DNA from: Patescibacteria group bacterium
GTDB taxonomy: Bacteria > Patescibacteriota > Patescibacteriia > UBA1558 > S5-K13
Length of the DNA stretch: 64,000 nt
Reading direction: 5' to 3'
NCBI GenBank assembly: GCA_028692545.1
Contig: JAQUXC010000002.1
Span: 28,082-92,081, forward strand
In this document: in pieces, positions 1 to 64,000 of the stretch
Layout: the number at the start of each line of letters is the position of its first letter
Numbering within the stretch: position 1 is the first letter of the stretch
Notes under the pieces: generated by a model
What the model was told of the DNA's origin: nothing
Databases searched by the model: none
What the model saw: the letters and a program-made list of their open reading frames with translations, nothing else
Made by a program: the position numbers and the translations under genes

Positions 1-1775
1 ATTGTGGACCTACCGCTCATATAGAATCAGATTATAATGGCCAATGTCCTCCTTCTGGATATGGTCCTGATCCAGCAAAATGTTGTATACCAAACTGTTC
101 AGGTGATGAGTCATGTCCTCCATGTTATTCATGTAAAGCTATGACAGGTGGTTTTACTGGATACAGATGCGAATTAAAACCTTTAGAACGCAATAAATGT
201 GGTGATTTATGTGGCTTTTGTGATAGTAATGGTACTTGTACAAATCCTAGTAGTCTTGTTTGTTATGGCACATGTGGTACAAATGCATATCCAGGACAAT
301 GTTCTACTTCAGACTGTGAAGACTATAATTATATAGAAAATACAATTTTTAATAATACTTGTGAATCTGGGTCTCATTGTTGTTCACCTAAATGTACCAG
401 TAATGAAGACTGCCCTGCTTGTTATTCATGTAATACTAGTAGTCATCTATGTGAAATAAATAATGCTGACAATAATAAATGTGATAGCAGTTCATGTAAT
501 CATTGTATTGGTGGCTTCTGTAGCGGATGTATTGATGGACATATTTGTATCGAAGATTTAGATTCTTGCGTTCCATCTTGTTCTACTAAAAATGGTGTTT
601 GTAGAAACCTGTGTCGTGCTAATGAAATTTTCAGCGACCCTAACGTTCTTGATGATTGCACCAACTCTGGAAAAATTTGTTGTATTGGGGGTGATAACGA
701 CACAGGAACACCATGTGCAGATCAAGGTGGAACATGTGTAGATTCTGGTACATGCGTCGGAGTGCCTGAAATAATTACTGAATGCGATGAAATAGCTGGA
801 AAAGTATGTTGCACAACTCCTTGTGTAACAGACTTTAAAGGCAAATGTGAAACAACTACCTACATACCTGAAATAGGAGAATATCCTATAGATGCTATAA
901 CAGAATGTGACTCTCTAAATAAAAAATGTTATACAAAGAAATGCTCTGGAGATGTGTTTACAGGATGGTGTCCAGAGGGATCTACATGCAATCTTGGTAA
1001 TTGTGAAATAGCTGATTCCGAATGTAAAAAAACAGAAGGATTTGTGCTAGTACCAAGAGGAACTGAATGTCCTGCTGGTAAAATAGAAAATGAATCATTT
1101 ACAGCTTCATTAGCAGAAAGCGATGCTGATAAAATTTGTTGCGTACCTTTTACAGAAACAGTGATAGTAGAAACAAGTATGTTTTTTCAAGGTATTGGAA
1201 ATGAATGTATGAACAATGGAAATTGTAGTGTAAACGATATACTAAATGTTGTAATAAATATAACAAAATTTTTGACAGGTATAATAGGAAGTATAGCTTT
1301 GTTGTTTTTCATAATTTCTGGAGTAATGATGATATTTTCTGGTGGAAGTGAAGAAAAAGTAACAAAAGCAAAAACTATGATGACTCAAACTGTAATAGGA
1401 TTATTTATATTTCTAGGTGCATTTATGATAGTATCCTTTATACAAAACAGCTTAGATATAGGAAATCAATATAAAATAACGAGTGCACCACCACAAATGG
1501 TAGAAGTAGTGGTGGAAGAAGAAGAGGAAGAAGAGCAACGACCATGTGAAACAGATCCTGTTCACTGGAGATGTAATTCTGCGCATCCAGGATGGAAGTG
1601 TAGAACATTTACCAATACTACTGTCCGTGATGATCTTGTAGATGTAGATAGATGTGATGACAACAACCATTGCCCAGATGATTCTAATACAATATGTTGT
1701 GCCAATGATGTTACAGAAGGATCTATTTATAGTGGCAATAAGACTTGCCCATGCACAGGCAATTGCACATATTAA
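1..1775 (+). CDS. Cys-rich secreted/membrane protein, 5'-truncated at the window edge, with an embedded TrbC/VirB2-like pilin hairpin. The frame is open from nt 3, so the true start lies upstream.
   Basis: Repeated CPxCYSC and CxxC modules. An internal two-helix hydrophobic segment, IISGVMMIFSGGSEEKVTKAKTMMTQTVIGLFIFLGAF, matches the motif of the downstream pilin paralogues. A poly-Glu linker and a second Cys-rich C-terminal domain follow. Confidence 0.7.
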   Translation, partial: CGPTAHIESDYNGQCPPSGYGPDPAKCCIPNCSGDESCPPCYSCKAMTGGFTGYRCELKPLERNKCGDLCGFCDSNGTCTNPSSLVCYGTCGTNAYPGQCSTSDCEDYNYIENTIFNNTCESGSHCCSPKCTSNEDCPACYSCNTSSHLCEINNADNNKCDSSSCNHCIGGFCSGCIDGHICIEDLDSCVPSCSTKNGVCRNLCRANEIFSDPNVLDDCTNSGKICCIGGDNDTGTPCADQGGTCVDSGTCVGVPEIITECDEIAGKVCCTTPCVTDFKGKCETTTYIPEIGEYPIDAITECDSLNKKCYTKKCSGDVFTGWCPEGSTCNLGNCEIADSECKKTEGFVLVPRGTECPAGKIENESFTASLAESDADKICCVPFTETVIVETSMFFQGIGNECMNNGNCSVNDILNVVINITKFLTGIIGSIALLFFIISGVMMIFSGGSEEKVTKAKTMMTQTVIGLFIFLGAFMIVSFIQNSLDIGNQYKITSAPPQMVEVVVEEEEEEEQRPCETDPVHWRCNSAHPGWKCRTFTNTTVRDDLVDVDRCDDNNHCPDDSNTICCANDVTEGSIYSGNKTCPCTGNCTY

Positions 1776-1809
1776 ATAAATTAAATTAATATTTATAAAT
1801 ATTACCAAC

Positions 1810-2163
1810 ATGAAAAACAAACTAATCAAAAAAAATATTCTATCTTTTCTTATAATACTTGTGGGATTATTTGTATTCCAAAATATATGTCTTGCTGCTA
1901 CACTCACAAATCCACTTGACCCACAAGGCACAGGATTAACAGTTGCCCAATTAATAGGAAAAATTATAAGGGCAATACTTGGTATTGTAGGGTCTCTATC
2001 ATTACTAATGTTTATATATGGTGGCGTCTCTTGGATGACAGCAGGTGGAAGTGAAGAGAAAGCAAAAAAGTCAAAACAAATTTTGGTCAATGCTGCTCTC
2101 GGTATAGTAATAATATTTTCAAGCTACTCAATTCTCAATTGGATATTTGCTATTATACAATAA
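1810..2163 (+). CDS. TrbC/VirB2-like (CPR T4SS-pilin-like) small membrane protein, paralogue 1
   Basis: Signal-peptide-like N-terminus and C-terminal hydrophobic hairpin with conserved G-G-x-x-W-M-T-A-G-G-S-E-E-K motif. Confidence 0.75.
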   Translation: MKNKLIKKNILSFLIILVGLFVFQNICLAATLTNPLDPQGTGLTVAQLIGKIIRAILGIVGSLSLLMFIYGGVSWMTAGGSEEKAKKSKQILVNAALGIVIIFSSYSILNWIFAIIQ

Positions 2164-2241
2164 AAATATTTGTGAATAAATAAAAAAAATAGTATAATCT
2201 TTATATAAAATAAATTAATTAATTCTCATCTATAAATTTAT

Positions 2242-2655
2242 ATGATGGGAAAGAAAGGACAATTAAAAATGTCAAAAACAGTAAAACACATCGTAAGTTT
2301 CATGTTGATACTTGTGATGTCATCATTTATTGTGATGAATGTAAGCGCAGTAACAAGCATGACTGGAACAGGAGCTGTTACTATTCCTACAGTTGGAAGA
2401 TTAGGAACAAATGATATCGATACAACAGCTACAACAATAATAAACTCTGCTTTAGTATTGTTGGGTCTTGTAGCATTAGTAATAGTACTAATGGGTGGAT
2501 TCAAATGGATGACTAGTGCTGGAAATGAAGAAAAAGTAGGAGAAGCAAAAAAACTATTAGGCGCTGGAGTAATAGGGCTTATAATAGTATTTGCTGCTTG
2601 GGGTATAGCAAACTTTATAATGAATGCTGCACAATCAGCTGCAACAACCACATAA
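2242..2655 (+). CDS. TrbC/VirB2-like pilin paralogue 2. The start may instead be 2269 (MSKTVKH), which has an AAAGGA upstream.
   Basis: GGFKWMTSAGNEEK motif plus two hydrophobic helices. Confidence 0.7.
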   Translation: MMGKKGQLKMSKTVKHIVSFMLILVMSSFIVMNVSAVTSMTGTGAVTIPTVGRLGTNDIDTTATTIINSALVLLGLVALVIVLMGGFKWMTSAGNEEKVGEAKKLLGAGVIGLIIVFAAWGIANFIMNAAQSAATTT

Positions 2656-2716
2656 TCAGCGTATATTTTAAACTCAACCCTAAACCTAGACAAAATAAAT
2701 GGTTTAGGGCTGGAAT

Positions 2717-3133
2717 TTGAAATATAAAACTATGAAACTTACAAAAAAAATATTTATTTTTATTTATTTACTTATTTTAGTCAATTTTTTTCAGATTACA
2801 CTATTTACAGCAAAGGCAATTGAAACACCAGCGGGTGGAAGTTATGGACTTACTGACACAGCTAGACAAGCAGGACTTACTGAGGATGGAAAAGTAGAAC
2901 AACCACAAGACATAGCTTCAAGAATAGTAGGTTTTATTCTTGCATTTGTAGGCGTAATAATACTAAACAATATGATATTTGCAGGATATGCATGGATGAC
3001 AGCAGGTGGAAGCGAAGAAAAAATAAAAGCTGCAAAGCAAAAAATGACAAATTCAATAATAGGATTAATTATAATCTTAGCTTCATATATCATAGTAAAT
3101 AGTGTCTTGGGGCTTCTCAACCAAGTCTTATGA
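2717..3133 (+). CDS. TrbC/VirB2-like pilin paralogue 3
   Basis: AGYAWMTAGGSEEK motif. Its stop overlaps the next start (ATGA). Confidence 0.7.
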   Translation: MKYKTMKLTKKIFIFIYLLILVNFFQITLFTAKAIETPAGGSYGLTDTARQAGLTEDGKVEQPQDIASRIVGFILAFVGVIILNNMIFAGYAWMTAGGSEEKIKAAKQKMTNSIIGLIIILASYIIVNSVLGLLNQVL

Positions 3134-3531
3134 TAAAAAACAAAATAATAACTTTTATTATATTAATTTCTATTAGCACTCCTCTCCTAGTTGGTGCTGC
3201 AATACCAATATTACAAAGCGGTGCTGAGGTTCAAAAAGATTTAGACACATCTGCAGAAATACAAGGCTTCAATACATACTCCCAAAATGAAATGATGTCG
3301 GTAAGAATGAAAACTATAAATACAATAATATCTTATGCGCTAAGCTTTATAGGTATAATATTTCTTATAAATATAATAATCGGCGGATTCAAATGGATGA
3401 CTGCAGGTGGAAATGAAGAAAAAATCACCAGCGCAAAACACACTGTAAATAATTCTATACTAGCACTCATTATAGTACTCGGTGCATATATAATAAGTAA
3501 TCTTATAACACAACTAATATCATTATTTTAA
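3130..3531 (+). CDS. TrbC/VirB2-like pilin paralogue 4
   Basis: GGFKWMTAGGNEEK motif. Confidence 0.7.
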   Translation: MIKNKIITFIILISISTPLLVGAAIPILQSGAEVQKDLDTSAEIQGFNTYSQNEMMSVRMKTINTIISYALSFIGIIFLINIIIGGFKWMTAGGNEEKITSAKHTVNNSILALIIVLGAYIISNLITQLISLF

Positions 3532-3540
3532 TTTAATATT

Positions 3541-3969
3541 ATGTTCAAAAAAATTACACTTTCTCTAATAACAATTACAGTAATTATATCTATATTTCAA
3601 TTAAGCATTCCAACAACACAAGCTACGGGAACTGGTGGCAATACTTCTATACCAAATATACCAAATTTAAAAAATAGCAAAACCATATTAGATACATCTG
3701 CTGTTATGATAGGATTTGATACAAGTAAAAGTATAGAAGCAACTATTGGAAATGTTATAAAAATAGCATTGTCTCTTATAGGAATATTGTTTTTGATACT
3801 TATTATAATAGCTGGATTTCAATGGATGACAGCAGGTGGAAATGAAGAAACGGTTACTAAATCAAAAGCAAGAATAAAAAATAGTGCAAATGGACTTCTT
3901 ATAATACTTGGTGCATATATGGTAACTTACTTTATATTAGATATAGTTTTAAAACAAACATTAAAATAA
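3541..3969 (+). CDS. TrbC/VirB2-like pilin paralogue 5
   Basis: AGFQWMTAGGNEET motif. The DNA is near-identical to paralogues 6-8 across the motif. Confidence 0.7.
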   Translation: MFKKITLSLITITVIISIFQLSIPTTQATGTGGNTSIPNIPNLKNSKTILDTSAVMIGFDTSKSIEATIGNVIKIALSLIGILFLILIIIAGFQWMTAGGNEETVTKSKARIKNSANGLLIILGAYMVTYFILDIVLKQTLK

Positions 3970-3983
3970 ATTCAACTAATACC

Positions 3984-4020
3984 AGCTCAGTCGAGTTAAA
4001 CCCGATCAACTGGTTGAGCT
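3984..4020. repeat. Imperfect palindrome containing CAGTCGAGTTAAAC(C/T)CGATCA; a member of a three-copy intergenic motif
   Basis: Inverted repeat agctcagtcgagtt/aactggttgagct. Related copies lie at 7681-7722 (minus orientation) and 45485-45510. Confidence 0.5.
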
Positions 4021-4029
4021 AAAAAATAT

Positions 4030-4446
4030 ATGAAAAAAAATATAACAAAATATTTACTAACACTAATAATTACTATATTTGTTTTTAATATTATCTTGAC
4101 TCCTATAAGTCACGCTGTTACGGGTGTTTCTGGATCAGACACTACTTCAGCACAAATAATGAAAAATCTTCAAACAACTGCAGTGACTAGCGCTGGATAT
4201 AAACAAGGTGATGTTGTAAGTACAATAGCAATTATAGTAAGAATTGTACTTAGCTTGCTTGGAGTATTTTTCCTCATACTTATAATAATGGGCGGATTTC
4301 AATGGATGAGTGCAGGTGGAAATGAAGAAACAGTTACGAAGGCTAGAAAAAGGATAACAGATGCATCAATAGGTCTTGCTATTATAATATTTTCGTATTT
4401 AATATCAATGTTTATAATGGGATTCTTTTATTCTGCTACAATTTAA
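4030..4446 (+). CDS. TrbC/VirB2-like pilin paralogue 6
   Basis: GGFQWMSAGGNEET motif. Confidence 0.7.
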   Translation: MKKNITKYLLTLIITIFVFNIILTPISHAVTGVSGSDTTSAQIMKNLQTTAVTSAGYKQGDVVSTIAIIVRIVLSLLGVFFLILIIMGGFQWMSAGGNEETVTKARKRITDASIGLAIIIFSYLISMFIMGFFYSATI

Positions 4447-4488
4447 TATAAATAAATATCCAGTTATAAAAACTGGACAATCATAACT

Positions 4489-4956
4489 ATGAATAAAAAA
4501 TTAGACGAAAAAATCATCAAAATATCGAAAAGTATAATTATTGTATTTATAATATTTTTTTCAATAACAAATATACAAAATATATTAGCCACTGGGACAG
4601 AACCAAATGATGCAATACTAAGTGGCGGTGAAAAATTACAACAATTTGCTGGTGAAGCTGGAATCAAACAATATACAGATCCAGTAGTAGTTATTACAAG
4701 TATAATAGGTTTTGCACTTGGATTTCTAGGGTTGTTTTTTTTGATACTTATACTGGTAGGTGGATTTCAATGGATGAGCTCTGCTGGAGAAGATGAAAAA
4801 ATAAACAAAGCAAAAGCAATTATAAAAAGTGCTACTATAGGATTGTTCATTGTACTTACTTCATGGATTATAGCAACTACTATTTTTGCATTAATTAATC
4901 ATGGTGCTGGCGGACCAGAAGCTTGGTGGGGTTTTGGATGGTCGTTTGGTTCTTAA
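4489..4956 (+). CDS. TrbC/VirB2-like pilin paralogue 7
   Basis: GGFQWMSSAGEDEK motif and a C-terminal Gly/Trp-rich tail. Confidence 0.7.
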   Translation: MNKKLDEKIIKISKSIIIVFIIFFSITNIQNILATGTEPNDAILSGGEKLQQFAGEAGIKQYTDPVVVITSIIGFALGFLGLFFLILILVGGFQWMSSAGEDEKINKAKAIIKSATIGLFIVLTSWIIATTIFALINHGAGGPEAWWGFGWSFGS

Positions 4957-4977
4957 TAAATTTCTATTTTTAAACTT

Positions 4978-5008
4978 TAAAGGGGAGCCATGCAACTCCC
5001 CTTTTTTA
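4978..5008. terminator. Bidirectional intrinsic terminator between the convergent pilin array and the 5020-5496 gene
   Basis: aaaggggag-ccatgcaa-ctcccctttttt: a GC stem flanked by an A-run and a T-run. Confidence 0.7.
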
Positions 5009-5019
5009 TTTACCTTAAA

Positions 5020-5496
5020 TTATTTTTTGTATTTTCCAAAGACCTCATCGATATCAATTACAATATCAACGGAATGACCTTGGAAATTTTCTTTTGTGGT
5101 GATACGAGGTATATTGATTTCAATATTGACTTTATAAGGATCCCTACCAAAAGACCTACAAACTTTTACAAAATCTGACATAGGTTCAGAAACTGTAAAA
5201 ATCCTACTTACCACAACACTATAACTTCCTGGTAATACATTATGCACAACAATATACGCTCCAGGCTCCAAATCTAAATTAACATCATTCCCATACCACC
5301 AATGACATGTAATATTATTAATGAAAATGTGGTATCTGGAATTCCCAGGGTTAGTGATGACAATGCTTTTATCCTTACTTTGCCTGGGGTTAACTTTTTT
5401 CATCATGCCATTAGACAGCTGATAATACTCAATATTTGAGCATATCAAAGTACCAAAAACTAACAACAAGATAGCTATTAAAAAGATGTGTTTCAT
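5020..5496 (-). CDS. Secreted hypothetical protein
   Basis: N-terminal signal peptide MKHIFLIAILLLVFGTLICS. Convergent with the pilin array. Confidence 0.55.
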   Translation of the reverse strand: MKHIFLIAILLLVFGTLICSNIEYYQLSNGMMKKVNPRQSKDKSIVITNPGNSRYHIFINNITCHWWYGNDVNLDLEPGAYIVVHNVLPGSYSVVVSRIFTVSEPMSDFVKVCRSFGRDPYKVNIEINIPRITTKENFQGHSVDIVIDIDEVFGKYKK

Positions 5497-5634
5497 TATT
5501 CCTCCATGTTATTTTTCGCTAAAGCTACGAATAACACATTTTTTATTTAGTTTTAATTTGTATTTATACCACAATATTTATATAATGTCAAATAATCATC
5601 GACCTATAACAAAAATTCCTATATAATAGGCAAT

Positions 5635-7665
5635 ATGGACAAAGTAGCAAAATTCATAAAACTTAGGTATTGGCTTATATTTACATTTTTTATATTTGTT
5701 TATATAGGAATTGTATTTTCATTTGTAATAATAAAATACAGCAATTTTGGATACAATTGCATGGATCTTGGTATATTCAACCAAGTCTTTTTTAATTCCT
5801 CAAACGGAAGCTTTTATTATTTTACAATTCACCCACATTCATATCTTGGAGATCATTTCAATCCATTTTTAATGCTACTACTTCCAATATATATGATATT
5901 CAAGTCTCCTCTTACACTATTGTTTTTACAAACTCTCATAATAGCACTATGTGCAATACCAATACATCTAATAGCAAAACACAATCTAAACAAAACATGG
6001 GGACTTATTATTCCGATTCTATGGCTTATAAATCCCATTGCTATAAATATGAATTTTTTTGAATTTCATCTATTACCATTTGCAATGTTTTTTTTATTAT
6101 TCTGTGTATATTTTTATCAAAAAGAAAAATTTGGACTATTTGTACTTTTTACTATTTTATCACTTAGTGTAAGAGAGGATGTGTTTTTGGCGGTTATAAT
6201 GTTTTCTATTTTGGCGCTAATACAAAAAAGAAAATTCAAATGGATATTATGGCCAACACTGGTATCCCTTATATATTTTCCCATAACTCAAATTATAATA
6301 TCAAAATATAATCCTGAAGGAAGAATAAAATTTGTACCATTTTACAATTGGCTTGGCGGAAATAATATAACAGAAATTACAAAAAATTATATCAACCATC
6401 CTATAAAAGTAATTCTTCATATATTTTCACTTTCAAATATGGTAATGATAATATCACTACTTATTTCATTTTTATTTATACCTCTTATTAGTCCTATATT
6501 TATGATTCTTGTTTTACTTATATTTTTACAATATGCACTTACCCAGCTCGGTGGCGGAGATTTAATTTACCAAACTCACTATGGGGCACTATTTATACCA
6601 GGGTTAGTAGGAGCTTATATATGTTCTATAAAATCCATATATAATAAAAATGAAAACAATACAAAATTAAAAAAAATTCTTCAAAAGAATAAAGAATTAA
6701 TTACTATATATATACTATCTGGGAGTATATTTTTATTATTCTTATTATCACCAATACAAATACAGAATTTTGAAAAAGTATATTATGACAAAAATGTAAA
6801 AAATATAAAACAAGAAATGGTAAATTATATACCAAAAAATGAAGTTGTTGCGTCTACATATGAATTCTTACCAGCATTATCAAGTAGGCTAAAATTATAT
6901 TCTCTAAATTATGCATATTCTGGATACAAGCAACTATCATACATTCCCTATGAATTACCAAAAGACACTGAATATATGATAATAAATTTTGATGATACTC
7001 TATCTTATAAAATTCAATATTTACAAGACGGAAATTATAATTACAAAAATTCTTATATAAATTGGCAAAATGTTTGGAAAAACAATAATTTTTCTCCAAT
7101 AAAAATAATAGACACTTATAGTTTATGGAAATATGATCCAAATATGGAACAAACAAACAAAAATAATGATTATAATTTTCCATTATACAAAGTGATCAGA
7201 GACAAGATAAATATAGGCAATGCAAGAAATGTAAATATAAACAATGAAATAACTTTTTTGGGTTGGGATAACATAGAAATAACAAGTATTAATAAATTTG
7301 AAAAAATAAATGCAAAAATAATCCCACTTGCATTATATTTCAAAAAAAGTAATACAGAAAAAATAGAAAAAGATTATGAATTACAATTAAGATTATCTTC
7401 AAAAAAAGTATTTAGAAACAAATTTGAAAAAATATATCCACTTACTTATGGATTTTATCCCACTTCAAAATGGAAAGATGATGAAATTATAAAAATAAAT
7501 TATTGGTTCCTTGTACCAGACAAACTATCAAATGAAGATTATAATATAGAAATAAATCTTGTAGACATAGAAGGGGATATAGTATTGGATAACCAAAAAT
7601 CTTTTATAAAAAAATATTCTAAGAAAGATATCCTAGAATCTACTATAAAAATTGAATTAGAATAA
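5635..7665 (+). CDS. Polytopic membrane protein with a large C-terminal extracytoplasmic domain, possibly a DUF2079/ArnT-like glycosyltransferase
   Basis: More than 10 predicted TM helices in the N-terminal 400 aa, then an Asn/Lys/Tyr-rich soluble domain. Only the membrane topology supports the family guess. Confidence 0.6.
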   Translation: MDKVAKFIKLRYWLIFTFFIFVYIGIVFSFVIIKYSNFGYNCMDLGIFNQVFFNSSNGSFYYFTIHPHSYLGDHFNPFLMLLLPIYMIFKSPLTLLFLQTLIIALCAIPIHLIAKHNLNKTWGLIIPILWLINPIAINMNFFEFHLLPFAMFFLLFCVYFYQKEKFGLFVLFTILSLSVREDVFLAVIMFSILALIQKRKFKWILWPTLVSLIYFPITQIIISKYNPEGRIKFVPFYNWLGGNNITEITKNYINHPIKVILHIFSLSNMVMIISLLISFLFIPLISPIFMILVLLIFLQYALTQLGGGDLIYQTHYGALFIPGLVGAYICSIKSIYNKNENNTKLKKILQKNKELITIYILSGSIFLLFLLSPIQIQNFEKVYYDKNVKNIKQEMVNYIPKNEVVASTYEFLPALSSRLKLYSLNYAYSGYKQLSYIPYELPKDTEYMIINFDDTLSYKIQYLQDGNYNYKNSYINWQNVWKNNNFSPIKIIDTYSLWKYDPNMEQTNKNNDYNFPLYKVIRDKINIGNARNVNINNEITFLGWDNIEITSINKFEKINAKIIPLALYFKKSNTEKIEKDYELQLRLSSKKVFRNKFEKIYPLTYGFYPTSKWKDDEIIKINYWFLVPDKLSNEDYNIEINLVDIEGDIVLDNQKSFIKKYSKKDILESTIKIELE

Positions 7666-7680
7666 ACTTTTACAGTTTAA

Positions 7681-7722
7681 CCGGCTGATCGAGTTTAACT
7701 CGACTGAGTTGATCTTAGCTGG
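7681..7722. terminator. Hairpin plus T-run between convergent genes; carries the palindromic motif tcgagtttaactcga
   Basis: ccggctgatcgagtttaactcgactgagttgatcttagctgg followed by atttatttttt. Confidence 0.5.
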
Positions 7723-7724
7723 AT

Positions 7725-8423
7725 TTATTTTTTGAATTTCAATCTCAACATATTTACAAGAAAATAAAATACTTCACCAAACCCCAATTTTGAAACTCCT
7801 TTTTGCCTATCCACGAATGTAATTGGAATTTCTTTTATTTTAAAATTATTTCTCTCTAACAAATATATCATTTCTTCCTGAAAAGAATAACCATTACTTT
7901 TTATATTATTTAAATCTATTACATCAAACACTCTTTTGTGATAACATCTAAAACCGCCTGTTACATCTTTTGTTTTTAGACCAAGAAATAATCTAGAAAA
8001 ATCTTGAGCCGCTCGAGACATAAACTTTCTTTTGAAACTCCAGCCTATCACTCCTCCACCCTTTACTCTTCTAGAACCAAGACACATATCTGCACCGTTT
8101 TTTACACCATCAATAAGATTTGGTATCTTGTTTGGAAAATGAGAAAAATCGGCATCCATTTCCATCAACATATCAGCATTATGAGACAGTGCATATTTAA
8201 ATCCTGCCACATAAGCACTACCAAGACCGAGTTTTTCTGGTCTTTTTATAATTTCTACTGGATATTTACTAATCAAAGATTCTACGATTTCGGCTGTACC
8301 ATCTGGAGAATTGTCATCTACTACCAAAATATGAAGATCTTCAATATCTTGCTCACAGATTTTCTCTATAAGAGCTCCAATATTGTCCTTTTCTTTATAA
8401 GTTGGTATCACTATATAAACCAT
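7725..8423 (-). CDS. GT2 polyprenol-phosphate mannosyl/glucosyltransferase (Dpm1/GtrB-like)
   Basis: N-terminal IVIPTYKEKDNI, VVDDNSPDGT and DADFSH motifs typical of GT-A Dpm1-like enzymes. Confidence 0.8.
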   Translation of the reverse strand: MVYIVIPTYKEKDNIGALIEKICEQDIEDLHILVVDDNSPDGTAEIVESLISKYPVEIIKRPEKLGLGSAYVAGFKYALSHNADMLMEMDADFSHFPNKIPNLIDGVKNGADMCLGSRRVKGGGVIGWSFKRKFMSRAAQDFSRLFLGLKTKDVTGGFRCYHKRVFDVIDLNNIKSNGYSFQEEMIYLLERNNFKIKEIPITFVDRQKGVSKLGFGEVFYFLVNMLRLKFKK

Positions 8424-8467
8424 AAAATTTCATGTTAATACAAGTATATAATTAATTACATTATTTT

Positions 8468-10264
8468 TCAATATCCCACTATTCCCTTACAATTATTATA
8501 TATATCCAAAAATTCAAATTGAGTAATATTTTTTTTGTTTTTCTCATATTTATCACTTAAAATATCAAAATAATAAGCTTCTTTCCTTCTAATATTATAA
8601 ATATAATGTTTATTATTATAAAAAAAAGTTATATATTTATCTGAATAAGGCTGAACTGATATAGAACAATTTTCTATATCTGATTCTTTTTTATTATTCA
8701 ATAAATTTTGATAAAAAGAATTCCCTAAATATTCATTGCCTGTTTTTATACTAAGTAAATCCAAAACTGTTTTTAAAAAATCTAACTCACTATATGAATC
8801 TGAGACTCTATTTTTTAAATCAAAATAATTAGCTTCATTTCCGAAATATAAAAATGCAAAAGGTATATGAAAATTTTCCATATAAGCATTACTCTCATTT
8901 ATAATATTTCCATAATGATATCCAAGGGGCCAACTATGATCACTAAAAATAAAAATGTATTTATCCTTTTTGTCATTTTTTAATTCTTCTAAAATAATTT
9001 TAAGGTATTGATCTTGTATATATATTGTATTTTTCATTTTATCTGTTATAGATCTAGTATTTTTTATAGGTAAATCAAAACTCTTATCATAAACAATAAA
9101 TGGATAATGATTGGTCGTAGAAACTGCTATATAAACAAATTTTCTATTATTTCCATATTCCTGAAGATATCCATAAACCCTTTTATAAAAAAAATCTTCT
9201 CTAAATCCCCAATCATATTGCATATCTTCATTTTCCATTATGTCAGCATTGTGAGTTTCTTGGAATCCTATATTAGACATGAATTGACCTGTCTTACTAA
9301 ATTCCAAATTATGACTTTTGAAAAATAAAGTTTTATAACCATACTTATCAAGAATTTTTGGTATACAAATTAATTTTTTTTCATCTAATCCTATCCTAAA
9401 GCGTGCATCCATTGATGGTGGTAATGCACATAAAATAGACTCCTGTGATTTTAATGTTTGCACAGAATTACTAAAAAAATTATTAAAAATAATACCATTT
9501 TTAGAAGAATATTTTTCAAAATTAGGAATTATAGATTGATTTATCAAATCACTATTTACACTCTCCAAATGTATAAAATATATATCCGGTAAAGAGTGGT
9601 TTTCATCTCTTATAAAGTTATCTAAATCGAAATTCATATATCTTTGAATTATAGCAGAATAATCCTTTTGATATTGACTATACACAACATCTTTACCAGT
9701 AAAAAATTGACCTACAAAATCCGAAAAAATACTTTTTTCAAATTTAAAATGAAATTGCACTCCAACCAAAAGAATAAGCAACAATAATAAAAAAAATATT
9801 ATATATTTTAAGTCATTTCTATTAATATTTTTTATTCTTGACAAAAAATTTACAGAAATGAAGAATGATACTATAAATAAAATAAGAAAAAAAAGAGACA
9901 TAAAAAGCTCCATATTATTAACTACTGTAAATATTGTAAAAAAAGAATCTCTAAAGTTATCTATAAAAAAATCTAAATTAAAAAATCCTAATGTAGTAAC
10001 CAAATAAATAAGTAAAAAAAATAATACAAAATAATACAAACACGATGCTATAAACAAAAAATACCAAAAATATATATTTTTTTTATTCCTTTGAAAATAA
10101 GAAAAAAATAAAAATGGCATTATACATAATATAAAACTAGTAATAATTCTAAAAATATTTTCTATTCCCCCTACTAAAAAATTTGTATGAGTAAACTGTA
10201 TTTCAAAAAAATAAAACACTAAAATATAAAATGCAAAAATAAATAAAAAAATTATATTTTTCAT
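8468..10264 (-). CDS. LtaS-like sulfatase-family phosphoglycerol/phosphoethanolamine transferase
   Basis: About five N-terminal TM helices, then an alkaline-phosphatase-superfamily domain with IYFIHLESVNS and SDHSWPLG. Confidence 0.55.
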   Translation of the reverse strand: MKNIIFLFIFAFYILVFYFFEIQFTHTNFLVGGIENIFRIITSFILCIMPFLFFSYFQRNKKNIYFWYFLFIASCLYYFVLFFLLIYLVTTLGFFNLDFFIDNFRDSFFTIFTVVNNMELFMSLFFLILFIVSFFISVNFLSRIKNINRNDLKYIIFFLLLLLILLVGVQFHFKFEKSIFSDFVGQFFTGKDVVYSQYQKDYSAIIQRYMNFDLDNFIRDENHSLPDIYFIHLESVNSDLINQSIIPNFEKYSSKNGIIFNNFFSNSVQTLKSQESILCALPPSMDARFRIGLDEKKLICIPKILDKYGYKTLFFKSHNLEFSKTGQFMSNIGFQETHNADIMENEDMQYDWGFREDFFYKRVYGYLQEYGNNRKFVYIAVSTTNHYPFIVYDKSFDLPIKNTRSITDKMKNTIYIQDQYLKIILEELKNDKKDKYIFIFSDHSWPLGYHYGNIINESNAYMENFHIPFAFLYFGNEANYFDLKNRVSDSYSELDFLKTVLDLLSIKTGNEYLGNSFYQNLLNNKKESDIENCSISVQPYSDKYITFFYNNKHYIYNIRRKEAYYFDILSDKYEKNKKNITQFEFLDIYNNCKGIVGY

Positions 10265-10270
10265 CTTTAA

Positions 10271-11296
10271 TTATTCCCTCATTCTTTTTTTTAAATAATC
10301 AACCCAAGGGTTTGGTTGTGGATCTATGTTGTTAAAATATGCCAAATAAAAAGATATATATGATGATAATCCAAGAACGTACATTGACTCATCCCAAACG
10401 TTTAAACCCTTTGGAATAATTTCTATAAATTTTATCTTTTTTTTACTCAAAATTTCCTTAAAAATATTATAACGTTTTTGATTCCTATCATCATATAATT
10501 TAGAATTTATGAGTACATAAATAATATTTTTATTTAAATCTTTCGGAGAACCAAGTCCTTCAAACTGATGATGACAAATCTCCGGCATTTGAAAATGAGT
10601 AGAAAATATTTTTCCTGTTTCATTTAATTGATTTTGAAAAACATGAGCATTACCAAACAAATGCTCTGATGCAACTATAATAGGAATTTTATTTAAAATA
10701 TTTTTTGCAAACTTCTCTGTAGTTTCTTTTCCAATACTAAAATATTTAGTCCCTTTTTTAATATCATTCAAATCAAATTTCAAAATATTTAATCCAATAA
10801 ACAAAGAAATCATACTAGCTATTGAGTATCCTATAGCAAATCTTGGATTTTGTGCAAAATTATATTTTGGATCAAACAAATATCCTGAAGTATTTGAAAT
10901 ATCAAAAGTTTTTCCACCTATACAATATATATTCATTTTTCTTTTCCTTGCATTTTTGAAACATTGTATTGACTCTTCCGTTGTTCCAGAAAAACTAGAA
11001 ATTACAATAAGTGTTTTGTTGTCCACCCAAGCTGGTAAATTGTAATCATTCAAAACAAGAATTGGTAATTTTATATTTTTGCAAAATACATTTCTCACAA
11101 GATCTGCACCGAGCGCAGAGCCCCCCATTCCACAAATCAAAACTTTGTTTATATCTTTGAATTTATTCTTCAAAGAACTAATTTTAAATTCACCAAAAAC
11201 TTGATCAAATTGTTTATGGGTATTTTCATAAGTTTTGAAAACATCACCTTTATCGAAAATAGCTATTTTTGATAAATTAGTATTTTTTGTTGTCAT
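10271..11296 (-). CDS. SIS-domain bifunctional phosphoglucose/phosphomannose isomerase-like protein
   Basis: LICGMGGSALGADLV SIS nucleotide-binding motif. The length of about 340 aa fits the archaeal-type PGI/PMI. Confidence 0.55.
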   Translation of the reverse strand: MTTKNTNLSKIAIFDKGDVFKTYENTHKQFDQVFGEFKISSLKNKFKDINKVLICGMGGSALGADLVRNVFCKNIKLPILVLNDYNLPAWVDNKTLIVISSFSGTTEESIQCFKNARKRKMNIYCIGGKTFDISNTSGYLFDPKYNFAQNPRFAIGYSIASMISLFIGLNILKFDLNDIKKGTKYFSIGKETTEKFAKNILNKIPIIVASEHLFGNAHVFQNQLNETGKIFSTHFQMPEICHHQFEGLGSPKDLNKNIIYVLINSKLYDDRNQKRYNIFKEILSKKKIKFIEIIPKGLNVWDESMYVLGLSSYISFYLAYFNNIDPQPNPWVDYLKKRMRE

Positions 11297-11300
11297 ATAT

Positions 11301-12545
11301 TTATTTTTTATTTATAAAAAAATCATATAATATTCTAAGCAAAATAACAAATAATAATACATTTCTTATAAGTAATAAAATAATAGAAACATAGCCAAAT
11401 GATACCAAATTTGCATAATAAAAAGGAAAAATTATTATAGTCAAAAATATTATAAATAAAAATATTTTACTAACAAAATTATTTTTCCTATGAGAGAAAG
11501 TATCTAATAAAAATATAAATGGAAACAACCAAATTAAATATTGTGGTGAAAAAACCTTATTCAATAAAATATATGTCAAAGTCACAATACTAAAGGAAAA
11601 AATAATATTCTTTGACAAATTTTCACTCCAATCATTCTTTTTGTATATAAAATACAATATAACAATATAAAAAAATAAGAATATATATAATGAAATTTTA
11701 GAAATAAATTCCAAAAAACTTCCAGAAATAATCCAACAAGCTCCATCGTTAATTATCTCTATTCCAGATATAATATTTGTTTTTGATAAAAATAAAATTA
11801 TAGAACTATAAAAACTTTCAATCTGTAATCCTCTATTTGAGTGAAAATTGAAAAAATAAAAAACACCATCTCTTCCAAAAAATAGAAAAATAATATTCAA
11901 TACAAAAAATAAAAAACTATAAAAATAACTTTTCAAAAAAATGTTTATATTTTTTTGTCTAATATCTGAAATAAACATTACTGGTAAAAGTAAAAATGGA
12001 TATAATTTCAAAAATCCAGCTAGTATAACAAAAATATAAGATAACACATGATGAGTATATTTTTGCTTTTTATATGAAAGTAAATAAAAATATATCCCCA
12101 AAACAACAAAAAATACAGGATAAATATCATAGCGTAATAGAAGAAGCCACAAAAATATAAATATAAATATAATTTGATAAATAATCGTTTTGAAATTTAT
12201 ATCTTTTTTATATAATTTTAAAATTTTCATAGAAGCAAAACTTGTAAAAAATACTATCACAAAATTAAAAAAAGAAAATATATAAAAATAAGATGTTATA
12301 TCTTTACTAAAAATTCTTGGCAATAAAAAAATATATGACGCCAACAATGGATATTCAAAATCAAAATCAATATATGGAATAAACCCCATCATTATATTGT
12401 CGGCTATACTTTTATAGAGATGTATATCTGTAAGTAGATATGAAAATTGGAATGATAAAAAATATAATACAATAAAAATTACAAAAAATAATACAATCAA
12501 AAATATATGTGGCAAAAAAAACAATAAATTTCTGTTTTTATTCAT
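11301..12545 (-). CDS. Polytopic membrane protein, possibly a GT-C glycosyltransferase (DUF2029/GT87-like)
   Basis: Extremely hydrophobic with about 11 TM helices. In an operon with the GT2, LtaS-like and SIS genes. Confidence 0.5.
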   Translation of the reverse strand: MNKNRNLLFFLPHIFLIVLFFVIFIVLYFLSFQFSYLLTDIHLYKSIADNIMMGFIPYIDFDFEYPLLASYIFLLPRIFSKDITSYFYIFSFFNFVIVFFTSFASMKILKLYKKDINFKTIIYQIIFIFIFLWLLLLRYDIYPVFFVVLGIYFYLLSYKKQKYTHHVLSYIFVILAGFLKLYPFLLLPVMFISDIRQKNINIFLKSYFYSFLFFVLNIIFLFFGRDGVFYFFNFHSNRGLQIESFYSSIILFLSKTNIISGIEIINDGACWIISGSFLEFISKISLYIFLFFYIVILYFIYKKNDWSENLSKNIIFSFSIVTLTYILLNKVFSPQYLIWLFPFIFLLDTFSHRKNNFVSKIFLFIIFLTIIIFPFYYANLVSFGYVSIILLLIRNVLLFVILLRILYDFFINKK

Positions 12546-12652
12546 ATTTTCTATATCAATCCTATATATTATACCCCAGTTTTATTCTTTACACGAATAA
12601 AAAGAATTGTTAATATTGATTTATACTTTAATAATAACTAATAGTTAATAAT

Positions 12653-13354
12653 ATGTCTGGACACTCAAAATGGGCCACAACAAAACACAAAAAAGCACTT
12701 GTTGATGCTAAAAAATCATCAATTTTTACAAAACTTGCAAAAATAATATCAGTTGCAGCAAGAAATGGTGCTGACTCTGATATGAATTTTCAATTGCGAA
12801 TGGCTATAGATAAAGCTCGTGCTTTTTCTATGCCAAAAGAAAATATAGAAAGAGCAATAGCAAAGGGCGCTGGTATTGGAGAACAAAACAATCTTGAAGA
12901 AATTACATATGAAGGATATGGTCCAGAAGGAGTTGCAATAATAATAGAACTTGTAACAGACAACAAAAATAGATCTGCATCTGAAATAAGACATATTTTA
13001 TCAAAAACTGGTGGATCACTTGGAGCAAGTAATTCTGTACTGTGGCAATTTGAAAAACGTGGAGTAATATATTTAAAAAATACAGAACTCTCTGATGAAC
13101 AAGAACTCCTTATAATAGATGCTGGGGCAGATGATATAGAAAAAACTGAAGATGGAATAATGATTCTCACATCTATAGAAAATTTACAAAAAACCCAAGA
13201 AAAATTAAAAGATGTAATAGAAATAGAAAATGCAGAAGTAGAATACATTGCAAAAAACAAAGTAAAAATGCAAAATCCTGAAAAACTAGAAAAACTCATA
13301 GAAATGCTTGATGAAAATGATGATGTAAATAATTTTTATACAAACGCAGAATAA
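12653..13354 (+). CDS. yebC: YebC/PmpR family DNA-binding transcriptional regulator
   Basis: N-terminal MSGHSKWATTKHKKA signature and colinear YebC fold motifs. Confidence 0.85.
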   Translation: MSGHSKWATTKHKKALVDAKKSSIFTKLAKIISVAARNGADSDMNFQLRMAIDKARAFSMPKENIERAIAKGAGIGEQNNLEEITYEGYGPEGVAIIIELVTDNKNRSASEIRHILSKTGGSLGASNSVLWQFEKRGVIYLKNTELSDEQELLIIDAGADDIEKTEDGIMILTSIENLQKTQEKLKDVIEIENAEVEYIAKNKVKMQNPEKLEKLIEMLDENDDVNNFYTNAE

Positions 13355-13430
13355 TAATAAAGTACCAAGTTTAAAGTTGTAAAAAAAATCCAAAACTTTA
13401 CAACTTTATAACTTTTAACTTGCATAAATA

Positions 13431-13925
13431 ATGCCTCAAATACAAAAAAAATCCCCAAAAATTATCTTAGGAATCGATCCTGGCCTTGCAACAGTAGGTT
13501 ATGGATTTATAACACAAGAAAAAGAACCACAACTTATCAGCTGTGGTTGTATTGAAACACAAGCAGGAGTTGATTTCAACAAAAGACTAAACACAATCCA
13601 CAAAGAACTCACACTTTTAATAAAAAAATACAAACCTGATTTTGTTGGAGTTGAAAAACTGTACTTCTGTAAAAATGTAAAAACAGCAATGGACGTAGGT
13701 CACGCTCGGGGTGTAATAATTCTTACATTGTCAGAGGCAAAACTTCCTATTTATGAATACACTCCACTTGAAATAAAGCTAGCTATTGCATCGTATGGAA
13801 AGGCTGACAAAAACCAAATAAAAGAAATGGTAAAAATTATTCTAAAATTAAAACAAGTTCCAAAAAAAGATGATACGGCAGATGCTCTTGCAATAGCACT
13901 TACTTGTAAATATAGAATGAGATAA
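13431..13925 (+). CDS. ruvC: Crossover junction endodeoxyribonuclease RuvC
   Basis: ILGIDPGLATVGYGF N-terminus and DDTADALAIALT C-terminal catalytic motif. Confidence 0.85.
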   Translation: MPQIQKKSPKIILGIDPGLATVGYGFITQEKEPQLISCGCIETQAGVDFNKRLNTIHKELTLLIKKYKPDFVGVEKLYFCKNVKTAMDVGHARGVIILTLSEAKLPIYEYTPLEIKLAIASYGKADKNQIKEMVKIILKLKQVPKKDDTADALAIALTCKYRMR

Positions 13926-14032
13926 TATATTAAAATATTGACTTTTTACTTTATAACTGCTTAAATATTATATACAGGTTTCAAATATAAAAGTTAATTC
14001 AAAATTCATAATTTGAAATTCACAATTAATAT

Positions 14033-14108
14033 GCGGGTGTCGTATAGTGGCTTATTATGTCAGCCTTCCAAGCTGAAGAGGGCGGTTCGATTCCGCTCAC
14101 CCGCTCCA
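14033..14108 (+). tRNA. tRNA-Gly (anticodon TCC)
   Basis: 76 nt cloverleaf. Acceptor GCGGGTG/CACCCGC, T-arm GGCGG-TTCGATT-CCGCT, anticodon stem TCAGC/GCTGA with loop CTTCCAA, and a 3' CCA. The alternative Trp(CCA) reading gives a mismatched stem. Confidence 0.7.
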
Positions 14109-14300
14109 TCCTTCGTTCGCTTAGCGAACTTCGGATGGCGCGCCACTCCTTCGAAACTTTATATAAAGAAGAAAGCCATCCGTATTCCCAAAAGGAATAG
14201 AAGGATAGTCCACCGAAGCCGTAGGCGAAGGCGGACGTGTATCCCAACTCTATTATATTTATATACACGTTTCGAATGACGCAACTATTCAAAGTCAACC
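14109..14300 (+). ncRNA. Candidate structured GC-rich RNA or leader downstream of tRNA-Gly; unclassified
   Basis: GC content is far above the local background. Nested helices include gttcgc/gcgaac, ggatggc...gccatcc, tattcc/ggaata and acgtgtat...atacacgt. No convincing ORF: 14013-14279 overlaps the tRNA. Confidence 0.3.
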
Positions 14301-14411
14301 ATCAAAAAATAATCTTTAAAAGATTATTTTTTGTTTTATATTAAGTTGATTTTTCCTTATTTCTCTGCTAAATTTAGATATATTAAACAATTAAAAGAAA
14401 GGTTTATAGCA

Positions 14412-15710
14412 ATGAAAATAATCAAAAAAGAACTCCCAAAAAATCAAGTAGAACTTACTATTGAAATAGAAGAAAAAGAATACCAAAAATTCGTAGAAAA
14501 AACTGCGGAAATTATGGCAAAAGAATCAAAAATACCAGGATTTAGACCTGGAAAAGCACCTTATGAAATAGTAAAACAAAAATTTGGTGAAAATGCGGTT
14601 TTACAAAATGCATTAGATGATATTCTTACTCATTTTTATTTTGAAGCTGTAATACAGGAAAAATTGGAACCAATTTCACATCCAAAAGTAGATATAGAAA
14701 AACTAGCTCCTAAAAATCCAATAATTTTCAAAGCAACAATAAATATTCTTCCCAATATAAAATTGGCCGATTTGGAAAAAATTGAAATAAAAAAGAAAAA
14801 AGCGAAAGTAGATAACAAGGAGATAGAAAAAGCAATTGAAACAATGAGAGACTTTGAAGCGAAAGAAACTCTTAAAGATACAGAAGCCAAAATTGGCGAC
14901 AAAGTAGAAATAGATTTTGTTGTGAAAATGGGTGATGTTGTAATAGAAGGTGGAACTGAAAAAAATTATCCACTTATTCTTGGCAAAGGACAAATGATTC
15001 CTGGCTTTGAAGAACAAATTGTAGGTCACAAAAAAGGTGATGAGTTCAAATTTAAATTGAGTTTTCCAACAGAATATCACAACAAAGGAATTGCTGGAAA
15101 GGAAGCAAATTTTGAATTGAAATTAAATTCTGTATTTGAAAGAGAATTGCCAGAAGTAAATGATGAATGGGCAAAAAGATTACAAGCAAAAGATTTGAAA
15201 GATTTGAAAGAAAAAATAAAAGAAAATTATCAAACTGAAGAAAATGCAAAAATAGAAAAAGAAACAGAAATGGAAATGCTAAATAAAATTATAGAAAATT
15301 CTGAAATAGGTGAATTTTCAGATGAAATAGTAGCTCAAGAAGCTCAAAAAATGATTGAGGAACTAAAGCATGAAATAGGTCATCGCGGAATAGAATTTTC
15401 TGATTATATTACAAAGCTTGGCAAAAAAATAGAAGAAATAGAGAAAGAATTTATGCCACAAGCAAAAAAAAGACTTGAGTCCTCTCTTGTGATAAGAAAA
15501 GTAATTGATGATCAAAAATTTGAAATCAAAGATAATGAATTAAATTCAGAAGTAGAAAAAGCAAAGATGATGTATGGAAATGGAGATGAAAAAACAAACA
15601 AACATATAGAGTCAGATCATTATAAGAATTATCTTATAAATACTCTCTTGAATAAAAAAGTAATGGAATATTTAACAGAAAAAATAATCCATGATGATGG
15701 GGAAAAATAA
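14412..15710 (+). CDS. tig: Trigger factor
   Basis: N-terminal ribosome-binding motif GFRPGKAP, length 433 aa and an FKBP-like middle domain. The 14412 start has an AAAGAAAGG RBS; the track ORF begins further upstream at 14331. Confidence 0.85.
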   Translation: MKIIKKELPKNQVELTIEIEEKEYQKFVEKTAEIMAKESKIPGFRPGKAPYEIVKQKFGENAVLQNALDDILTHFYFEAVIQEKLEPISHPKVDIEKLAPKNPIIFKATINILPNIKLADLEKIEIKKKKAKVDNKEIEKAIETMRDFEAKETLKDTEAKIGDKVEIDFVVKMGDVVIEGGTEKNYPLILGKGQMIPGFEEQIVGHKKGDEFKFKLSFPTEYHNKGIAGKEANFELKLNSVFERELPEVNDEWAKRLQAKDLKDLKEKIKENYQTEENAKIEKETEMEMLNKIIENSEIGEFSDEIVAQEAQKMIEELKHEIGHRGIEFSDYITKLGKKIEEIEKEFMPQAKKRLESSLVIRKVIDDQKFEIKDNELNSEVEKAKMMYGNGDEKTNKHIESDHYKNYLINTLLNKKVMEYLTEKIIHDDGEK

Positions 15711-17193
15711 AAAATTATTTATTTTCTTGGTATTACTATTATTGCTTTGTGGTTGTGATATAAAAAGTAATAACTCATCCAGTTATACGACTGGACAAAA
15801 CAATATGAATAAAAATGAAGAAAAAATTATCAGACTTCCAGCAGTTAGTGGTTCATTTTATCCATCTGACAAAAATGAATTAGGGACCATGATAAATAAT
15901 TTTTTGAATAATACTGAAAACAAAAATTATAAAAATATTAGAGCAATAGTCTCTCCTCATGCAGGAATGATTTATAGTGGACAAACTGCAAGTTATGGAT
16001 TTAAACAACTTGAAAATCAGAATATAGAAAAAGTAATAATAATTGGTCCAGTTCATAGTGAATATATAGATAATTTTGGACTTTCTCATGCTGATTATTG
16101 GCGTACTCCACTAGGAGATATAGAAATAGACAAAGAAATAAATTTTGAATTAGAAAAAAATGCCATATTTGAATTTACTGATTTAGCACTAGAAGAAGAA
16201 CATTCACAAGAAGTACAAATTCCATTTTTACAAGTTGTAATAGCAAACAATTGGAAACTTGTTCCTATATTAGTCGGACAAGTAAATTCTGAAGAAATTA
16301 TAAGTGCCTCTAAAATTATATCCAAATTATTGGATGATAAAACTATTATAGTAATAAGTACCGACTTGTCTCATTATTATAAAAAAGTCATTGCGAATGA
16401 AATGGATAAAAAATGTTTGGAATCAATAAAAAATTTGAAATATAATGAAGAATGTGAAGCATGTGGGGAAATTCCTTTGAAATTATTATTTGAAATTGCA
16501 AAAAATAATAATTGGGAATCGGAAGTGTTGCACTACAGTGATAGCGGAGAAATTACAGGAGACAAAAATGTTGTTGGATATGCTTCTGCAATATTTACAG
16601 GTGACTTGTCCACCGAAGCTTCAACGAAGGTGGAAGAAATAAAAAATTCAAATTATTCGAATGAAGACAAAAAATATTTATTAAATCTTGCAAGAAATAC
16701 TATAGATTATGCTCTCAAAAATAATGGGGAATTGATGAAAGTTGATGAAGATAAAATTCCAAAAAATCTCAAACAAAAAAGAGGTGTTTTTGTAACATTA
16801 AATAAATATGATAAACTTCGTGGTTGTATTGGCTACATCGAAGCAATTGAAAAATTATATAAAGCAGTTCAGCTAAATGCAATTTCAGCTGCGTTTGAAG
16901 ATACAAGATTTTCTCCCCTATCTCAAGATGAATTGAAAGATATAAAAATAGAAATATCAGTTCTCACAGTTCCACAAAAAGTAGAATTTGATGAAATCAG
17001 AAAAGATATTGATGGTGTTGTTTTGAAAAATGGCAAATATGGAGCAACTTATTTACCACAAGTTTGGGAAAATGTTACGGACGCTGATGAATTTTTTGGC
17101 TCACTTTGTCAAAAAGCAGGACTAGATTGGAATTGTTATGAAGATAATGATACAAAATTTTTTACATATCAAGTGGAAGTTTTTAGTGAATAA
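15691..17193 (+). CDS. Memo-like (AmmeMemoRadiSam system protein B) fused to an AMMECR1 domain, with a lipoprotein signal
   Basis: LLLCGC lipobox. The Memo motif is VSPHAGMIYSG and the AMMECR1 motif is RGCIGYIE...FEDTRFSPL. Confidence 0.7.
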   Translation: MMMGKNKKLFIFLVLLLLLCGCDIKSNNSSSYTTGQNNMNKNEEKIIRLPAVSGSFYPSDKNELGTMINNFLNNTENKNYKNIRAIVSPHAGMIYSGQTASYGFKQLENQNIEKVIIIGPVHSEYIDNFGLSHADYWRTPLGDIEIDKEINFELEKNAIFEFTDLALEEEHSQEVQIPFLQVVIANNWKLVPILVGQVNSEEIISASKIISKLLDDKTIIVISTDLSHYYKKVIANEMDKKCLESIKNLKYNEECEACGEIPLKLLFEIAKNNNWESEVLHYSDSGEITGDKNVVGYASAIFTGDLSTEASTKVEEIKNSNYSNEDKKYLLNLARNTIDYALKNNGELMKVDEDKIPKNLKQKRGVFVTLNKYDKLRGCIGYIEAIEKLYKAVQLNAISAAFEDTRFSPLSQDELKDIKIEISVLTVPQKVEFDEIRKDIDGVVLKNGKYGATYLPQVWENVTDADEFFGSLCQKAGLDWNCYEDNDTKFFTYQVEVFSE

Positions 17194-17203
17194 AACAAAA
17201 AAA

Positions 17204-17557
17204 ATGAAAAAAATATTTTCAGAAAATACAGCTAAAATTGGAAAAAATTATAAACAATGGATTATTGGAAATAGTATAGATAAATACCCGGAGCTTATGT
17301 CTGATAATGTAATGATAAAATGGGGTAAACATAAAAAAGGTGAAAAAAGAAAAAATTTTGTTTGTGATAAAAATATGTTTACCGTAACAATTCTTGTATA
17401 TGGAAAAATGCAACAAATATTTGAAAACAAAAAACTCCTACAAACAAAGGAAGGTGACCTTGTATATTATGCGCCAGGAGTTTATCACAAATGGATTGCA
17501 CTTGAAGACTCACTTATTATAACAATTAGATCATTTAATAAAATAAAAACCCAATAA
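17204..17557 (+). CDS. Hypothetical small protein, possibly cupin-like
   Basis: ORF with codon usage like its neighbours and GDLVYYAPGVYHKW. Start chosen at MKKIFSEN to avoid overlap with the previous gene. Confidence 0.4.
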   Translation: MKKIFSENTAKIGKNYKQWIIGNSIDKYPELMSDNVMIKWGKHKKGEKRKNFVCDKNMFTVTILVYGKMQQIFENKKLLQTKEGDLVYYAPGVYHKWIALEDSLIITIRSFNKIKTQ

Positions 17558-17589
17558 ATAATCTTAATATCACAAATAAATTTATATAT

Positions 17590-18627
17590 ATGAAAATACT
17601 AGGTATAGAATCTTCTTGTGATGAAAGTGCATTATCTCTTATTGAAATTGATAAGAATAACAAGATTACACTTTTAAAAAATCTCATTTCATCTCAGATA
17701 GAAATTCATAAACAATATGGTGGAATAGTTCCAGAAGTTGCAGCACGATGTCATGCTGAGAATTTTTTCCCATTGCTAAAAAAATTAGATATTGATATCG
17801 CGCGTGATGTTGACCTAATAGCAGTTACTTATGGCCCAGGACTTATTACATCTCTTATTATAGGACTAGAACTTGCAAAAACACTTTCATATATTTACAA
17901 AAAACCATTGATAGAAATTAATCATATAGAAGCGCATATTTATAGTAATTGGCTTACTTATCCAGAATTATTTAATGAGAAAACAACTTTTCCAGCACTT
18001 GCCGTAGTAATCTCTGGTGGTCACACTCAAATATTTTTAATGAAAGATTATGGAAAATATAAACTATTAGGAGCTACAGTTGATGATGCAGTTGGTGAAG
18101 CATATGACAAAGTTGCAAAAATATTAGAACTTGGCTATCCAGGTGGTCCAATAATAAATAAGCTAGCCAGCGAATATTCTAAAAAACCAAGCTTTGAATT
18201 TCCTAGACCAATGCTAAACACAAAAGATTATAATTTTTCTTTTTCTGGACTTAAAACTTCTATATTATATAAGTGGCGTGACGACCCCTCGACTTCGCTC
18301 GGGCCAGGAAAAAAAAATAAAGTAATAAGTGAATATTGCAAAGCTTTTGAAAACGCGATCTGTGATGTACTTTCAAAAAAAATTATTAGCGCTGCAAAAA
18401 ATTATAATGTAAAAAATATAATTTTAGGTGGTGGAGTAAGTGCAAATAGTTCTATAAAAAGTAGAATAAAAGCTGATGCTGAAAAATTAAGCATAAAAAC
18501 ATATTTTCCGGAACTAAAACATACCGGAGACAATGCTGCGATGGTAGCAGTTGCTGGGTATTTTAATAGAAATCGTGCTCGTAAAAATAATTTCAAAATA
18601 ACAGCTGATTCTAATTTGAGCTTGTAA
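17590..18627 (+). CDS. tsaD: tRNA N6-adenosine threonylcarbamoyltransferase TsaD (Kae1/YgjD)
   Basis: MKILGIESSCDESA N-terminus and HIEAHI metal-binding motif. Confidence 0.9.
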   Translation: MKILGIESSCDESALSLIEIDKNNKITLLKNLISSQIEIHKQYGGIVPEVAARCHAENFFPLLKKLDIDIARDVDLIAVTYGPGLITSLIIGLELAKTLSYIYKKPLIEINHIEAHIYSNWLTYPELFNEKTTFPALAVVISGGHTQIFLMKDYGKYKLLGATVDDAVGEAYDKVAKILELGYPGGPIINKLASEYSKKPSFEFPRPMLNTKDYNFSFSGLKTSILYKWRDDPSTSLGPGKKNKVISEYCKAFENAICDVLSKKIISAAKNYNVKNIILGGGVSANSSIKSRIKADAEKLSIKTYFPELKHTGDNAAMVAVAGYFNRNRARKNNFKITADSNLSL

Positions 18628-18707
18628 ATATTTCAAATATATTTTTTAATTTTAAAAGGATGATGCTCATAGAACACCATCCTTTATATTCTGTTGAGAC
18701 CAGAAAA

Positions 18708-19070
18708 TTAGTATTTCCCGGTCTCAAACATTCTTTGTTCAATTCTATTGGCCCAAAGTTGGGCCTGTTCTTCATTAAGGGGCAATGTCTTCTCAAGCTT
18801 TTTAGACTTGTAATAACTACCCCTTTTTGTCACATGGGACTGACATACTATACTATCCTTGATAAAAATGACGTTGCCAGAGTAAGCTTCCGGCATCGAT
18901 GACTCTTCAAATGTCTGAAGATATGCCGTCTTGCCATCAACAAATACCCACGGGGATTTTGGCTCAGACTTTGACGAACATTGACCAAGAAACATTAGTA
19001 TCAATATAATTATAATGATACCAAGTTGATAGTTCATGGCAGAAATTTTTGTTTGTACTTCATCACTCAT
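18708..19070 (-). CDS. Putative lipoprotein, hypothetical
   Basis: TM/lipobox LILMFLGQCSS. GC is higher than the surrounding genes. It overlaps a probably spurious plus-strand ORF at 18660-18902. Confidence 0.4.
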   Translation of the reverse strand: MSDEVQTKISAMNYQLGIIIIILILMFLGQCSSKSEPKSPWVFVDGKTAYLQTFEESSMPEAYSGNVIFIKDSIVCQSHVTKRGSYYKSKKLEKTLPLNEEQAQLWANRIEQRMFETGKY

Positions 19071-19347
19071 GATTCCTCCATATTTTACCTATTTTCTAGG
19101 ATTTTATATATTCTATCTATATTAACATATATTTATGCAATTGTCAAGTATAACAGCCTCAAATCTCAATTGCCCAAACCCCCCATTTTTGTTATGCTTT
19201 ATTGTATGAAATCAATTACATTATTAAAAATTAGCAGATTTAAACTATCATTTGCGTGGTATGATTTTTGGATTGGCATATATATTGATAGAGATAATAA
19301 AAAGTTATATATTTGTCCTATTCCAACATTACTTATTACTATAAATT

Positions 19348-19779
19348 TTGGAAATGACTAAACATATTACAAAATCACTAAAAGAAACCAGATTGCTTGG
19401 AAAAAAATTAACAAAAAATTTTAATTTTCATGTAATAGGATTAAATGGTGATTTGGGTGCAGGAAAAACTGCAATTACAAAGGGAATTGGTGGGTATTTT
19501 GGCATAGAAAATATTACAAGTCCAACATTCGTAGTAATGAAAATTTATAAAACGCTAAAAAATAATTCCAAAATAAAAAACGTAGTACATATTGATTGCT
19601 ACAGACTCGAAACTTATGACGCACTTCTTGATATTGGACTTGAAGATTATATAAATGATGAAAAAAATCTTATAATTTTAGAGTGGGCTAATAAGATTTG
19701 TGACTATTTACCAAAAGAGACAATTTATGTAAACTTTAAACTAGGGACTCATGAAAATGAAAGAATAATAGAATATTAA
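19348..19779 (+). CDS. tsaE: tRNA threonylcarbamoyladenosine biosynthesis ATPase TsaE (YjeE)
   Basis: P-loop GLNGDLGAGKT and HIDCYRL motif. Confidence 0.8.
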   Translation: MEMTKHITKSLKETRLLGKKLTKNFNFHVIGLNGDLGAGKTAITKGIGGYFGIENITSPTFVVMKIYKTLKNNSKIKNVVHIDCYRLETYDALLDIGLEDYINDEKNLIILEWANKICDYLPKETIYVNFKLGTHENERIIEY

Positions 19780-19800
19780 AATTTTTGCACTTTGTGTTTT

Positions 19801-19925
19801 AGGGTAGTCACCTCGACCGATCCCGCAATGCGGGAGAATGGAGAGGTCTCGAAGTTATTTAATTAAATACAATTTCGAGGTTTCTCGACTTCGTCCCGCT
19901 CAGCGGGACTTCGCTCGAAACGACA
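19801..19925 (+). promoter_or_regulatory. GC-rich multi-hairpin element immediately upstream of valS; candidate leader or regulatory RNA
   Basis: Hairpins cccgc-aat-gcggg, ctcgaa...ttcgag and gtcccgc-tca-gcgggac. No T-box consensus is recognisable. Confidence 0.35.
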
Positions 19926-19955
19926 TAGGAAACAAAAATCATACAAAATAAACAC

Positions 19956-22900
19956 ATGAAAATAGAATTAGACAAAGCATACGAAGCGAAAAAATTTGAA
20001 GACGATATATATCAAGAGTGGCTAAACTCTGGATATTTTAATCCTGACAATTTACAAAAAAGAAATAATAAAAGTTTTTCTATAGTCTTACCTCCTCCAA
20101 ATGTCACTGGACAACTTCATATTGGTCATGCAGCAATGCTTGCATATCAAGATTTAATAGTTAGATATCATAGAATGAGAGGTGATAAAACTCTATGGCT
20201 TCCAGGTATGGATCACGCTGCTATTGCAACACAAACTGTGGTTGATAAAAAATTAAAAGCAAAAGGAATAGATAGGCATGAAATTGGAAGAGAAAAATTT
20301 TTGGAAGAAGTAGATAATTTCGTACAAGAATCAAAAACAGTTATAAAAAATCAACTCCAAAAAATGGGCTCATCTCTAGATTGGTCAAGAGAGAGATATA
20401 CAATGGACAAAGGAATTACCAAAGAAGTTCAACATGTTTTTAGAAAATTGTATGAAGATGGACTTATATATAGAGGCGAAAGAGTTATAAATTGGTGCCC
20501 ACATTGTAAATCCACTTTGGCCGATGATGAAGTTGAGCATCGCGAACAAAATACAAAGTTATATTATTTCAAATATTCTAAAGATTTTCCTATCACAATA
20601 GCAACATCCCGCCCTGAGACAAAACTTGGTGATACTGCAGTTGCAGTAAATCCAAAAGATGAAAGGTACAAAAAATATATCGGAAAAACATTTGATATAA
20701 CTTTTTGTGGCATAAAATTACATATAAAAATTATTGCTGATAGAAATGTAGATATGAATTTTGGAACAGGTGCACTTGGTGTAACGCCAGCTCACTCAGC
20801 AATAGATGCAGATCTTGCAAAAGAACATAATTTAAAAATAATAAAAGTTATAGACAAAGATGGAAAGATTTTACCAGGATTTGGAAAATTCTCTGGACTC
20901 AATACAAAAGAAGCAAGTAAAAAAATCATAGAAGAATTAAAGAAAAATAAGCTCATAGAAAAAATTGATGAATATAATAATAATTTATCAATATGTTATA
21001 GATGTGATACTCCAATAGAGCCAATGCCACTTGAGCAATGGTTTGTAAATGTAAACAAAAAAATAAAAAGTAAAAACAATAAAACTCTCAAACAATTATC
21101 AACAGAGGTTGTAAAAAATGGATCTATAAAAATTATTCCGCAGAGGTTTGATAAAGTATATTTTGAATGGATGAATAATTTGAAAGATTGGTGTATTTCA
21201 AGGCAACTTTGGTTTGGACACAGAATGCCTGTTTGGTACAAAGACAAAGAAATTTGGGTACCAAAAACTATTACAGAATTATATGTGATGAGACATGGGG
21301 CGACAGACTGGAATAAAGAAGGAAAAATCCAAGGAAAAACCGATGTTCCAATTGATGAAGACAATGTAAAAAATATAGAAAAAATTGCAGAAAATTTAAA
21401 GAATGAAAAATTTGATATTATAATTTCTTCAACACAAAAAAGAGCAAGACAAACAGCAGAAATAATAAATCAAAAATTAAATATTACTCTTCTTACAAAT
21501 GAATTACTAGTAGAAAGAGATTATGCGGGATTTGAAGGAAAAGAAGCAAAGAAAGTTGCTAAAGAATATCCAGAATATAAAAATAATAAAATTAAATTTG
21601 ATATTCCTGGAGAAGAAGAGAGCTACGATGATATGAAAAAACGTGTAGAAAAATTTTTAGAATACATTAATAAAAATTATAGCAACAAAAAAATACTTAT
21701 AATAACTCACAATGCTGTTATAAGAACTTTTAATATAATTATCAATGAATTAAATGATGAAGAAGCTTCAAAATATAAATTACAACATGAAAAAATAGAA
21801 AAATATCAAATACTTGATGGAAAATATAAAATAAAAGACTGGAAACAAGACCCTGATACATTGGATACTTGGTTTTCTTCTGCACTTTGGACATTTACAA
21901 CACTTGGTGGACCAAACAAAACAAAAGATTTGAAAGATTTTCACCCCACATCTGTAATGGAAACGGGTTATGATATATTATTTTTCTGGGTTGCAAGAAT
22001 GATACTTCTTACAACATATATATTAGATGATATTCCATTTCACACTGTATATCTTCATGGGCTCGTAAGAGACAAAAATGGCAAAAAAATGTCCAAATCA
22101 CTTGGAAATGGAATAGATCCGCTTGATGTAATAAAAAAATATGGAGCAGATGCCTTAAGACTTTCTATGATAATAGGATCAACGCCAGGAAATGATGTAA
22201 AATTGTATGATGAAAAAATATCTGGTTATAGAAATTTTATAAATAAATTATGGAATATTTCAAGATATATTCTTACAAATATAGAAAATCCTAAACTAAT
22301 AGAAAAAAAACCAGAGGCTATTACACTTTCTGATAAATGGATACTAGATGAACTTGATAAAATAATTTACAATACAACTTTAAAAATAGAAAACTTTCAA
22401 TTCTCCCCTGCTGGAGAAGATTTATATGAATTTACTTGGAACAAATTAGCTGATTGGTATATTGAAATTTCAAAATTAGAAAAATCCGCCGACGCTAAAG
22501 CTATGGCGGACAAGGATGAAATATTATTATATATACTTCAAAATTTGTTAAAATTATGGCATCCATTTACTCCATATATAACAGAAGTAATATGGAAAAA
22601 TTTTAGCAATGAATTACTCTTGATACAAAAATGGCCTGAAGTAAAAATCAAGCTAAGCTCGAAGAAATACAAAGAAAACAAAAAGGTAAAGGATGAATTT
22701 TTTATAATACAAAATATAATAACTGAAATAAGAAAATTCAAAAATATAAATAAAATAGACCCGGCAAAAATTATCAATTGTCATATAGAATCAAAAAAAT
22801 ATGAAAAATTGATAAAAGAAAATTCAAAAATCATAGAAATCCTATCTAGAATAAAATTACAAAATAATTTGTACAAAGAAAAAATCCATATTCCAAATAT

Positions 22901-23093
22901 AGATATATATATTGAAATAATTATAGATAAAAAAGAAACCGAAAAACAGATTATCGAACTAGAAAAATATATAAATACTCTTGAAACAAAATTAGCAAAT
23001 AAACAATTCATAGACAATGCGCCAAATGAAATTGTAGAAGCTGAAAAAAAGAAATTAAGAGATGCAAAAGAATTATTAAATAAATTAAAATAA
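19956..23093 (+). CDS. valS: Valine--tRNA ligase carrying an inserted histidine-phosphatase (PGAM-like) domain
   Basis: PPPNVTGQLHIGHA (HIGH), KMSKS, WCISRQLWFGHRMP and DTLDTWFSS motifs. A roughly 190-aa insert with RHGATDWN and IITHNAVIR lies between the last two. Confidence 0.9.
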   Translation: MKIELDKAYEAKKFEDDIYQEWLNSGYFNPDNLQKRNNKSFSIVLPPPNVTGQLHIGHAAMLAYQDLIVRYHRMRGDKTLWLPGMDHAAIATQTVVDKKLKAKGIDRHEIGREKFLEEVDNFVQESKTVIKNQLQKMGSSLDWSRERYTMDKGITKEVQHVFRKLYEDGLIYRGERVINWCPHCKSTLADDEVEHREQNTKLYYFKYSKDFPITIATSRPETKLGDTAVAVNPKDERYKKYIGKTFDITFCGIKLHIKIIADRNVDMNFGTGALGVTPAHSAIDADLAKEHNLKIIKVIDKDGKILPGFGKFSGLNTKEASKKIIEELKKNKLIEKIDEYNNNLSICYRCDTPIEPMPLEQWFVNVNKKIKSKNNKTLKQLSTEVVKNGSIKIIPQRFDKVYFEWMNNLKDWCISRQLWFGHRMPVWYKDKEIWVPKTITELYVMRHGATDWNKEGKIQGKTDVPIDEDNVKNIEKIAENLKNEKFDIIISSTQKRARQTAEIINQKLNITLLTNELLVERDYAGFEGKEAKKVAKEYPEYKNNKIKFDIPGEEESYDDMKKRVEKFLEYINKNYSNKKILIITHNAVIRTFNIIINELNDEEASKYKLQHEKIEKYQILDGKYKIKDWKQDPDTLDTWFSSALWTFTTLGGPNKTKDLKDFHPTSVMETGYDILFFWVARMILLTTYILDDIPFHTVYLHGLVRDKNGKKMSKSLGNGIDPLDVIKKYGADALRLSMIIGSTPGNDVKLYDEKISGYRNFINKLWNISRYILTNIENPKLIEKKPEAITLSDKWILDELDKIIYNTTLKIENFQFSPAGEDLYEFTWNKLADWYIEISKLEKSADAKAMADKDEILLYILQNLLKLWHPFTPYITEVIWKNFSNELLLIQKWPEVKIKLSSKKYKENKKVKDEFFIIQNIITEIRKFKNINKIDPAKIINCHIESKKYEKLIKENSKIIEILSRIKLQNNLYKEKIHIPNIDIYIEIIIDKKETEKQIIELEKYINTLETKLANKQFIDNAPNEIVEAEKKKLRDAKELLNKLK

Positions 23094-23183
23094 AAACACA
23101 AAACTTCGACCAAAAACCGAAGTTTTAAAATATTGACAAATTTCTATTATAGAATAAACTATACAATTACATTGGGAGGAAAG

Positions 23184-23576
23184 ATGAATATAGTTAAAAT
23201 TCTTATTGCCGATTCAAACGTAGTAAACAGAACAAAGTTAATTAGATTACTAAAAAAACTCACAGAAAATGATAATTGTTATCTATTATTTGACGAAGCA
23301 TGTTCTGGAGATGAATGCATCAAATCAATCGCAAAAAAAGGAAATCCAAATCTCCTTATATTAGAAGATTTCTTCTATGAAAAAGAAAATGGTCCAAATA
23401 TTGTTGCAAAACTCCGAATGAAAAGATCCACCAGATATCTTCCGATAATTGCTATTGGAAATGGAGCCAGATTAAAACAAGAATTTGAAGCAGTAGAGGT
23501 AAATGGATTTATAAATTTTTTAACGTTCAAACCAGAATCACTCTGGATAATGGTAAAAGATGCTATACAAAACTAA
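23184..23576 (+). CDS. Stand-alone CheY-like receiver domain protein
   Basis: ILIADSN...LLILED...IIAIG pattern. Strong GGGAGGAAAG RBS before the ATG at 23184. Confidence 0.5.
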   Translation: MNIVKILIADSNVVNRTKLIRLLKKLTENDNCYLLFDEACSGDECIKSIAKKGNPNLLILEDFFYEKENGPNIVAKLRMKRSTRYLPIIAIGNGARLKQEFEAVEVNGFINFLTFKPESLWIMVKDAIQN

Positions 23577-23603
23577 AGACCCTTGTTTTTCTGGGGTCTT
23601 TTA
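23577..23603 (+). terminator. Intrinsic terminator
   Basis: agaccc-ttgtttttct-ggggtct followed by ttt. Confidence 0.6.
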
Positions 23604-23716
23604 GATATATAAATATAATAAAAATAGCAATTATGAATAAAATTTTAAAATTGACAAAAGCTCGAAAATAAGCTAAAATCTTGATATAATATTAACAAAA
23701 TAACAAATAAATATTT

Positions 23717-23953
23717 ATGTCCGTACCAAAGAAACATCATACTTCGTCTGCCAGAGATCAAAGAAGATCACATCATGCACTTAAAAAAACTACTTTAGTA
23801 CAATGTCCAAAATGCAAACAAACAATTGCACCTCATAGAGTTTGTAAATATTGTGGTTATTACAATGGAGAAGAAATAATAAAAATAAAAACTACTTTAG
23901 ATAAGAAAAAAGCTAAAAAAGAAAAAGAAGCAAAAAAAGAGGCAAAGCAATAG
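23717..23953 (+). CDS. rpmF: 50S ribosomal protein L32
   Basis: MSVPKKHHTSSARDQRRSHHALK plus a CxxC...CxxC zinc ribbon. Confidence 0.85.
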   Translation: MSVPKKHHTSSARDQRRSHHALKKTTLVQCPKCKQTIAPHRVCKYCGYYNGEEIIKIKTTLDKKKAKKEKEAKKEAKQ

Positions 23954-23987
23954 CTCTCCTCTTTTTTTGTTATTAAAATAAAAATCT

Positions 23988-24437
23988 ATGTCTAATAGAC
24001 ATCTGTCTAGAACAATAGTTTTACAAACACTTTTTACTTGGGACTTCAATAAAACCCCTGGGAATCCAGAGAAACTATTAGAATACATCACAAAAGAAGT
24101 TACTCCAGATATAGACAAAGATGAATTTGCAAAAATTTTATTAAATGGTGTTGTAACAAAATGGAAAGAATTAAATGGTTTAATACTAAAATACGCCCCT
24201 GAGTGGCCATTAAAACAAATAAACATAATAGATAGGAATATCCTTAGAATTGGTATATATGAACTAAAATATTCCAAAGAAATTCCACCAAAAGTAGCTA
24301 TAAATGAATCAATAGAACTATCTAAAAATTATGGCAGTGATAATAGTAGTAAATTTATAAATGGAGTACTTGGATCAATATATAAAGAACTTGGTGGAAA
24401 TATTGAAGATTTGGAAATAAAAATAGAAGAAGAATAA
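23988..24437 (+). CDS. nusB: Transcription antitermination factor NusB
   Basis: RIGIYEL...[15 protein letters not shown]...KFINGVL, colinear with NusB. Confidence 0.8.
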
Positions 24438-24492
24438 ATAATATTCATTTAGCTGACAGCCATTAGCCTTTGCGGAGCTAAAAACAAATACA

Positions 24493-25188
24493 ATGAAAGA
24501 CAAAACACAAGAATTTGCAAAAAAAATAAAAATATCATTTAATGATATAGATTTATTAAAACAGGCTTTTGTACATAAATCTTTCTTAAATGAAAATCAA
24601 AATTTCAAATTAAAAAATAATGAGAGATTGGAATTTCTTGGAGATGCAGTATTAGAACTTATAACAACTGACTTTTTATTTCGTCAATTTCCAGAAAAAC
24701 CAGAAGGAGATCTTACTAATATAAGAGCAAGTTTGGTAAATTCAAATACATTATCAGATGTTGCTCAAAATTTAGAGATAGATAAATATCTTTTTCTAAG
24801 TCGAGGTGAATCAAAGGACAAAAATAGTAAAGCTAGAAGATATATTATGGCTGATTCAGTAGAGGCTATAATAGGAGCGATTTATATAGACAAAAACTAC
24901 GATGAAGCAAAGAAATTTGTAGAAAAAAATATATTATATAAAATAGATGAAATATTAGAAAAAGAATTATACATGGATCCAAAAACAAAGTTTCAAGAAA
25001 AAGCACAAGAACAATACAATATAACACCAAAATACAAACTAATTGGCGAAAAAGGACCAGATCACAATAAAATATTCACAGTAGGGCTATATATAGATGA
25101 AAAACTAATATCAAAAGCAGAAGGAAGCTCAAAACAAGAAGCAGAAATAAATGCTGCAATATTGGGACTTAAAAAACAAAACTGGTAA
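24493..25188 (+). CDS. rnc: Ribonuclease III
   Basis: ERLEFLGDAVLEL signature and a C-terminal dsRBD. Confidence 0.9.
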   Translation: MKDKTQEFAKKIKISFNDIDLLKQAFVHKSFLNENQNFKLKNNERLEFLGDAVLELITTDFLFRQFPEKPEGDLTNIRASLVNSNTLSDVAQNLEIDKYLFLSRGESKDKNSKARRYIMADSVEAIIGAIYIDKNYDEAKKFVEKNILYKIDEILEKELYMDPKTKFQEKAQEQYNITPKYKLIGEKGPDHNKIFTVGLYIDEKLISKAEGSSKQEAEINAAILGLKKQNW

Positions 25189-25274
25189 AATAAAAAAATA
25201 TACAAATTCATACCAATATAACACAAATGATTAGTATAATTAGTAAAATTCGCATACAAAAATAAAACAAAACA

Positions 25275-27893
25275 ATGTTCTTAAAGAAAATAGAAATCCA
25301 AGGATTTAAATCCTTTGCACATAAAACTGAATTACAATTTAATAGAAATCTCACGTCAATAGTTGGACCAAATGGTTCTGGAAAATCAAACATATCTGAT
25401 GCTATAAGATGGGTTACTGGTGAACAAAGCCAAAAACTTCTTCGTACAAAAAAAGCTGAAGAGATTATTTTTGCTGGCTCAGACAAAAAAAGCAAATTAG
25501 GAATGGCCGAAGTAAGTATTTTTTTGGATAACAAAAACAAAAAAATTCCACTAGACTTTGATGAGGTTGTTATTACAAGACGAATTTTCAGAAATGGAGA
25601 AAGTGAATATATAATAAACAAAAATAAAGTAAGGTTATTAGATATACAACTACTACTAGCTAGAGCGAATTTTGGACAAGGTAATTATTCAATAGTAGGA
25701 CAAGGAATGATAGATTCTATATTAAACCAATCCTCTGCTTCAAGAAAAGATTTCTTTGATGAAGCAACTGGTGTAAAAGAATATCAAATAAAAAAAGAAA
25801 AGTCACAAAACAAGTATATAAGCACTCAAAACAATTTAAAACAAAGCAATCTTATACTAAATGAAATTTCTCCTAGACTTAAATATCTTACAAAACAAGT
25901 AAATAAATTAAAGAAACAAGAAGAAACAAAAATTCAATTAGAAGAACTTCAAAACAACTACTACGGATTTATAATTTCTGAAATGAATACAAAAATAAAA
26001 GAAATCGAACAAAAACTCAAAGAAAAAAACAAAGAAAAAGAAAACCTTCAAATAAAACTTGAGCATGAACAATCTGAAATAGAAAAAGAAAAAAATAAAA
26101 ATACTTATAGCAGAGAATTTTCTGATTTGCAATTGGAATATCAAAAACTTATAGATACAAGGAACAACTTATCACACGACAAGGTAGTTTATCAAGGAAA
26201 ATTAGATATAGAATTTTCTTCCAATGGAAAAAGTAATCTTATTTGGCTTGGAAATCATAAAGAAGAACTTGAAAAAGAATACGATCAAAATGAATCTGAA
26301 ATTACAAATGAAGAAAAAAATATAACATCCATACAAATTCATCTTGATGAAAAAATCGTAAAGCAAGAAAATTTTATATCAAAAATAAATGAAATAAAAT
26401 CTCAACTAGAGGAAATATCTAACTCAAATACAAATAAAGATTCTATAAATATAAAAGAAAGAATAAAAAGATTAAATGATTCAATACAAAATGTTGTCAA
26501 AAACATAAAGAATCTCAGTAAAGATGAATTGGAAAAAGAGTTTTATTTTATAGAAAAAGAAGTTCAATATATAAATAAATCAGTCAATAATGAAAATTCA
26601 GATGTAAAGACAAAATATGAAGAAGTACAAAAGGAATTTAATAAATATCTAAGTAGTAAAGATTCTTTAGTAAATGAAATTTTTGAATTAAAAAATCAAA
26701 AAAATATAATAGAAAATAAATTAACTAATCTAAAAAGAAGACAAGAAGATATAAAAATTAAACTTAATAAAATAAAAATTGATATAGAAATATCTAATTC
26801 AGAAGACAAATCAAAAAATCAAAAACAAATAGAAGAAATGATAGGTGATATTGATAAAAAAACTGAAATTCTAAATGAGAAAATATCAATCTCAAAAAAA
26901 GAAATAGAAAATCTAGACAAAAAAAATCAAGAAAACAGAAACAAATTGTTTGATGCTCAAAAACAGGCACAATCAATACAAAATGCACTAAATATAATAA
27001 ATTCAGAAATACAGGATTTAAATATAAACATAGCTAGACTTCAAACCAAAAAAGAAGATATAGACAACGAAATAAAATATGAAAATATAGATTTAGAAAA
27101 ATTAAATTATAATGCAAAAGATATAGACAAAGATTACAGCTTATCTCAAATCAATAAATACAAAAATCAATCTGCTCAGATTGGAGAAATAGAAGAAAAT
27201 GTAGAAGAAGAATACACAAAAGTAAATGAAAAATATGAATTTCTAGAAAAACAACTTACAGATCTAGAAGAAGCATCAAAAAATTTAAAAAGAATCATTG
27301 AAGATTTAGAGATAAAAATAGAAGAAAGATTTAATACGAATTTCAAAAAAATAAATGAGGCTTTTAATAAATATTTTCAAGTGCTCTTTGAAGGCGGAAA
27401 TGCTGGTCTTGTTATAAAAAAAGAGGAAAATATAAAAACAACAAATACTGAAAATGAAAATAGTGAAGAAAATGAAGAAGAGAAAGAGGATATAGAAAAT
27501 GAAGAATCAAATATATATAATGACAGAAAATGTATAGCTGATATAATAATTTCAGTAAAAATTCCAGGTAAAAAGCTCACAAGTATGAATGTATTGTCGG
27601 GTGGAGAAAGATCTCTTACATCAATTGCACTAATTTGTGCAATCATAGACAACAATCCATCTCCATTTGTAGTACTAGATGAAGTAGATGCAGCACTTGA
27701 TGAAGCAAACTCTGAAAGATTTGCAGAAATAGTAGATATGTTAAAAAACAAAACCCAATTTATATGCATAACACACAATCGTGCCACAATGCATAAGTCA
27801 AATACATTATATGGAGTTACAATGGATGACAATGGAATATCAAAAATACTTTCTATAAGTTTTAATGAAGCAGAAAAATATAGCGAACAATAA
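25275..27893 (+). CDS. smc: Chromosome segregation protein SMC (short form)
   Basis: N-terminal Walker A GPNGSGKSN, a long coiled coil, C-terminal LSGGERSLTSIAL signature and Walker B VLDEVDAALD. Confidence 0.8.
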   Translation: MFLKKIEIQGFKSFAHKTELQFNRNLTSIVGPNGSGKSNISDAIRWVTGEQSQKLLRTKKAEEIIFAGSDKKSKLGMAEVSIFLDNKNKKIPLDFDEVVITRRIFRNGESEYIINKNKVRLLDIQLLLARANFGQGNYSIVGQGMIDSILNQSSASRKDFFDEATGVKEYQIKKEKSQNKYISTQNNLKQSNLILNEISPRLKYLTKQVNKLKKQEETKIQLEELQNNYYGFIISEMNTKIKEIEQKLKEKNKEKENLQIKLEHEQSEIEKEKNKNTYSREFSDLQLEYQKLIDTRNNLSHDKVVYQGKLDIEFSSNGKSNLIWLGNHKEELEKEYDQNESEITNEEKNITSIQIHLDEKIVKQENFISKINEIKSQLEEISNSNTNKDSINIKERIKRLNDSIQNVVKNIKNLSKDELEKEFYFIEKEVQYINKSVNNENSDVKTKYEEVQKEFNKYLSSKDSLVNEIFELKNQKNIIENKLTNLKRRQEDIKIKLNKIKIDIEISNSEDKSKNQKQIEEMIGDIDKKTEILNEKISISKKEIENLDKKNQENRNKLFDAQKQAQSIQNALNIINSEIQDLNINIARLQTKKEDIDNEIKYENIDLEKLNYNAKDIDKDYSLSQINKYKNQSAQIGEIEENVEEEYTKVNEKYEFLEKQLTDLEEASKNLKRIIEDLEIKIEERFNTNFKKINEAFNKYFQVLFEGGNAGLVIKKEENIKTTNTENENSEENEEEKEDIENEESNIYNDRKCIADIIISVKIPGKKLTSMNVLSGGERSLTSIALICAIIDNNPSPFVVLDEVDAALDEANSERFAEIVDMLKNKTQFICITHNRATMHKSNTLYGVTMDDNGISKILSISFNEAEKYSEQ

Positions 27894-28057
27894 AACTATA
27901 AAACTAAAAAAACTTATTATATAATAATTATATTACAAAATTGAATTACAAATATACTTGTAAAACCTCATCAATATTGACATAAATCACAAAATGCGAT
28001 ATTATACTCCCAAGCGTCACGGCTCAAAAATTTATTAAATTTAATCTAAAATAATGT

Positions 28058-28627
28058 ATGTTAAGTATTAGATTCAAAAGAGTTGGAAGAAAAAAAGCTC
28101 CATCCTATAGAATAGTTGTAATGGAAAAACAAAAAGATCCATGGTCAAACTATATAGAAAAGCTAGGATTTTTCGATCCAAAAACCAAAGAAACAGTATT
28201 AAAAGAAGACAGAATAAAATATTGGCTTAGTGTTGGAGCACAAGCTTCAAACACAGTAAGTAATTTACTTCTAAAAAATGGTATTATCGAAGATATAAAG
28301 AAAAAAGCTGTAAAAATCAGCAAAAAAAGACAAACAAAAATAGGTGATAAGAAAAAACTAGAAGAAGAGACAAAAGCCAAAAAAGAAGCAAAAGCTATAG
28401 CAGATGAAGAAGCAAGAGTTATGAAAGAAGCAGAAGAAGCAAAAACTAAAGAAGTTGTAGTAGAAGAAACACCCACTCCTGAAGAACCAAAAACTGAAAC
28501 TACAGAATCTACCCCTACTGAAGTTGCAGAAAATAAAGAAGCTCCTATTACTGAAAAACCTGTAGAAGAAATTCCAACTAAAGATTCTGTTGAAACATCA
28601 AAAATAGTAGAAGAAAAAACTGAATAA
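28058..28627 (+). CDS. rpsP: 30S ribosomal protein S16 with a Lys/Glu-rich C-terminal extension
   Basis: IRFKRVGRKKAPSYRIVV N-terminus. Confidence 0.85.
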   Translation: MLSIRFKRVGRKKAPSYRIVVMEKQKDPWSNYIEKLGFFDPKTKETVLKEDRIKYWLSVGAQASNTVSNLLLKNGIIEDIKKKAVKISKKRQTKIGDKKKLEEETKAKKEAKAIADEEARVMKEAEEAKTKEVVVEETPTPEEPKTETTESTPTEVAENKEAPITEKPVEEIPTKDSVETSKIVEEKTE

Positions 28628-28667
28628 TTTCACATTTCCACCAGGTCATTCGACCTGATGGAATTAA

Positions 28668-28742
28668 GCGAGTATCGTATAGTGGCTATTATACGGCCTT
28701 GCCAAGGCTGAGAGACGGGTCCGATTCCCGTTACTCGCTCCA
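28668..28742 (+). tRNA. tRNA-Gly (anticodon GCC); integration target
   Basis: Acceptor GCGAGTA/TACTCGC, anticodon arm CGGCC-TTGCCAA-GGCTG, T-arm ACGGG-TCCGATT-CCCGT, and CCA. Confidence 0.8.
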
Positions 28743-28773
28743 TTAAAGACGCCTATTTATGGGTCTTTTTTGT

Positions 28774-29853
28774 TTATGGCAAACAAATTGTGGCCATATT
28801 GTGGCCAATATTATATTTCTGTTCACTTAAAGACCTTATTGCATCAACTGTCGCAAGTGGTCCAAGATGAGAATATCTCATTGTAGTTTTAACATCAGAA
28901 TGCCCCAATAACTCTTTTACAACAAGTATTGAAATTCCTCTTTGAACTAAATGAGAAGCAAATGTATGTCTTAAATTATGCCATCCTATTTTTCTTAAAC
29001 CACTTAACTGACAGGCACTATGAAGTTTGTTTAGTGCCAAATTTGAAGTATAAGATTTTCCATTAACATTTGGGAATACTAAACCTGTTTTTATAGATCT
29101 GGCTTCAAGCATATCAAGAAGTTGTGGTGCAAGAGGGATATATCTAATCTTATTACTTTTTGTGCTCCCAATTAATCCTCTGGTAATAGAACGACGAATA
29201 ATAATTTTCTTATTCTTAAGGTCAACATCACTCCAATCAAGGACTGCCAATTCCCCAAATCTTAAACCAGTCATATAAACCATCAGAATCATTTCTCCTA
29301 TTATTTCATTTGCGCCAATTAGAAGTGAAGATAACTCTTCATTACTTAGAAAATCAAATTTCTGTGGTGGAACATTTAATAACCTCATTTTTGGAACTTG
29401 ATTTACACACTCCCATTCTTGAGCCGTCTTAAGACATTTACTTAGAATTGTTAAAATATTGTTGATTGTCTTTGGACTTAATCCTTCCTCAAGTTTCTTT
29501 GCTTTGAACTCCTCTATCTTCAGCACACTTATCTTGTTTAGTGGGAGTTTACCAAAAAAAGGAATTAAATGTTTATCAAGAATATACTTTTTTCCTACTT
29601 GCTCAGATGGTTTATTATTATTCATTACATAGGTTTTATGCCATTTATATGAAAACTCTTCAAATAATGGAATCTTAATCTCTTTTACTTTTTCAACTAT
29701 CTCTTCACCACGAGCTAATTTCTGTCTAATCAAAGACTCGTAAACTTTGGCCCCAGCAAAGCTATTTTCAGGACTAGGCATTCTATATCTTATTCTATTG
29801 AATCTAAAACCTATCCAATATTTTTTTCCTCTCTTAAAAATACTCATATTCAT
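28774..29853 (-). CDS. int: Tyrosine site-specific integrase (phage integrase family)
   Basis: C-terminal catalytic box WHNLRHTFAS...LLGHSDVKTTMRYSHL (R, HxxR, Y). It sits adjacent to the tRNA. Confidence 0.9.
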   Translation of the reverse strand: MNMSIFKRGKKYWIGFRFNRIRYRMPSPENSFAGAKVYESLIRQKLARGEEIVEKVKEIKIPLFEEFSYKWHKTYVMNNNKPSEQVGKKYILDKHLIPFFGKLPLNKISVLKIEEFKAKKLEEGLSPKTINNILTILSKCLKTAQEWECVNQVPKMRLLNVPPQKFDFLSNEELSSLLIGANEIIGEMILMVYMTGLRFGELAVLDWSDVDLKNKKIIIRRSITRGLIGSTKSNKIRYIPLAPQLLDMLEARSIKTGLVFPNVNGKSYTSNLALNKLHSACQLSGLRKIGWHNLRHTFASHLVQRGISILVVKELLGHSDVKTTMRYSHLGPLATVDAIRSLSEQKYNIGHNMATICLP

Positions 29854-30077
29854 TTTGAGATTACGTTGACTTGGACATTGTCTAAATAAGCCAGAACATC
29901 TTCTTTCTTAAATCTTAAGCTACCACCAATTTTGTAAAACTTGATTACTCTTTGATCTACCAACCTATAAACAGTTGGAGTAGAAATACTAAAAAATTTA
30001 GCAAGATCAATTGGTGTTAAGAATGGTTTATTTATAATTTTGTCCAAATCTTCAATCATTTTATTGTTAAGGAACAA
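29850..30077 (-). CDS. xis: Excisionase/MerR-type HTH DNA-binding protein
   Basis: 75 aa; the ISTPTVYRLV helix-turn-helix overlaps the integrase start. Confidence 0.65.
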   Translation of the reverse strand: MFLNNKMIEDLDKIINKPFLTPIDLAKFFSISTPTVYRLVDQRVIKFYKIGGSLRFKKEDVLAYLDNVQVNVISK

Positions 30078-30251
30078 TATTGGTGAGATAAAAACCTCTA
30101 TCTCTGGACAATATCATCCTATCATTTATTAACCTTAATTTAAAGTTATTTTATAGGTTAATTTTAAGTTTTCTTAAATATTTATAATTTAGAATTTTTA
30201 GAGGAATTGACTATTAATTGATAATTAATTTAATTTTTAATAGTATTTTTT

Positions 30252-30355
30252 ACCTGTTAATTTACAGGAAAAGCAGATAAATTTATTTTTGCTGTTAACT
30301 TGCTGATAAAACAGCATTGATTACCTGATATTTATCTGATAAAGCAGATAATTTA
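30252..30355. promoter_or_regulatory. Iteron/operator cluster upstream of the xis-int operon
   Basis: At least five copies of CWGATAW (gcagataaa, gctgataaa, cctgatatt, tctgataaa, gcagataat), including the palindrome atctgataaagcagat, plus the cctgttaatttacagg palindrome. Confidence 0.5.
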
Positions 30356-30557
30356 TACTATCATTTATTTATCCTTTGTTAATCAAAATAGATAATTACA
30401 ATATAAATATTCAATTTTGTAAAGATTTCTATTTGATATAACAAGTAAATAACATATAGTCACAATACAGTAATAATATATTTATTTATCTTATAGGGAA
30501 AAACTATATAGTAACTGTATCTATTCTGTAACAATATATAGTTACATTGTTACTATA

Positions 30558-30941
30558 CTAGTTATTGAACTTTATATTCTCAATTTCGAGTTCTTCTTCA
30601 CTGTTATCTTGTACCTTAAATTTCTTCTTATAATATTCCTGTTGGGATTTTTTAAATTGTATTATTATTGCTTCCTCCATTTTTTTCCATTCTTCCTTTG
30701 GTTCTAAAAAAAACATTGGTTGATAACGCCCTGCAAAATAAGAAGGTGGCTGTATCCATATTTTGTCTCCAAACACATTATCATATTCAGAGTCCATAAT
30801 TCTAAATCCTTTAATGTTGATATTCTTATATCTTAATATTGCCGTGGCTTTTAACTTACCTTCATCTTTAATTTTAATAATGACTTCTACATCATTAACA
30901 TTAATTAAATTTTGATCACTTTTTTCATTTTCATTTTCCAT
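30558..30941 (-). CDS. Hypothetical element protein, possibly SpoVG-like nucleic-acid binding (weak)
   Basis: The central region KLKATAILRYKNINIKGFRIMDS...IQPPSY is loosely colinear with SpoVG. The operator-like repeats tatatagtaac lie 3' of it. Confidence 0.35.
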   Translation of the reverse strand: MENENEKSDQNLINVNDVEVIIKIKDEGKLKATAILRYKNINIKGFRIMDSEYDNVFGDKIWIQPPSYFAGRYQPMFFLEPKEEWKKMEEAIIIQFKKSQQEYYKKKFKVQDNSEEELEIENIKFNN

Positions 30942-31028
30942 ATTTTTTTGCTTTATTTGAATTAATTATTTAAAAATGTAACTATATTCATTTCTTTAAT
31001 TTAAATATCTATAAACGTCTATATACCC

Positions 31029-31256
31029 CTAAAATTTGTTGTCGTCAGATGGTTTTGAAAGACACTCGAGATAAAATAATAATTGCTTAACCTCATTTTT
31101 TACATAATCATCTTTTTCTACTAATTTATAAAACCAACGATGAATTGTTTGATTACTAAATCCTTGATCTTTAATTGCTTCTACAAAACAAATATATGAG
31201 TTCCAATATGGATTTCTTTTTTGTATTTTATTAAGTCTTCTTTCTAGTGATTTCAT
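31029..31256 (-). CDS. Small hypothetical protein on the element
   Basis: 75-aa ORF in an operon-like run on the minus strand. Confidence 0.4.
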   Translation of the reverse strand: MKSLERRLNKIQKRNPYWNSYICFVEAIKDQGFSNQTIHRWFYKLVEKDDYVKNEVKQLLFYLECLSKPSDDNKF

Positions 31257-31267
31257 AATGTTATTAA

Positions 31268-31504
31268 TTATTCTTTAATATAAATCAAATTTTTAATCTC
31301 TTTTATTAAACTAAAAAACGCTATTGGCTCAACCAATAACTCTTTTTTCCAAAATCCTTCTATTAATTTGTCTAAATCATTTTCTCTCTTGAAATAGAAT
31401 TGGACTCTTAATGGATTTATTTTGTCTATTCCCTCTATTTTGCAACCAAAATAGCAAAGAACTACACAAAGACTCAAATCACTTGTTGAAAATAAGTTTT
31501 TCAT
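31268..31504 (-). CDS. Small hypothetical protein on the element
   Basis: 78-aa ORF. Confidence 0.4.
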   Translation of the reverse strand: MKNLFSTSDLSLCVVLCYFGCKIEGIDKINPLRVQFYFKRENDLDKLIEGFWKKELLVEPIAFFSLIKEIKNLIYIKE

Positions 31505-31660
31505 ATTAGTCTTTTTCCTTTCATATAATTTTTATTAATATTAATTTTCTATTCTTCTTATGTAGGTATATTGTGAAATTTCACAAAATACAAAAAAATG
31601 GCTTGAAATAGCCATTTTTTTACAATTCTAAGTCTAAAAACTATATGTTTTTTTCACAGA

Positions 31661-32641
31661 TTACACATCATCTACACCTGGTAAATATTGTTTTTTTGTA
31701 TTTTTTGATAAATACCGTTTTTCTATATCTTTAAAACCATATATTTCTCCATTTCCACGTAAACTCTGTTCAGGATATATTTCAAATTTAGTTTCATACC
31801 CCCCACGCTCTTTAGTTGGATAAAATGGATCATCATCTATGGAAAAATAATTTTTTAAAACTTTAGATAATTTTGATTTAATTTGTCTAGTTTTTTCATT
31901 ATAATTTATACCAAAACACTCCTTATTTAAATTAAACTTTCCTTTATTTATAGAAAGCATTTTTAAAAAAAGCCATTGTTTATTTGGTTTTTTACTTTTT
32001 TGATGACATAAACACATTTTTTCAGAATTCGTTTTTTCTAAAAATTTATTTTTTACATATATATTTATATCATCTCCATTTAAAAAATTAATCCTTATAT
32101 CTTCCCATCCAGTACCCTCTGGAAATTTTTTTGATATTTTACAATTTTTTTCAATCTTTCTTGACTTTACAGTAATAAATTTATTTTCTAATTCTTCCTT
32201 ATATTCTATTAATTTTTTTATATTTGGCTTTGTAACTACAAAACACGTATTTCCTACACGTTCTACACTTTCAAAACACCTCTTTTCTTTAAGTTTAATT
32301 AAAAGACTATAACGTTCCACAATAGTCATCAAATTTTCTTCAATACCTAAATCATATGCTTCCATTTCGATTCTTTCTCTCCCTTCACGAGCTATACATT
32401 TTTCAATAATTTTGTCCATCATATAAACAAGTTCGTCTTTGTCACTTTTACTAATACGTTCTATTCTTATTCTTTCACGACTTTCTCGTTTTTTATCATT
32501 CTCTTCCATTCGTTGTTGATATGCACGATTCTCTTGTTCTTCTACGTCTTTAGAGCGAAGAAATTGATTAAATCCCAATTCTTGGAGGGTATGTTTATTA
32601 TTTTGTCCTAAACTATTAGTTAAATTATTATTTTTTTTCAT
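31661..32641 (-). CDS. Hypothetical protein with a charged coiled-coil N-terminus; candidate element replication/regulation protein
   Basis: 326-aa ORF with no recognisable catalytic motif. Confidence 0.5.
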   Translation of the reverse strand: MKKNNNLTNSLGQNNKHTLQELGFNQFLRSKDVEEQENRAYQQRMEENDKKRESRERIRIERISKSDKDELVYMMDKIIEKCIAREGRERIEMEAYDLGIEENLMTIVERYSLLIKLKEKRCFESVERVGNTCFVVTKPNIKKLIEYKEELENKFITVKSRKIEKNCKISKKFPEGTGWEDIRINFLNGDDINIYVKNKFLEKTNSEKMCLCHQKSKKPNKQWLFLKMLSINKGKFNLNKECFGINYNEKTRQIKSKLSKVLKNYFSIDDDPFYPTKERGGYETKFEIYPEQSLRGNGEIYGFKDIEKRYLSKNTKKQYLPGVDDV

Positions 32642-32786
32642 ATAATCTTCATATTAATCTATATTAAACTTAGCTGAAATTGATTTATTTTTCAAGATTT
32701 CAAGTTGATTTTTGTTAACAAAATTAACTTTACCCTCATAAATAAAGGAGGTATAATGGAAATATCTATAATTAAAAAATAAATAT

Positions 32787-34886
32787 ATGAAAAAAACATT
32801 TTTACTCCTTATAGTGTTTTTATGTCTAGGAGCAATACCTTATAATTTTAGTAATGCTGTTACACAAAGTCAAATTAGTTCTACGGTTCAAATTGTATGT
32901 CCAGATAATTATGGAAATTGGTTCAGTGGATCGGGAACGATAATAGACCAGAAAGGAATTATTTTAACCAATAAGCACGTTGTTACAGATGAATATGGTG
33001 GAATAATAGATACTTGTTTTATAGGATTTGTTGAATCAATAAGTAAAGAACCAAATTTTGGAACAGAAATAAACCCTAATTTAGCTGAAGTAAAATATCA
33101 TACCACTTCTCAGGATATGGATGTAGCACTTCTATACCTAGACAATCCTACTAATAAAACATATACATATGTTGATATTTGGAATTCTAATTCTGATAAT
33201 TTAAAATTTGGAGATAAGATTGAAGCTGTTGGGTTTCCTGGAATTGGTGGATCCACTATAACATACACATCTGGTGATTTTAGTGGTTTTGGTAGTAACT
33301 CTGATGGAACACAAAATTATATAAAAACAACAACTCCACTAGAACATGGAAATTCAGGAGGATCTGCATATAATTCTACGGAACAATTTATTGGTATTCC
33401 AACGATGGTTGTAGCTGGCACATTGAATTCATTAAGTTATTTGTTATCTGTAAATAGTATTAAAAATTGGTTATCTGAAATTTTAGGGAGTCAATATCAA
33501 CAAGGTATTGTAGAACAGGAACCCATTATAGAAAGACCGACTACTAGCATTCAAAATGATATCACTCCACCGAATTTTAACTTGTCAGGTCAGCTCTGTT
33601 ATTGGGTCTATGAAGATAATTATGATTTTATAGGAGGAAGATGTTTTCCAAAAAATTTAGGAAAATTAGAACCATATAATCATATACAATTTATATTATT
33701 TACTGAAGATCTATATAAAATTGATCCTAATGGGTTAGCAAAGACATATTATTATTTTGATACAGTTCCACATAGTAAAATTGATAATAATGTTATTAAA
33801 TATGTGCCAAAGTATTTGAATTCAGCACAGACTACACTTGCTCTAACGGAAATTATTGATATAGATAGCCCTGGTAAATACTACCTTACCTTTTTTGGGG
33901 AAGATAATCTTGGTAACGTTTCTAGTCCGTATATTTATGAATACGAATACCAACCAGAAATTTTTAAAACGATAAAAAATTTATATTTTTACAAAGATTC
34001 TAATAAAAAACAGCCATTAAAAGCTTACAATGTAGATTTTGATAAAATTGACCAAGGATGGATGTGGGAACCTTTAGAGTGCTACACTAGATTAGATAAT
34101 ATTACTGTAGATTGGAAATATCCAGTTGTTTATGAAGGGTATTCAACAAAGAAAATAAATAGTTTTACAGATTTTGGGGGTACTAAATTTACTGGGAATT
34201 TACAAAACTCTAACCAATATACTATTACAAATATATCTAATGGAAAAATAGTTCAATGGAAAGAGAATCACTATCAAAACGGATTGTCACCCGAAGAACA
34301 AATTTACCAGAAAAGTTTGTCTCCTCATAACAATATATATTATGAATTTTATATGAATCCAACAAATAGTAATATTGTTGAATTAGAACATAAACATAGA
34401 TTTTTAAAATTGATATATAATGAAAATCTTGAACAAGACTTATTATGTAATGATAACTTAGTTTTTGCAGAGACAAATGATTATCCAATTATTGTAGACC
34501 AGGGATTATCTAATCGTTTAAAAGGTAAGTTACTTCTTCAGGTAAACCAAGGAGGTAGAGTTTGGTATGTAAATCCAGATGATGGTAAAAGATTTGAAGT
34601 AACCTTTGCTAATGCATTACCTCTATTTGAAAAATTTGCTCTTGGAATATCTAATAAAGATTTAGAAAAAATTTCATTACACACTAATAATTGGACATCT
34701 GCTACAGGGAATAGATTGAAAGGAAAATTACTTTTACAGGTAGAAGATGGCGGTAGAATTTGGTATGTAGATTTTGATGGCAAAAGATGGGAAGTAACTT
34801 GGGCTAATTTAATGACTTTATTTGAAAGTTTGTCATTAGGTATTACAAACGATAATCTAAATAAAATAGAAATTGGGAGTTTATAA
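32787..34886 (+). CDS. Secreted trypsin-like (S1/chymotrypsin fold) serine protease with a C-terminal tandem GKLLLQV-GGRIWYV repeat domain
   Basis: Signal peptide. Catalytic triad context TNKHVV (His), DVALLYLD (Asp) and GNSGGSAY (Ser). Two roughly 55-aa C-terminal repeats end in KIEIGSL. Confidence 0.8.
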   Translation: MKKTFLLLIVFLCLGAIPYNFSNAVTQSQISSTVQIVCPDNYGNWFSGSGTIIDQKGIILTNKHVVTDEYGGIIDTCFIGFVESISKEPNFGTEINPNLAEVKYHTTSQDMDVALLYLDNPTNKTYTYVDIWNSNSDNLKFGDKIEAVGFPGIGGSTITYTSGDFSGFGSNSDGTQNYIKTTTPLEHGNSGGSAYNSTEQFIGIPTMVVAGTLNSLSYLLSVNSIKNWLSEILGSQYQQGIVEQEPIIERPTTSIQNDITPPNFNLSGQLCYWVYEDNYDFIGGRCFPKNLGKLEPYNHIQFILFTEDLYKIDPNGLAKTYYYFDTVPHSKIDNNVIKYVPKYLNSAQTTLALTEIIDIDSPGKYYLTFFGEDNLGNVSSPYIYEYEYQPEIFKTIKNLYFYKDSNKKQPLKAYNVDFDKIDQGWMWEPLECYTRLDNITVDWKYPVVYEGYSTKKINSFTDFGGTKFTGNLQNSNQYTITNISNGKIVQWKENHYQNGLSPEEQIYQKSLSPHNNIYYEFYMNPTNSNIVELEHKHRFLKLIYNENLEQDLLCNDNLVFAETNDYPIIVDQGLSNRLKGKLLLQVNQGGRVWYVNPDDGKRFEVTFANALPLFEKFALGISNKDLEKISLHTNNWTSATGNRLKGKLLLQVEDGGRIWYVDFDGKRWEVTWANLMTLFESLSLGITNDNLNKIEIGSL

Positions 34887-34903
34887 ATAATAATTTTAAA
34901 TAT

Positions 34904-36388
34904 ATGAAAAAAATTTATATTCCTTTATTAATCTTATCATTTGTATTTATCATATTACCACAAAAAATAAAAGCATCTGGATGTATGGAATATGGAATGT
35001 GGGCTTATGAAGATTTTACTGGTTATTGTAAGTGTATGAGTGGGTATGTATGGGGTAAATTTATGGGTCAAGATTATTGTATTTCTGGTGGTTCATATTG
35101 TTATGATAAATATGGTTATGGGTCACAATATGATTCAATCTCGAAAAGCTGTGAATGTAAAAATGGATATGTATGGGATGATGGTTTATTTGGTAATTCA
35201 ACTTGTGTATCTTGTTCTAGTAAATACGGTTTTGGTGCGACTTCAGATTATCTAGGTAGTGGCTGTAAATGTATGAGTGGATATGTATGGGGTAAAAATT
35301 TCCTCGGGGAAGATTATTGTGTTTCTGGGGATTCAAAATGTTCTAGCCTTTATGGTTACGGTTCAGAATATAATTCTATATCTCAAAAATGTGAATGCAA
35401 AAGTGGATATGTTTGGGACACTAATGCATCTAACGATTTAATATGCATATCTTGTTCTAGTAAATACGGTTTTGGGTCAGAATATGATTCACTCTCAAAA
35501 AGTTGTGAATGCAAAAGTGGATATGAATTATCCTATAAAACTTTTGGTAGCGGATTAGAATGTATTAGTTGCTCTACTAAATATGGTTCTCATTCCTCTT
35601 ATGACTATATTACTGAAAAATGTAAGTGTAATGACGGATATACATTAGATTCAGATAATAAATGTGTTGAAAAACAAAACAACGTTTATTTTATATTAAA
35701 AGAACTTGATGAAAATAATGATAAAGCAATTATAGAAAATGAATATACAAGCTCACGATATTTAGTAGAGTATGGAATTGGATGTCTTTTAATAGACAAT
35801 TATGTAGACGAAAAAATAGTTATAAATCTAGGAACAGATTTTAATATTGATGTATGGGATAAAATAGTTTTACAAAATGATAATGATACTTGTTCTATTT
35901 TAGATGTTTCTAATGTTAATTATAACTATAGTTTAAAAGAACAAGATAGTAGTGATGATAGTATATTATATACAATTCCACAAAAAATAGAGCCTAATAC
36001 TAAAATAGACAAAACATTATCCAAAAAAATGAGTGGGAAGTTACTTTTACAAGTTGAGGAAGGTGGTAGAATTTGGTATGTGGATACAAAAGAAAATAAA
36101 AGATATGAAGTTATTTTTGCGAATGCCTTGGCTTTATTTGAAAAATTATCCATTGGAATAACGAATGCAGATCTTGATAAAATATCAGACAAAAAATCTA
36201 CGACATTAGGTAATTCAAATAAAGGAAAATTATTTTTACAAGTAGAAGAAGGTGGGAGGATATGGTATATAGATACAAATGGATTAAAACACGAAGTAAC
36301 ATTTGCAAATTTAATGAATTTATTCAAAAGCCTATCTCTTGGTATTACAAATGAAAATCTTGATAAAATAGAAATTGGAAGTTTATAA
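34904..36388 (+). CDS. Secreted Cys-rich repeat protein sharing the same C-terminal tandem repeat domain
   Basis: Six or seven CKCMSGYVWG/CECKSGYVWD modules, then two GKLLLQVEEGGRIWYVD...LSLGITN..LDKIEIGSL repeats. The DNA paralogy with 34500-34880 is visible. Confidence 0.8.
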   Translation: MKKIYIPLLILSFVFIILPQKIKASGCMEYGMWAYEDFTGYCKCMSGYVWGKFMGQDYCISGGSYCYDKYGYGSQYDSISKSCECKNGYVWDDGLFGNSTCVSCSSKYGFGATSDYLGSGCKCMSGYVWGKNFLGEDYCVSGDSKCSSLYGYGSEYNSISQKCECKSGYVWDTNASNDLICISCSSKYGFGSEYDSLSKSCECKSGYELSYKTFGSGLECISCSTKYGSHSSYDYITEKCKCNDGYTLDSDNKCVEKQNNVYFILKELDENNDKAIIENEYTSSRYLVEYGIGCLLIDNYVDEKIVINLGTDFNIDVWDKIVLQNDNDTCSILDVSNVNYNYSLKEQDSSDDSILYTIPQKIEPNTKIDKTLSKKMSGKLLLQVEEGGRIWYVDTKENKRYEVIFANALALFEKLSIGITNADLDKISDKKSTTLGNSNKGKLFLQVEEGGRIWYIDTNGLKHEVTFANLMNLFKSLSLGITNENLDKIEIGSL

Positions 36389-36401
36389 ATATATTAAATA
36401 T

Positions 36402-36641
36402 ATGAACATTAAATTATTTTTTATTTTATTCTCATCAATCTTAATTTTGTCTGGTTGCACAACAAATAGCGCTAGTAATTATGATACAGTGAGTCACCCC
36501 ACCATAGAAGAAAGAGAAAGGGATGATTCCAGATTCGAATTGTGTAGTAAGAAATGTGCTGGACTTGATGCTAAAAATTGTATGAACAGTGCTGGTCAAG
36601 CAAGTTGTCCATATTCTGATTGTCTTGATGAGTGTTTCTAA
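36402..36641 (+). CDS. Small Cys-rich lipoprotein
   Basis: LILSGC lipobox. Start placed at the in-frame MNIKLFF, downstream of the track start at 36375. Confidence 0.5.
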   Translation: MNIKLFFILFSSILILSGCTTNSASNYDTVSHPTIEERERDDSRFELCSKKCAGLDAKNCMNSAGQASCPYSDCLDECF

Positions 36642-36665
36642 AAAAACTTTAAAATTTATAATAAT

Positions 36666-36956
36666 ATGAAGAGGATATTAAAATTCATTAAAAAAGATAT
36701 AAAAAATAATTTACGATTTTATATAGTCGTAATATTTTTAATAATAGGATTTTTGTTATTAAACTCGGCTATAGAAGATTTACAATGGTCCACTAATAAA
36801 ACATATCGTGAGTGTAGAAATGCTCAATCTTATTGTGTTGAAGCTCAATCTAGTTGTTCTGGTTGTGAAGATACTATGTATTATTGTGATGAAGCTCAAT
36901 CTAGTTGTCAAAATGCCGAATCGATGTGTGAGAAATGTGAATATTATAGCTGGTAA
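36666..36956 (+). CDS. Small Cys-rich secreted/membrane protein
   Basis: N-terminal TM, then 12 Cys in the 50 aa CVEAQSSCSGCED...CEKCEYY. Confidence 0.5.
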   Translation: MKRILKFIKKDIKNNLRFYIVVIFLIIGFLLLNSAIEDLQWSTNKTYRECRNAQSYCVEAQSSCSGCEDTMYYCDEAQSSCQNAESMCEKCEYYSW

Positions 36957-36978
36957 ATCTCATATTGATATAAAAGAT

Positions 36979-37356
36979 ATGAAACCAATATTTAAAAAAA
37001 GGATACATCTATTGTTAATACTTATATTTATTATTCCATTTTTAAGTGGATGTGATGAGGTTATGGATAATACAAGTTATCATAATAATTATTCACAGCC
37101 ACCAGCTATAGAAAATATTGTAAAACAAGAACAACCAATAAAAAATGTAATACCAGAAGTTAATACAGAAACTAATAATAATTTATCCAATGATAATCAT
37201 TACACGAATGTAGATGGTAATAAGGTTCATTCACCAGCATATTCTGACACTATTCCAGTTGGTGCATCAGCAAAATGTAGAGATGGGAGCTATAGTTTCA
37301 GCCAACATAGAAGTGGAACTTGTTCTCATCACGGTGGGGTGGCTAAATGGTATTAA
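36979..37356 (+). CDS. Lipoprotein with a DUF3761-like C-terminal motif
   Basis: FLSGC lipobox. C-terminal CRDGSYSFSQHRSGTCSHHGGVAKW resembles the DUF3761 signature. The track ORF 36808-37356 includes an implausible overlapping upstream extension. Confidence 0.55.
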   Translation: MKPIFKKRIHLLLILIFIIPFLSGCDEVMDNTSYHNNYSQPPAIENIVKQEQPIKNVIPEVNTETNNNLSNDNHYTNVDGNKVHSPAYSDTIPVGASAKCRDGSYSFSQHRSGTCSHHGGVAKWY

Positions 37357-37375
37357 TAATTAATATATAAAATAT

Positions 37376-37630
37376 ATGAAAAAAATAATAATTTTAATAA
37401 TAGTGTTATTAATTCTAGGAGTTGCTGGATTTTTCTTTTATGAAAAACAAAAGGAGCGAAAATATGAAAATTGTGTAAGTGTTTGTTGTTCTGGTAGCGA
37501 AGTTTATGAAAATGGAGATTGTTATACTAATATGATTCATAATGCATCTACCGGGGAAATAATTAAAGAATATTCATTAGCGGTCACAGACAAAGAATGT
37601 AAAAATATTTGTATACAAAAATATAAATAA
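37376..37630 (+). CDS. Small membrane-anchored Cys-containing protein
   Basis: N-terminal TM; 84 aa. Confidence 0.45.
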   Translation: MKKIIILIIVLLILGVAGFFFYEKQKERKYENCVSVCCSGSEVYENGDCYTNMIHNASTGEIIKEYSLAVTDKECKNICIQKYK

Positions 37631-37642
37631 TAAATAAACCAT

Positions 37643-38239
37643 ATGTTTTGTCATAGATGCGGAAAAGAGTTATTAGAAAATGCTAAATTTTGTTCTTCCT
37701 GTGGAACAGAGGTTCATCAGATAGACAAATCAAAAAATAACAATCAAACTTCTACTCAACAAAAAGGAGGAAAAATTTCTGGACAAAAAATATTTAAAAT
37801 AATTGTTATAATAATTCTAATTTTAACGTTTATTAGCCCGTCTATATCACAAAAGCAAATTGCTTTATTAGATGGAGTAATTAATATAACTATTTGGGCT
37901 ATTATTTTATATATAATATCACTTTTTATATCTCCACAAACAAAATCTTTGAAAGCAAAAAATAATGAAATAAAGAAAGAAATAGCAAAAGAAGATAAAG
38001 AAATAAAAGAACTAAAAACAAAATTATTAGAAAAAGAAGATTTATTGGCAATATTATATGTATATAGTTTAATTATAATATTTTTTATTATAATAATTTT
38101 ACTTGTATTATTAAATAATTTTAACAGAAATCTTCTTGCAGTAAATATAATTCTTTTAATAATTATCATAATTTTAATGATATTTATTAAAAAAATAAAA
38201 ATAGAGACTAATTTAATTAGACAACAATTAAAAAAATAG
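37643..38239 (+). CDS. Zinc-ribbon membrane protein
   Basis: N-terminal CHRCGKEL...CSSCG zinc ribbon, then TM helices and a charged coiled-coil segment. Confidence 0.55.
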   Translation: MFCHRCGKELLENAKFCSSCGTEVHQIDKSKNNNQTSTQQKGGKISGQKIFKIIVIIILILTFISPSISQKQIALLDGVINITIWAIILYIISLFISPQTKSLKAKNNEIKKEIAKEDKEIKELKTKLLEKEDLLAILYVYSLIIIFFIIIILLVLLNNFNRNLLAVNIILLIIIIILMIFIKKIKIETNLIRQQLKK

Positions 38240-38250
38240 AAGAATAAAGT

Positions 38251-38667
38251 ATGAAAATATTTTCAAAAAAAGAATTTCCTTATATTTTAACATTGTTTAG
38301 CATTTGGATTTTTGCCTTAGCTTACTATTTTCCAAATTTTCCTGCTAACTTTCCAGCTGGTGCTGGAAGAATAAAAATATATAATTATAATACAAATTAT
38401 CTCAAGTTGATATCTGTGATATTATTTACAATAGGATTTTACATATCAATTAGAAGAAGATTATTTCCTAAGACTATAGATGAAATCGCAGAAGAATCAT
38501 ATGAAAAGGCTAAAAAAATTGTTGTAACTTTTAATAAGATATCTGCTACTGCTATACAAAGAGAATTAAAAATTGGTTATGCAGCATCTGCTAGATTATT
38601 AGATATGTTAGAAGATAATGGAATAATCGGACCAGCTAATGGTCCCAGACCAAGAGAAGTTTTATAA
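38251..38667 (+). CDS. Membrane protein with a C-terminal FtsK-gamma (winged-helix DNA-binding) domain
   Basis: ISATAIQRELKIGYAASARLLDMLEDNGIIGPANG matches the FtsK gamma domain consensus. N-terminal TM helices. Confidence 0.65.
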   Translation: MKIFSKKEFPYILTLFSIWIFALAYYFPNFPANFPAGAGRIKIYNYNTNYLKLISVILFTIGFYISIRRRLFPKTIDEIAEESYEKAKKIVVTFNKISATAIQRELKIGYAASARLLDMLEDNGIIGPANGPRPREVL

Positions 38668-38711
38668 ATAATTTGGTAATAATATAAACATAATTATTAT
38701 TTTTAAAAAAT

Positions 38712-39257
38712 ATGGACGAAATAAATAAGTACAAAGACTCTATAGAATATATAGAGAATGAATTTCAAAAAATAATAAAGGAGAATCCATTAAATTTTGA
38801 TAAGGAATATTTATCCCAAATAAGGTTTAAAGTTACTAGTTTTAAAAAAGGTGATGATCAATCTTATGATGTAAATTACGAAATAAAAGGCTTTGACTAT
38901 GGAGATGATTATAGTAATGGTTTAATTTTAAGTTCTAGAGATGGACTTTCAATCGAAGAAGAAATTGCAAAATCAATCTATGACGATATAGTAATGGGTA
39001 CAGACTTAATGAGGAAAGATCCTAAAGTAAGAGAATGCATAGATAGGGCAGAAGAAGAAGCAGAAGAAATACTTGAAAACAAAAAGAAGAAAGATAAAAA
39101 GAAATTTTGGGGTTGGGCTAGACCAGAAATAGGAAAAGGTCATCATTTAGGAGATTGTCATATCTTTTGGGAAGAAAAGAAAAGAATCTTAAAAGAAAAA
39201 TATAATATAGATTGGAAAACTCCTGCGGAGATAAACCCAAGTGCTAAATTTGATTGA
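38712..39257 (+). CDS. Hypothetical charged protein
   Basis: 181-aa ORF. Confidence 0.45.
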   Translation: MDEINKYKDSIEYIENEFQKIIKENPLNFDKEYLSQIRFKVTSFKKGDDQSYDVNYEIKGFDYGDDYSNGLILSSRDGLSIEEEIAKSIYDDIVMGTDLMRKDPKVRECIDRAEEEAEEILENKKKKDKKKFWGWARPEIGKGHHLGDCHIFWEEKKRILKEKYNIDWKTPAEINPSAKFD

Positions 39258-39375
39258 TATAATTAAATCAATCTTATAAACTCATTAAAAAGTGATTTAA
39301 AAAAATAAAGATTCTAATATAAAAATATATGAGAGACAAGATTTTAGATAGAATTAAGAAATCTAATAGGTTTCT

Positions 39376-40530
39376 TTGGCTTGGAAACTATTGTATAATA
39401 TTTATATGGATAAAGTTAAATCAATAAATAAAGAAAATTTAGAAATTGCAAGAAATAATGTCGGTCTGAGTACTATGTCGGCAACAAGAAAAATTTCAAA
39501 ATCAAAAATTGATTTAGTTTTTGAATGGGAAAATGGAACATCACTGCCAACGTGGAATCAAATAACTAGATTAGCAAAAATATATGATATTCCTGAGGTA
39601 CTCTTTTTTTCTAGAGAGTCTATTAAGAAGAACAAAACAATTCCAGACTATAGGATTGGACAAGATTCATATAATGATGAAAAAATACAGAAACTCATTA
39701 ATATTGTTATTAGAAGACAACGATGGTTAAAACAAAATATTAAATATAACCTAAAAAAAAATGTTTTACAGGGTAGTGGTAAAGAGATTCAAAATCCAGA
39801 TCAATTAGCTTTATTAATAAAAGAAAAACTAAATATTGATTCTTATGAAATAAAAAATATTTCTGGAGTAAGCTCTCGCAAAAAAGTATTGGATTATTTA
39901 ATAAGAAAAGCAGAGGATTGTGGAATATTTATTGGAAAAACCATACATTACCATAGAATAAAAGTAGACGATATGAGAGGCCTTTATATTTCTGATGATT
40001 ATTGTCCTTATATTATTCTTAATAGAAGAGATGCTCTTTCTGCACAGATATTTTCGCTTATACACGAGTTAGCTCATTTGTTTAGAAAAACTGACTCAAT
40101 ATCAAATAGCTTAGAGTTTAGACATTTAAATAAAAACATAAACTACGAGGAAATATTTTGTAATAAAGTTGCCGCTGAATTGTTATTGCCTACAAAAGAT
40201 CTTAAAAAAACATTTTATGATATATCCGACATTAATAATATGGCAGAAATTTACAAAGTTAGTAGATTAATGATTTTTTATAGACTTAAAGATCTAAATA
40301 AAATTGATAAAAATGATATAGATAATTTAGAAGAAAAAATACGTAAAGAAACTGATGAAGACGTTATACATAAAAATAATAAAAAAAATACTGGCGGAAG
40401 TTATGTTAATAATATGAGAGATTCAAATGGAAAACTTTTTAATAACATTATTTTAGAACTTTATTTTGATAAAAAAATAAATTACGTAGAGGCATCTAAT
40501 TTACTCAAATTCTCTGTTGAAAGTCTATGA
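39376..40530 (+). CDS. XRE-family HTH fused to an ImmA/IrrE (COG2856) zinc metallopeptidase
   Basis: N-terminal HTH LEIARNNVGLSTMSATRKISKSKIDLVFEWENG and C-terminal HEXXH (HELAHLF). Confidence 0.75.
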   Translation: MAWKLLYNIYMDKVKSINKENLEIARNNVGLSTMSATRKISKSKIDLVFEWENGTSLPTWNQITRLAKIYDIPEVLFFSRESIKKNKTIPDYRIGQDSYNDEKIQKLINIVIRRQRWLKQNIKYNLKKNVLQGSGKEIQNPDQLALLIKEKLNIDSYEIKNISGVSSRKKVLDYLIRKAEDCGIFIGKTIHYHRIKVDDMRGLYISDDYCPYIILNRRDALSAQIFSLIHELAHLFRKTDSISNSLEFRHLNKNINYEEIFCNKVAAELLLPTKDLKKTFYDISDINNMAEIYKVSRLMIFYRLKDLNKIDKNDIDNLEEKIRKETDEDVIHKNNKKNTGGSYVNNMRDSNGKLFNNIILELYFDKKINYVEASNLLKFSVESL

Positions 40531-41015
40531 TAAATAATTTAACAAAAATAAAATACTTAGTTGATACAAATGTTTTAATAGAGCTTTCTCTCTGGAAGCC
40601 TATTGCTCTAAATTTAAACAAAGATTTTTGGTATAGACTCTCAGATGCTTTAAAGAATGATAAATGGGTACTTCTCGATGTTGTCGTTTGGGAGGTGCGT
40701 TATGATAAAGACTTAAAAAAATGGCTCTCTGAACAAAAAAATAAAGGGTTGGTTAAAAAAATTAATGATAATAATAAAAATCGTGCTGTTGAAATCAATA
40801 ATCAATACAAAATAATTGATGACATTACTGGCAAATCAACGGTAGACACTTATTTGTTAGCTTATGCAGAAGCCGAAAATTTAGGTATTTTTTCAAGAGA
40901 AAGCTCTAGAATTAATTCTAATCAATTATACAAAATTCCAGATATATGTAATATTTTAAATATCAATAAAACTAGAAGCCCTAAGGCTTTTTTAAAAGAA
41001 ATAGGATTTAATTAA
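40527..41015 (+). CDS. DUF4411-like PIN-fold protein; candidate toxin partner of the HTH-ImmA protein
   Basis: 4-nt overlap with the upstream gene. N-terminal YLVDTNVLIE acidic PIN-like motif. Size about 160 aa. Confidence 0.5.
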   Translation: MINNLTKIKYLVDTNVLIELSLWKPIALNLNKDFWYRLSDALKNDKWVLLDVVVWEVRYDKDLKKWLSEQKNKGLVKKINDNNKNRAVEINNQYKIIDDITGKSTVDTYLLAYAEAENLGIFSRESSRINSNQLYKIPDICNILNINKTRSPKAFLKEIGFN

Positions 41016-41075
41016 TAAATAGTCATAATTTTTTAGATACATATAAATTCTTTTTCTTTTTTATTGATTTATTTT

Positions 41076-41120
41076 AGCAATTCCCTACAATCACAGTTCT
41101 AACGTCCTCCACTAAGGAGT
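41076..41120 (+). repeat. Copy 1 of a roughly 40-bp repeat, (agcaattccc)tacaatcacagYYctaacRtcc...aaggag
   Basis: Copies 2 and 3 lie at 44171-44208 and 45443-45480. Each precedes a higher-GC gene or region. Confidence 0.6.
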
Positions 41121-41225
41121 ATATAATAGTCTTAAATGACTATTTTTGTTTATTATTATATTTGACATAAACTAAACATTATTGTAATGTGTAAACAAAT
41201 TTAACATTCTAATCATCAGGAGGAA

Positions 41226-42935
41226 ATGATGAAAAAGCTTCTTATTGTGGCCATTTTAATGGCTTTTTGCCTAGTTTTAATAGCACAAGCACCTGATACT
41301 CTTTGGACAAGGACCTTTGGCGGTCCAAACAATGAGTGTATGGAAAATATTAAAGCTACCAGTGATGGGGGTTGCATAATGGTTGGATCAACCAATTCTT
41401 ATAGGAGTGGTGGTCAAGATGCATACATAATCAAAATTGATATTTATGGAAATTTACAATGGAGTAGAACTTTTGGCGGTAGTCAACAAGACATTGCTTA
41501 TTGTGTTGATGAAACACCAACTGGTTATTGCATAACTGGATTTACAAGGTCTTATGATAGTCCAGACAATACCAATCTTTGGCTTTTTAAAGTTGATACA
41601 GCCGGAAGTTATCAATGGATGAGAACTTACGGTGGCAGTCAAGATGATGTCGGCGTATCTTTGCAATATACCACAGACAACGGATATATTATTACTGGTT
41701 ATATTCGTTCAAATAACGAATTATCAGGTGATCCATCCGGCGACATATGGCTTATTAAAACGAACTGGTTTGGTGAAAGAGAATGGCACAGGCGTTTTGT
41801 TTTTGATGATTGTTGGGATGTCGGAAGATCTGTTACTCAAACATCTGACGGAGGCTATGCAATAGCCGGAAAACAAAACAATAAAGCCTGCTTGATTAAA
41901 ACTGATTCTAATGGTTCTTTACAGTGGACAAGAGATTTTCCTGGTTATCCAGATTGCTATTCCATGCAACAGATTTCTGATGGTGGTTATATCTTATGCG
42001 GTGCTACCACTAACATATCTGGCACTTGGGATTTCTATTTACTCAAAACTGACTCAGATGGAAATTTACAATGGAGTAGAAATTTTGGTGGTACTCAAGA
42101 AGATTATGGTCGTTCTGTAGCCCAAACATCAGATGGTGGATATGTAATATTTGGAACGACAAACTCTTTTGGTTTAGGAAATTATGATACTTGGGTAATC
42201 AAAACCGATGCTAATGGAAATGAACAATGGAATAAAACTATTGGCACCACTGGAGATAATCAAGGTTATTCAATAGCACAAACATTGGATGACGGATATG
42301 TAATGGCCGGATATTCAGATGAACAAGCATATGCAATTCGTCTCAGAGGTAGACTCGTATTATTTAATGGAACCCCAACATCTGGATATATTCCACTAAC
42401 GGTTACTTTTTCTGATCAATCAATAATTCAAAATTTAGTAACTTCCTGGCAGTGGACATTTGGTGACGGTCAAACCTCATTAGAACAAAATCCAATCCAT
42501 ACCTATACGCAAGCTGGGCAGTATTCCGTGAAATTAAAAATCATTGATTCGAGCGGTGTTGCTGATTCGCTTATCAAAACCAATTACATCACAGTCCTGG
42601 AAGTGCCACCTGCTCCACCTGAGAACTTAACAATTACAATTTCAGGTCGCAATGCAATTTTGAATTGGGAACCAGTTACTACAACAATCTTCAATAACCC
42701 AATAACTATTACTGGTTACGTAATATACTTCAGTGAAATTCCTGATACAAACTTTTGGTATCTCGGATGCACCGAAGCCATAACCTACACACATTATCGC
42801 GTGACTCAATATGCCAGCGGTATGTTCTACAGAGTTGTTGCTGTCACAGATGATTGGAATCGAATAAGAAGCATAACACAAAGAAATCCTCATATTCAAC
42901 TTGGGCAACTAAATGCCTTGTTGAAAAAAGAGTGA
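41226..42935 (+). CDS. Secreted beta-propeller-repeat (SBBP-like) protein with a PKD domain and a C-terminal Ig/FN3-like region
   Basis: Signal peptide. At least eight repeats of TFGG(S/T)QxDxG.S...DGGY...G.T.S. PKD motif WQWTFGDGQTS...HTY. Strong AGGAGG RBS. GC is visibly higher than in the neighbours. Confidence 0.75.
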   Translation: MMKKLLIVAILMAFCLVLIAQAPDTLWTRTFGGPNNECMENIKATSDGGCIMVGSTNSYRSGGQDAYIIKIDIYGNLQWSRTFGGSQQDIAYCVDETPTGYCITGFTRSYDSPDNTNLWLFKVDTAGSYQWMRTYGGSQDDVGVSLQYTTDNGYIITGYIRSNNELSGDPSGDIWLIKTNWFGEREWHRRFVFDDCWDVGRSVTQTSDGGYAIAGKQNNKACLIKTDSNGSLQWTRDFPGYPDCYSMQQISDGGYILCGATTNISGTWDFYLLKTDSDGNLQWSRNFGGTQEDYGRSVAQTSDGGYVIFGTTNSFGLGNYDTWVIKTDANGNEQWNKTIGTTGDNQGYSIAQTLDDGYVMAGYSDEQAYAIRLRGRLVLFNGTPTSGYIPLTVTFSDQSIIQNLVTSWQWTFGDGQTSLEQNPIHTYTQAGQYSVKLKIIDSSGVADSLIKTNYITVLEVPPAPPENLTITISGRNAILNWEPVTTTIFNNPITITGYVIYFSEIPDTNFWYLGCTEAITYTHYRVTQYASGMFYRVVAVTDDWNRIRSITQRNPHIQLGQLNALLKKE

Positions 42936-43174
42936 TAAACAATTTCAAAATCAATAAAAGAAGCCTTGGGATAATATCTCGAGGCTTCTCTATTTTTTTG
43001 CATTTCTACCAATATTGTTGTGGCCATATTGTGGCCATATTGTGTCCAAGAAATGATTATATGTAATGAAGTTAATAGGAATTGATGGCATTTGATAATC
43101 AATATTATTCAGTATTAATGGGCTTTTATTCACTTTACTCAATGTTTATCAAATGTTTGTAAAAACTGCTTTCT

Positions 43175-43203
43175 CGGGTCCGATTCCCGTTACTCGCTCC
43201 ATT
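43175..43203 (+). repeat. attR: a 29-bp direct repeat of the tRNA-Gly 3' end
   Basis: Identical to 28716-28744. Confidence 0.8.
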
Positions 43204-43337
43204 CGAAAGAGCCCATTTATATTGGGTTTTTTTGATACCATTAAAGAAAAAAGCAAACTGAGATATATTTTTATTTGGATTGTTGATATAATTAAATTAG
43301 GATAATTAATGTCGAGCTGAGCTCAAAATATATTTTT

Positions 43338-44126
43338 ATGAAAAAAATTATAATTTTATTAGTAATAATATTTTTATTAAGTGGATGCACTATAATAGAT
43401 ACTGTTTCCAATAAATTTACAAAGAAAAATTCTATTAAAAATACTTCTGAAACAAAAAATGATAAATTTAATAACCCAGTAAAAAAAAGTGACCTAGGAT
43501 CTGATATTTTTTTTGATAAACAATATCAAGCACCATTAGTTATTAGCAGAGAGGATTTTGATAATAGTTGTTCTCGTGCAATAGATACTGGTGGTAAGTA
43601 TAATTGGGTCTGTAATTCAACCATGAATGAAAAAATTGGCTGTATATCAAAAATAGGACCTCACTATCTTAATTTTCATAGTAATATAGATATGTTAGAT
43701 ATCTATAGGTGTAATAGTGTAGAGGACCCAATGGGTAAACATACCGGATTAACAAATAGTAGCTATTCATTTATATATTTATCAATTGGTGAAAAAAGAG
43801 TAATCGTTTATTATGATTGGGATGATTTTATAAAAGACTATAAACCAATTATAGATTCTAAAAAATCAGCGCGATATTATCTTTTTAGCGCGGGTTTTAC
43901 TATACCCCCAATAGAGGAAGCACTGATAAGTAAAACTGAGGATGGTTATTTAATACCTGGTTTTCATTATTATGATAATCGCAAATGTGATTATAGTAAT
44001 AAGTCTGGCGATTATAAGATTTATAAAGCAGATTTTTTAGTCGACCTTAATGGCATAATAAAATTATTTGGTGATAACAAATTTGTCGGCACAACAGAAT
44101 GTTTTCCTAAAATAGAACTAAATTAG
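43338..44126 (+). CDS. Putative lipoprotein, hypothetical
   Basis: LLSGCTI lipobox; 262 aa. Confidence 0.55.
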   Translation: MKKIIILLVIIFLLSGCTIIDTVSNKFTKKNSIKNTSETKNDKFNNPVKKSDLGSDIFFDKQYQAPLVISREDFDNSCSRAIDTGGKYNWVCNSTMNEKIGCISKIGPHYLNFHSNIDMLDIYRCNSVEDPMGKHTGLTNSSYSFIYLSIGEKRVIVYYDWDDFIKDYKPIIDSKKSARYYLFSAGFTIPPIEEALISKTEDGYLIPGFHYYDNRKCDYSNKSGDYKIYKADFLVDLNGIIKLFGDNKFVGTTECFPKIELN

Positions 44127-44366
44127 GACATGAAATACTTTATTATTTTTATAGGATAATTATAAATTACTCACAATCACAGCTCTAACATCCTCTACCA
44201 AGGAGCTCCATAAAAAAGTCCTTTATTTAAAGGGTTTTTTGTTATACCCGTAAATAGAATTGAACTACTATTGACAAATATAAAAATTTATTTTTATATT
44301 TGACTTAATTTTACCATATTGATACCATTATATGTTAAAAAATAAATAAAATATTAGGAGGACAAC

Positions 44367-45086
44367 ATGGAGCTTATAATTATATTTATAGTCACCTTTA
44401 TTACTCAAATGCTTGGGGTTATGGTGGGCGGAAATAGAAATGTTTTACTTCCACTGCTTATGTTTATGGGTTTACCATCAAATGAGGCTTTGGCTACATT
44501 TAAAACAGGAGGATTGGGATCGTTTGCGTCATTGATAAAATTCCATAAACATCACTATATAAAATGGAAAATGGCAATTTATCTAATTCCATTTATAACA
44601 ATCGGCAGTTCAATAGGAAGTATAATTGTTATAAATATGAATCCAGAATTATTTAAAAAAATAATATCTATTTCAGTTCTTATTTCTTTACTAATGTTCT
44701 CGTTTAGAAAAAAGAATAAAATAAGAGAAATTAAAATAAAAAATAATTTCTGGATTTATATAATGTCACTTTTTACTGGGCTTGTGAGCGGATGTATAGG
44801 TTTCATGGGAATTTTTCTACAATATCTTTATATGGGAAGTGGAATGACTTTTATAGAAGCAACCGCCACAAAGAAAATCACAAATTTCGTAAGTAACATT
44901 GTTTCTTTTATAATATTTGTACTCGCAGGCATAATAAATTGGCGCATTGCCGGTATAATGTTTGTTGCTTCATTTTTCGGATCATGGATAGGAACATCAT
45001 TGGGTATAAAAGTTGGTAATGTTTGGCTAGAAAAGATTTTTGTTATAGTAACATTTGTCGGCGTAATAAAAATACTATTCTATTAA
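44367..45086 (+). CDS. TSUP (TauE/SafE) family membrane transporter
   Basis: Seven or eight TM helices with the two-repeat architecture typical of TSUP. AGGAGG RBS and elevated GC. Confidence 0.5.
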   Translation: MELIIIFIVTFITQMLGVMVGGNRNVLLPLLMFMGLPSNEALATFKTGGLGSFASLIKFHKHHYIKWKMAIYLIPFITIGSSIGSIIVINMNPELFKKIISISVLISLLMFSFRKKNKIREIKIKNNFWIYIMSLFTGLVSGCIGFMGIFLQYLYMGSGMTFIEATATKKITNFVSNIVSFIIFVLAGIINWRIAGIMFVASFFGSWIGTSLGIKVGNVWLEKIFVIVTFVGVIKILFY

Positions 45087-45665
45087 TAGAATATATTAGG
45101 CTCTGTGCAACGATAGCACAGAGCCTTTTAATTATACGTTAAAAATCAAAAATTTTACCTATAAAAATAATATATTTTATAAAAATCATTTTGGAATAAA
45201 AATATTATTAAAATTATGGCACCAAAAGATGAATTTGATAAGAAAAAACCACTAAAAAATTCTCCTAATTTTTTATCATATATTTGGATATATAAGTTTG
45301 GGAATAGCCATTTATTTTATTCTTTGTTTTGTATTGCATTGATGCTGGACAAGCTTGATAGTGTTATAGTGAAGTAGTAATTTTACTATCAATAAAAGGT
45401 GACTTTAAAGTCTTCCCCTTTTCTCTTTTTGATAAAATTTTCTAGCAATTCCCTACAATCACAGTCCTAACGTCCATAACCAATGAGCTCAATCGAGCTT
45501 AACTCGACCAACAAAAAAATCCATTTTTATAGGCTTCATATCCGGTCGTATAACTGGATTTTTGTTATACCACTAAATTAAAATGTATGAGATTTAACAT
45601 CTTTACAACCAAAACCACTATTAACATGATGTTGATGGTGATTTATTCGCGAACTCGTTTTATAC

Positions 45666-45851
45666 TTAAGCGCTATGCTTGGTATTTATAGAAAGTTGCA
45701 AGCACATTCCCATGATCGCGATAAACATCATTATTGTTGCACCAGACCAATCATTGGCGCCATTACCGCGATAGACAATAGCATACAAAATCATCAATAT
45801 TCCAACGATGAAAGTTAGTATAGAACTTACTGACGAAGAATTCATTGCCAT
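45666..45851 (-). CDS. Small two-TM membrane protein, hypothetical
   Basis: 61-aa ORF with elevated GC. Confidence 0.3.
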   Translation of the reverse strand: MAMNSSSVSSILTFIVGILMILYAIVYRGNGANDWSGATIMMFIAIMGMCLQLSINTKHSA

Positions 45852-45975
45852 ATATTTATTAGTTATAATTTAGTTTTGATATATAAATTGTTAATTATTC
45901 AAAAAATTTTTGTTTATCTAAAGTAAAAAATTAAACTTGTTTGTACAAATTTAAAAGAGTTTAAAAGGTTCTTTA

Positions 45976-46122
45976 TTAAACCCTTTTTCCCTTTATTAAT
46001 CTTACCAAAATCATAATAACCGCTATTACTAAAAGAGCGTGGATAAATCCACCAAGAGTATAAGATGTTACTAGACCTACAAGCCAAAGAACAATGAAAA
46101 TAATTGCAATTGTTGTTAACAT
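45976..46122 (-). CDS. lmo0937-family-like small membrane protein (48 aa); below the ORF-track cutoff
   Basis: Manual translation gives MLTTIAIIFIVLWLVGLVTSYTLGGFIHALLVIAVIMILVRLIKGKRV. The architecture resembles the lmo0937 small-protein family. Confidence 0.45.
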   Translation of the reverse strand: MLTTIAIIFIVLWLVGLVTSYTLGGFIHALLVIAVIMILVRLIKGKRV

Positions 46123-46324
46123 AAGCGTTTTTATTTATTATTTATTAGTTATATTAACCATAGCACCATTTGGATTATTAAGATATAGAAGTTAAATTGA
46201 ATTGTTTTTGTTTTTTTTAAAGCCTTTTAATAGGCTTTTTTGTTATATTGAAAAATAAATCAAACTAAAATATATTAAAAGATTCAAAAAAGGAGCTTAT
46301 TAGCTCCTTTTTTATAATATTCTA

Positions 46325-47338
46325 CTATTTATTAAACAAACTTTTTGCCAAATCCCAATATTCTGGATTTCCATTCAATTTTTGTAAATACCACCACTCT
46401 ACACCCCACAAATAACACTGATTGAGGTCTGAATCAATTGCATATTGAAGATTTGCTTCAAATTGTTTTAGATCAAAAGATTTATTTGATTCATCTGGTT
46501 TCAAATCTTTAAGCGTTCCCTTTGGAACCCATGGCTCTGCTTGAAGCTCACTTATTATCATATTATCAGAACGCAATTTCAAAAAACTTGCCTTGAATTT
46601 ATAAAACCAAGCTGGAATTGGATACCTAAAATACCCAAAAATAGGATTCCATACCACACGATACATTGTAGTACCAAATTTGTCTCCAATATCCCACTCT
46701 CTTCTCCATGAAGAAAGTTCTCCTGATGCAGTTATAAGAATTGGTCTTTTGTCTAATTCTTTTACTAATTTTACCTCTCTTCCTAGAAATGCTTCATCAC
46801 CATCTGGACATATTCCAAAAGTATTTAAAAGTGGTTCATTTTCTACCTGCCACATTATTATTTCATCTCTATCTCTATATTTAGAAACTACATGATCAAT
46901 CATGATAAGTGTTTGATCTTTTATATTTGAAACTCCCATAGAAAAAGTCCAACTTGGTGCATGACACTCTGGCCATCTTGGAAGACGCCAACCAATATTT
47001 GCAACAAATTTTACTCCTCTTTTTTTACCTTCATTAAACATATAATCATAATCACTAAAATCATATTTCCCCTTTTCAAATTCTATATCATCCCAATAGA
47101 TAGGAATTCTCACATATTTTACTTTCAAATCATCAAGCATAGAAATATAAACTTCTTTCCAATCAAGACCTATTTCACCACAAAGTTTTTTGGAAAACGT
47201 TACTGCCCAATAATTTTCTTTTGTATTATGAAGATTAATTTTGCCAGGATAATGCTTTGCAAATTTTAAATACCACAAAAGAAATATTATTAAAAATATT
47301 AATAGAATATATATAATCATTTTTTTGTTTAATTTCAT
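46325..47338 (-). CDS. Membrane-anchored clan GH-A (GH5-like) glycoside hydrolase
   Basis: N-terminal TM. The WQVENEP motif carries the acid/base Glu of the NEP signature, and Trp-rich barrel motifs are present. Confidence 0.6.
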   Translation of the reverse strand: MKLNKKMIIYILLIFLIIFLLWYLKFAKHYPGKINLHNTKENYWAVTFSKKLCGEIGLDWKEVYISMLDDLKVKYVRIPIYWDDIEFEKGKYDFSDYDYMFNEGKKRGVKFVANIGWRLPRWPECHAPSWTFSMGVSNIKDQTLIMIDHVVSKYRDRDEIIMWQVENEPLLNTFGICPDGDEAFLGREVKLVKELDKRPILITASGELSSWRREWDIGDKFGTTMYRVVWNPIFGYFRYPIPAWFYKFKASFLKLRSDNMIISELQAEPWVPKGTLKDLKPDESNKSFDLKQFEANLQYAIDSDLNQCYLWGVEWWYLQKLNGNPEYWDLAKSLFNK

Positions 47339-47353
47339 ATTAATAATAAAAAA

Positions 47354-48286
47354 TTATGATATAAGATATAAACCAATAGCAATTATAAATATTGATATTG
47401 CTTTTTGAATAATTATTGATTTTGATATATCTTCTTTTATAGCTTTTGGCCTTAACATTGTAATTACAGCTCCAAGAATTAAAAGAAATGCATACTGTAC
47501 ACCCTGTAATGCATTTACAAAAACCACAGACCCGAGTGCAATTGCATAATTTTGTAAAAAAGAGCCTACAGCTGCGAGACCTTGATTTCCAAAAAACAAA
47601 AACTTATTTTTTGTTTTCTTTAATAATTTTATGCTCTTAAATATTCCTTCTCTATCTTTTTTATCAACAAGTAAAAATAGTACCATAATAAAACTTCCCA
47701 ATCTTATCCAAATAAAACCACTCATAAATGGCTGAATATTGTACATATATTTTGTACCAATAAAAAACAAAGAAAAAAATAATGCTGCCAGAATTGCAAC
47801 AATTATTCCTTTTGTATCATCATCATCTGTATCACCAAACCACATTGCAAATTTATGCCATATAGTTTTTTTATTTGGAATCCAAGAAATAATCAAAGTA
47901 CCAATAAGAAGTAATATTATACCAATCCATTCGCGAACACTAAATTTTTCATTAAAAAATGAAATTGAAAAAAATATTGTAAATATTGGAATAGAACCAC
48001 CAATAAGAGTAATAACTTTTGAAGTATCACCATCTTTTAATGCCTTATACATCAAAAGTAATGCCAAAGGAAACATGGCTCCAATAATAATATTTAAAAG
48101 AAATGTCACAATTCCAGGCCAAATAAGATAAAAAGGAGCAAGGACAAAAACAATCATTCCAAGACATCCCACAAAAAACGTATAAGCTTTACTATTAGGA
48201 ACTACATTTCCTAAAATAAACTTATCTCCAATGTTTACAAAAGCCATTATCAAATAAGCTATAATTGCTATTAAAAACCAAGACAT
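47354..48286 (-). CDS. EamA/DMT-family-like 10-TM transporter
   Basis: 310 aa in two roughly 5-TM halves. Confidence 0.45.
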   Translation of the reverse strand: MSWFLIAIIAYLIMAFVNIGDKFILGNVVPNSKAYTFFVGCLGMIVFVLAPFYLIWPGIVTFLLNIIIGAMFPLALLLMYKALKDGDTSKVITLIGGSIPIFTIFFSISFFNEKFSVREWIGIILLLIGTLIISWIPNKKTIWHKFAMWFGDTDDDDTKGIIVAILAALFFSLFFIGTKYMYNIQPFMSGFIWIRLGSFIMVLFLLVDKKDREGIFKSIKLLKKTKNKFLFFGNQGLAAVGSFLQNYAIALGSVVFVNALQGVQYAFLLILGAVITMLRPKAIKEDISKSIIIQKAISIFIIAIGLYLIS

Positions 48287-48313
48287 ATTTTTTCTTATTA
48301 TTTATTAAAATTA

Positions 48314-49645
48314 TTACAAACTATTAATTATTTCTTTTAAATTTTTCATTTTTAGAGAATTAAAATCTTCTTCTGTAATAGAAGACGATGCATACAAAGC
48401 ATTTTCTGATTTACTATCATATTTCTGATATTTTCTTGGATAATTTGCTTCCAAGTCACCATTTGGCAATACAAAAATTCTATATTTTTTTAATTCTTTT
48501 ATAAAATTATCACCTGATACATTTTTCAATTTCAAATCAATACGATTTAGTAAGTCTCTCAAATAATTACCTTGTAACATATCTCTATCAAAAATCATAA
48601 CATAAGGAATATCAAAAATATTCAAAACTTCAGCATACACAACAGCATTTCCTTTTCCATATGTTTGAATTACTTTTATATCTTTTTCACCCATATAAAA
48701 ATTATTTATCAAAGATGTAAACAACAACTTGTCTGATACACCTTCTACAAGTACAACTTCATCAGAGAAAAACATTTCTAAATTATCCGCATTTAATTCT
48801 TTTATTAGTCTATCTAAATTATAATTTTTGTTTTTTATTGTAAGAACACTTGTAATATTTTCTTTTTTCACAACTTTTATAAGTTGAGGTAAGGAAACTG
48901 GAGTTATAAATAAAGGAGAATGTGTAGTAAATAAAATTTGACCAGAATTGCTATTTTGCATTGCCCACAACAATTTTCTTATCATAGCAGGATGCAAATG
49001 ATTTTCTGGTTCATCTATCATTATAATATTATATTCTGGATGATAAATATATAAAAGTATAGTAAATACCCTACTAAAACCACTTCCAAGCCAATCAATG
49101 GTAGCATCTCTATCCCCTTCTTTTATACCTTTGTGTTCATAATTTATATCCAATGCATTTTTTGTAGTAGATATTTTTGGAAAGTGCTTTTTTAAATTAT
49201 ACTGAAACTCATAAAAATTTTGTTTGTATTTAAAAATATTTTTAAAATCTTCATTTATACAATCAAGATCCAAAAATACATTTTCATTTAATCTTTTTAT
49301 TTTTGAAGATAGATAATTAGATATTTTTTCATCATATTCAATGTCTTTTTTTTTAAATGACAATATTCTTTTTTGATTTTTTAAAATCAGATTTGCCCTA
49401 TCACTTGGAAATAAAAATTCTTTCACCTCAAATTCTGTAAATTCAATATTTAAAATAATATTTGATTTATCATAAAATAGAGATGTATTATCTTTTGTTG
49501 GGTCAATACAAAGCTCTATTGCATCTAAAATATTTGATTTACCAGAGTTATTTTGTCCAATAAAAGTATTCATCAAATTCAAATCCAAATCTATAGGATT
49601 TTTTATACTTTTATAAAGATTAATTTTTATTTTATCTAAAAACAT
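48314..49645 (-). CDS. OLD-family ATPase-Toprim nuclease (class 1, stand-alone)
   Basis: Walker A GQNNSGKSN, ABC-type IMIDEPENHLHP and a C-terminal Toprim VLVEGVSDKLLF. There is no adjacent UvrD/helicase gene. Confidence 0.75.
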   Translation of the reverse strand: MFLDKIKINLYKSIKNPIDLDLNLMNTFIGQNNSGKSNILDAIELCIDPTKDNTSLFYDKSNIILNIEFTEFEVKEFLFPSDRANLILKNQKRILSFKKKDIEYDEKISNYLSSKIKRLNENVFLDLDCINEDFKNIFKYKQNFYEFQYNLKKHFPKISTTKNALDINYEHKGIKEGDRDATIDWLGSGFSRVFTILLYIYHPEYNIIMIDEPENHLHPAMIRKLLWAMQNSNSGQILFTTHSPLFITPVSLPQLIKVVKKENITSVLTIKNKNYNLDRLIKELNADNLEMFFSDEVVLVEGVSDKLLFTSLINNFYMGEKDIKVIQTYGKGNAVVYAEVLNIFDIPYVMIFDRDMLQGNYLRDLLNRIDLKLKNVSGDNFIKELKKYRIFVLPNGDLEANYPRKYQKYDSKSENALYASSSITEEDFNSLKMKNLKEIINSL

Positions 49646-49647
49646 AT

Positions 49648-50985
49648 TTATAACAAATTTACATCATCAATCTCATCTATTTTATTGTTTAACACAATAT
49701 TTTCTATATGATACGTACCCAGCTTTGGTGCATTCATAAATCCCTCCATAGCTGCCTCAGCCATCCAACCAGAATCAATCCAATCAAAAAGCCACTCATT
49801 TACATATTTTGGATTTTTACTATCAACCCCTGCACCAATAGAAAGTAACCATCTTCTATTATAATTTTCTTGGGATCCAAGTGGTTCAGACATTATAATT
49901 GGAATTCCAAGTCCCGCATAAAAACTAAGCTCAGATGGTTTTGTCCATAATATATCTGTGGTTTTCAATTGTTCATTAAACATTTTGAAATATGTCATCT
50001 TGTCCTCTGAATATAAAATTTTTACATTTTTGGAATTATCTATCTTATTATTCTTCAAATATTTTTCATAGTACAAATAAACATCATTTCTATTACCAGC
50101 AACTAATATAAGTCTAAGCTTTCCTTTTTTGATATGATCTCTTAGGCTTTCCAAAATTGTAACTCCTAAATCACGCTGAGCACCAGCACCACCAACAGCA
50201 AACATTATTGTAAGTGGATGTGCATTTTTCTTTATTTGAGAAACTGGACACAGATATCCTTCTATAAATTTTGCATACTTTTTTCTATATATTCCCTTTG
50301 GATCCAAATTATATATTCTTGATTTCAAACTATTCTTTAATATATTCATATTCACTCCACCAATATTTTCTTTTGGCAAAGGAAAACCTGTCAAGAATAT
50401 ATTTTTTGAATTTACTCCATAAAGCATCAGCCTTTCTTTTACTCTTTTATTTGGGACTAAATATTTTATTCTACTTGTTTTTGGGTGATACGGAGCCCAA
50501 GCACGAGCAATATCTGCATCACAAACTATACAATATATTTCACCTTTATATCCATAATATTCTGCAAAATATGCTGGTACAAAAAAAGTAGTTACAAAGG
50601 GAAGCGGATTTTTATTTAATTCATCTATTAATTTTTTGCCAAGACCGTGTTTAACTTGATTGAAAAAATATTTTTGTTGATAAGAATTATTTGACAAATC
50701 TCTTTTTGGGTAATATGGATCTATTTTTTGCATATCATCCATTATGCCAAAAGCCAAATTTCCTAAAATTGGAAAATTCTTATACATTGATATTATTTCA
50801 TACCATTTTCTTCCACCTTGCCAAGATTTTTTTTCTTTTTTACTAATCCCTTGATAACTATTTGCATTTATTATTCCACCTTCAGAAACAGAAACAAATG
50901 GATAAGCAGCGCGCTGATGACCATATCCCATATCTACAGCTACTACATACATTTTGCTGTTTTTTAAAGATTTTTTATCCTTCAT
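49648..50985 (-). CDS. GT-B glycosyltransferase (MGDG-synthase/UgtP/MurG-like)
   Basis: N-terminal VVAVDMGYGHQRAA (G-x-GH motif) and a second-domain FAVGGAGAQ. Confidence 0.5.
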   Translation of the reverse strand: MKDKKSLKNSKMYVVAVDMGYGHQRAAYPFVSVSEGGIINANSYQGISKKEKKSWQGGRKWYEIISMYKNFPILGNLAFGIMDDMQKIDPYYPKRDLSNNSYQQKYFFNQVKHGLGKKLIDELNKNPLPFVTTFFVPAYFAEYYGYKGEIYCIVCDADIARAWAPYHPKTSRIKYLVPNKRVKERLMLYGVNSKNIFLTGFPLPKENIGGVNMNILKNSLKSRIYNLDPKGIYRKKYAKFIEGYLCPVSQIKKNAHPLTIMFAVGGAGAQRDLGVTILESLRDHIKKGKLRLILVAGNRNDVYLYYEKYLKNNKIDNSKNVKILYSEDKMTYFKMFNEQLKTTDILWTKPSELSFYAGLGIPIIMSEPLGSQENYNRRWLLSIGAGVDSKNPKYVNEWLFDWIDSGWMAEAAMEGFMNAPKLGTYHIENIVLNNKIDEIDDVNLL

Positions 50986-51123
50986 TTTATTATAAATATT
51001 AATTTGTTTAATTTAATTATAACATAAAAATTATATTAAAAAACCAATATTGACATATCGTTTTTGATATGATAATATTTAGATAGTTATCTAAATATCT
51101 AAATACAATTTAAAAATAATTAT

Positions 51124-51387
51124 ATGGGATTAAACGAAACACTAAATGCATTATCAGATCCTTCAAGAAGAAAAATACTAGACCTTTTGAAAAAAAAAGA
51201 TATGTCGGCAGGAGAGATTAGTAAATATTTTGATATAACCCTACCCTCTATTTCTCATCACTTAAATATTTTAAAGCAAACAAATCTTGTAACATTTCAG
51301 AGAAGTGGCCAACAAATAATTTATTCTCTTAATTTGAGCATATTTGATGAAGTGGCAGAATTACTTATAAAATTTTTCAATAAATAA
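51124..51387 (+). CDS. ArsR/SmtB-family transcriptional regulator (SdpR-like)
   Basis: LSDPSRRKILDLL...ISHHLNILK HTH. Confidence 0.8.
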   Translation: MGLNETLNALSDPSRRKILDLLKKKDMSAGEISKYFDITLPSISHHLNILKQTNLVTFQRSGQQIIYSLNLSIFDEVAELLIKFFNK

Positions 51388-51406
51388 CAAAACTAAAGAA
51401 AAAATT

Positions 51407-52063
51407 ATGAAGAACCCAATAAAAATGAATTTAAAAACAGAAATATTACCAATATTATGTGTAATATTTAGTGGAGTCTCATCTATCATGCTGTATCCAA
51501 AAATGCCTGAAAAAATTCCTATACATTGGAATTTTAGAGGTGAAATAGATAATTGGGGAAATAGCTTTTCGCATGTAATTGCTATAAATGCAATGATAAT
51601 AGGAATTTACCTAATGTTTATATTTATGCCATATCTTGATCCCAAAAAAGAAAGATATGAACAATTTGAAAAAATATATCATATAATAAAAAATGTACTT
51701 ATGATATTTTTGACTGGTATATTGTTTATGACAAATCTTAGTGCAATTGGTTATCCTATTAATGTAGCACTATATATTCCTATTGCTGTTGGAATATTGT
51801 TTATAATACTTGGAAATTATATGGGAAAAATAAAACCAAATTGGTTCGTAGGAATAAGAACTCCATGGACACTTTCTTCTGAAGAAACCTGGAATAAATC
51901 TCATAGATTGAGCGGAAAAATATTTATGTTATCAGGATTTCTTATTGCAATTAATGGATTCTTGCCAGAAATTTTAAGACTTCCTGTGTTTATTTTTGCA
52001 ATTGTTATTATCTTATTTGGAACACTTGTTGGTTCTTATATAATTTATAGAAAAAATAAATAG
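51407..52063 (+). CDS. SdpI/YhfL-family membrane protein (DUF1648 plus SdpI)
   Basis: PIHWNFRGEIDNWG and NWFVGIRTPWTLSSEETWNKSHR motifs; six TM helices. Confidence 0.7.
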   Translation: MKNPIKMNLKTEILPILCVIFSGVSSIMLYPKMPEKIPIHWNFRGEIDNWGNSFSHVIAINAMIIGIYLMFIFMPYLDPKKERYEQFEKIYHIIKNVLMIFLTGILFMTNLSAIGYPINVALYIPIAVGILFIILGNYMGKIKPNWFVGIRTPWTLSSEETWNKSHRLSGKIFMLSGFLIAINGFLPEILRLPVFIFAIVIILFGTLVGSYIIYRKNK

Positions 52064-52083
52064 TAATAATATTCTTCAAAACC

Positions 52084-52111
52084 AAAAAACCCTTTATTTA
52101 AAGGGTTTTTT
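52084..52111. terminator. Bidirectional intrinsic terminator
   Basis: aaaaaa-cccttt-attt-aaaggg-tttttt. Confidence 0.7.
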
Positions 52112-52133
52112 GGTTATATAATTAAAATAAAAA

Positions 52134-53828
52134 TTAATCCGCTACTTTGAATACTTCTTCGATAGAAGTTATTCCATCTTTTGCTTTTAAAAGTCCGTCT
52201 TGAACCATTGTTATCATTCCATTTTTCTGAGCTAATTCTTGAATTACATATTCTGAAACTTTGTTTTCAAGTATTACATTTTCTATTTCCGGAGACATTG
52301 TAAGAACTTCATATATACCTACTCTGCCTTTATACCCCAAACCATGACATTTTTCACATCCACGACTTTTATAAAATTTTATATTATTAAGTTCTTCTTG
52401 ATCTAATTGAGAACCAGAATTTACTGGAATAGAAGATAAAATATTTAATATCTGTGTCATTTTTTCATTATCTATTTTTTCTTCCTCTTTACAATCTGGA
52501 CATATTTTTCTTACAAGTCTCTGACCTATAATAGAGTTTATTGCGGGAGATAATAAAAATGGTTTTACTCCCATTGCAAGTAATCTTGGTATAGCAGCAG
52601 AACTAGAGTTTGTATGAAGTGTAGATATTACGAGATGTCCAGTTAGAGCTGCATTTATAGCAGTATCAGCTGTTTCTAAATCTCTTATTTCTCCTACCAT
52701 TACAATATCAGGATCTTGTCTTAAAATAGATTTGAGTCCTGACGCAAAGCTATAATCTTTGTCTTTTTGAATTTGTGATTGATTGACACCTTGTAATCTA
52801 TATTCAATTGGATCTTCTAAAGTTATAATTTTATTCTCTGGTGAATTTAATTTTTTGAGTATTCCATATAATGTAGTAGTTTTACCAGATCCTGTAGGGC
52901 CAGTGGTTATTATCATCCCGTTTGGTCTTTTTATTTGTTGATCCAAGTCTACAAATGATTTACCACGAATACCCAAACTTTCAAATCCCAAGCTATTTGT
53001 AGAAGACCTGAGTAATCTCATAACAACACTCTCTCCAAAATTTGTAGGTATTGTTGAAACTCTAACATCTATATCCTCTTTACTTAAATGTATCGTAAAT
53101 CTTCCATCTTGTGGTTTTTCTGTAATATTTATTTTGAGCCCTGAAATAAGCTTTATTCTAGAAATAATTTTAGACCATATTTCCGAATCAAGTGATGCTA
53201 CAATATGGAGTACTCCATCTATTCTCATTCTTACTTTTATTCCATCCTCCTGTGCCTCTATATGAATATCCGAACTTTCAACCTGTACTGACACCGCCAC
53301 TATAGCAGTCATTATTTCTGACACTCCAGCTCTTTTAAGTAAAGAATCTATTTTATCAAAAGTAAAATTTTCTTGCCTATATTTATTTATATCATCTTCT
53401 GTAATTTCAACCCCTTTTTTTGTAATGATCAATTTTGGTAATTTTTCATAAATACTAATTGCATACTCTAGACTATTATCTGATATCAAAAATAATTCAA
53501 CACTTTTTTGATTTGCTATAATTTCATCTATTAATTTTTTGACTTGTGGATTGGATGGGTTTGTAGTCCCCACTTTAACACTATCATCCAAAATTGCAAA
53601 ACAAACAATTTGAAAATTCTTTGACTTTTCAATTGGTATAAAACTCAAAGCATCTGGAGCTATAGGAAAACCTTTTAAATTTATATATGGAACATCACAA
53701 GATACAGCAGAAGCTTTTGCTTCTTCTTCAAGGTTGTCTATTTTTATATCATGAAGCTTCTCTTTTAATTTTATAGAATCCTCATTATCCTGATTTTCTT
53801 TGAGTAAATCACCAATATTTTGTGTCAT
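52134..53828 (-). CDS. Type II/IV secretion / type IV pilus assembly ATPase (GspE/PilB family)
   Basis: Walker A GPTGSGKTTTLY, Asp and His boxes, and a CxxC tetracysteine. Confidence 0.85.
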   Translation of the reverse strand: MTQNIGDLLKENQDNEDSIKLKEKLHDIKIDNLEEEAKASAVSCDVPYINLKGFPIAPDALSFIPIEKSKNFQIVCFAILDDSVKVGTTNPSNPQVKKLIDEIIANQKSVELFLISDNSLEYAISIYEKLPKLIITKKGVEITEDDINKYRQENFTFDKIDSLLKRAGVSEIMTAIVAVSVQVESSDIHIEAQEDGIKVRMRIDGVLHIVASLDSEIWSKIISRIKLISGLKINITEKPQDGRFTIHLSKEDIDVRVSTIPTNFGESVVMRLLRSSTNSLGFESLGIRGKSFVDLDQQIKRPNGMIITTGPTGSGKTTTLYGILKKLNSPENKIITLEDPIEYRLQGVNQSQIQKDKDYSFASGLKSILRQDPDIVMVGEIRDLETADTAINAALTGHLVISTLHTNSSSAAIPRLLAMGVKPFLLSPAINSIIGQRLVRKICPDCKEEEKIDNEKMTQILNILSSIPVNSGSQLDQEELNNIKFYKSRGCEKCHGLGYKGRVGIYEVLTMSPEIENVILENKVSEYVIQELAQKNGMITMVQDGLLKAKDGITSIEEVFKVAD

Positions 53829-53843
53829 AAGTATTAAAATTTA

Positions 53844-54914
53844 TTAATCCCTAGCCTTTGGTCTACCTCTTCTTCTTTTTAATTTAGCATCAGCTGGGAT
53901 TTTATTTATATCAGAAACTTTTACAATTTGATTTTTCGTTTTCATATAATTTGATAAAGACGCTACCACTCTAATCACCTTACTATATTTTTTACCAGAT
54001 GTAAGTTCATTGAAAAGAAGTGCCCATGCAGATGTTTGAAATACTGATATAAACATTCCAACAAATAAATATAATACAACAAGTGGAATTATCTTAAACA
54101 AAACCATTGTTATATCCCCATTTGTAAATGCATATATTACAAGCAAATCCATATTGTAAGGACCAAGTATTACTAATGTTAAATATATCACTATAAGACC
54201 TATAAAAGTATTTATAATCAAAAGAGTCGCCATCATCTCTATACTAATAAGCCAATTTGTTTTGAATAAATTCCATGCTTTTGATATGGATGGGACAAAT
54301 TTTTCACCTTTAATAATAACAAAATTTATAGCATATTTAATAACAAAAGAAATAATTGTAGCAACAGGTAGAAAGAATAACCAAACTATTATACCTATAA
54401 CAAATTTAAATTTTTCTCCACCAGCCTGAATAACAAAAAGAAGTAGTGGTATTGCTATAACAAGTACAATAAGAGTTATCAAAAATTTTGATACAAAATT
54501 CAAACCTAAAACTTCTATAAAATAATCTTTGGATTTATTGAAAATATCTTTGAATTTTACGGGTTTATTTTCTGCTATATCATTTGTAGCTTTTATAATA
54601 GCCGTCTGGGAAATTATAATAATCCATATCACTATAATTGCAATAATAATCATTATAAGTACCATAGTTGCCCAATTCAAAATACCTAAAAATCCTTGAG
54701 CGTTATGAAGTGCATCTAGTAAAAAGAAATCTCTCACACCTTGTGGAATTATAGAAGATGTCATATCTTCTACACTATACATGGTATTGAAAAATATTTG
54801 CATTTCTCCACCATTTCCAAGCCAAAGAGCAAATACACCAAAGAACCATAAAAATTTATACTTCCAAGTTATCTGCCATGCCTTTTTTAAAATAGATCGA
54901 TATAAAGGTTCCAT
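53844..54914 (-). CDS. Polytopic membrane protein, hypothetical; not recognisably PilC
   Basis: Eight to nine TM helices and a basic C-terminal tail. Co-oriented with the PilB ATPase. Confidence 0.45.
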   Translation of the reverse strand: MEPLYRSILKKAWQITWKYKFLWFFGVFALWLGNGGEMQIFFNTMYSVEDMTSSIIPQGVRDFFLLDALHNAQGFLGILNWATMVLIMIIIAIIVIWIIIISQTAIIKATNDIAENKPVKFKDIFNKSKDYFIEVLGLNFVSKFLITLIVLVIAIPLLLFVIQAGGEKFKFVIGIIVWLFFLPVATIISFVIKYAINFVIIKGEKFVPSISKAWNLFKTNWLISIEMMATLLIINTFIGLIVIYLTLVILGPYNMDLLVIYAFTNGDITMVLFKIIPLVVLYLFVGMFISVFQTSAWALLFNELTSGKKYSKVIRVVASLSNYMKTKNQIVKVSDINKIPADAKLKRRRGRPKARD

Positions 54915-55060
54915 AATTTTAGTTTTTATTTTTTTAATTATTTATTTTAAAATATAAAATAGCAAGAAATATCCCTCTCATATATTATAGTAAAAAAATG
55001 AAAATATAACAAAATAAAAAATGCCAGATTAGACAATCTGACATTTTTTTAGTACAAATA

Positions 55061-56866
55061 TTAAAACATATTTTCAAATTCTTCTTTCTCAATTGTTTCT
55101 TTTTCTAATAATTTATTTGCTATTTGATCTAATTTTTCTCTATTTTTTATAATAATATCTTCTGCTTTTTTATAGCACATATCTACCAAATCTTTTATCT
55201 CTAAATCAATCTTCTTTGCTACATCTTCACTATAATCTTTATTTTCATGAATTTCTCTACCCAAGAAAACCATCTCCGTATTTTGACCAAAAGACCTATA
55301 ACCTAAGTCTTCATTCATTGCATACTTTGTAATCATTTTTTTTGCTATGTCTGAAACCTGTTGTAAATCAGAACTTGCACCATTTGTAATCTCTCCAAAA
55401 ATAATCTTTTCTGACACCAAACCTCCCAAGGTCATAGCTATATCATCTATAAATTCTGTTTTTGTATGAAGATGCTTATCTATATCTGGCAATTTCATTG
55501 TATATCCAGCCGCTCTTCCACGAGATATGATAGAAATCTTATGTATAGGATCACAGCCTGACAATAAGTGGCCAACCAAAGCATGCCCTGCTTCATGATA
55601 TGCTGTAATACTTTTTTCTTTTTCAGATAAAATGTGACTTTTTCTCTCAGGTCCAAGCATTACTTTTTCTATACTATTTAATATGTCTAATTGTGAAATT
55701 CTTTTTTTGTTTTGTTTTGCTGCTAATATTGCAGATTCATTTAAAACATTTCTTAAATCCGCTCCAGAAAATCCAGGAGTTCTTTTTGATATCATTTCTA
55801 AATCTACATTTTCTTCAAGTGGCTTGTTTGCAGCATGAAGTTTTAAAATTGAATACCTATCATTCATATCTGGAAGATCTATTATAACTTGTCTATCAAA
55901 ACGACCAGGACGAAGAAGTGCAGGATCTAAAACATCTGGCCTATTCGTAGCAGCGAGAACTATAATATTTGTTTCATTATCAAATCCATCCATTTCTACT
56001 AATATTTGATTTAGAGTCTGTTCTCTTTCATCATGACCTCCACCAAGTCCCGCACCACGATGTCTTCCTACAGCATCTATTTCATCTATGAAAACTATAC
56101 ATGGAGAAGCTTTCTTGGCTTTTTTAAATAAATCTCTAACACGAGATGCACCAACACCTACAAACATCTCTACAAATTCAGAACCAGAAATATGAAAAAA
56201 TGGAACATCAGCCTCTCCAGCAACAGCTCTTGCTAATAATGTTTTTCCTATTCCAGGAGCACCAAGAAGTAATACACCCTTTGGTATTTCTGCTCCAAGT
56301 TTTATAAATTTTTGAGGATCTCTAAGAAACTCTACGACCTCTCTAAGTTCTTCTTTTGCCTCAATAGCCCCAGCAACATCTTTGAAAGTAAATTTTTTCT
56401 TTTTATCTGCTAATTTTGCTCCTGATTCTCCAAAACTAAGTGCCTTTGAATTTGCACCCTGAACTCTTCTAAACATAAACCAAATAAAAATTCCAACAAA
56501 CAAAAATGGCAATAAAAAAGGTAAAATTGTTGTAGCCCAAAAAAGTAGTCCAGACTCATCCTTTACAGATATATCTACTTTATTTAATTTATCTTTATCA
56601 GATCCTAAATTTATAAGCGTTTGAGTCAAACTTTCATCTTTTTCTTTTTGTGCTTTATTAAGTTCACCATTATTTAACTCTATATCCAATGAATCTCCTA
56701 CAATTTCTATTTTTTTCACTTCTTCATTTTGAATTTTGGAACTCAAATTAGCCAAAGATATATTTTCTGGTTTTTTTGGTTGTTCTATATTGTAGAAACT
56801 AAAGACAATAGCAATTAGTAATATAGCAACAACAAATATAAAAAAATTTTTGAAAGCATTTTTCAT
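55061..56866 (-). CDS. ftsH: ATP-dependent zinc metalloprotease FtsH
   Basis: GAPGIGKT Walker A, an SRH region and HEAGHAL. Confidence 0.9.
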
Positions 56867-56931
56867 TGTTTAGTGCTTATTATTTAGTACTTTAAGTATA
56901 TATAATTATATACAAATTTCAAAGTAGACTT

Positions 56932-58200
56932 TTATTCTTTATTTTTTGAAGACTTCTTTTTTTGTTCTTTTTTATCATCATTTTCTACTTCTTCCAAAGC
57001 AGAGTCTTTGATGTCTTCTTTTGTAGATTCTTCATGTGCTTCAACTTCTTTTTCAGACTTTTCTTTCTTTATTTTTGAAGCTTTGAGTGATAATCCCAAT
57101 CTATGATCTTTTGATTCTAGATTAATAATAGTAAAATCATATGTCTCACCTATTACAACAACATCTTCTGGGCTATTTATTATATGATCGCTAAGTTCTG
57201 AAATATGAGCCAAACCATGAATATCTTTATCAAGCTCTATAAATGCTCCAAAAGGATTTATTTTCAAAACCTTGCCTTTTACTTTTCCACCAATTTTATA
57301 TTTTTTCTCTATATCTTTCCATGGATCACTTATAAGTTTTTTCATACTCAAGGAGATTCTACCATCATCAACTGATATTATTTCTGCTTTTACTTTATCA
57401 CCTACCTTTATTACATCATTTGGATTATCTATTCTCTGCCAAGCCAATTCTGATATATGAACGAGACCTTCTAAATTATCTCCAAATTCTACAAAAGCTC
57501 CAAAATCTGCAACTCCAGTAATTTTTCCTTCTATTACTTTTCCCATTCCATATTCTTCTAATGTCTTCTTTTGTTCTTCTGCCCATGCAGATTTTTGAGA
57601 TACTATAAGTTTTGATTCTTTTTCATCTACATCTATTACTACTGTCTTAAAAGCTTTTCCTATAAAACTTTTCAAATGACTTAATATTTTTGATTTATCA
57701 CCACCTTCTACTCTTGGATAATATTTTGTAGTAAGTTGTGAAACTGGTAAAAATCCTACAATATTGCCAACTTTTACCATAAGACCACCTTTATTTGCAT
57801 CAATAACTTTTGCTTCAACGATAGATTCTTCTTTCATTATTTTTTCAAGATCTTCCCATGCTTTTTGATGACTTGCATATCTAAAAGAAAGCTCCATATA
57901 GCCCTTTTCATTATCCAAATCCAAAACTGTGGCTGAAACTAAATCATCTAATTTATAATCTACATTTACACCGCCCTCATCTTGCACTTCTTTTCCTCTT
58001 ACAACACCAGACAATATTCCATTGTAATCTAAGACTACTTCATTTTTACCAACAGCAACTACCTTACAATCAATAAGATCTCCTACTTGTGGCAATCTAA
58101 TATCATCATGTGCTTCTAATATATTCGCAAAAGCACTATTATTTTTCTCTTTTGTTTCTTTTGTACTCATAAAATTATTACACTCTTTCGAGTTATTCAT
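56932..58200 (-). CDS. rpsA: 30S ribosomal protein S1 (four S1 domains)
   Basis: Repeated S1 OB-fold motifs (G.V.G.V....GAFV.L......G..HISE). Confidence 0.8.
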   Translation of the reverse strand: MNNSKECNNFMSTKETKEKNNSAFANILEAHDDIRLPQVGDLIDCKVVAVGKNEVVLDYNGILSGVVRGKEVQDEGGVNVDYKLDDLVSATVLDLDNEKGYMELSFRYASHQKAWEDLEKIMKEESIVEAKVIDANKGGLMVKVGNIVGFLPVSQLTTKYYPRVEGGDKSKILSHLKSFIGKAFKTVVIDVDEKESKLIVSQKSAWAEEQKKTLEEYGMGKVIEGKITGVADFGAFVEFGDNLEGLVHISELAWQRIDNPNDVIKVGDKVKAEIISVDDGRISLSMKKLISDPWKDIEKKYKIGGKVKGKVLKINPFGAFIELDKDIHGLAHISELSDHIINSPEDVVVIGETYDFTIINLESKDHRLGLSLKASKIKKEKSEKEVEAHEESTKEDIKDSALEEVENDDKKEQKKKSSKNKE

Positions 58201-58344
58201 TTACCCAAAAGATGGATAAATAAAAAAACTGACCTTTAATTATTATATCCTTGCATTAATCGGTCTTATTAATCCAAGTCATATGAAATTTTACTATAAA
58301 ATCTATATAATTGCAAGCTCTTAAATATATGATAAAATGTAGCT

Positions 58345-58977
58345 ATGAATAAACTGGATTTAATAATAGACACAATAAATCTAAAATCACAAAAAGTCAG
58401 GCAAAAACTATTTTTACCTATTATTGCATTTTTATCAAAAATTGGGATAAAAGCCAATACAATAAGTATATTTAAAATCGTTCCTGCAATATTTTATATA
58501 TTTTTAATACAAACAAATCCAATAATTGCTTTTTTGATAATATTTTTTGGAGTAGTGCTAGATTTTTTTGATGGACCACTCGCAAGATATGCAAATACAG
58601 TAAGTGATCGTGGAAAATTTATAGACATGTTGTCTGACTATATAATTTATGCGTGTTTTGTATTTGGTTTGATAATTATAAATTCAGGAGATGTAAAATT
58701 ATTATCTTATAATATAATAATAATGCCTATATTATATTTACTTATAATATTGAATAAGAATGAAAATAAAAAAACAGATTGGATAATACATCCTGAAGCA
58801 AAAGCAACATTTCATAGAATAATCATAGAAATATCTGCTTTATGTTATTTATTATTCAAACTACCGATTTTATATTTTAATTATATATTATTTTTTGCAA
58901 ATATACTTGCAACTATTCACGCTACATTTCACTTCTTTGTTTTTATAAAAAAAAATAATAATCACCAAAAATGTTGA
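58345..58977 (+). CDS. CDP-alcohol phosphatidyltransferase family protein
   Basis: DFFDGPLAR...G...D...D signature and multiple TM helices. Confidence 0.65.
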   Translation: MNKLDLIIDTINLKSQKVRQKLFLPIIAFLSKIGIKANTISIFKIVPAIFYIFLIQTNPIIAFLIIFFGVVLDFFDGPLARYANTVSDRGKFIDMLSDYIIYACFVFGLIIINSGDVKLLSYNIIIMPILYLLIILNKNENKKTDWIIHPEAKATFHRIIIEISALCYLLFKLPILYFNYILFFANILATIHATFHFFVFIKKNNNHQKC

Positions 58978-59053
58978 TTTTCAAAATAATTTCCACATAA
59001 ACAAAACTATCCGACTCAGCTGGATAGTTTTTATAATAAAAATAATTTCGAAT

Positions 59054-60787
59054 TTATTTTCTTGAACGTTTAGAAATTCTTGTGTCTAATTTTGTTACCA
59101 TATCTGGATTACTAGAATACATAACACCTGGATTCTTTTTGAGTTCTTCTAATTTTTTATCTCTTATTTTATTTTTTTTACGTGCCTCTAGTGTTTTGTA
59201 TGATTTCATAAATTTCTTACGCTCTGTAAGTGTTGTAAGTTCTCTTGCCTTAGGTCTATCGTATGCATTTTTGTAAAGAGTTCTATCGTCTTCTTTTCCT
59301 ACATCATATACATTAATTTTTATATTATTTTCTGAACATTTTAAAATTAATTCTTTAAAAACATCTTCTCCACTCAAATATGATAATACCTCTGATTTAA
59401 ATTTTCTTAATGCTGATATTTTACCAAATGTTCCATCAAATAACTTGGACATTTCAGTTCCCCAAACTTTTATGTTAAGACTTCCACCATGTAAAACTCT
59501 TGCCATTATTTTTATAAATTTATCATCAACTGGCAAATCTCCAATTGCTGTTTCATGGACACCAACAGTCTTTTTTTTATTTTTTTCAAATTCTTCTAAA
59601 AGTTTTAACCAATATTTATTTTGATCTAATAATATAGAATGTGATGTAAATTCACCAAACTCTGATTGTGGCTTAGCATTGCCATTTGCTAAAGCTTTTT
59701 GACGTTGTCGTGAAACAAATGATCCTATAGCATCTAAAAATCCTGGGCAATGTTCAATAGCACCCATAATTAATTTAGGAATTACTCTCAAACCAGGGAA
59801 GTAGCTCATACTATAATGCAAATTTGGTTCTTTTTCATATAAATATTGAAGTGTTTGTGGAAACCAAGAAACAATATTTACTCTATGTTCAAAATGATTT
59901 TTTCTAATTAAATTTAAAATATCATCAGCCATTTTTGTATCAAAATCTTTTATATCAATATTTATTTTTGTGACCTGATTATCCAACTTTTTTACCATTT
60001 CAAAAAAATCATCTAAAGTAGTTAGATGCTCCCCATGTATAAGTTCAATTTTTTGTAATTCCCCCCAAGTTAAATCATTGATAGCTTCCAATCTATTTGC
60101 AGATGAACCAAGTGTCACATTATGATGAATAATAATTCTGCCATCCTTACTAAGTCTTACATCAAATTCTAATTCACTTATATTTTCCTTTATAGCATTT
60201 AGAAGTCCTTCTTTAGAAGCCTCGTCTTTGCCAAAACCTCTTTCACGATGAGATAATACTGGATTTTCTCTACTATCTTTCAAAGTTTTCATTACAAGAC
60301 CAATCTCTTTTTCCATAAGTCCATTTAAAAAATCTCCATAATCTTTTTTTGTAATAGCCGTACCAGTTCCTTCTGTTAAAATATTAAATAAAAATTTTGA
60401 ATAATCTTCAAGTGGTGCTTTTGATTTCAAAATATCATCCGCAGATCTTTCTAATGTTAAAATTATAGACAACAAAGCACTTTTAAAATCTTCTTTTAAA
60501 CCATCATTTACTTCATACACAGAACAAAACATTTCAAAACTTTCTTCATTTTCATAAATATCTTTAAATGTCTTTCGCAAAATATGTATAGCCCTTACTT
60601 GTTCAAAATAAATATCACGTCTTTCCATTATTCTATCTTTATCTTCTATTTCTGTTTTATAATCTACTGGATTTCTTAAATCAATTATTCTATCATTATT
60701 TATTTCATCTTCATTATAAAAAATAGTATCTACATTTCCTTCTGAAACTATTTCATTTTTATCAAAATTAAATTTTTCTCTATTCAT
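59054..60787 (-). CDS. Glycerophosphodiester phosphodiesterase (GDPD)-domain protein with an N-terminal extension
   Basis: VLSHRERGFG...E.DVRLSKDGRIIIHHN GDPD motifs. Confidence 0.5.
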   Translation of the reverse strand: MNREKFNFDKNEIVSEGNVDTIFYNEDEINNDRIIDLRNPVDYKTEIEDKDRIMERRDIYFEQVRAIHILRKTFKDIYENEESFEMFCSVYEVNDGLKEDFKSALLSIILTLERSADDILKSKAPLEDYSKFLFNILTEGTGTAITKKDYGDFLNGLMEKEIGLVMKTLKDSRENPVLSHRERGFGKDEASKEGLLNAIKENISELEFDVRLSKDGRIIIHHNVTLGSSANRLEAINDLTWGELQKIELIHGEHLTTLDDFFEMVKKLDNQVTKINIDIKDFDTKMADDILNLIRKNHFEHRVNIVSWFPQTLQYLYEKEPNLHYSMSYFPGLRVIPKLIMGAIEHCPGFLDAIGSFVSRQRQKALANGNAKPQSEFGEFTSHSILLDQNKYWLKLLEEFEKNKKKTVGVHETAIGDLPVDDKFIKIMARVLHGGSLNIKVWGTEMSKLFDGTFGKISALRKFKSEVLSYLSGEDVFKELILKCSENNIKINVYDVGKEDDRTLYKNAYDRPKARELTTLTERKKFMKSYKTLEARKKNKIRDKKLEELKKNPGVMYSSNPDMVTKLDTRISKRSRK

Positions 60788-60851
60788 ATAAAAAATTATT
60801 TTATTTTTTATAATAACATAATTTTAACATTTTTTCAAGTATACTAAAATA

Positions 60852-61382
60852 TCAAAATTTATTTTTTTGAAAACCTAAAACATAGCCTATTAAATTAAAT
60901 ATTGGATGAATTGCACCAAAAAATATTATTGCAATAGCACAGTCTTTAAAAGATAAATTTACATAAAAACTTACAAAAATTACAGCACCAACTATCCAAT
61001 CAATTTGATCAAATGGAATCCATGACTTTCCTGAATCAATATTTTTTTGTCTCTTAAAAAAACTCTTAAAAGAATCTCCAAAAAGTGCACCAAATCCTAA
61101 CAGAAAACCCAATAAAACAATATTAATATTTGAATAATCTATCATTGAAATAGAAATTGTACTTGCATAAAAAAACTTTTGCAGAAAAACACAAAATATT
61201 GCTATTAATACTCCAAACAAGAAACCTCTAAATGTTTTATTTTTACCTAATAATGGTTTTTCTCTAAATTTGAACCCAAAATCAATAGGATAATTCAAAA
61301 AATTAACTGATCTAAATATAGAAGCAGTTATATTTGCAATTGATGCTGGTAAAAATAACCAAATTAATTTCAAAATAATCAT
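60852..61382 (-). CDS. CarS (DUF46)/CTP-transferase-like membrane protein
   Basis: LGKNKTFRG and GDSFKSFFKR motifs as in the CDP-archaeol synthase-like family. Four or five TM helices. Confidence 0.5.
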   Translation of the reverse strand: MIILKLIWLFLPASIANITASIFRSVNFLNYPIDFGFKFREKPLLGKNKTFRGFLFGVLIAIFCVFLQKFFYASTISISMIDYSNINIVLLGFLLGFGALFGDSFKSFFKRQKNIDSGKSWIPFDQIDWIVGAVIFVSFYVNLSFKDCAIAIIFFGAIHPIFNLIGYVLGFQKNKF

Positions 61383-61476
61383 ATACTTTATATAAATTAT
61401 TCCATTTTTTTATAAAGAAGTAAACTAATTTCATTTTTGTTATAATTTGCTATAATAGCAATATTATCAAAAAACT

Positions 61477-62724
61477 ATGACAAAATTAAAAAAACCAGAA
61501 CTTTTAATTCCAGCAGGAGACTTGGAAAAATTAGAAACAGCTTATCTTTATGGTGCTGATATTTGCTATATGGGAGTAAAAGGTTTTTCACTTAGAACAA
61601 AAAAATCTGAAATAGATTTTGATGAAATAAAACAAGCAATAAGTATTGCAAGGCATTACAAAAAGAAAATTTTTTTAGCTCTCAATTCTTTTATATATGA
61701 TAATGAGATAAAACAAATTGAAAAAATTATAAAAGAATTAAATATAATAAAACCAGATGCACTTATAATTGCAGATCCCGGAATAATAAATATTGCTACA
61801 AGATTGAAAAACAAAATTCCAATTCACTTATCTACTCAGGTAAATACGCTAAATTCTGAAAGTATAAAGTTCTGGAAAAAAAATGGGGTAAAAAGAATAG
61901 TTTTGGCTCGAGAATTATCACACAAACAATTAATACAAATTAAAAAAAATGTTTCAAATATAGAGCTTGAAATATTTGTTCATGGTGCACTCTGTGTATC
62001 ATATTCCGGCAGATGCTATTTGAGTAAATATTTAGTAGACAAAGATTCAAACCGTGGAGAATGTACTCAGCCTTGTAGATGGCAGTGGCAAGCACATGAA
62101 ACAATAAAGTCAGATAGAGTCCTAAATTTCGAACAAATTGATAATACAAATTATATTCTAAATTCAAAAGACTTATGCTTGATAGAAAAATTTCCAGAAA
62201 TATTCAAACTCAATTTTTCATCTCTAAAGGTAGAGGGTCGAATGAAAAGTTCATATTATGTAGCAATTGTCTCTATGATTTATAAAAATGCAATTGATGA
62301 TTATTTCAAATCTCCAAAAATATTTTTAAAAAATTTAAAATATTACAAAAAAGAATTAAAAAATATTTCTCACCGAGACTATACAATAAACTTTTTTGAT
62401 GGATATAATGATAATACTATGAATTTTAAAAATTCTGGATATATAAAAAATTATACGATGATAGGAATCGTAGAAAAATACGATACAAATAAAAAAGAAT
62501 TATATATAAATTGTAGAAATGAAATAAAAGAAAATAGTACTATAGAAATACTTAATTGGAGACAAGGAAATATAGAAAAAATAAAAACAAACAAAGTATT
62601 TGATTTAAACAAAAAAGAATTTATAAAAAGTGCTCACAATGGATATTATATAAAAATTTCTTGTGACAAAAAATTTGAAAAAAATTCTATAATTCGAAAA
62701 AAAATAAAGGTCATCAGTAAATGA
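61477..62724 (+). CDS. Peptidase U32 family protein
   Basis: N-terminal PELLIPAG..E...A...GADICY and an E.FVHGALC core. Confidence 0.75.
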   Translation: MTKLKKPELLIPAGDLEKLETAYLYGADICYMGVKGFSLRTKKSEIDFDEIKQAISIARHYKKKIFLALNSFIYDNEIKQIEKIIKELNIIKPDALIIADPGIINIATRLKNKIPIHLSTQVNTLNSESIKFWKKNGVKRIVLARELSHKQLIQIKKNVSNIELEIFVHGALCVSYSGRCYLSKYLVDKDSNRGECTQPCRWQWQAHETIKSDRVLNFEQIDNTNYILNSKDLCLIEKFPEIFKLNFSSLKVEGRMKSSYYVAIVSMIYKNAIDDYFKSPKIFLKNLKYYKKELKNISHRDYTINFFDGYNDNTMNFKNSGYIKNYTMIGIVEKYDTNKKELYINCRNEIKENSTIEILNWRQGNIEKIKTNKVFDLNKKEFIKSAHNGYYIKISCDKKFEKNSIIRKKIKVISK

Positions 62725-62754
62725 CAACCCTTACAATTCCTATACATAAAGTTA

Positions 62755-63180
62755 CTAGCTATAAGCCAATACCTTTATAATTTTTCTATTACCGTCAAAC
62801 TCGTAATGGTGTTTCTTTATTACGCGTTCTTTTGTGGAATTACTTACCACTATTCCATTGCCAATATAGAACCCTAAATGATTACGACCATTTTCATTTT
62901 CTTCGTAAATCACTATATCACCTGGTTCAATATTTTCCAGTGAAACTTCCACCCATCCAAAGTTTTCCATATCCTTGATTGTTGACTTAATTGTCGCATG
63001 CGGAAAAGATATCAAATCAAAGTACTTCAGAACTTCTGAAATAAATTTTGCACAGGAACGTTTTCCATCTACTAATACATCAACTCCATATACAAAGAAA
63101 TTTCTATATTTCTCTGAACCAACTTCAGAAATAATATAGCTCAGAAAATCTTCTGGATAATTTCTCATTGATTCCTCCAT
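62755..63180 (-). CDS. NlpC/P60-like papain-fold hydrolase (tentative)
   Basis: Cys...GDIVIY....HLGFYIGNG pattern; no signal peptide. Confidence 0.4.
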   Translation of the reverse strand: MEESMRNYPEDFLSYIISEVGSEKYRNFFVYGVDVLVDGKRSCAKFISEVLKYFDLISFPHATIKSTIKDMENFGWVEVSLENIEPGDIVIYEENENGRNHLGFYIGNGIVVSNSTKERVIKKHHYEFDGNRKIIKVLAYS

Positions 63181-63329
63181 TTTTTATAATTTACTATTTA
63201 AACACAAAAATATAAAAAAATCAAGACCTTATTCCAACAGACCTAATATACCATATTTTCAATAATTATCATTTTATTAAAATAACAAGGGTTGCCAAAA
63301 ATGACAACCCTTTCTTATAAAATAATATT

Positions 63330-63869
63330 CTATACCTTTTGGACTATATAGTCCTTTTTTATTGCCCCAAAAGCATCTTTTCTAAGAAGTTCTATGGCCA
63401 GCTTTCTCTCATCTTTGCTAGGGTTTTGTTTACTTGAAGCACATGAAATTGGATCATGAATTATTACGTTTACAAATCCTGAATTCACAATATTAGGATT
63501 TATCTTATTATGAATACAAAAAGATCCATTGATAGTAACGGGTACTATTTGTGCCTTAGACATATAACCCAAAACAAAAGGGCCTTCTTTAAATTCACGC
63601 AAATTACCATCGAACGATCTAGTTCCTTCTGGGAACATAACAATGTTATTTCCCAATTCCAATGTAGCAACCACATTCTTTATGGTAGATGATTTTAAAT
63701 GCTCTCTATCTACAGTAATATTTCCACTTCTTCGAAGTACCCAACCAAAAACTGGAATTTCTCCTAGTTCTTGTTTGAATACAAATCTAATTTGCCCTGA
63801 GATCGCAAGATACAAAAAAAGAATATCAAAATGCGACATATGATTCGGAGTAAAAATCACATTTTTCAA
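63330..63869 (-). CDS. plsC: 1-acyl-sn-glycerol-3-phosphate acyltransferase
   Basis: NHMSHFD (HxxxxD) and FPEGTRS motifs. The true start may lie further upstream. Confidence 0.8.
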   Translation of the reverse strand: MKNVIFTPNHMSHFDILFLYLAISGQIRFVFKQELGEIPVFGWVLRRSGNITVDREHLKSSTIKNVVATLELGNNIVMFPEGTRSFDGNLREFKEGPFVLGYMSKAQIVPVTINGSFCIHNKINPNIVNSGFVNVIIHDPISCASSKQNPSKDERKLAIELLRKDAFGAIKKDYIVQKV

Positions 63870-64000
63870 ATCTTTTATCTTTTCAATCCCATAAACTCTG
63901 AGTTTTATACAACAAAAATGTATTATAACCCAGGACCAAACTTTGCCACAGAAATTATACCATCTCGGTCCTCTATTTTTGCCACCAAATACAAGACAAA

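Follow-up and report, generated by a model that had tools for sequence, protein, structure and literature searches.

The locus studied here raises the question of what two overlapping genes do on an integrated island of a Patescibacteria genome, when the upstream gene encodes a predicted HTH-metallopeptidase fusion and the downstream gene a DUF4411 protein. Both genes lie in a 64,000-nucleotide stretch of a contig from a Patescibacteria group bacterium (the window; all positions are counted from its first letter). An earlier note had read them as an XRE-HTH/ImmA metallopeptidase fusion followed by a DUF4411-like PIN-fold protein on a mobile element, the fusion being a predicted partner of a DUF4411 toxin. 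We assessed this reading by a combination of domain, profile and structure comparisons, conservation across homologous loci and analysis of the surrounding DNA.

Organization and expression signals of the gene pair

The two genes are co-oriented on the forward strand (39406–40530, then 40527–41015), both ORFs are intact, and they share the 4-nt overlap described earlier, ATGA at 40527. The longest frame of the upstream gene, ORF1, runs from a TTG at 39376 to 40530 (+), encodes 384 aa and contains the sequence ...IHELAHLF...; it is the protein of the earlier note. An ORF does lie there, but the TTG is probably 10 codons too early, and the true start is probably the ATG at 39406, giving a product of 374 aa (MDKVKSIN...). 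This assignment was made because the position of ATG 39406 is the first residue of 27 aligned ORF1 homologues, because the NCBI annotation begins at the same codon, and because this ATG is preceded, at a distance of 6 nt, by a TATAAT box. The downstream gene, ORF2 (40527..41015, +), encodes 162 aa beginning with MINNLTKIKYLVDTNVLIE, and its product is named DUF4411 family protein by NCBI. The overlap of the ORF2 start with the ORF1 stop suggests translational coupling. Hereafter the product of ORF1 is called the antitoxin (or antitoxin/sensor) and that of ORF2 the toxin.

The TATAAT sequence (39394..39399, +) has the appearance of a −10 box, and because it stands only 6 nt upstream of the ATG, the operon mRNA is probably leaderless. 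Among 35 CPR loci, 13 have a TATAAT ending 6–9 nt before the ATG, compared with about 1.3 expected, and a single one has a Shine-Dalgarno-like motif before the antitoxin ATG; no Shine-Dalgarno motif was found before this ATG at the present locus. The sequence AGGAGG precedes the neighboring genes at 41226 and 44367. A candidate operator of the operon promoter, the inverted repeat AAGAAATCTA-a-TAGGTTTCTT (39356..39376; 10-nt arms, 90% complementary, 1 nt apart), covers the −35 region. Downstream of the toxin gene, folding predicted a weak, AT-rich hairpin with a T-run behind it (41125..41153, +), which is, with low confidence, a possible operon terminator; a scan for consensus terminators did not pick up this hairpin and gave nothing convincing after the toxin gene. 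An intergenic repeat of 70 nt has one of its copies (41050–41119) just before the hairpin. An Rfam search over the region returned tRNAs only, plus sub-threshold noise. The upstream gene of 181 aa (38712–39257) was considered as a third component and rejected: it has no match in Pfam, PHROG or PADLOC, and the upstream neighbors differ at other loci.

Domains and predicted active sites of the two proteins

The Pfam model Peptidase_M78 reached 54.2 bits on ORF1 (cutoff 22; E=1.6e-14) and aligned over model positions 8–123 of 123. By alignment, the antitoxin keeps an intact HExxH...E zinc site, composed of the HELAH motif of the ImmA/IrrE-type peptidase (aa 220–224, nt 40063–40077) and E249 (nt 40150–40152). 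The predicted zinc ligands H220, E221, H224 and E249 show no variation among 27 CPR homologues and occur in 143–144 of 144 representatives of the wider family, over which HExxH, E249, C252 and D81-x-R83 are near-invariant. In the AF2 model (pLDDT 82.6), an N-terminal domain (NTD) of five helices is followed by a disordered linker at residues 77–87, where confidence is low, and the protein ends in a helical C-terminal domain (CTD; about aa 326–374) with an invariant GG..NNM.DSNG motif. The flexible linker carries an invariant P-D-Y-R motif (aa 80–83, nt 39643–39654); in the wider family its D is present in 134/144 representatives and its R in 142/144, and the residue between them is F, L or Y.

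The N-terminal HTH (about aa 1–68) was assigned from structure and profile because the Pfam search with the isolated N-terminus remained sub-threshold (HTH_31, E=0.014 and 16 bits against a cutoff of 27; HTH_19, E=0.098). The antitoxin family profile matched the MBF1-type HTH 2mez (E=2.3e-4) and the HTH NTD of VapB52, and Foldseek placed the antitoxin HTH with C.Csp231I, P22 c2 and lambda-type repressors at a probability of 1.0. Some antitoxin homologues, in addition, carry precomputed PF01381, PF13560 or PF12844 matches. An Xre-type HTH, although weak by Pfam, is thus supported by structure, profile and homologue matches. With the antitoxin as query, Foldseek returned CapP 7t5t (E=5e-4), PprI 8sln (PprI-ssDNA) and 8slm, PrpR 6cz6 and C.Csp231I. 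Defence-related matches were obtained in PADLOC, with ten RmrA models at E<=7e-8 (the best, at E=1.7e-14, spanning aa 17–322) and capP at E=1.7e-12, and in PHROG, where the antitoxin matched phrog_2439 (E=1.4e-40) and the toxin phrog_11126 (E=1.8e-11). The only NCBIfam model to match ORF1, spr1629-antitoxin, scored 45 bits, far under its cutoff of 335, and was not used for naming.

In ORF2, the Pfam model DUF4411 (PF14367) aligned over its positions 1–154 of 159 and reached 60.3 bits (cutoff 23.5; E=2.6e-16), while the PIN model scored 23.5 bits, just below its cutoff of 23.6 (E=9.2e-5). The AF2 model of the toxin (pLDDT 92.7) was compared with the PDB by Foldseek, and the top 37 matches were all VapC/PIN toxins, with probabilities up to 1.0 and TM values of 0.4–0.66. 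The predicted catalytic residues are D13, E56, D107 and E125 (plus D139); the first four are shared without exception by 31 CPR homologues, by distant relatives from Chloroflexota, Bacillota and Actinomycetota, and by VapC52. In the model and the alignment, the toxin has a PIN alpha/beta/alpha fold with a complete predicted acidic active site. No PADLOC model, RmrT included, matched it at E<=0.1, and NCBIfam found nothing in ORF2. The domain reading of the earlier note is borne out for both proteins, by the M78 match, the HTH assignment and the IrrE/CapP-type fold matches of the HEXXH (HELAHLF) metallopeptidase, and by the DUF4411 match and invariant acidic site of its PIN-fold partner. The family matches greatly exceed what chance would produce, and neither finding named in the earlier note as contradicting it, a lack of PIN or DUF4411 similarity downstream or of a HEXXH metallopeptidase fold upstream, was made.

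The integrated island and the spread of the pair

A tRNA search located a tRNA-Gly(GCC) gene at 28668–28742. Its 3' end forms attL (28716..28744, +), the left boundary of an island, and a perfect copy of it, identical in 29/29 nt, forms attR as a direct repeat at 43175..43203 (+), the right boundary. Next to attL lies a recombination module (28774..30077, −), consisting of a tyrosine integrase (28774–29853, −; Phage_integrase E=1.5e-30 in Pfam, phrog_1 E=1.3e-63) and an excisionase-like (Xis-like) HTH gene (29850–30077, −; excisionase and HTH PHROGs at about E=5e-6). The 29-nt repeat of the tRNA end, together with the integrase and the Xis-like gene, defines an island of 14.46 kb between the att repeats, and the phrase "on the element" in the earlier note thus found its concrete object. 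The gene pair is cargo of this tRNA-Gly-integrated island, located 2.2 kb inside its right boundary, at the opposite end from the recombination module. Repeats of TTGTGGCCATA occur on both arms (28784–28808 and 43014–43049) and look like arm-type integrase sites. The island was also considered as a complete prophage, a possibility that was rejected, as the ORFs scanned included neither a terminase gene nor any for structural proteins.

The pairing of the two genes was assessed across homologous loci. A DUF4411 gene lies directly downstream of the antitoxin gene in 54 of 56 genome loci and in 3 metagenome loci; the other two genome loci end at a contig edge, so that all 54 complete loci are paired. 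Partner swapping was rejected as well: antitoxin homologues without a listed toxin match all carry DUF4411 (3/3 loci checked). The 4-nt overlap is present in 29/37 CPR loci. The neighborhoods around the pair are unrelated between loci: in locus L005 it stands between trehalose-synthesis and YchF/Sua5/LeuRS genes, in locus L004 it lies in a defence island, both without a nearby integrase. One homologous pair adjoins OLD, SNF2 and RNase_H_2 genes, which together with the PADLOC and PHROG matches links the module to defence. Every catalytic or metal-binding residue of both proteins is invariant over more than 50 loci. Identity across many Patescibacteria lineages is 47–73% in variable context, which indicates selection and mobility of the pair. 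Clustered at 90% identity, the Patescibacteria clade comprises 60 toxin clusters and >349 antitoxin clusters, and the pair is also found in the cultured Minisyncoccus archaeiphilus.

Proposed function and comparison with known systems

We consider it probable that the pair is a self-contained type II TA or abortive-infection module of the class that combines an HTH-ImmA/IrrE peptidase with a DUF4411 PIN toxin, and for which VapBC52 of M. tuberculosis is the characterized example. By homology with that system (PMC13273310), one antitoxin would bind a toxin dimer by its N-terminal HTH domain, and the C-terminal helices would occlude the nuclease site; the HTH would probably also repress its own, probably leaderless, promoter. 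A signal arising from stress or infection, which is ssDNA for VapB52, CapP and PprI, would activate the M78 peptidase. The activated peptidase would then cut its own linker at the conserved D-Y-R and detach the toxin-binding NTD, and the freed PIN nuclease would cleave tRNA or other RNA, leading to translation arrest. The expected outcome would be either an aborted phage infection or the death of cells losing the island.

Other readings were also considered. The pair might be a pure addiction (post-segregational killing) system that stabilizes the island and has no role in phage defence, as would fit cargo of a small integrative island with the classic type II layout of overlapping genes; the reference system VapBC52 is itself chromosomal and influences growth (PMC13273310). 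Addiction, however, needs a labile antitoxin, whereas the protein predicted here is a large folded sensor of 374 aa with a regulated protease, and the relatives RosmerTA, CapP/CBASS and VapBC52 are all tied to phage defence. Addiction and defence are, moreover, not mutually exclusive, and we judge an exclusive role in addiction to be unlikely. It is highly improbable that the two genes are a remnant that has decayed or lost its function, or that the PIN-like protein serves as a housekeeping RNase without toxicity: CPR genomes are indeed reduced, but the ORFs are intact, the catalytic and metal-binding residues are retained throughout the loci compared, and the range of identities across lineages and contexts points to selection and mobility.

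We also weighed whether the HTH-peptidase is the island's own switch of the ImmR/ImmA or DdrO/IrrE type, that is, a repressor-protease that silences int/xis or cargo genes and inactivates itself on DNA damage so that the island is excised, with DUF4411 as an accessory nuclease rather than a toxin. The location of the pair argues against this, since it lies 9.5 kb from int/xis and the two-gene unit also occurs without a nearby integrase (L005, L004); in ICEBs1, in contrast, the repressor ImmR and the protease ImmA each have a gene of their own beside int/xis, rather than one distant fused gene. The unbroken DUF4411 linkage in any context is as expected of a self-contained module, and the homologous pair of M. 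tuberculosis is a validated TA system. Such a switch would be in keeping with the membership of M78 in the ImmA/IrrE family, with the weak match of the family profile to ICEBs1 ImmR (7t8i, E=0.19), with the integrase-bearing island that carries the pair, and with the palindrome that overlaps its promoter. On balance we regard it as quite doubtful, and we retain the TA or abortive-infection module as the preferred reading.

The module is of an ordinary, already-described kind: its architecture was predicted in 2017 and characterized in 2026, and NCBI already assigns both protein families. The conceptual gain is accordingly small. The results do show that the VapBC52-type module is common in many Patescibacteria lineages, that its two genes are strictly paired there, and that it travels on small integrative islands, a finding relevant to the ways in which ultra-small episymbionts withstand phages or stabilize mobile DNA. 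With its clean att sites, the island would also be a convenient CPR integrative element to study.

The 2017 prediction concerned a "three-component" architecture of DUF4411.1 with HTH-DUF955, proposed as a TA system (Matelska, Steczkiewicz and Ginalski, NAR 2017, PMC5499597). There, exactly as here, the DUF4411.1 gene lies downstream of a fused HTH + DUF955/COG2856 gene; that catalogue of 643 proteins, mostly from Bacteria, has no CPR emphasis and is a prediction only, whereas a Patescibacteria clade is documented here. RosmerTA (RmrT/RmrA; Millman et al., 2022; Ernits et al., 2023, PMC10440598) follows the same concept of an HTH + ImmA-protease antitoxin that neutralizes a downstream toxin, PIN-like partners have already been noted for it, and the present antitoxin matches many RmrA models nearly end to end. 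Filing the pair as RosmerTA was nevertheless rejected, as PADLOC recognizes an RmrA-type antitoxin but no RmrT-type toxin. Characterized RmrT toxins, furthermore, include membrane-depolarizing proteins rather than PIN nucleases, and RmrA families swap partners, whereas the clade described here is strictly associated with DUF4411. CapP, the CBASS regulator, and IrrE/PprI of Deinococcus are the best structural matches of the peptidase core and are ssDNA-activated M78 proteases. In contrast to the antitoxin, they cleave a separate repressor (CapH or DdrO) and have a GAF-like domain, with neither an N-terminal HTH fusion nor a toxin partner.

The closest counterpart is VapBC52, a crystallized complex composed of the antitoxin Rv2515c and the DUF4411 toxin Rv2514c (PDB 9vzy, 9vzz; Singh et al., NAR 2026, PMC13273310), in which ssDNA triggers self-cleavage of the antitoxin, the toxin cleaves tRNA, and phage defence results. 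The earlier note was correct as to the type of module; with VapBC52 characterized, such a partnership is no longer prediction only. Foldseek against a PDB library ending in April 2026 did not return 9vzy, an entry apparently released later, and the link was therefore made by a sequence-based PDB search, with profiles built without the PDB sequence. The antitoxin matched 9vzy_A (VapB52) with E=2.2e-14 as a single sequence and E=1.2e-19 as a profile, and the toxin matched 9vzy_D (VapC52) with a modest E=2.4e-4 as a single sequence and E=1.9e-9 as a profile; the matches are near full length. Both partners are thus homologous, with the antitoxin gene first and the toxin gene second and adjacent. 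The antitoxins share the same three-part build, with a 5-helix HTH NTD, a D-(F/Y)-R linker, an M78 peptidase that includes an HTH-like subdomain, and a helical CTD, and the neighbors reported for VapB52 belong to the same families as the Foldseek matches obtained here, CapP with the same entry, 7t5t. The HExxH+E zinc ligands are likewise shared, H220, H224 and E249 aligning with H216, H220 and E245 of VapB52, as are the PIN acidic residues, the equivalent of VapC52 D6 being D13. The "FR" self-cleavage motif of VapB52 (...D-F-R) aligns with P80-D81-Y82-R83, where cleavage is predicted.

The two systems differ in several respects. Identity reaches only about 25%, a Patescibacteria MAG takes the place of an actinobacterium as host, and the present pair resides on a tRNA-Gly integrative island and probably has a leaderless promoter. 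A further difference concerns the Zn-capping "cysteine switch", C229 of VapB52, which corresponds to S233 here, a Ser that is invariant in the CPR clade. The view that this substitution is peculiar to the present locus was rejected, Ser being the family norm at the switch position (122/144 wider-family representatives), and any Cys in the loop was found in only 6/144. Because of this substitution, the auto-inhibition and ssDNA-activation step of VapB52 cannot be carried over unchanged. We tentatively entertain, as a possibility short of an expectation, that the published cysteine-switch model (VapB52, CapP) is a lineage-specific exception and that about 85% of the HTH-M78-DUF4411 antitoxin family, this locus included, with its invariant G-[IV]-S-N loop, is gated otherwise and possibly by another signal; in Patescibacteria, hosts otherwise thought to be defence-poor, the pair would then be an abortive-infection system that is leaderless, is carried on islands and spreads horizontally. 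The absence of the Zn-capping Cys from most of the family sets a testable limit to the activation model published for VapB52.

The gene pair and its predicted products

The earlier note had proposed two co-directional open reading frames; the ORF table and the nucleotide sequence of the window (GC ~27%), which comes from a Patescibacteria MAG, show both. The predicted antitoxin gene ORF1 had been placed at 39376-40530 as a 384-aa product from a TTG codon; the reading frame stands, but the TTG start is almost certainly wrong, since all well-called homologues begin at the ATG at 39406 and the NCBI annotation agrees, giving a predicted 374 aa. The predicted toxin gene ORF2 (40527-41015; 162 aa, N-terminus MINNLTKIKYLVDTNVLIE) overlaps ORF1 by ATGA, the 4-nt overlap that had been claimed, and the HExxH motif ascribed to ORF1 was found in the translation as IHELAHLF. 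A TATAAT box (39394-39399) ends 6 nt upstream of the ORF1 ATG, and no SD motif precedes this start, although AGGAGG is present before genes nearby. Of 35 loci from Patescibacteria (CPR), 13 have a TATAAT ending 6-9 nt ahead of the start codon, versus about 1.3 expected, a statistic inflated by close relationships among some of the loci; just one of the 35 has an SD-like motif. The closeness of TATAAT to the start and the missing SD motif suggest that the operon is leaderless. A palindrome with 10-nt arms (39356-39376), overlapping the -35 region, is a candidate operator.

In Pfam, ORF2 matched DUF4411 over practically the full length of the model (60.3 bits, cutoff 23.5, E=2.6e-16), which bears out that assignment, and its PIN score fell 0.1 bit under the cutoff; PADLOC gave no model for ORF2. 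No substitution of D13, E56, D107, or E125 occurs in 31 CPR homologues or in VapC52, the toxin of the Mycobacterium tuberculosis pair VapBC52, and all four residues are kept in relatives from Chloroflexota, Bacillota, and Gaiellaceae at 24-29% identity. The AF2 model of the toxin is confident (pLDDT 92.7), and its top 37 Foldseek PDB matches are all VapC/PIN toxins.

For ORF1, the predicted Peptidase_M78 domain scored 54.2 bits (cutoff 22, E=1.6e-14). The N-terminal HTH is weak in Pfam (HTH_31, E=0.014); it is backed by ORF1-family profile matches to MBF1-type HTH and the N-terminal domain (NTD) of the antitoxin VapB52, and by Foldseek matches with probability 1.0 to C.Csp231I as well as the P22 c2 and lambda-type repressors. 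In PADLOC, ORF1 was hit by numerous models for RmrA, the RosmerTA antitoxin, at about E=1e-14, and by capP at E=1.7e-12. Among aligned homologues, H220, E221, H224, E249, and C252, D81 and R83 of the P-D-Y-R linker motif, and a C-terminal GG..NNM.DSNG motif are invariant. In the antitoxin AF2 model (pLDDT 82.6), five helices at the N-terminus precede a peptidase core of four strands, and the C-terminus is helical; the low-confidence linker (77-87) lies in the same place as PDYR. Both proteins match PHROG families (phrog_2439, E=1.4e-40, antitoxin; phrog_11126, E=1.8e-11, toxin), so relatives exist in phage genomes.

The tRNA-Gly island and other features of the window

The placement of the pair on an integrated element was confirmed by a tRNA-Gly(GCC) gene (28668-28742), an adjoining minus-strand tyrosine integrase (28774-29853), a minus-strand excisionase-like HTH gene (29850-30077), and a perfect 29-nt repeat. 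This repeat consists of the 3'-terminal 29 nt of the tRNA region (28716-28744), which recur at 43175-43203 and so bound a 14.46-kb island, with the pair 2.2 kb inside attR. The att core has tandem TTGTGGCCATA repeats to its left (28784-28808, overlapping the 3' end of the integrase gene) and to its right (43014-43049); because they would flank attP in an excised circle, they are candidate arm-type integrase binding sites. The cargo is largely secreted or membrane proteins, including a trypsin-like protease, Cys-rich EGF-like repeat proteins, DUF3761, an FtsK-gamma protein, and a PKD/beta-propeller protein; the PHROG comparison detected no phage structural genes in the island. The secreted protease (699 aa) and the adjacent EGF-like protein (494 aa), encoded on the plus strand at 32787-36388, each have at the C-terminus a copy of a duplicated module about 130 aa long (DNA repeats 34495-34889 and 36006-36391, 71-77% identical), which may act as a shared domain for surface anchoring or binding. 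The plus-strand gene for the secreted PKD/beta-propeller protein (41226-42935), at the right end, has a GC content of 34-37% versus about 26% around it, suggesting separate, more recent acquisition within the island.

An intergenic repeat of ~70 nt occurs on the plus strand at 41050-41119, inside the island right after the toxin gene, and outside it at 44136-44205 and 45418-45487. Its conserved core is TAGCAATTCCCTACAATCACAGTTCTAACGTCCTCCACyAAGGAG, each copy is followed 3' by a hairpin and T-run, and Rfam returned no match. It may be a small RNA, leader, or terminator-associated element, and suggests that island and host share host-type intergenic sequence. Located 5 kb outside attR, minus-strand genes (48314-50985) encode an OLD-family ATPase-TOPRIM protein (PADLOC: Old E=1.7e-39, GajA E=1e-29, AriA E=4e-27) and a 445-aa DUF6938 protein matching no defence model, possibly a second, atypical defence pair; in one related locus (L004) the gene immediately upstream of the homologous pair is OLD-like. 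The valyl-tRNA synthetase (19956-23093, plus strand, 1045 aa) carries a complete histidine-phosphatase insert (His_Phos_1, aa 442-630, E=4e-43) in its catalytic domain, and the LeuRS of another locus (L005) a NUDIX insertion; such insertions in CPR aminoacyl-tRNA synthetases may merit separate attention.

Distribution and probable function

Clustered at 90% identity, the toxin homologues (47-71% identical to ORF2) form 60 clusters and the antitoxin homologues more than 349; the great majority come from Patescibacteria. Among species-representative genomes, a scan gave 56 loci, of which 37 belong to a wide range of Patescibacteria (labelled Paceibacterota, Falkow-, Nomura-, Jorgensen-, Sung-, Kaiser-, Buchanan-, Morani-, and Zambryskibacteria, together with 'Saccharibacteria'-labelled MAGs and the cultured Minisyncoccus archaeiphilus) and the remainder distant relatives in Chloroflexota, Bacillota, and Actinomycetota. 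The DUF4411 gene is directly downstream of the antitoxin in 54 loci, the other two ending at contig edges, and the 4-nt overlap is common to 29 of the 37 CPR loci. The homologous pairs occur in unrelated contexts, namely a conjugation-like DUF87/TrwB region, a defence-type island with OLD, SNF2, and RNase_H_2, and housekeeping genes, as is characteristic of a mobile two-gene unit that is self-contained.

This pattern argues against partner swapping within the clade and against an island-specific ImmR/ImmA switch, the reading in which the pair regulates its island. Readings of the pair purely as an addiction module, or as a remnant without function, are likewise less well supported than a functional toxin-antitoxin-type module of the VapBC52 class, which we consider very probable and which agrees with the overall reading of the earlier note. 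Whether the specific steps carry over is, by analogy, evenly balanced: a signal would cause the antitoxin to cut its own D-Y-R linker, self-cleavage would release the PIN toxin to cleave tRNA or RNA, and the freed toxin would arrest growth, leading to abortive infection or island stabilisation.

Comparison with VapBC52 and the cysteine switch

The class is already catalogued and characterised, and NCBI already places both proteins in their families. Matelska et al. (2017; PMC5499597) predicted a three-component toxin-antitoxin system from an HTH-DUF955 fusion upstream of DUF4411.1, and the RosmerTA/NetFlax literature also notes ImmA-protease antitoxins with PIN-like partners. In the PDB sequence search, 9vzy was the best match for both ORF1 (chain A, 'HTH cro/C1-type domain-containing protein', E=2.2e-14) and ORF2 (chain D, 'DUF4411 family protein', E=2.4e-4); profiles built from CPR homologues only matched it at 1.2e-19 (antitoxin) and 1.9e-9 (toxin) with near full-length coverage. 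This entry is the VapBC52 complex (Rv2515c/Rv2514c; NAR 2026, PMC13273310). VapC52, a PIN toxin of the DUF4411 family, cleaves tRNAs, is inactivated by mutation of D6, and protects M. smegmatis against phage D29 (PMC13273310); D13 of our toxin aligns to D6. VapB52, a 43-kDa antitoxin binding at a VapB52:VapC52 stoichiometry of 1:2, contacts the outside of the toxin dimer through a 5-helix HTH NTD, has an M78 peptidase/HTH middle domain (MD), and occludes the toxin active site with a helical CTD; in response to ssDNA it cuts itself, dependent on HExxH, at an 'FR' motif of the linker joining NTD and MD, and its zinc is capped by C229, the 'cysteine switch' (PMC13273310).

The modelled antitoxin mirrors the published VapB52 layout of helical NTD, linker, peptidase, and helical C-terminus, and its Foldseek matches (CapP 7t5t, PprI bound to ssDNA (8sln), Mtb PrpR, and C.Csp231I) belong to the families reported as neighbours of VapB52, the CapP entry being identical. 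It differs at the zinc cap, where C229 aligns to an invariant Ser, S233; judged by its sequence, this antitoxin cannot use the cysteine switch as a gating step. A library-wide profile search for the wider family (6,137 clusters at E<=1e-3, 387 at E<=1e-30) found the D-(F/L/Y)-R motif and the HExxH...E...C pattern to be near-universal, with Ser at the switch position in 122 of 144 representatives and any Cys in the loop in six. Because Ser is the norm, Mtb VapB52 is the outlier. A conserved G-[IV]-S-N loop replaces the Zn-capping Cys of the VapB52 and CapP model in about 85% of DUF4411-paired HTH-M78 antitoxins (representatives P0181-P0329; loci L003-L062), and the published gating model may therefore fail to extend to the wider family.

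Follow-up and report, generated by a model that had tools for sequence, protein, structure and literature searches.

A conserved box followed by a tRNA-Gly end and terminator copy at putative junctions of gene cassettes in Patescibacteria

Downstream of a tRNA-Gly(GCC) gene in Patescibacteria lies a repeated module of up to four parts: a conserved non-coding box of ~50 nt, the hexamer GCTCCA, which is the last six bases of tRNA-Gly, a duplicate of the terminator that follows the tRNA gene itself (hairpin, T-run and tail) and, in many cases, a TTGACA-type promoter serving the gene that comes next. We tentatively read the copies as attR-like junction modules of integrase-less cassettes that have accreted at the tRNA 3′ end, with the modules doubling as terminator and promoter. 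Patescibacteria (CPR) are host-dependent organisms with tiny genomes, and the variation of their surface proteins is poorly understood. Read conservatively, the box still ranks among the few non-coding elements with strong conservation that have been described in this group, and it can be used as a ready marker for locating such variable loci. If the modules are active recombination sites, they would constitute a compact tRNA-based cassette system shuffling genes for membrane proteins, lipoproteins and secreted proteins, in which each cassette would bring its own terminator and promoter.

The DNA analysed here (64,000 nt of contig JAQUXC010000002.1; referred to as the window) contains three copies of the box on the + strand, at 41076-41119, 44164-44210 and 45444-45492. 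An initial annotation of the same DNA had already recognised the three-copy repeat, which is real; the extents given here are corrected. The core, ACAATCACAGYYCTAACRTCC, matches exactly three sites of the window, each on the + strand (41087, 44173 and 45455), against a chance expectation of 0.01 when up to 3 mismatches are allowed, and three copies were reached in 0 of 100 shuffles. A search of 77 kb of this genome returned no copies beyond these three, all inside one 4.4-kb stretch, which argues against a general promoter motif. Eight more copies were found in four other contigs, giving 11 copies in five contigs, and three of the four derive from related Patescibacteria with an SMC protein ~59% identical. 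Each locus has two or three copies, in direct orientation and spaced 0.6-2 kb apart, and the genes between them vary from genome to genome. In the window and in contigs L021 and L026, the boxes are found in a hypervariable stretch directly downstream of tRNA-Gly(GCC) and in the orientation of the tRNA, that is, at the 3′ end of an integration-target tRNA, where an accretion array would be expected; the same region has no box in the clade B relatives L017 and L018 or in L023-L025. The repeat family (D7) shows 67-77% identity over 70 nt, and the box itself is 84-90% identical across genera in which SMC is 59% identical, a degree of conservation that is likewise compatible with selection by the host for an RNA or protein-binding role.

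The consensus of the box is AATTCCCY ACAATCACA K YY CTAAC N TCC NNN ACC AAGGA. Copy 1 (AGCAATTCCC TACAAT CACAG TT CTAAC G TCC TCC ACT AAGGAG) shares with copy 3 the upstream AGCAATTCCC, as reported before, and ~25 more T-rich bases. Copy 2, located 38 nt past the stop codon of a lipoprotein gene (43338-44126), ends in GGAGCTCCA, and copy 3 has a degenerate end (TGAGCTCAA). On its 3′ side, every copy has its own intrinsic-terminator hairpin and T-run (41126-41148, 44212-44241 and 45540-45564 in the window, all on the + strand), and box and terminator are separated by inserts of 20-180 nt in four copies. These terminators inside the modules had been missed, whereas those predicted to follow the cargo genes are present at 42959-42989 (PKD) and 45098-45126 (TSUP). 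The terminator-like 3′ module of copy 1 (ATAGTC-TTAAAT-GACTAT TTTTTG) is followed by a promoter-like TTGACA-17-TAATGT (41162-41190, + strand), placed between the box and a PKD/beta-propeller gene (41226-42935). In copy 2, the terminator hairpin, T-run and GTTATACCC tail (44212-44249, + strand) form a ‘T1’-type module almost identical to the L002, L26B and L26C modules of other genera, and the stretch 44257-44305 (+ strand) comprises the ‘Beta’ tail (GAATTGAACT-nn-TATTGACA) and the predicted promoter or promoters of the TSUP gene (44367-45086), of which TTGACA-18-TATATT scores 11/12. Copy 3 continues after the box with an extra hairpin (45493-45507), a degenerate T2-like arm (45513-45536), the terminator and an GTTATACC tail, altogether spanning 45493-45571 on the + strand. 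The -35-like boxes reported after copies 1 and 2 (TTGACA at 41162 and 44271, TTGACT at 44300) and the AGGAGG ribosome-binding sites upstream of the PKD and TSUP genes were likewise found. A TTGACA-type promoter follows 5 of the 11 modules, and this anatomy shows a module that would stop transcription coming from the upstream cassette and restart it for the downstream one.

The array is anchored by tRNA-Gly(GCC) (28668-28742, + strand), whose final GCTCCA recurs at the box ends. This tRNA gene is a proven integration site, as it is occupied by an integrase-encoding 14.4-kb island bounded by exact 29-bp tRNA-Gly repeats, attL at 28716-28744 and attR, a 29-bp tRNA 3′ fragment, at 43175-43203 (both + strand). 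Immediately after attL comes an island-borne terminator mimic (28745-28779), a precedent, within the window, for elements that arrive with their own copy of ‘tRNA end + hairpin + TTTTTTGTTTAT’, and behind attR, at 43204-43239, the native terminator and flank of tRNA-Gly are found. It is the homology of this native flank to the 3′ part of the modules, overlooked in the initial annotation, that provides the main argument for an att-like origin. When tRNA ends are aligned with box ends, GCTCCA is the sole fully invariant block, and a hairpin, T-run and tail come after it in every sequence. A profile of the box 3′ modules matches the tRNA-Gly flanks of L026 (E=9e-8) and of L021 and the window (E ~0.008), and by manual reading ~36 of 38 bases match between the L026 tRNA flank and the flank of box L26A. 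In L023, the flank directly behind tRNA-Gly contains a second hairpin (GAAAGAAAAAAATAATAAAAAAT-CCAGTTGT..ACAACTGG), and this same flank occurs after box L26A in L026, 2.0 kb from the tRNA, and after box L21B in L021, at 2.9 kb; L023 and L026/L021 provide a comparison of an empty with an occupied site. The left edge of one subfamily, CAATTCCCC, suggestively matches the T-loop/T-stem of the relatives' tRNA-Gly (control fraction 0.005-0.07). At the box junctions, no tRNA identity longer than the six-base GCTCCA was found; the ~50-nt box has no significant similarity to the tRNA, and the GGAGCTCC palindrome is the only inverted-repeat core around GCTCCA. A similar palindromic terminator is located at 52084-52111, away from any box, and part of the hairpin similarity could therefore be generic. 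A single Logan contig begins exactly at the junction between CCA and the terminator of copy 2, and is not interpretable alone.

In the proposed model, site-specific recombination would successively splice in small integrase-less units at the tRNA 3′ end, each composed of a terminator mimic, a promoter, cargo of one to three genes, and a box. Each new arrival would push the older units downstream, so that every box-GCTCCA-terminator junction would be an attR-type scar or site, with the box as the cassette-borne arm, GCTCCA as the shared crossover or identity segment, and the terminator and tail as the flank. The recombinase would act in trans or have since been lost, as in cis-mobilizable elements. 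A search for a recombinase specific for the boxes found none, in the L021 and L026 contigs no recombinase of any kind was detected, and the tyrosine integrase of the resident island (28774-29853, - strand), which is of a generic type, works on a 29-bp T-loop-type core, which is absent from the boxes. The inserts between box and terminator in four copies also speak against the model, and neither an excised nor a circular form was seen. One box, copy 1, is carried inside the island, 2.1 kb from attR rather than at it, and copies 2 and 3 are outside, as had been described. The earlier idea of a module bounding cassettes at a tRNA-Gly hotspot holds in that the modules delimit single-gene units, with different genes in relatives; recombination at the boxes is what we infer from these arrangements.

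The cargo is variable. At orthologous boxes, the TSUP gene of the window is replaced by a minus-strand gene for a Cys-rich membrane protein in L002 and L021, and in the first cassette the promoter and signal peptide are kept and the mature protein is unrelated between genomes. Comparing GC content with the ORF mean (0.278, sd 0.038) bears out the higher GC claimed for the cassettes only for the PKD gene (0.38); the TSUP (0.296) and lipoprotein (0.272) genes are ordinary, and the stretch 3′ of copy 3, where the ORFs are on the minus strand, has a GC content of 0.33.

The main alternative, although a rather unlikely one, is that the boxes are sibling small RNAs, each box and hairpin being an independent gene of ~60 nt (up to ~240 nt with inserts), transcribed from a -10-like YAYWAT in the box up to the intrinsic terminator, with a conserved unstructured 5′ part, CUAAC-N-UCC(UCC), as a seed, for example against Shine-Dalgarno regions. 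The layout, with a conserved 5′ sequence, GC-rich stem-loops of variable length and a terminator, is typical of small RNAs, and all 11 copies have A2 and T6 in the -10-like hexamer, which in L26B is a perfect TATAAT. However, no -35 is conserved and no TG extension is found, C occupies the first -10 position in 7/11 copies, the start region is pyrimidine-rich, and box L21A starts only 6 nt past the upstream stop codon. On its own, the conserved box is thus a poor promoter by prediction; the promoter module proposed initially is borne out by the downstream promoters of 5 of the 11 copies. Several boxes also have a second terminator ~20 nt upstream, and would therefore be tiny insulated units, a feature that counts for the cassette model too; the distant copy L005 preserves mainly the first 27 nt, L26C has a 20-nt hairpin inserted in the loop of a weak UCC/GGA helix, and U-G wobbles in the hairpins together with better z-scores favour the + strand. 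In contrast, RNAalifold applied to the box gives only 3 invariant pairs and no covariation, and a duplex scan of 57 translation-initiation regions revealed no outstanding target (best duplexes -20 to -21.6 kcal/mol, compared with shuffle bests of -17 ± 2 and a minimum of -23 to -26). Membership of any Rfam family is rejected, as no covariance model matches the boxes: only two tRNAs pass the gathering thresholds, and with relaxed thresholds the elements of the window, L021 and L002 gave hits at chance level only (E of at least 0.35). A small-RNA function also leaves unexplained why copies occur only beside tRNA-Gly and share the tRNA flank. If it were nonetheless correct, the box would be a first candidate regulatory RNA family for this clade.

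It is unlikely, in our view, that the module is instead a host insulator, that is, a conserved terminator-promoter block with a box bound by a host protein as DNA or RNA, between which ordinary homologous recombination swaps cassettes once DNA has been taken up, using the blocks and the tRNA flank as homology arms and needing no site-specific recombinase. This would agree with the lack of a recombinase in L021 and L026 and with the conservation of the whole ~125-nt block (box, hairpin including its loop, tail and -35), which is ~89% identical between genera (copy 2 versus L26B, manual count). In addition, gene conversion is suggested by the two L021 boxes, which show no difference over 46 nt, and the first cassette, with its constant promoter and signal peptide and its replaced mature protein, suggests allelic replacement between conserved flanks. 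However, the exact GCTCCA junction and the re-created tRNA flank after each box are left unexplained, and no binding protein has been identified. We are also doubtful about integron-like capture of tiny integrase-less cassettes with docking at the tRNA in a clade of Patescibacteria, in which the box and the tRNA-Gly 3′-end/terminator mimic would together play the part of attC, and a recombinase supplied in trans would insert and excise cassettes at GCTCCA. Were this true, the locus would be an array of genes for surface and membrane proteins that insulates itself, each junction having a terminator and a promoter.

A MITE, an IS end or a remnant of a protein-coding 3′ end is very improbable. 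The copies are multiple and intergenic, and both strands are open across the box with peptide-like conservation (+ strand, QFPTITVLTSSTKEL; - strand, SSLVEDVRTVIVGNC with stop). However, the aligned copies have neither terminal inverted repeats nor target duplications and are clustered, not dispersed, being confined to 4.4 kb of the 77 kb, and a MITE or IS end is thus disfavoured. As for a coding remnant, the variation shows no significant codon periodicity (permutation p 0.37-0.50), a start codon is lacking, breaks interrupt the ORFs within 10-25 codons, and the 20-nt L26C insertion shifts both frames. Least tenable of all are true integron attC sites, folded single-strand sites at the 3′ end of promoterless cassettes that are recombined by IntI: direct repeats do delimit single-gene units, and CTAAC in the box and GTTATAC after the hairpin resemble R''/R' inverse cores, but the R'' candidates (YYCTAAC) lack the leading purine of the needed RYYYAAC, GTTATAC (for R' GTTRRRY) occurs in only 5/10 tails, the rest having GATTT, GTTTAT or ATTGTG, the box is ~30 nt outside the hairpin and predicted to be unpaired, with only the terminator hairpin folding, bottom-strand folding is not significant (z -0.6 to -1.8), the cassettes carry their own promoters, and the sole integrase falls below every curated Xer and IntI cut-off (TIGR02249, 67.4 bits against 265; NF011946, 38.5 bits against 435). 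With R''/R' cores, a whole-site palindrome and IntI all lacking, we rejected this identity.

Among known systems, clustered sibling small RNAs with a conserved seed and an intrinsic terminator include LhrC1-5, Qrr, OmrA/B and the csRNAs. Like these, the boxes are clustered paralogous short units whose C/U-rich 5′ part is conserved and unstructured, whose middle varies and which close with a Rho-independent terminator; they differ in having no convincing promoter, covariation or target, and the link to a tRNA-Gly flank and to cassette boundaries is foreign to those families. With integron arrays (attC; the VCR of the Vibrio super-integron), they share mostly single-gene units, a fairly homogeneous repeated element of ~100 nt in one orientation, and variable cargo, often of unknown function. 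In contrast to integrons, there is no R''/L''-L'/R' palindrome and no IntI, the cassettes have promoters, and a tRNA gene takes the place of attI as the anchor. Tandem accretion at tRNA and tmRNA genes is known from the CIMEs of Streptococcus ICESt1/3, the tycheposon islands of Prochlorococcus and the ssrA islands of Dehalococcoides. The known arrays repeat a recognisable 20-45-nt tRNA fragment, in contrast to the GCTCCA and post-tRNA terminator found here after a ~50-nt box; the units in Patescibacteria are also very small (0.6-2 kb, 1-3 genes), and the resident integrase has a different core. What the junctions read here as attR-like would have in common with these known arrays is successive integration of elements at the 3′ end of an RNA gene, the outward displacement of older elements by new arrivals, and integrase-less remnants with att-like junctions and strain-variable cargo (PMC5704250; bioRxiv 10.1101/2020.12.28.424599; PMC3146451).

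The box, a conserved repeat of about 50 nt, is a real and non-random feature of this DNA. Three plus-strand instances of its core, ACAATCACAGYYCTAACRTCC, are present in the window (at 41087, 44173 and 45455) against an expectation of 0.01 with three mismatches allowed, and a repeat finder also picked up the family, as D7, across 70 nt. The copies, all on the plus strand, extend over 41076-41119 (copy 1), 44164-44210 (copy 2) and 45444-45492 (copy 3), and an HMM of the box found no fourth copy in the window or in its flanks (4.4 kb on the left, 8.7 kb on the right), which were taken from the same contig in a Patescibacteria MAG (GCA_028708725.1, JAQVYI010000002.1). An island of 14.4 kb sits in tRNA-Gly(GCC) (28668-28742); its edges are two copies of the tRNA 3' end that match exactly over 29 bp (attL, 28716-28744; attR, 43175-43203), and it encodes a generic tyrosine integrase on the minus strand (28774-29853). 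The final unit within the island consists of copy 1 and a PKD/beta-propeller gene, and 3' of attR the tRNA's native terminator and flank (43204-43239) come first, then a lipoprotein gene, copy 2, a TSUP gene, an ORF of 53 aa and copy 3, downstream of which lies a conserved block of minus-strand genes. TTGTG[G/T]CCA repeats at 11-bp spacing near both island ends (28788-28807; 43018-43048) are probably arm-type integrase sites. As cargo the island carries genes for secreted proteins of trypsin-like and cEGF-repeat type, for an FtsK-gamma protein and, at its right side, for an M78 peptidase paired with a DUF4411/PIN protein (39376-41015); this gene pair is defence- or TA-like, as is the pair of OLD-like ATPase and DUF6938 genes in the conserved minus-strand block (48314-50985). 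Elsewhere in the window (2200-5000), about seven paralogous T4SS-pilin-like genes (TrbC/PF18895) are arrayed with a repeat periodicity of ~161 nt (family D1).

Hairpins with T-runs lie downstream of all three window copies, on the plus strand (41126-41148, 44212-44241 and 45540-45564 for copies 1 to 3), and differ in sequence while their pairing is kept; the terminator part after copy 2 starts at 44211 with TAAAAAAGTCC. Each T-run gives way to a G(T)TATAC-like tail, after which copies 1 and 2 have a TTGACA-type promoter for the following gene (41162-41190 and 44271-44300, respectively, the latter with 11/12 matches). As can be read straight from the sequence, the module serves as a terminator-promoter joint between cassettes. 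The box consensus is AATTCCCY ACAATCACA K YY CTAAC N TCC (TCN/ATA/TGG) ACY ARGGAGCTCCA, after which come GC-rich hairpins (0-180 nt) and then the terminator, and folding predictions leave the box unpaired except for a weak UCC/GGA helix. The GC-rich hairpin inserts, 20-180 nt long, lie in or after boxes in AT-rich surroundings (window 45493-45536 and, in related contigs, L002 1645-1745, L021 18137-18300 and L026 13438-13457); the L021 element has a fold of -87 kcal/mol (z=-6.45), and in L26C, one of the L026 copies, a 20-nt hairpin is inserted within the box. Such inserts are candidate RNA expansion segments or small palindromic insertions. An independently assembled contig (logan SRR22315502_2552), equivalent to window 44211-51101, has as its first base the one directly following ...GGAGCTCCA of copy 2, that is, the exact junction of box and terminator, and could be a population variant at this junction or a mere assembly break; a look-up of the lipoprotein gene for population variants returned identical contigs only.

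Public DNA was scanned with a pattern that fixed G at box position 10, and T-variants in L002 (its copy L2B), L021 and L026 were thus unmatched. With this first pattern, the genome scan gave two loci, one of them real (L002, a clear homologue), the metagenome scan gave four, one of them plausible (L005, a distant homologue), and three viral scans gave nothing real. Contigs of related organisms, gathered using SMC as an anchor, fall into four genus-level clades between which SMC is ~59% identical. Clade A contains L002, with two boxes, and L023, L024 and L025, with none in the sequence examined; clade B (L017 and L018) has no box; clade C is the window, with its three; and clade D comprises L021 with two and L026 with three. 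In both clade D contigs the boxes lie just 3' of S16 and tRNA-Gly(GCC), in the same orientation as the tRNA, and in clade A the entire S16-tRNA segment is inverted relative to SMC, which agrees with the orientation of the L002 boxes. The distant copy in L005 (Ga0172379_10000972, 160-290; contig GC 35%) has the 3' end of an AbiEii-type toxin-like gene on one side and a divergent gene for a membrane protein on the other, as read from 1.2 kb of this 62.8-kb contig. In the box-free L018, tRNA-Gly is followed by a GC-richer, structured-looking region of ~160 nt (13686-13850) and then a GIY-YIG endonuclease gene, which suggests another kind of mobile insertion at the same hotspot.

The key finding is that each module repeats, in its 3' part, the 3' end of the tRNA-Gly gene together with that gene's flank. 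An alignment of tRNA ends with box ends has a single invariant block, GCTCCA, which makes up the final six bases of the tRNA, and behind it both have a hairpin, T-run and tail of one kind. A profile built from the box 3' modules alone recovered the tRNA flank of L026 at E=9e-8 and those of L021 and the window at E ~0.008. In L023 the flank, including a second hairpin (CCAGTTGT..ACAACTGG), directly follows the tRNA, and the same flank is found in L026 after box L26A, 2.0 kb from the tRNA, and in L021 after box L21B, 2.9 kb from it; by their sequence, these look like an empty site and two occupied ones. L021 also has one terminator and ‘alpha’ tail common to the tRNA and box L21A. The window's island, at attL, is an example of an element at this site that supplies the terminator mimic itself (28745-28779). 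Away from the boxes, between convergent genes, lies a perfect palindromic terminator (52084-52111; AAAAAACCCTTTATTTAAAGGGTTTTTT then GGTTATAT), which closely resembles the T1 hairpin found after boxes, so hairpins of this type are in part generic to the genome.

The genes between boxes vary from genome to genome: TSUP and the 53-aa ORF in the window, an orthologous Cys-rich membrane protein on the minus strand in L002 and L021 (33% identical overall, with a well-conserved C-terminal part), and small membrane or unknown proteins in L026. A protein search with the L002 Cys-rich protein matched itself only, and no recombinase is encoded in the L021 or L026 arrays. In the first unit after the tRNA, the window and L021 have homologous upstream regions and a retained signal peptide, followed by unrelated mature proteins. 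The initial annotation had seen a recombination or promoter module at the borders of higher-GC, horizontally acquired cassettes. This idea was partly right: the module does delimit variable cassettes, its part in recombination is our inference, and both the terminator and the tRNA-flank homology had been overlooked. The GC argument is mostly wrong, as it applies to the PKD gene only (41226-42935; GC 0.38, the highest of 40 large ORFs with a mean of 0.278) and not to TSUP (0.296) or the lipoprotein gene (0.272). The composition of the PKD gene is foreign even compared with its carrier island (GC 0.267 excluding this gene).

The most economical reading is tandem accretion, and we tentatively regard box-GCTCCA-flank as an att-like junction of accreted cassettes, a plausible assignment held with some reserve. 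The units would be small, each combining cargo and a promoter with a terminator mimic and a box, and their recombination at the very 3' end of tRNA-Gly would have left attR-type junctions of box, GCTCCA and flank; most of these units would be without an integrase, as in CIMEs. We presume here recombination itself, an element-side arm role for the box and a trans-acting recombinase. Against accretion, no cognate integrase was found, identity with the tRNA is 6 nt only, copy 1 lies elsewhere than at the island's attR, and in four copies the box and the terminator are separated by inserts. That the boxes are instead a family of sibling sRNAs seems rather unlikely: the layout fits, positions A2 and T6 of a -10-like hexamer are invariant, the mini-units are insulated and the first 27 nt are conserved in the distant L005, but there is no real promoter, RNAalifold gave no covariation in the box, a duplex scan for targets yielded nothing beyond shuffles, and this reading offers no link to the tRNA flank. 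More doubtful is a host insulator spread or maintained by homologous recombination, which would leave the GCTCCA junction unexplained, although the entire 125-nt block is ~89% identical between genera and the boxes within L021 are identical.

Other candidates were rejected. A coding remnant would account for conserved peptides on both strands, but codon periodicity is not significant (10 sequences), a start codon is absent and the L26C insertion shifts both frames. Derivation of the box from tRNA-Gly was not significant in global and local alignments, and a long-gap alignment and left-edge test were suggestive only. As for a remnant of the integrase C-terminus, that terminus is without similarity to the box peptide; a by-eye motif check found no conserved sigma-54, ECF or minus-strand promoters; and attC, MITE and Rfam membership were each tested and unsupported. 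As for a dif/Xer site at the GC-skew switch, the sole dif-like match (46114-46141) falls on the start of a small ORF on the minus strand, lacks conservation in relatives and is probably due to chance. Cumulative GC skew peaks and gene orientation converges at ~45000-46200 (convergence is also seen in L017 and L018), and this region may mark a replication terminus.

The box and its terminator-promoter part constitute a conserved non-coding module, newly described here, that marks off variable cassettes beside tRNA-Gly in a small group of Patescibacteria. Integron arrays are a functional analogue, but tests for integron membership fail. Closest are the accretion arrays at tRNA or tmRNA genes, which include CIMEs (PMC5704250), tycheposon islands, in which partial tRNAs and remnants occur (bioRxiv 10.1101/2020.12.28.424599), and the ssrA islands of Dehalococcoides (PMC3146451). 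In contrast to these, the tRNA identity here is very short, an extra box of ~50 nt is present whose similarity to the tRNA is not significant, the units are small, and a terminator-promoter is built in.

What the first reader, a model, noticed from the sequence alone, without database searches (positions are those of the whole stretch)
46325..50985. OLD-family ATPase-Toprim nuclease embedded in a glycosyltransferase / EamA transporter / GH5 operon
Seen in sequence: four minus-strand genes sit with 2-28 nt spacers. They are a GT-B glycosyltransferase, a 443-aa protein with Walker A GQNNSGKSN, IMIDEPENHLHP and Toprim VLVEGVSDKLLF, a 10-TM transporter and a GH5-like hydrolase. Established knowledge: OLD (overcoming lysogenization defect) proteins, including Gabija GajA relatives, are anti-phage nucleases. 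Class 1 OLDs are stand-alone, as here; there is no UvrD partner. The sugar-metabolism operon context is atypical. It may reflect insertion of a defence gene into a resident operon, or a non-defence role.
Basis: partly seen in the sequence, partly recalled or inferred. Interest (0 to 1): 0.55.

Follow-up and report, generated by a model that had tools for sequence, protein, structure and literature searches.

The report
OLD nuclease fixed in sugar operon
A DNA-cutting enzyme of the OLD family, usually a mobile anti-virus gene, was inserted long ago into a cell-envelope sugar operon of one group of ultra-small Patescibacteria and has been passed down like a core gene ever since, so it may be a permanent defence or have been re-used for a housekeeping job.

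Summary
Four minus-strand genes (GT-B-fold DUF6938 protein, 443-aa OLD-family ATPase-Toprim, EamA transporter, clan GH-A hydrolase) lie 2, 27 and 15 nt apart, with a strong terminator-like hairpin after the last gene.

The OLD call holds on Pfam, PADLOC, sequence and fold matches to Thermus OLD 6P74, and intact ATPase and two-metal Toprim residues in 120 homologs.

Comparative synteny gives the new result. GT-(EamA)-GH is a widespread Patescibacteria cassette. The OLD gene sits between GT and EamA only in one Komeilibacteria-like clade. There it was present in every locus with enough DNA and co-diverges with its neighbours (r 0.84-0.88). So it is an ancient, fixed insertion, not a variable defence gene.

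The protein belongs to the uncharacterised CPR/DPANN clade "U2" of Yang et al. 2025, not to canonical class 1. Other U2 members lie in unrelated contexts, so a functional link to sugar metabolism is unlikely.

Most likely it is an ATP-gated DNA nickase/nuclease co-transcribed as a passenger. Whether it serves constitutive defence or a domesticated, Cran1-like role stays open. Moderate interest; new variant of a known kind.

The parts
49648..50985 (-). First gene: GT-B-fold UDP-sugar enzyme, Pfam DUF6938 (445-aa ORF; likely true start Met12 at 50952)
   Evidence: DUF6938 9e-16, diglucosyl-DAG synthase 8e-10; 7819 homologs among 8000 scored candidates; every source name shown among the 120 listed is 'hypothetical protein'. 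AF2 model pLDDT 87.9 matches UDP-GlcNAc 2-epimerases, MGD1 and WaaG.
48314..49645 (-). OLD-family (clade U2) ABC-ATPase + Toprim nuclease, 443 aa
49532..49558 (-). Walker A / P-loop GQNNSGKSN (residues 30-38)
   Evidence: G30, N32, G35 and K36 are invariant in 120 homologs.
48989..49024 (-). Walker B and D-loop IMIDEPENHLHP (residues 208-219)
   Evidence: E212-P213-E214, H218 and P219 are invariant. D211 varies (D 62, N 34, S 21, G 2 of 120 homologs shown). Aligns to the EEPE..LHP motif of TsOLD.
48722..48757 (-). Toprim motif VLVEGVSDKLLF (residues 297-308): E301 as metal A ligand, D305 as metal B ligand
   Evidence: Aligned to TsOLD LLVEGYGD, i.e. E377/D381. E301, G302, S304 and D305 are invariant.
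48581..48589 (-). Toprim DxD (D353-R-D355), metal A ligands
   Evidence: Aligned to TsOLD D431/D433; invariant in 120 homologs.
48431..48457 (-). D397-L-E399 ... R404-K405: inferred second metal-B pair and transition-state basic residue
   Evidence: E399 is invariant; D397 is D in 89 of 120; positions 404/405 are R or K in 105 and 112 of 120. Spacing from the DxD matches TsOLD S478/E480/R487 and P2 D541/E543/K550. The assignment rests on spacing, not on a superposition.
47354..48286 (-). EamA/DMT-family transporter, 310 aa
   Evidence: EamA 3.6e-14, two stretches. Found directly after OLD, or directly after GT in OLD-less lineages.
46325..47338 (-). Membrane-anchored clan GH-A (TIM-barrel) glycoside hydrolase-like protein, 337 aa
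   Evidence: GH42 2.5e-6, GH5 0.003, GH10 0.008. GH35 1.4e-7; orthologs 55-61% identical with E166-N167-E168-P169 invariant.
46285..46314 (-). Terminator-like hairpin ending the four-gene unit
   Evidence: 13-bp stem, 4-nt loop, T-run, 11 nt after the GH stop.
50986..51123 (.). 138-nt divergent intergenic region between the GT and the arsR-like gene; presumed promoter region of the operon
   Evidence: Promoter-like matches are not above the shuffle expectation, so the promoter role is inferred from position only.

Best explanation
The 443-aa protein is a catalytically intact, single-gene OLD-family enzyme of the CPR/DPANN clade U2. It has an ABC-type ATPase head that binds (and in this copy probably hydrolyses) ATP, and this controls a C-terminal two-metal Toprim nuclease that nicks or cleaves DNA. 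Its gene was inserted between the GT and the EamA gene of a pre-existing Patescibacteria envelope-sugar cassette (GT-EamA-GH) in the ancestor of a Komeilibacteria-like clade. Since then it has been inherited vertically, co-transcribed with the cassette, and kept under purifying selection. It is a fixed passenger of the operon, not a component of sugar metabolism. Its most likely job is DNA-directed: constitutively expressed innate protection against phage or foreign DNA in a lineage with few other defences. Shown: family membership, motif integrity, operon structure, insertion polarity, clade-wide retention, co-divergence. Inferred: nuclease and ATPase activity, co-transcription, independence from the sugar genes, and the defence role.
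For: Family and chemistry: Pfam AAA_21/AAA_15/OLD-like_TOPRIM and PADLOC Old 1.7e-39. Best solved relatives are TsOLD 6P74 (phmmer 1.5e-13; Foldseek 1.9e-18 on a pLDDT 85.9 model), then GajA and retron-Eco8 OLD. Walker A, signature-like GSGF, EPE-HLHP, H-loop, E301/D305/D353/D355/E399 and basic 404/405 are conserved in 120 homologs and map onto the TsOLD catalytic residues. Operon: spacers of 2/27/15 nt and a terminator only after GH. In relatives the GT stop and OLD start often overlap. Insertion into a resident cassette: GT-EamA-GH or GT-GH without OLD in other Patescibacteria. Fixation: the OLD-bearing loci form one clade on the GT tree with no OLD-less member. 29 of 31 informative OLD-anchored metagenome loci have EamA downstream, and GT is upstream wherever there is enough upstream DNA. 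Pairwise identities of OLD correlate with GT, EamA and GH at r = 0.84-0.88, Mantel p = 0.001. Mean identity is 0.56 for OLD against 0.54 for EamA and 0.59 for GH. Independence from sugar genes: other U2 members sit next to MetRS/GT2/MnmA, DSP phosphatases, RND efflux genes, dnaK/dnaJ or an IS transposase, and the cassette exists without OLD in most lineages sampled. Defence lean: every characterised bacterial OLD class is a defence nuclease, and one U2 member lies beside a DDE transposase.
Against: Clade-wide, apparently loss-free vertical retention at a neighbour-like evolutionary rate is atypical of defence genes, which usually turn over quickly. The same pattern led Yang et al. to find a non-defence, essential OLD (Cran1) in Sulfolobales. 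No U2-type relative was found in IMG/VR (best 26% identity, partial), in phage records (P2 Old 24.8%) or in plasmids (about 25%). No defence genes adjoin the operon, and it lies outside the nearby tRNA-Gly integrated element. No activity, expression or phenotype data exist for any U2 member. A second lineage (L085/L175-L177) also has OLD between GT and EamA although its GT is distant. This means either an older insertion with several losses or a repeated insertion at the same junction; the latter would hint at selection for this position.
Confidence: 0.5

Rival explanations
1. Domesticated housekeeping OLD. Like archaeal Cran1 (class 5), this U2 enzyme has been recruited for an endogenous DNA transaction, such as relaxing or nicking the chromosome during replication or segregation, processing DNA taken up by the competence/pilus machinery, or nucleotide salvage. 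That would explain why it is kept in every member of the clade.
For: One clade with no observed loss; co-divergence with neighbours at r = 0.84-0.88; evolutionary rate like EamA and GH. Hard-wired into a conserved operon with overlapping stop/start codons. Absent from viral, phage and plasmid collections. Other U2 members are embedded in housekeeping strings, e.g. grpE-dnaK-OLD-dnaJ in a nanoarchaeote and MetRS-OLD-...-AlaRS. There is a precedent: vertically inherited OLD clade U11 (Cran1) is essential and not defensive.
Against: Sister Patescibacteria lineages do without it in the same cassette, so it is not universally needed. U2 contexts differ between lineages and one is next to a transposase, as expected for a gene that moves. 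In streamlined genomes with high coding density almost any gene lies in a same-strand string of housekeeping genes. No essentiality or expression data exist.
Confidence: 0.3
2. Functional partner of the sugar module. The ATPase-Toprim protein works with GT, EamA and GH, for example by coupling envelope-glycan or UDP-sugar status to DNA processing, or by acting on a non-DNA phosphodiester substrate.
For: Strictly conserved position between GT and EamA in more than 55 loci, with frequent translational-coupling-type overlaps. A second, distant lineage has OLD at the same junction. There is a faint PADLOC HEC-01B hit on the GT (E = 0.0098) alongside HEC-01A hits on OLD.
Against: GT-EamA-GH and GT-GH exist without OLD in most sampled lineages, and U2 OLDs exist without the cassette elsewhere. 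All catalytic residues are those of a DNA nuclease. The OLD|EamA and GT|OLD junctions tolerate inserts of 0.15-2 kb, including a CAP-domain gene, which breaks any tight coupling. The HEC-01B hit is at chance level.
Confidence: 0.08
3. Recent, mobile defence-gene insertion (a defence-island-like cargo gene) that is variably present among close relatives.
For: OLD genes are typically mobile defence genes. An integrase-bearing element lies nearby in the window.
Against: No close relative lacks it. It co-diverges with its neighbours down to about 50% identity. GC content and skew match the flanking genes. The integrated element ends at 43203, 3.1 kb before the operon.
Confidence: 0.03
4. Not an OLD protein: a RecF/SbcC/SMC-like housekeeping ATPase without a Toprim domain.
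For: Weak N-terminal SMC_N and RecF hits, as expected for any ABC-type ATPase head.
Against: OLD-like_TOPRIM 7.7e-15; full-length fold match to OLD structures; invariant E/DxD/E Toprim residues.
Confidence: 0.01

Closest known systems
Clade U2 of OLD-family proteins (uncharacterised; Yang et al. 2025, EMBO Rep, PMC12796447, Dataset EV1)
   Same: BLASTP to U2 members from Parcubacteria, Patescibacteria and Kerfeldbacteria gives 31-35% identity over about 360-400 residues, E 1e-53 to 1e-66. A U2 nanoarchaeote gives 4.5e-25. U3 and U4 give only 1e-10 to 1e-13. Several U2 entries are the same proteins as my top 50%-cluster representatives (P0128, P0132, P0138, P0143). Same host range: CPR bacteria and DPANN archaea.
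   Different: U2 was only delineated on a tree; no function or gene context was described. The window's sub-branch is distinguished by its fixed position in the GT-EamA-GH cassette.
Class 1 OLD nucleases (P2 Old; Thermus scotoductus OLD, PDB 6P74; V. cholerae class 1 OLD; E. coli YbjD)
   Same: Single gene with no helicase, RT or split-Toprim partner. ABC ATPase plus Toprim with the same metal A/B ligands. TsOLD is the best solved match by both sequence and fold.
   Different: 443 aa against 525-586 aa. About 61 of the missing residues lie between Walker A and the signature motif, where TsOLD carries its four-helix dimerisation domain. Groups with U2 rather than class 1. Vertically fixed in an operon rather than sporadic: class 1 is reported in 0.45% of bacterial genomes (quoted in the paper read).
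Cran1 / class 5 OLD (Sulfolobales clade U11)
   Same: OLD clade restricted to one taxon, vertically inherited, with intact ATPase and nickase motifs. This is the pattern that flagged Cran1 as non-defensive.
   Different: Different clade (U2 versus U11) and domain of life. No essentiality, cell-cycle or chromatin data here. Sister lineages lack the gene.
Gabija GajA (class 2), retron-Eco8 OLD (class 3), PARIS AriA/AriB (class 4)
   Same: Shared ATPase-Toprim fold (Foldseek 6e-16 to 1e-14) and PADLOC GajA/AriA cross-hits.
   Different: No GajB helicase, no reverse transcriptase or msr-msd RNA, and the Toprim is fused rather than a separate AriB.

Membership tests
OLD family (ATPase-Toprim nucleases) | N-terminal ABC-type ATPase with Walker A, signature-like motif, Walker B/EPE-HLHP and H-loop | tested here: met
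   AAA_21 7.5e-25, AAA_15 7.6e-20. G30/N32/G35/K36, G187/G189/F190, E212-P-E214, H218-P219 and T241-H242 are conserved in at least 98% of 120 homologs.
OLD family (ATPase-Toprim nucleases) | C-terminal Toprim domain with metal A (E, DxD) and metal B ligands and a basic transition-state residue | tested here: met
   OLD-like_TOPRIM 7.7e-15. E301/D305/D353/D355 align to TsOLD E377/D381/D431/D433. E399 is invariant and positions 404/405 are R or K. The assignment of D397/E399/R404-K405 is by spacing only.
OLD family (ATPase-Toprim nucleases) | Overall fold like solved OLD proteins | tested here: met
   AF2 model pLDDT 85.9, pTM 0.83. Foldseek top hits: 6P74 at 1.9e-18, then GajA and retron-Eco8 OLD.
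OLD family (ATPase-Toprim nucleases) | Metal-dependent DNA nicking/cleavage and ATP binding or hydrolysis | not testable with these tools
   Requires biochemistry.
Class 1 OLD | Stand-alone gene: no adjacent UvrD-like helicase, RT or separate Toprim gene, and not next to other defence genes | tested here: met
   The neighbours are GT, EamA, GH, ArsR, SdpI, TauE and PilB-like. No PADLOC hits on the neighbours.
Class 1 OLD | Groups with class 1 sequences (P2 Old, TsOLD) | tested here: not met
   Closest to clade U2 (1e-53 to 1e-66), against TsOLD 1.5e-13 and P2 Old 2e-8. Only 32 of the 50%-cluster representatives score below 1e-30, all short-type or fragments; canonical 530-690-aa OLD/GajA proteins score about 1e-20. 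No formal tree was built here.
Class 1 OLD | Four-helix dimerisation domain inserted in the ATPase domain | tested here: inconclusive
   The model shows a shorter helical insert (helices 121-154) followed by a low-confidence loop at 159-168. The N-terminal part up to the signature motif is about 61 aa shorter than in TsOLD. The oligomeric state is unknown.
Class 2 OLD (Gabija GajA) | [quoted passage not shown] | tested here: not met
   The downstream gene is an EamA transporter, and the same holds in more than 55 related loci.
Class 3 OLD (retron) | Adjacent reverse transcriptase and msr-msd ncRNA | tested here: not met
   No RT domain in the neighbours. Rfam finds only two tRNAs in the window.
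Class 4 OLD (PARIS AriA/AriB) | ATPase and Toprim encoded as separate genes | tested here: not met
   Both domains lie in one 443-aa ORF.
Class 5 OLD (Cran1, clade U11) | Member of the Sulfolobales clade U11; essential, cell-cycle regulated | not tested
   No Cran1 sequence was compared directly. In Yang et al.'s dataset the CPR sequences closest to this protein are labelled U2, not U11. Essentiality cannot be tested here. The shared property is vertical inheritance.
Clade U2 (Yang et al. 2025) | Closest relatives are the CPR/DPANN sequences labelled U2 | tested here: met
   (BLASTP against truncated U2, U3 and U4 sequences from Dataset EV1).
Mobile defence-island cargo | Patchy presence among close relatives; MGE hallmarks at the flanks | tested here: not met
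   Present in every locus of the clade with enough DNA. Outside the tRNA-Gly element, whose 29-nt direct repeats lie at 28716 and 43175.

The most novel reading that the evidence does not exclude
The U2 OLD of this Patescibacteria clade is a bacterial counterpart of archaeal Cran1. On this reading, an ancestrally defensive ATPase-nickase has been domesticated for an endogenous DNA transaction (chromosome relaxation or segregation, or processing of imported DNA for recombination or nucleotide salvage in an organism that cannot make nucleotides). Its expression is hard-wired to a constitutive envelope-glycan operon. More broadly, U2 would then be a CPR/DPANN-specific housekeeping OLD lineage.
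Probability: 0.3. Interest if true: 0.7.

Novelty: new variant of a known kind. Interest (0 to 1): 0.45.

Why it matters
OLD nucleases are treated as mobile anti-phage genes, and only one non-defence example is known (archaeal Cran1, 2025). Here a bacterial OLD lineage behaves like a core gene. It shows a single ancient insertion, no loss detected in about 60 loci, and co-divergence with neighbours at a neighbour-like rate. This occurs in ultra-small Patescibacteria, which on my own knowledge carry few known defence systems.

If it is defence, it is an example of a defence gene becoming a fixed, constitutively co-transcribed part of a core operon. If it is not, it extends OLD domestication to bacteria.

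Either way it gives the uncharacterised U2 clade a defined, compact (443-aa) and well-conserved representative with clear mutational targets. It also documents a widespread, unannotated Patescibacteria cassette (DUF6938 GT-B enzyme, EamA, GH-A hydrolase).

Tried and rejected
1. A recent mobile insertion was rejected on synteny, co-divergence and composition.

2. I tested whether the nearby integrase could explain the gene. The 29-nt tRNA-Gly direct repeats bound an element at 28716-43203 that excludes the operon.

3. I looked for a small partner gene or RNA in the variable OLD|EamA gaps of relatives. They hold no credible ORFs and no Rfam family. The GC-rich inserts fold better than shuffles on both strands, but six copies give no common structure. 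The window has no such insert.

4. I searched IMG/VR, phage and plasmid collections for U2-type OLDs and found only distant OLD or ABC-ATPase hits.

5. Literature searches for DUF6938, for OLD with Patescibacteria/CPR, and for the cassette found nothing describing this arrangement.

6. The promoter scan is uninformative in this AT-rich DNA: 45 hits against 40.5 expected.

7. The faint PADLOC HEC-01B hit on the GT (E = 0.0098) was judged to be chance.

8. I asked whether operon embedding is universal in U2. It is not: one member lies beside a DDE transposase.


Full report
**1. The observation**

The window is AT-rich (about 27% GC). The OLD-like protein is identical to a protein annotated in a "Patescibacteria group bacterium" MAG (P0001).

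The four minus-strand ORFs exist as described:

| Gene | Coordinates | Length |
|---|---|---|
| GT | 49648-50985 | 445 aa |
| OLD-like | 48314-49645 | 443 aa |
| EamA | 47354-48286 | 310 aa |
| GH-like | 46325-47338 | 337 aa |

The spacers are 2, 27 and 15 nt. A 13-bp-stem hairpin with a T-run lies 11 nt after the GH stop, and there is no comparable signal between the genes. Together with a 138-nt divergent region upstream of the GT, this reads as one transcription unit. The promoter scan itself is uninformative in this composition (45 hits found, 40.5 expected).

**2. What the four proteins are**

The 443-aa protein matches AAA_21 (7.5e-25), AAA_15 (7.6e-20) and OLD-like_TOPRIM (7.7e-15) in Pfam. 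In PADLOC it matches the Old model (1.7e-39), followed by many GajA, AriA and ATPase-Toprim models.

The best solved relative by sequence is the class 1 OLD of Thermus scotoductus (6P74, 1.5e-13). An AlphaFold model built on 35 homologs is confident (pLDDT 85.9, pTM 0.83). Its top Foldseek hits are 6P74 (1.9e-18), then GajA and retron-Eco8 OLD.

In 120 homologs the following are at least 98% conserved:
- Walker A: G30, N32, G35, K36
- Signature-like motif: G187, G189, F190
- E212-P-E214, H218-P219 and the H-loop T241-H242
- Toprim residues E301, G302, S304, D305, D353, D355 and E399

The phmmer alignment puts E301/D305 on TsOLD E377/D381 and D353/D355 on D431/D433. These are the metal A and metal B ligands defined by Schiltz et al. 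2020. D397-x-E399 and R404/K405 have the spacing of TsOLD S478/E480/R487 and P2 D541/E543/K550; that assignment is an inference from spacing.

The protein is about 85 aa shorter than TsOLD. About 61 of the missing residues lie before the signature motif, where TsOLD carries its four-helix dimerisation domain.

The other three proteins:
- **GT.** It is a DUF6938 protein with weak MGDG-synthase and diglucosyl-DAG-synthase similarity. Its model (pLDDT 87.9) matches GT-B-fold UDP-sugar enzymes: UDP-GlcNAc 2-epimerases, MGD1 and WaaG.
- **Transporter.** It is a two-domain EamA protein.
- **Hydrolase.** It is resolved only to clan GH-A. GH42 is above the Pfam cut-off, while GH5, GH10 and GH35 are weaker. 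A conserved NEP motif is present.

**3. Comparative genomics, the decisive part**

*OLD-anchored.* The protein has more than 120 90%-clusters of homologs. They are 422-462 aa long, 46-58% identical (one at 86%), and every organism name attached to them is from Patescibacteria. Four such loci on long contigs all show DUF6938-OLD-EamA-GH in the same order.

*GT-anchored.* A scan of GTDB species representatives with the GT alignment found 234 genomes, of which the best 80 were kept. I called ORFs in each and compared them with the window's four proteins.
- Every locus whose GT is about 61-72% identical, and which has enough downstream DNA, has GT-OLD-EamA-GH.
- More distant lineages (records named Magasanikbacteria, Falkowbacteria, Staskawiczbacteria, Nealsonbacteria and others) have GT-EamA-GH, GT-GH or GT alone, and no OLD.
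- On a neighbour-joining GT tree the OLD-bearing loci form a single clade with no OLD-less member. Its sister group has GT-EamA-GH.
- One GT at 64% identity stands alone in another context (L173), while another at 64% has the full cassette (L174). So clade, not identity, is what matters.

*Co-divergence.* Across 27 complete cassettes, pairwise identities of OLD correlate with those of GT, EamA and GH (Pearson 0.88, 0.84 and 0.88; Mantel p = 0.001). This is as strong as the correlations among the three neighbours (0.82-0.84). Mean identity is 0.56 for OLD, 0.54 for EamA, 0.59 for GH and 0.71 for GT.

*Metagenome scan.* A scan anchored on the most distant cassette-linked OLD (P0121) returned 33 loci. 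EamA lies downstream in 29 of the 31 that are informative. The other two have only about 630-650 nt of downstream DNA. GT is upstream wherever there is enough upstream DNA.

*Conclusion.* The ancestral unit is GT-(EamA)-GH. The OLD gene entered between GT and EamA and has since been inherited vertically without detected loss.

*Complication.* A second lineage (L085/L175, and probably L176/L177) has GT-CAP-OLD-EamA-GH, yet its GT branches elsewhere. Either the insertion is older and was lost several times, or the junction was hit twice. I could not resolve this.

**4. Place in the OLD family**

Against 1.84 billion cluster representatives, only 32 score below 1e-30. They are mostly 420-530 aa long or fragments. 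Canonical 530-690-aa OLD and GajA proteins score about 1e-20.

Yang et al. 2025 (PMC12796447) described eleven uncharacterised OLD clades. Their clade U2 contains Kerfeldbacteria, Parcubacteria and Patescibacteria together with DPANN archaea.

The window protein hits the bacterial U2 sequences at 1e-53 to 1e-66 and a U2 nanoarchaeote at 4.5e-25. It hits U3 and U4 at only 1e-10 to 1e-13. Several U2 entries are identical to my representatives P0128, P0132, P0138 and P0143.

So it is class-1-like by gene context, but by sequence it is a member of U2.

**5. Is the sugar context functional?**

U2 members outside the cassette-bearing clade sit in unrelated places:
- After a DSP phosphatase and a sigma70-DUF8128-TraG-like string (L087)
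- Near RND efflux genes (L089)
- After a DSP phosphatase and a small ORF (L090)
- Between MetRS and a GT2, followed by MnmA and AlaRS (L091)
- Between dnaK and dnaJ in a nanoarchaeote (L092)
- Beside a DDE transposase (L208)

The cassette works without OLD in most lineages. Within the OLD-bearing clade, the junctions tolerate inserts: 150 bp to 2 kb at OLD|EamA, up to about 565 bp at GT|OLD, and a CAP-domain gene in L085. This argues that OLD is a co-transcribed passenger and not a partner of the sugar enzymes.

**6. Defence or not?**

*For defence.* All characterised bacterial OLD classes are defence nucleases. U2 contexts change between lineages, and one is next to a transposase.

*Against a typical defence gene.*
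- Retention is clade-wide and apparently loss-free.
- The evolutionary rate is like that of the neighbours.
- No MGE or defence neighbours are present.
- The operon lies outside the integrated element bounded by 29-nt tRNA-Gly repeats at 28716 and 43175.
- U2 relatives are absent from IMG/VR, phage and plasmid collections, with the caveat that CPR mobile elements are poorly sampled.

This is the same pattern of atypical conservation and vertical inheritance that led Yang et al. to show that Cran1 is essential and not defensive.

My probabilities: 0.5 for a fixed, constitutively expressed DNA-targeting defence nuclease; 0.3 for a domesticated role; under 0.1 for functional coupling to the sugar genes.

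**7. Novelty**

No paper in the searchable library describes DUF6938, this cassette, or an OLD gene fixed in a Patescibacteria operon. The family and the U2 clade are known. The compact architecture, operon fixation and vertical inheritance in bacteria are new. I rate it a new variant of a known kind, of moderate interest.

**Caveats**
- Record titles of many MAGs are unreliable; several are labelled "Gammaproteobacteria".
- Only the best 80 of 234 GT loci were examined.
- The GT tree is a quick NJ tree.
- No formal OLD phylogeny or species-tree reconciliation was done.
- All functional statements are inferences from sequence.

Noticed in passing
L009 10665-11161; L010 10686-11182; L012 and L019 10651-11149; L013 10652-11081; L024 10666-11107; L003 8339-9291; L174 7673-9225: The OLD|EamA junction of several related loci carries non-coding inserts of 430-1550 bp. 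Most are relatively GC-rich (0.41-0.50 against 0.34-0.40 for the locus; L013 is barely above its locus). They have no credible ORFs and no Rfam match. The L009 copy folds better than shuffles on both strands (z = -3.75 and -5.10), but six copies share no consensus structure. The conserved ends look like a minus-strand terminator hairpin and a promoter-like box upstream of EamA. The window lacks the insert (27-nt spacer).
   Followed up: partly
window 28716-43203: An integrated element of about 14.5 kb. A 29-nt exact direct repeat of the tRNA-Gly(gcc) 3' end lies at 28716-28744 and again at 43175-43203, with a tyrosine integrase at 28774-29853 just inside. Cargo includes a trypsin-like peptidase, a cEGF-repeat protein, a PKD-domain protein and the M78/DUF4411 pair. 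It ends 3.1 kb before the OLD operon.
   Followed up: partly
window 39376-41015 (+): A two-gene pair overlapping by 4 nt: an HTH + Peptidase_M78 (ImmA/IrrE) protein with PADLOC RmrA/CapP-like hits (about 1e-14), and a DUF4411/PIN-like protein (2.6e-16). It looks like a regulator-nuclease or toxin-antitoxin-like module, and it lies inside the integrated element.
   Followed up: partly
window 19956-23093 (+): A 1045-aa ValRS-like class I aminoacyl-tRNA synthetase with a complete histidine-phosphatase domain (His_Phos_1, 4.3e-43) at residues 442-630, inside the synthetase near where the editing domain normally lies. This is an unusual domain insertion.
   Followed up: no
window 25275-27893 (+): An 872-aa SMC_N/AAA_23 ATPase with a strong PADLOC mad3 (MADS system) hit of 1.7e-55. 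It could be a short SMC/RecN-type protein or part of a defence system. Its neighbours were not examined.
   Followed up: no
window 49013-49015 (residue D211 of the OLD protein) and 120 homologs: The Walker B aspartate position is D in 62, N in 34, S in 21 and G in 2 family members, while the following E212-P-E214 is invariant. About half of the family may bind ATP rather than hydrolyse it efficiently, as reported for GajA.
   Followed up: partly
L092 4064-8709; L091 4328-8284; L087 5468-7332; L090 4670-7446; L208 2806-6346: Other U2 OLD genes lie in varied contexts: between dnaK and dnaJ in a nanoarchaeote; between MetRS and a GT2 in another Patescibacteria lineage; just downstream of a DSP-type phosphatase in two lineages (directly in L087, one small ORF away in L090); and beside a DDE transposase in a further U2 member.
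   Followed up: partly
L085 and L175 4579-5865: A 428-aa CAP-domain (PF00188) gene sits between GT and OLD in a second, distant lineage that also has OLD-EamA-GH. This points to either an older OLD insertion with later losses or a repeated use of the same junction.
   Followed up: partly
L203 1-1089: The OLD reading frame is split into two ORFs on a 1.7-kb metagenome contig. It may be a rare pseudogene or an assembly or frameshift error.
   Followed up: no
window 45087-46324: A 1.2-kb stretch downstream of the operon has no ORF of 100 aa or more. It holds small hydrophobic ORFs (48 aa at 45976-46122 and 61 aa at 45666-45851, both minus strand) that look like small membrane proteins.
   Followed up: no
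L005 3210-3316; L027 684-786; L174 402-500: SAM riboswitches (S-box; 62-70 bits). In L174 the riboswitch lies just upstream of the metK gene (558-1565) a few kb upstream of the cassette; the downstream gene was not checked in L005 and L027. Several other related loci carry metK upstream of the cassette. The window has a different upstream neighbourhood (ArsR/SdpI, pilB-like).
   Followed up: no
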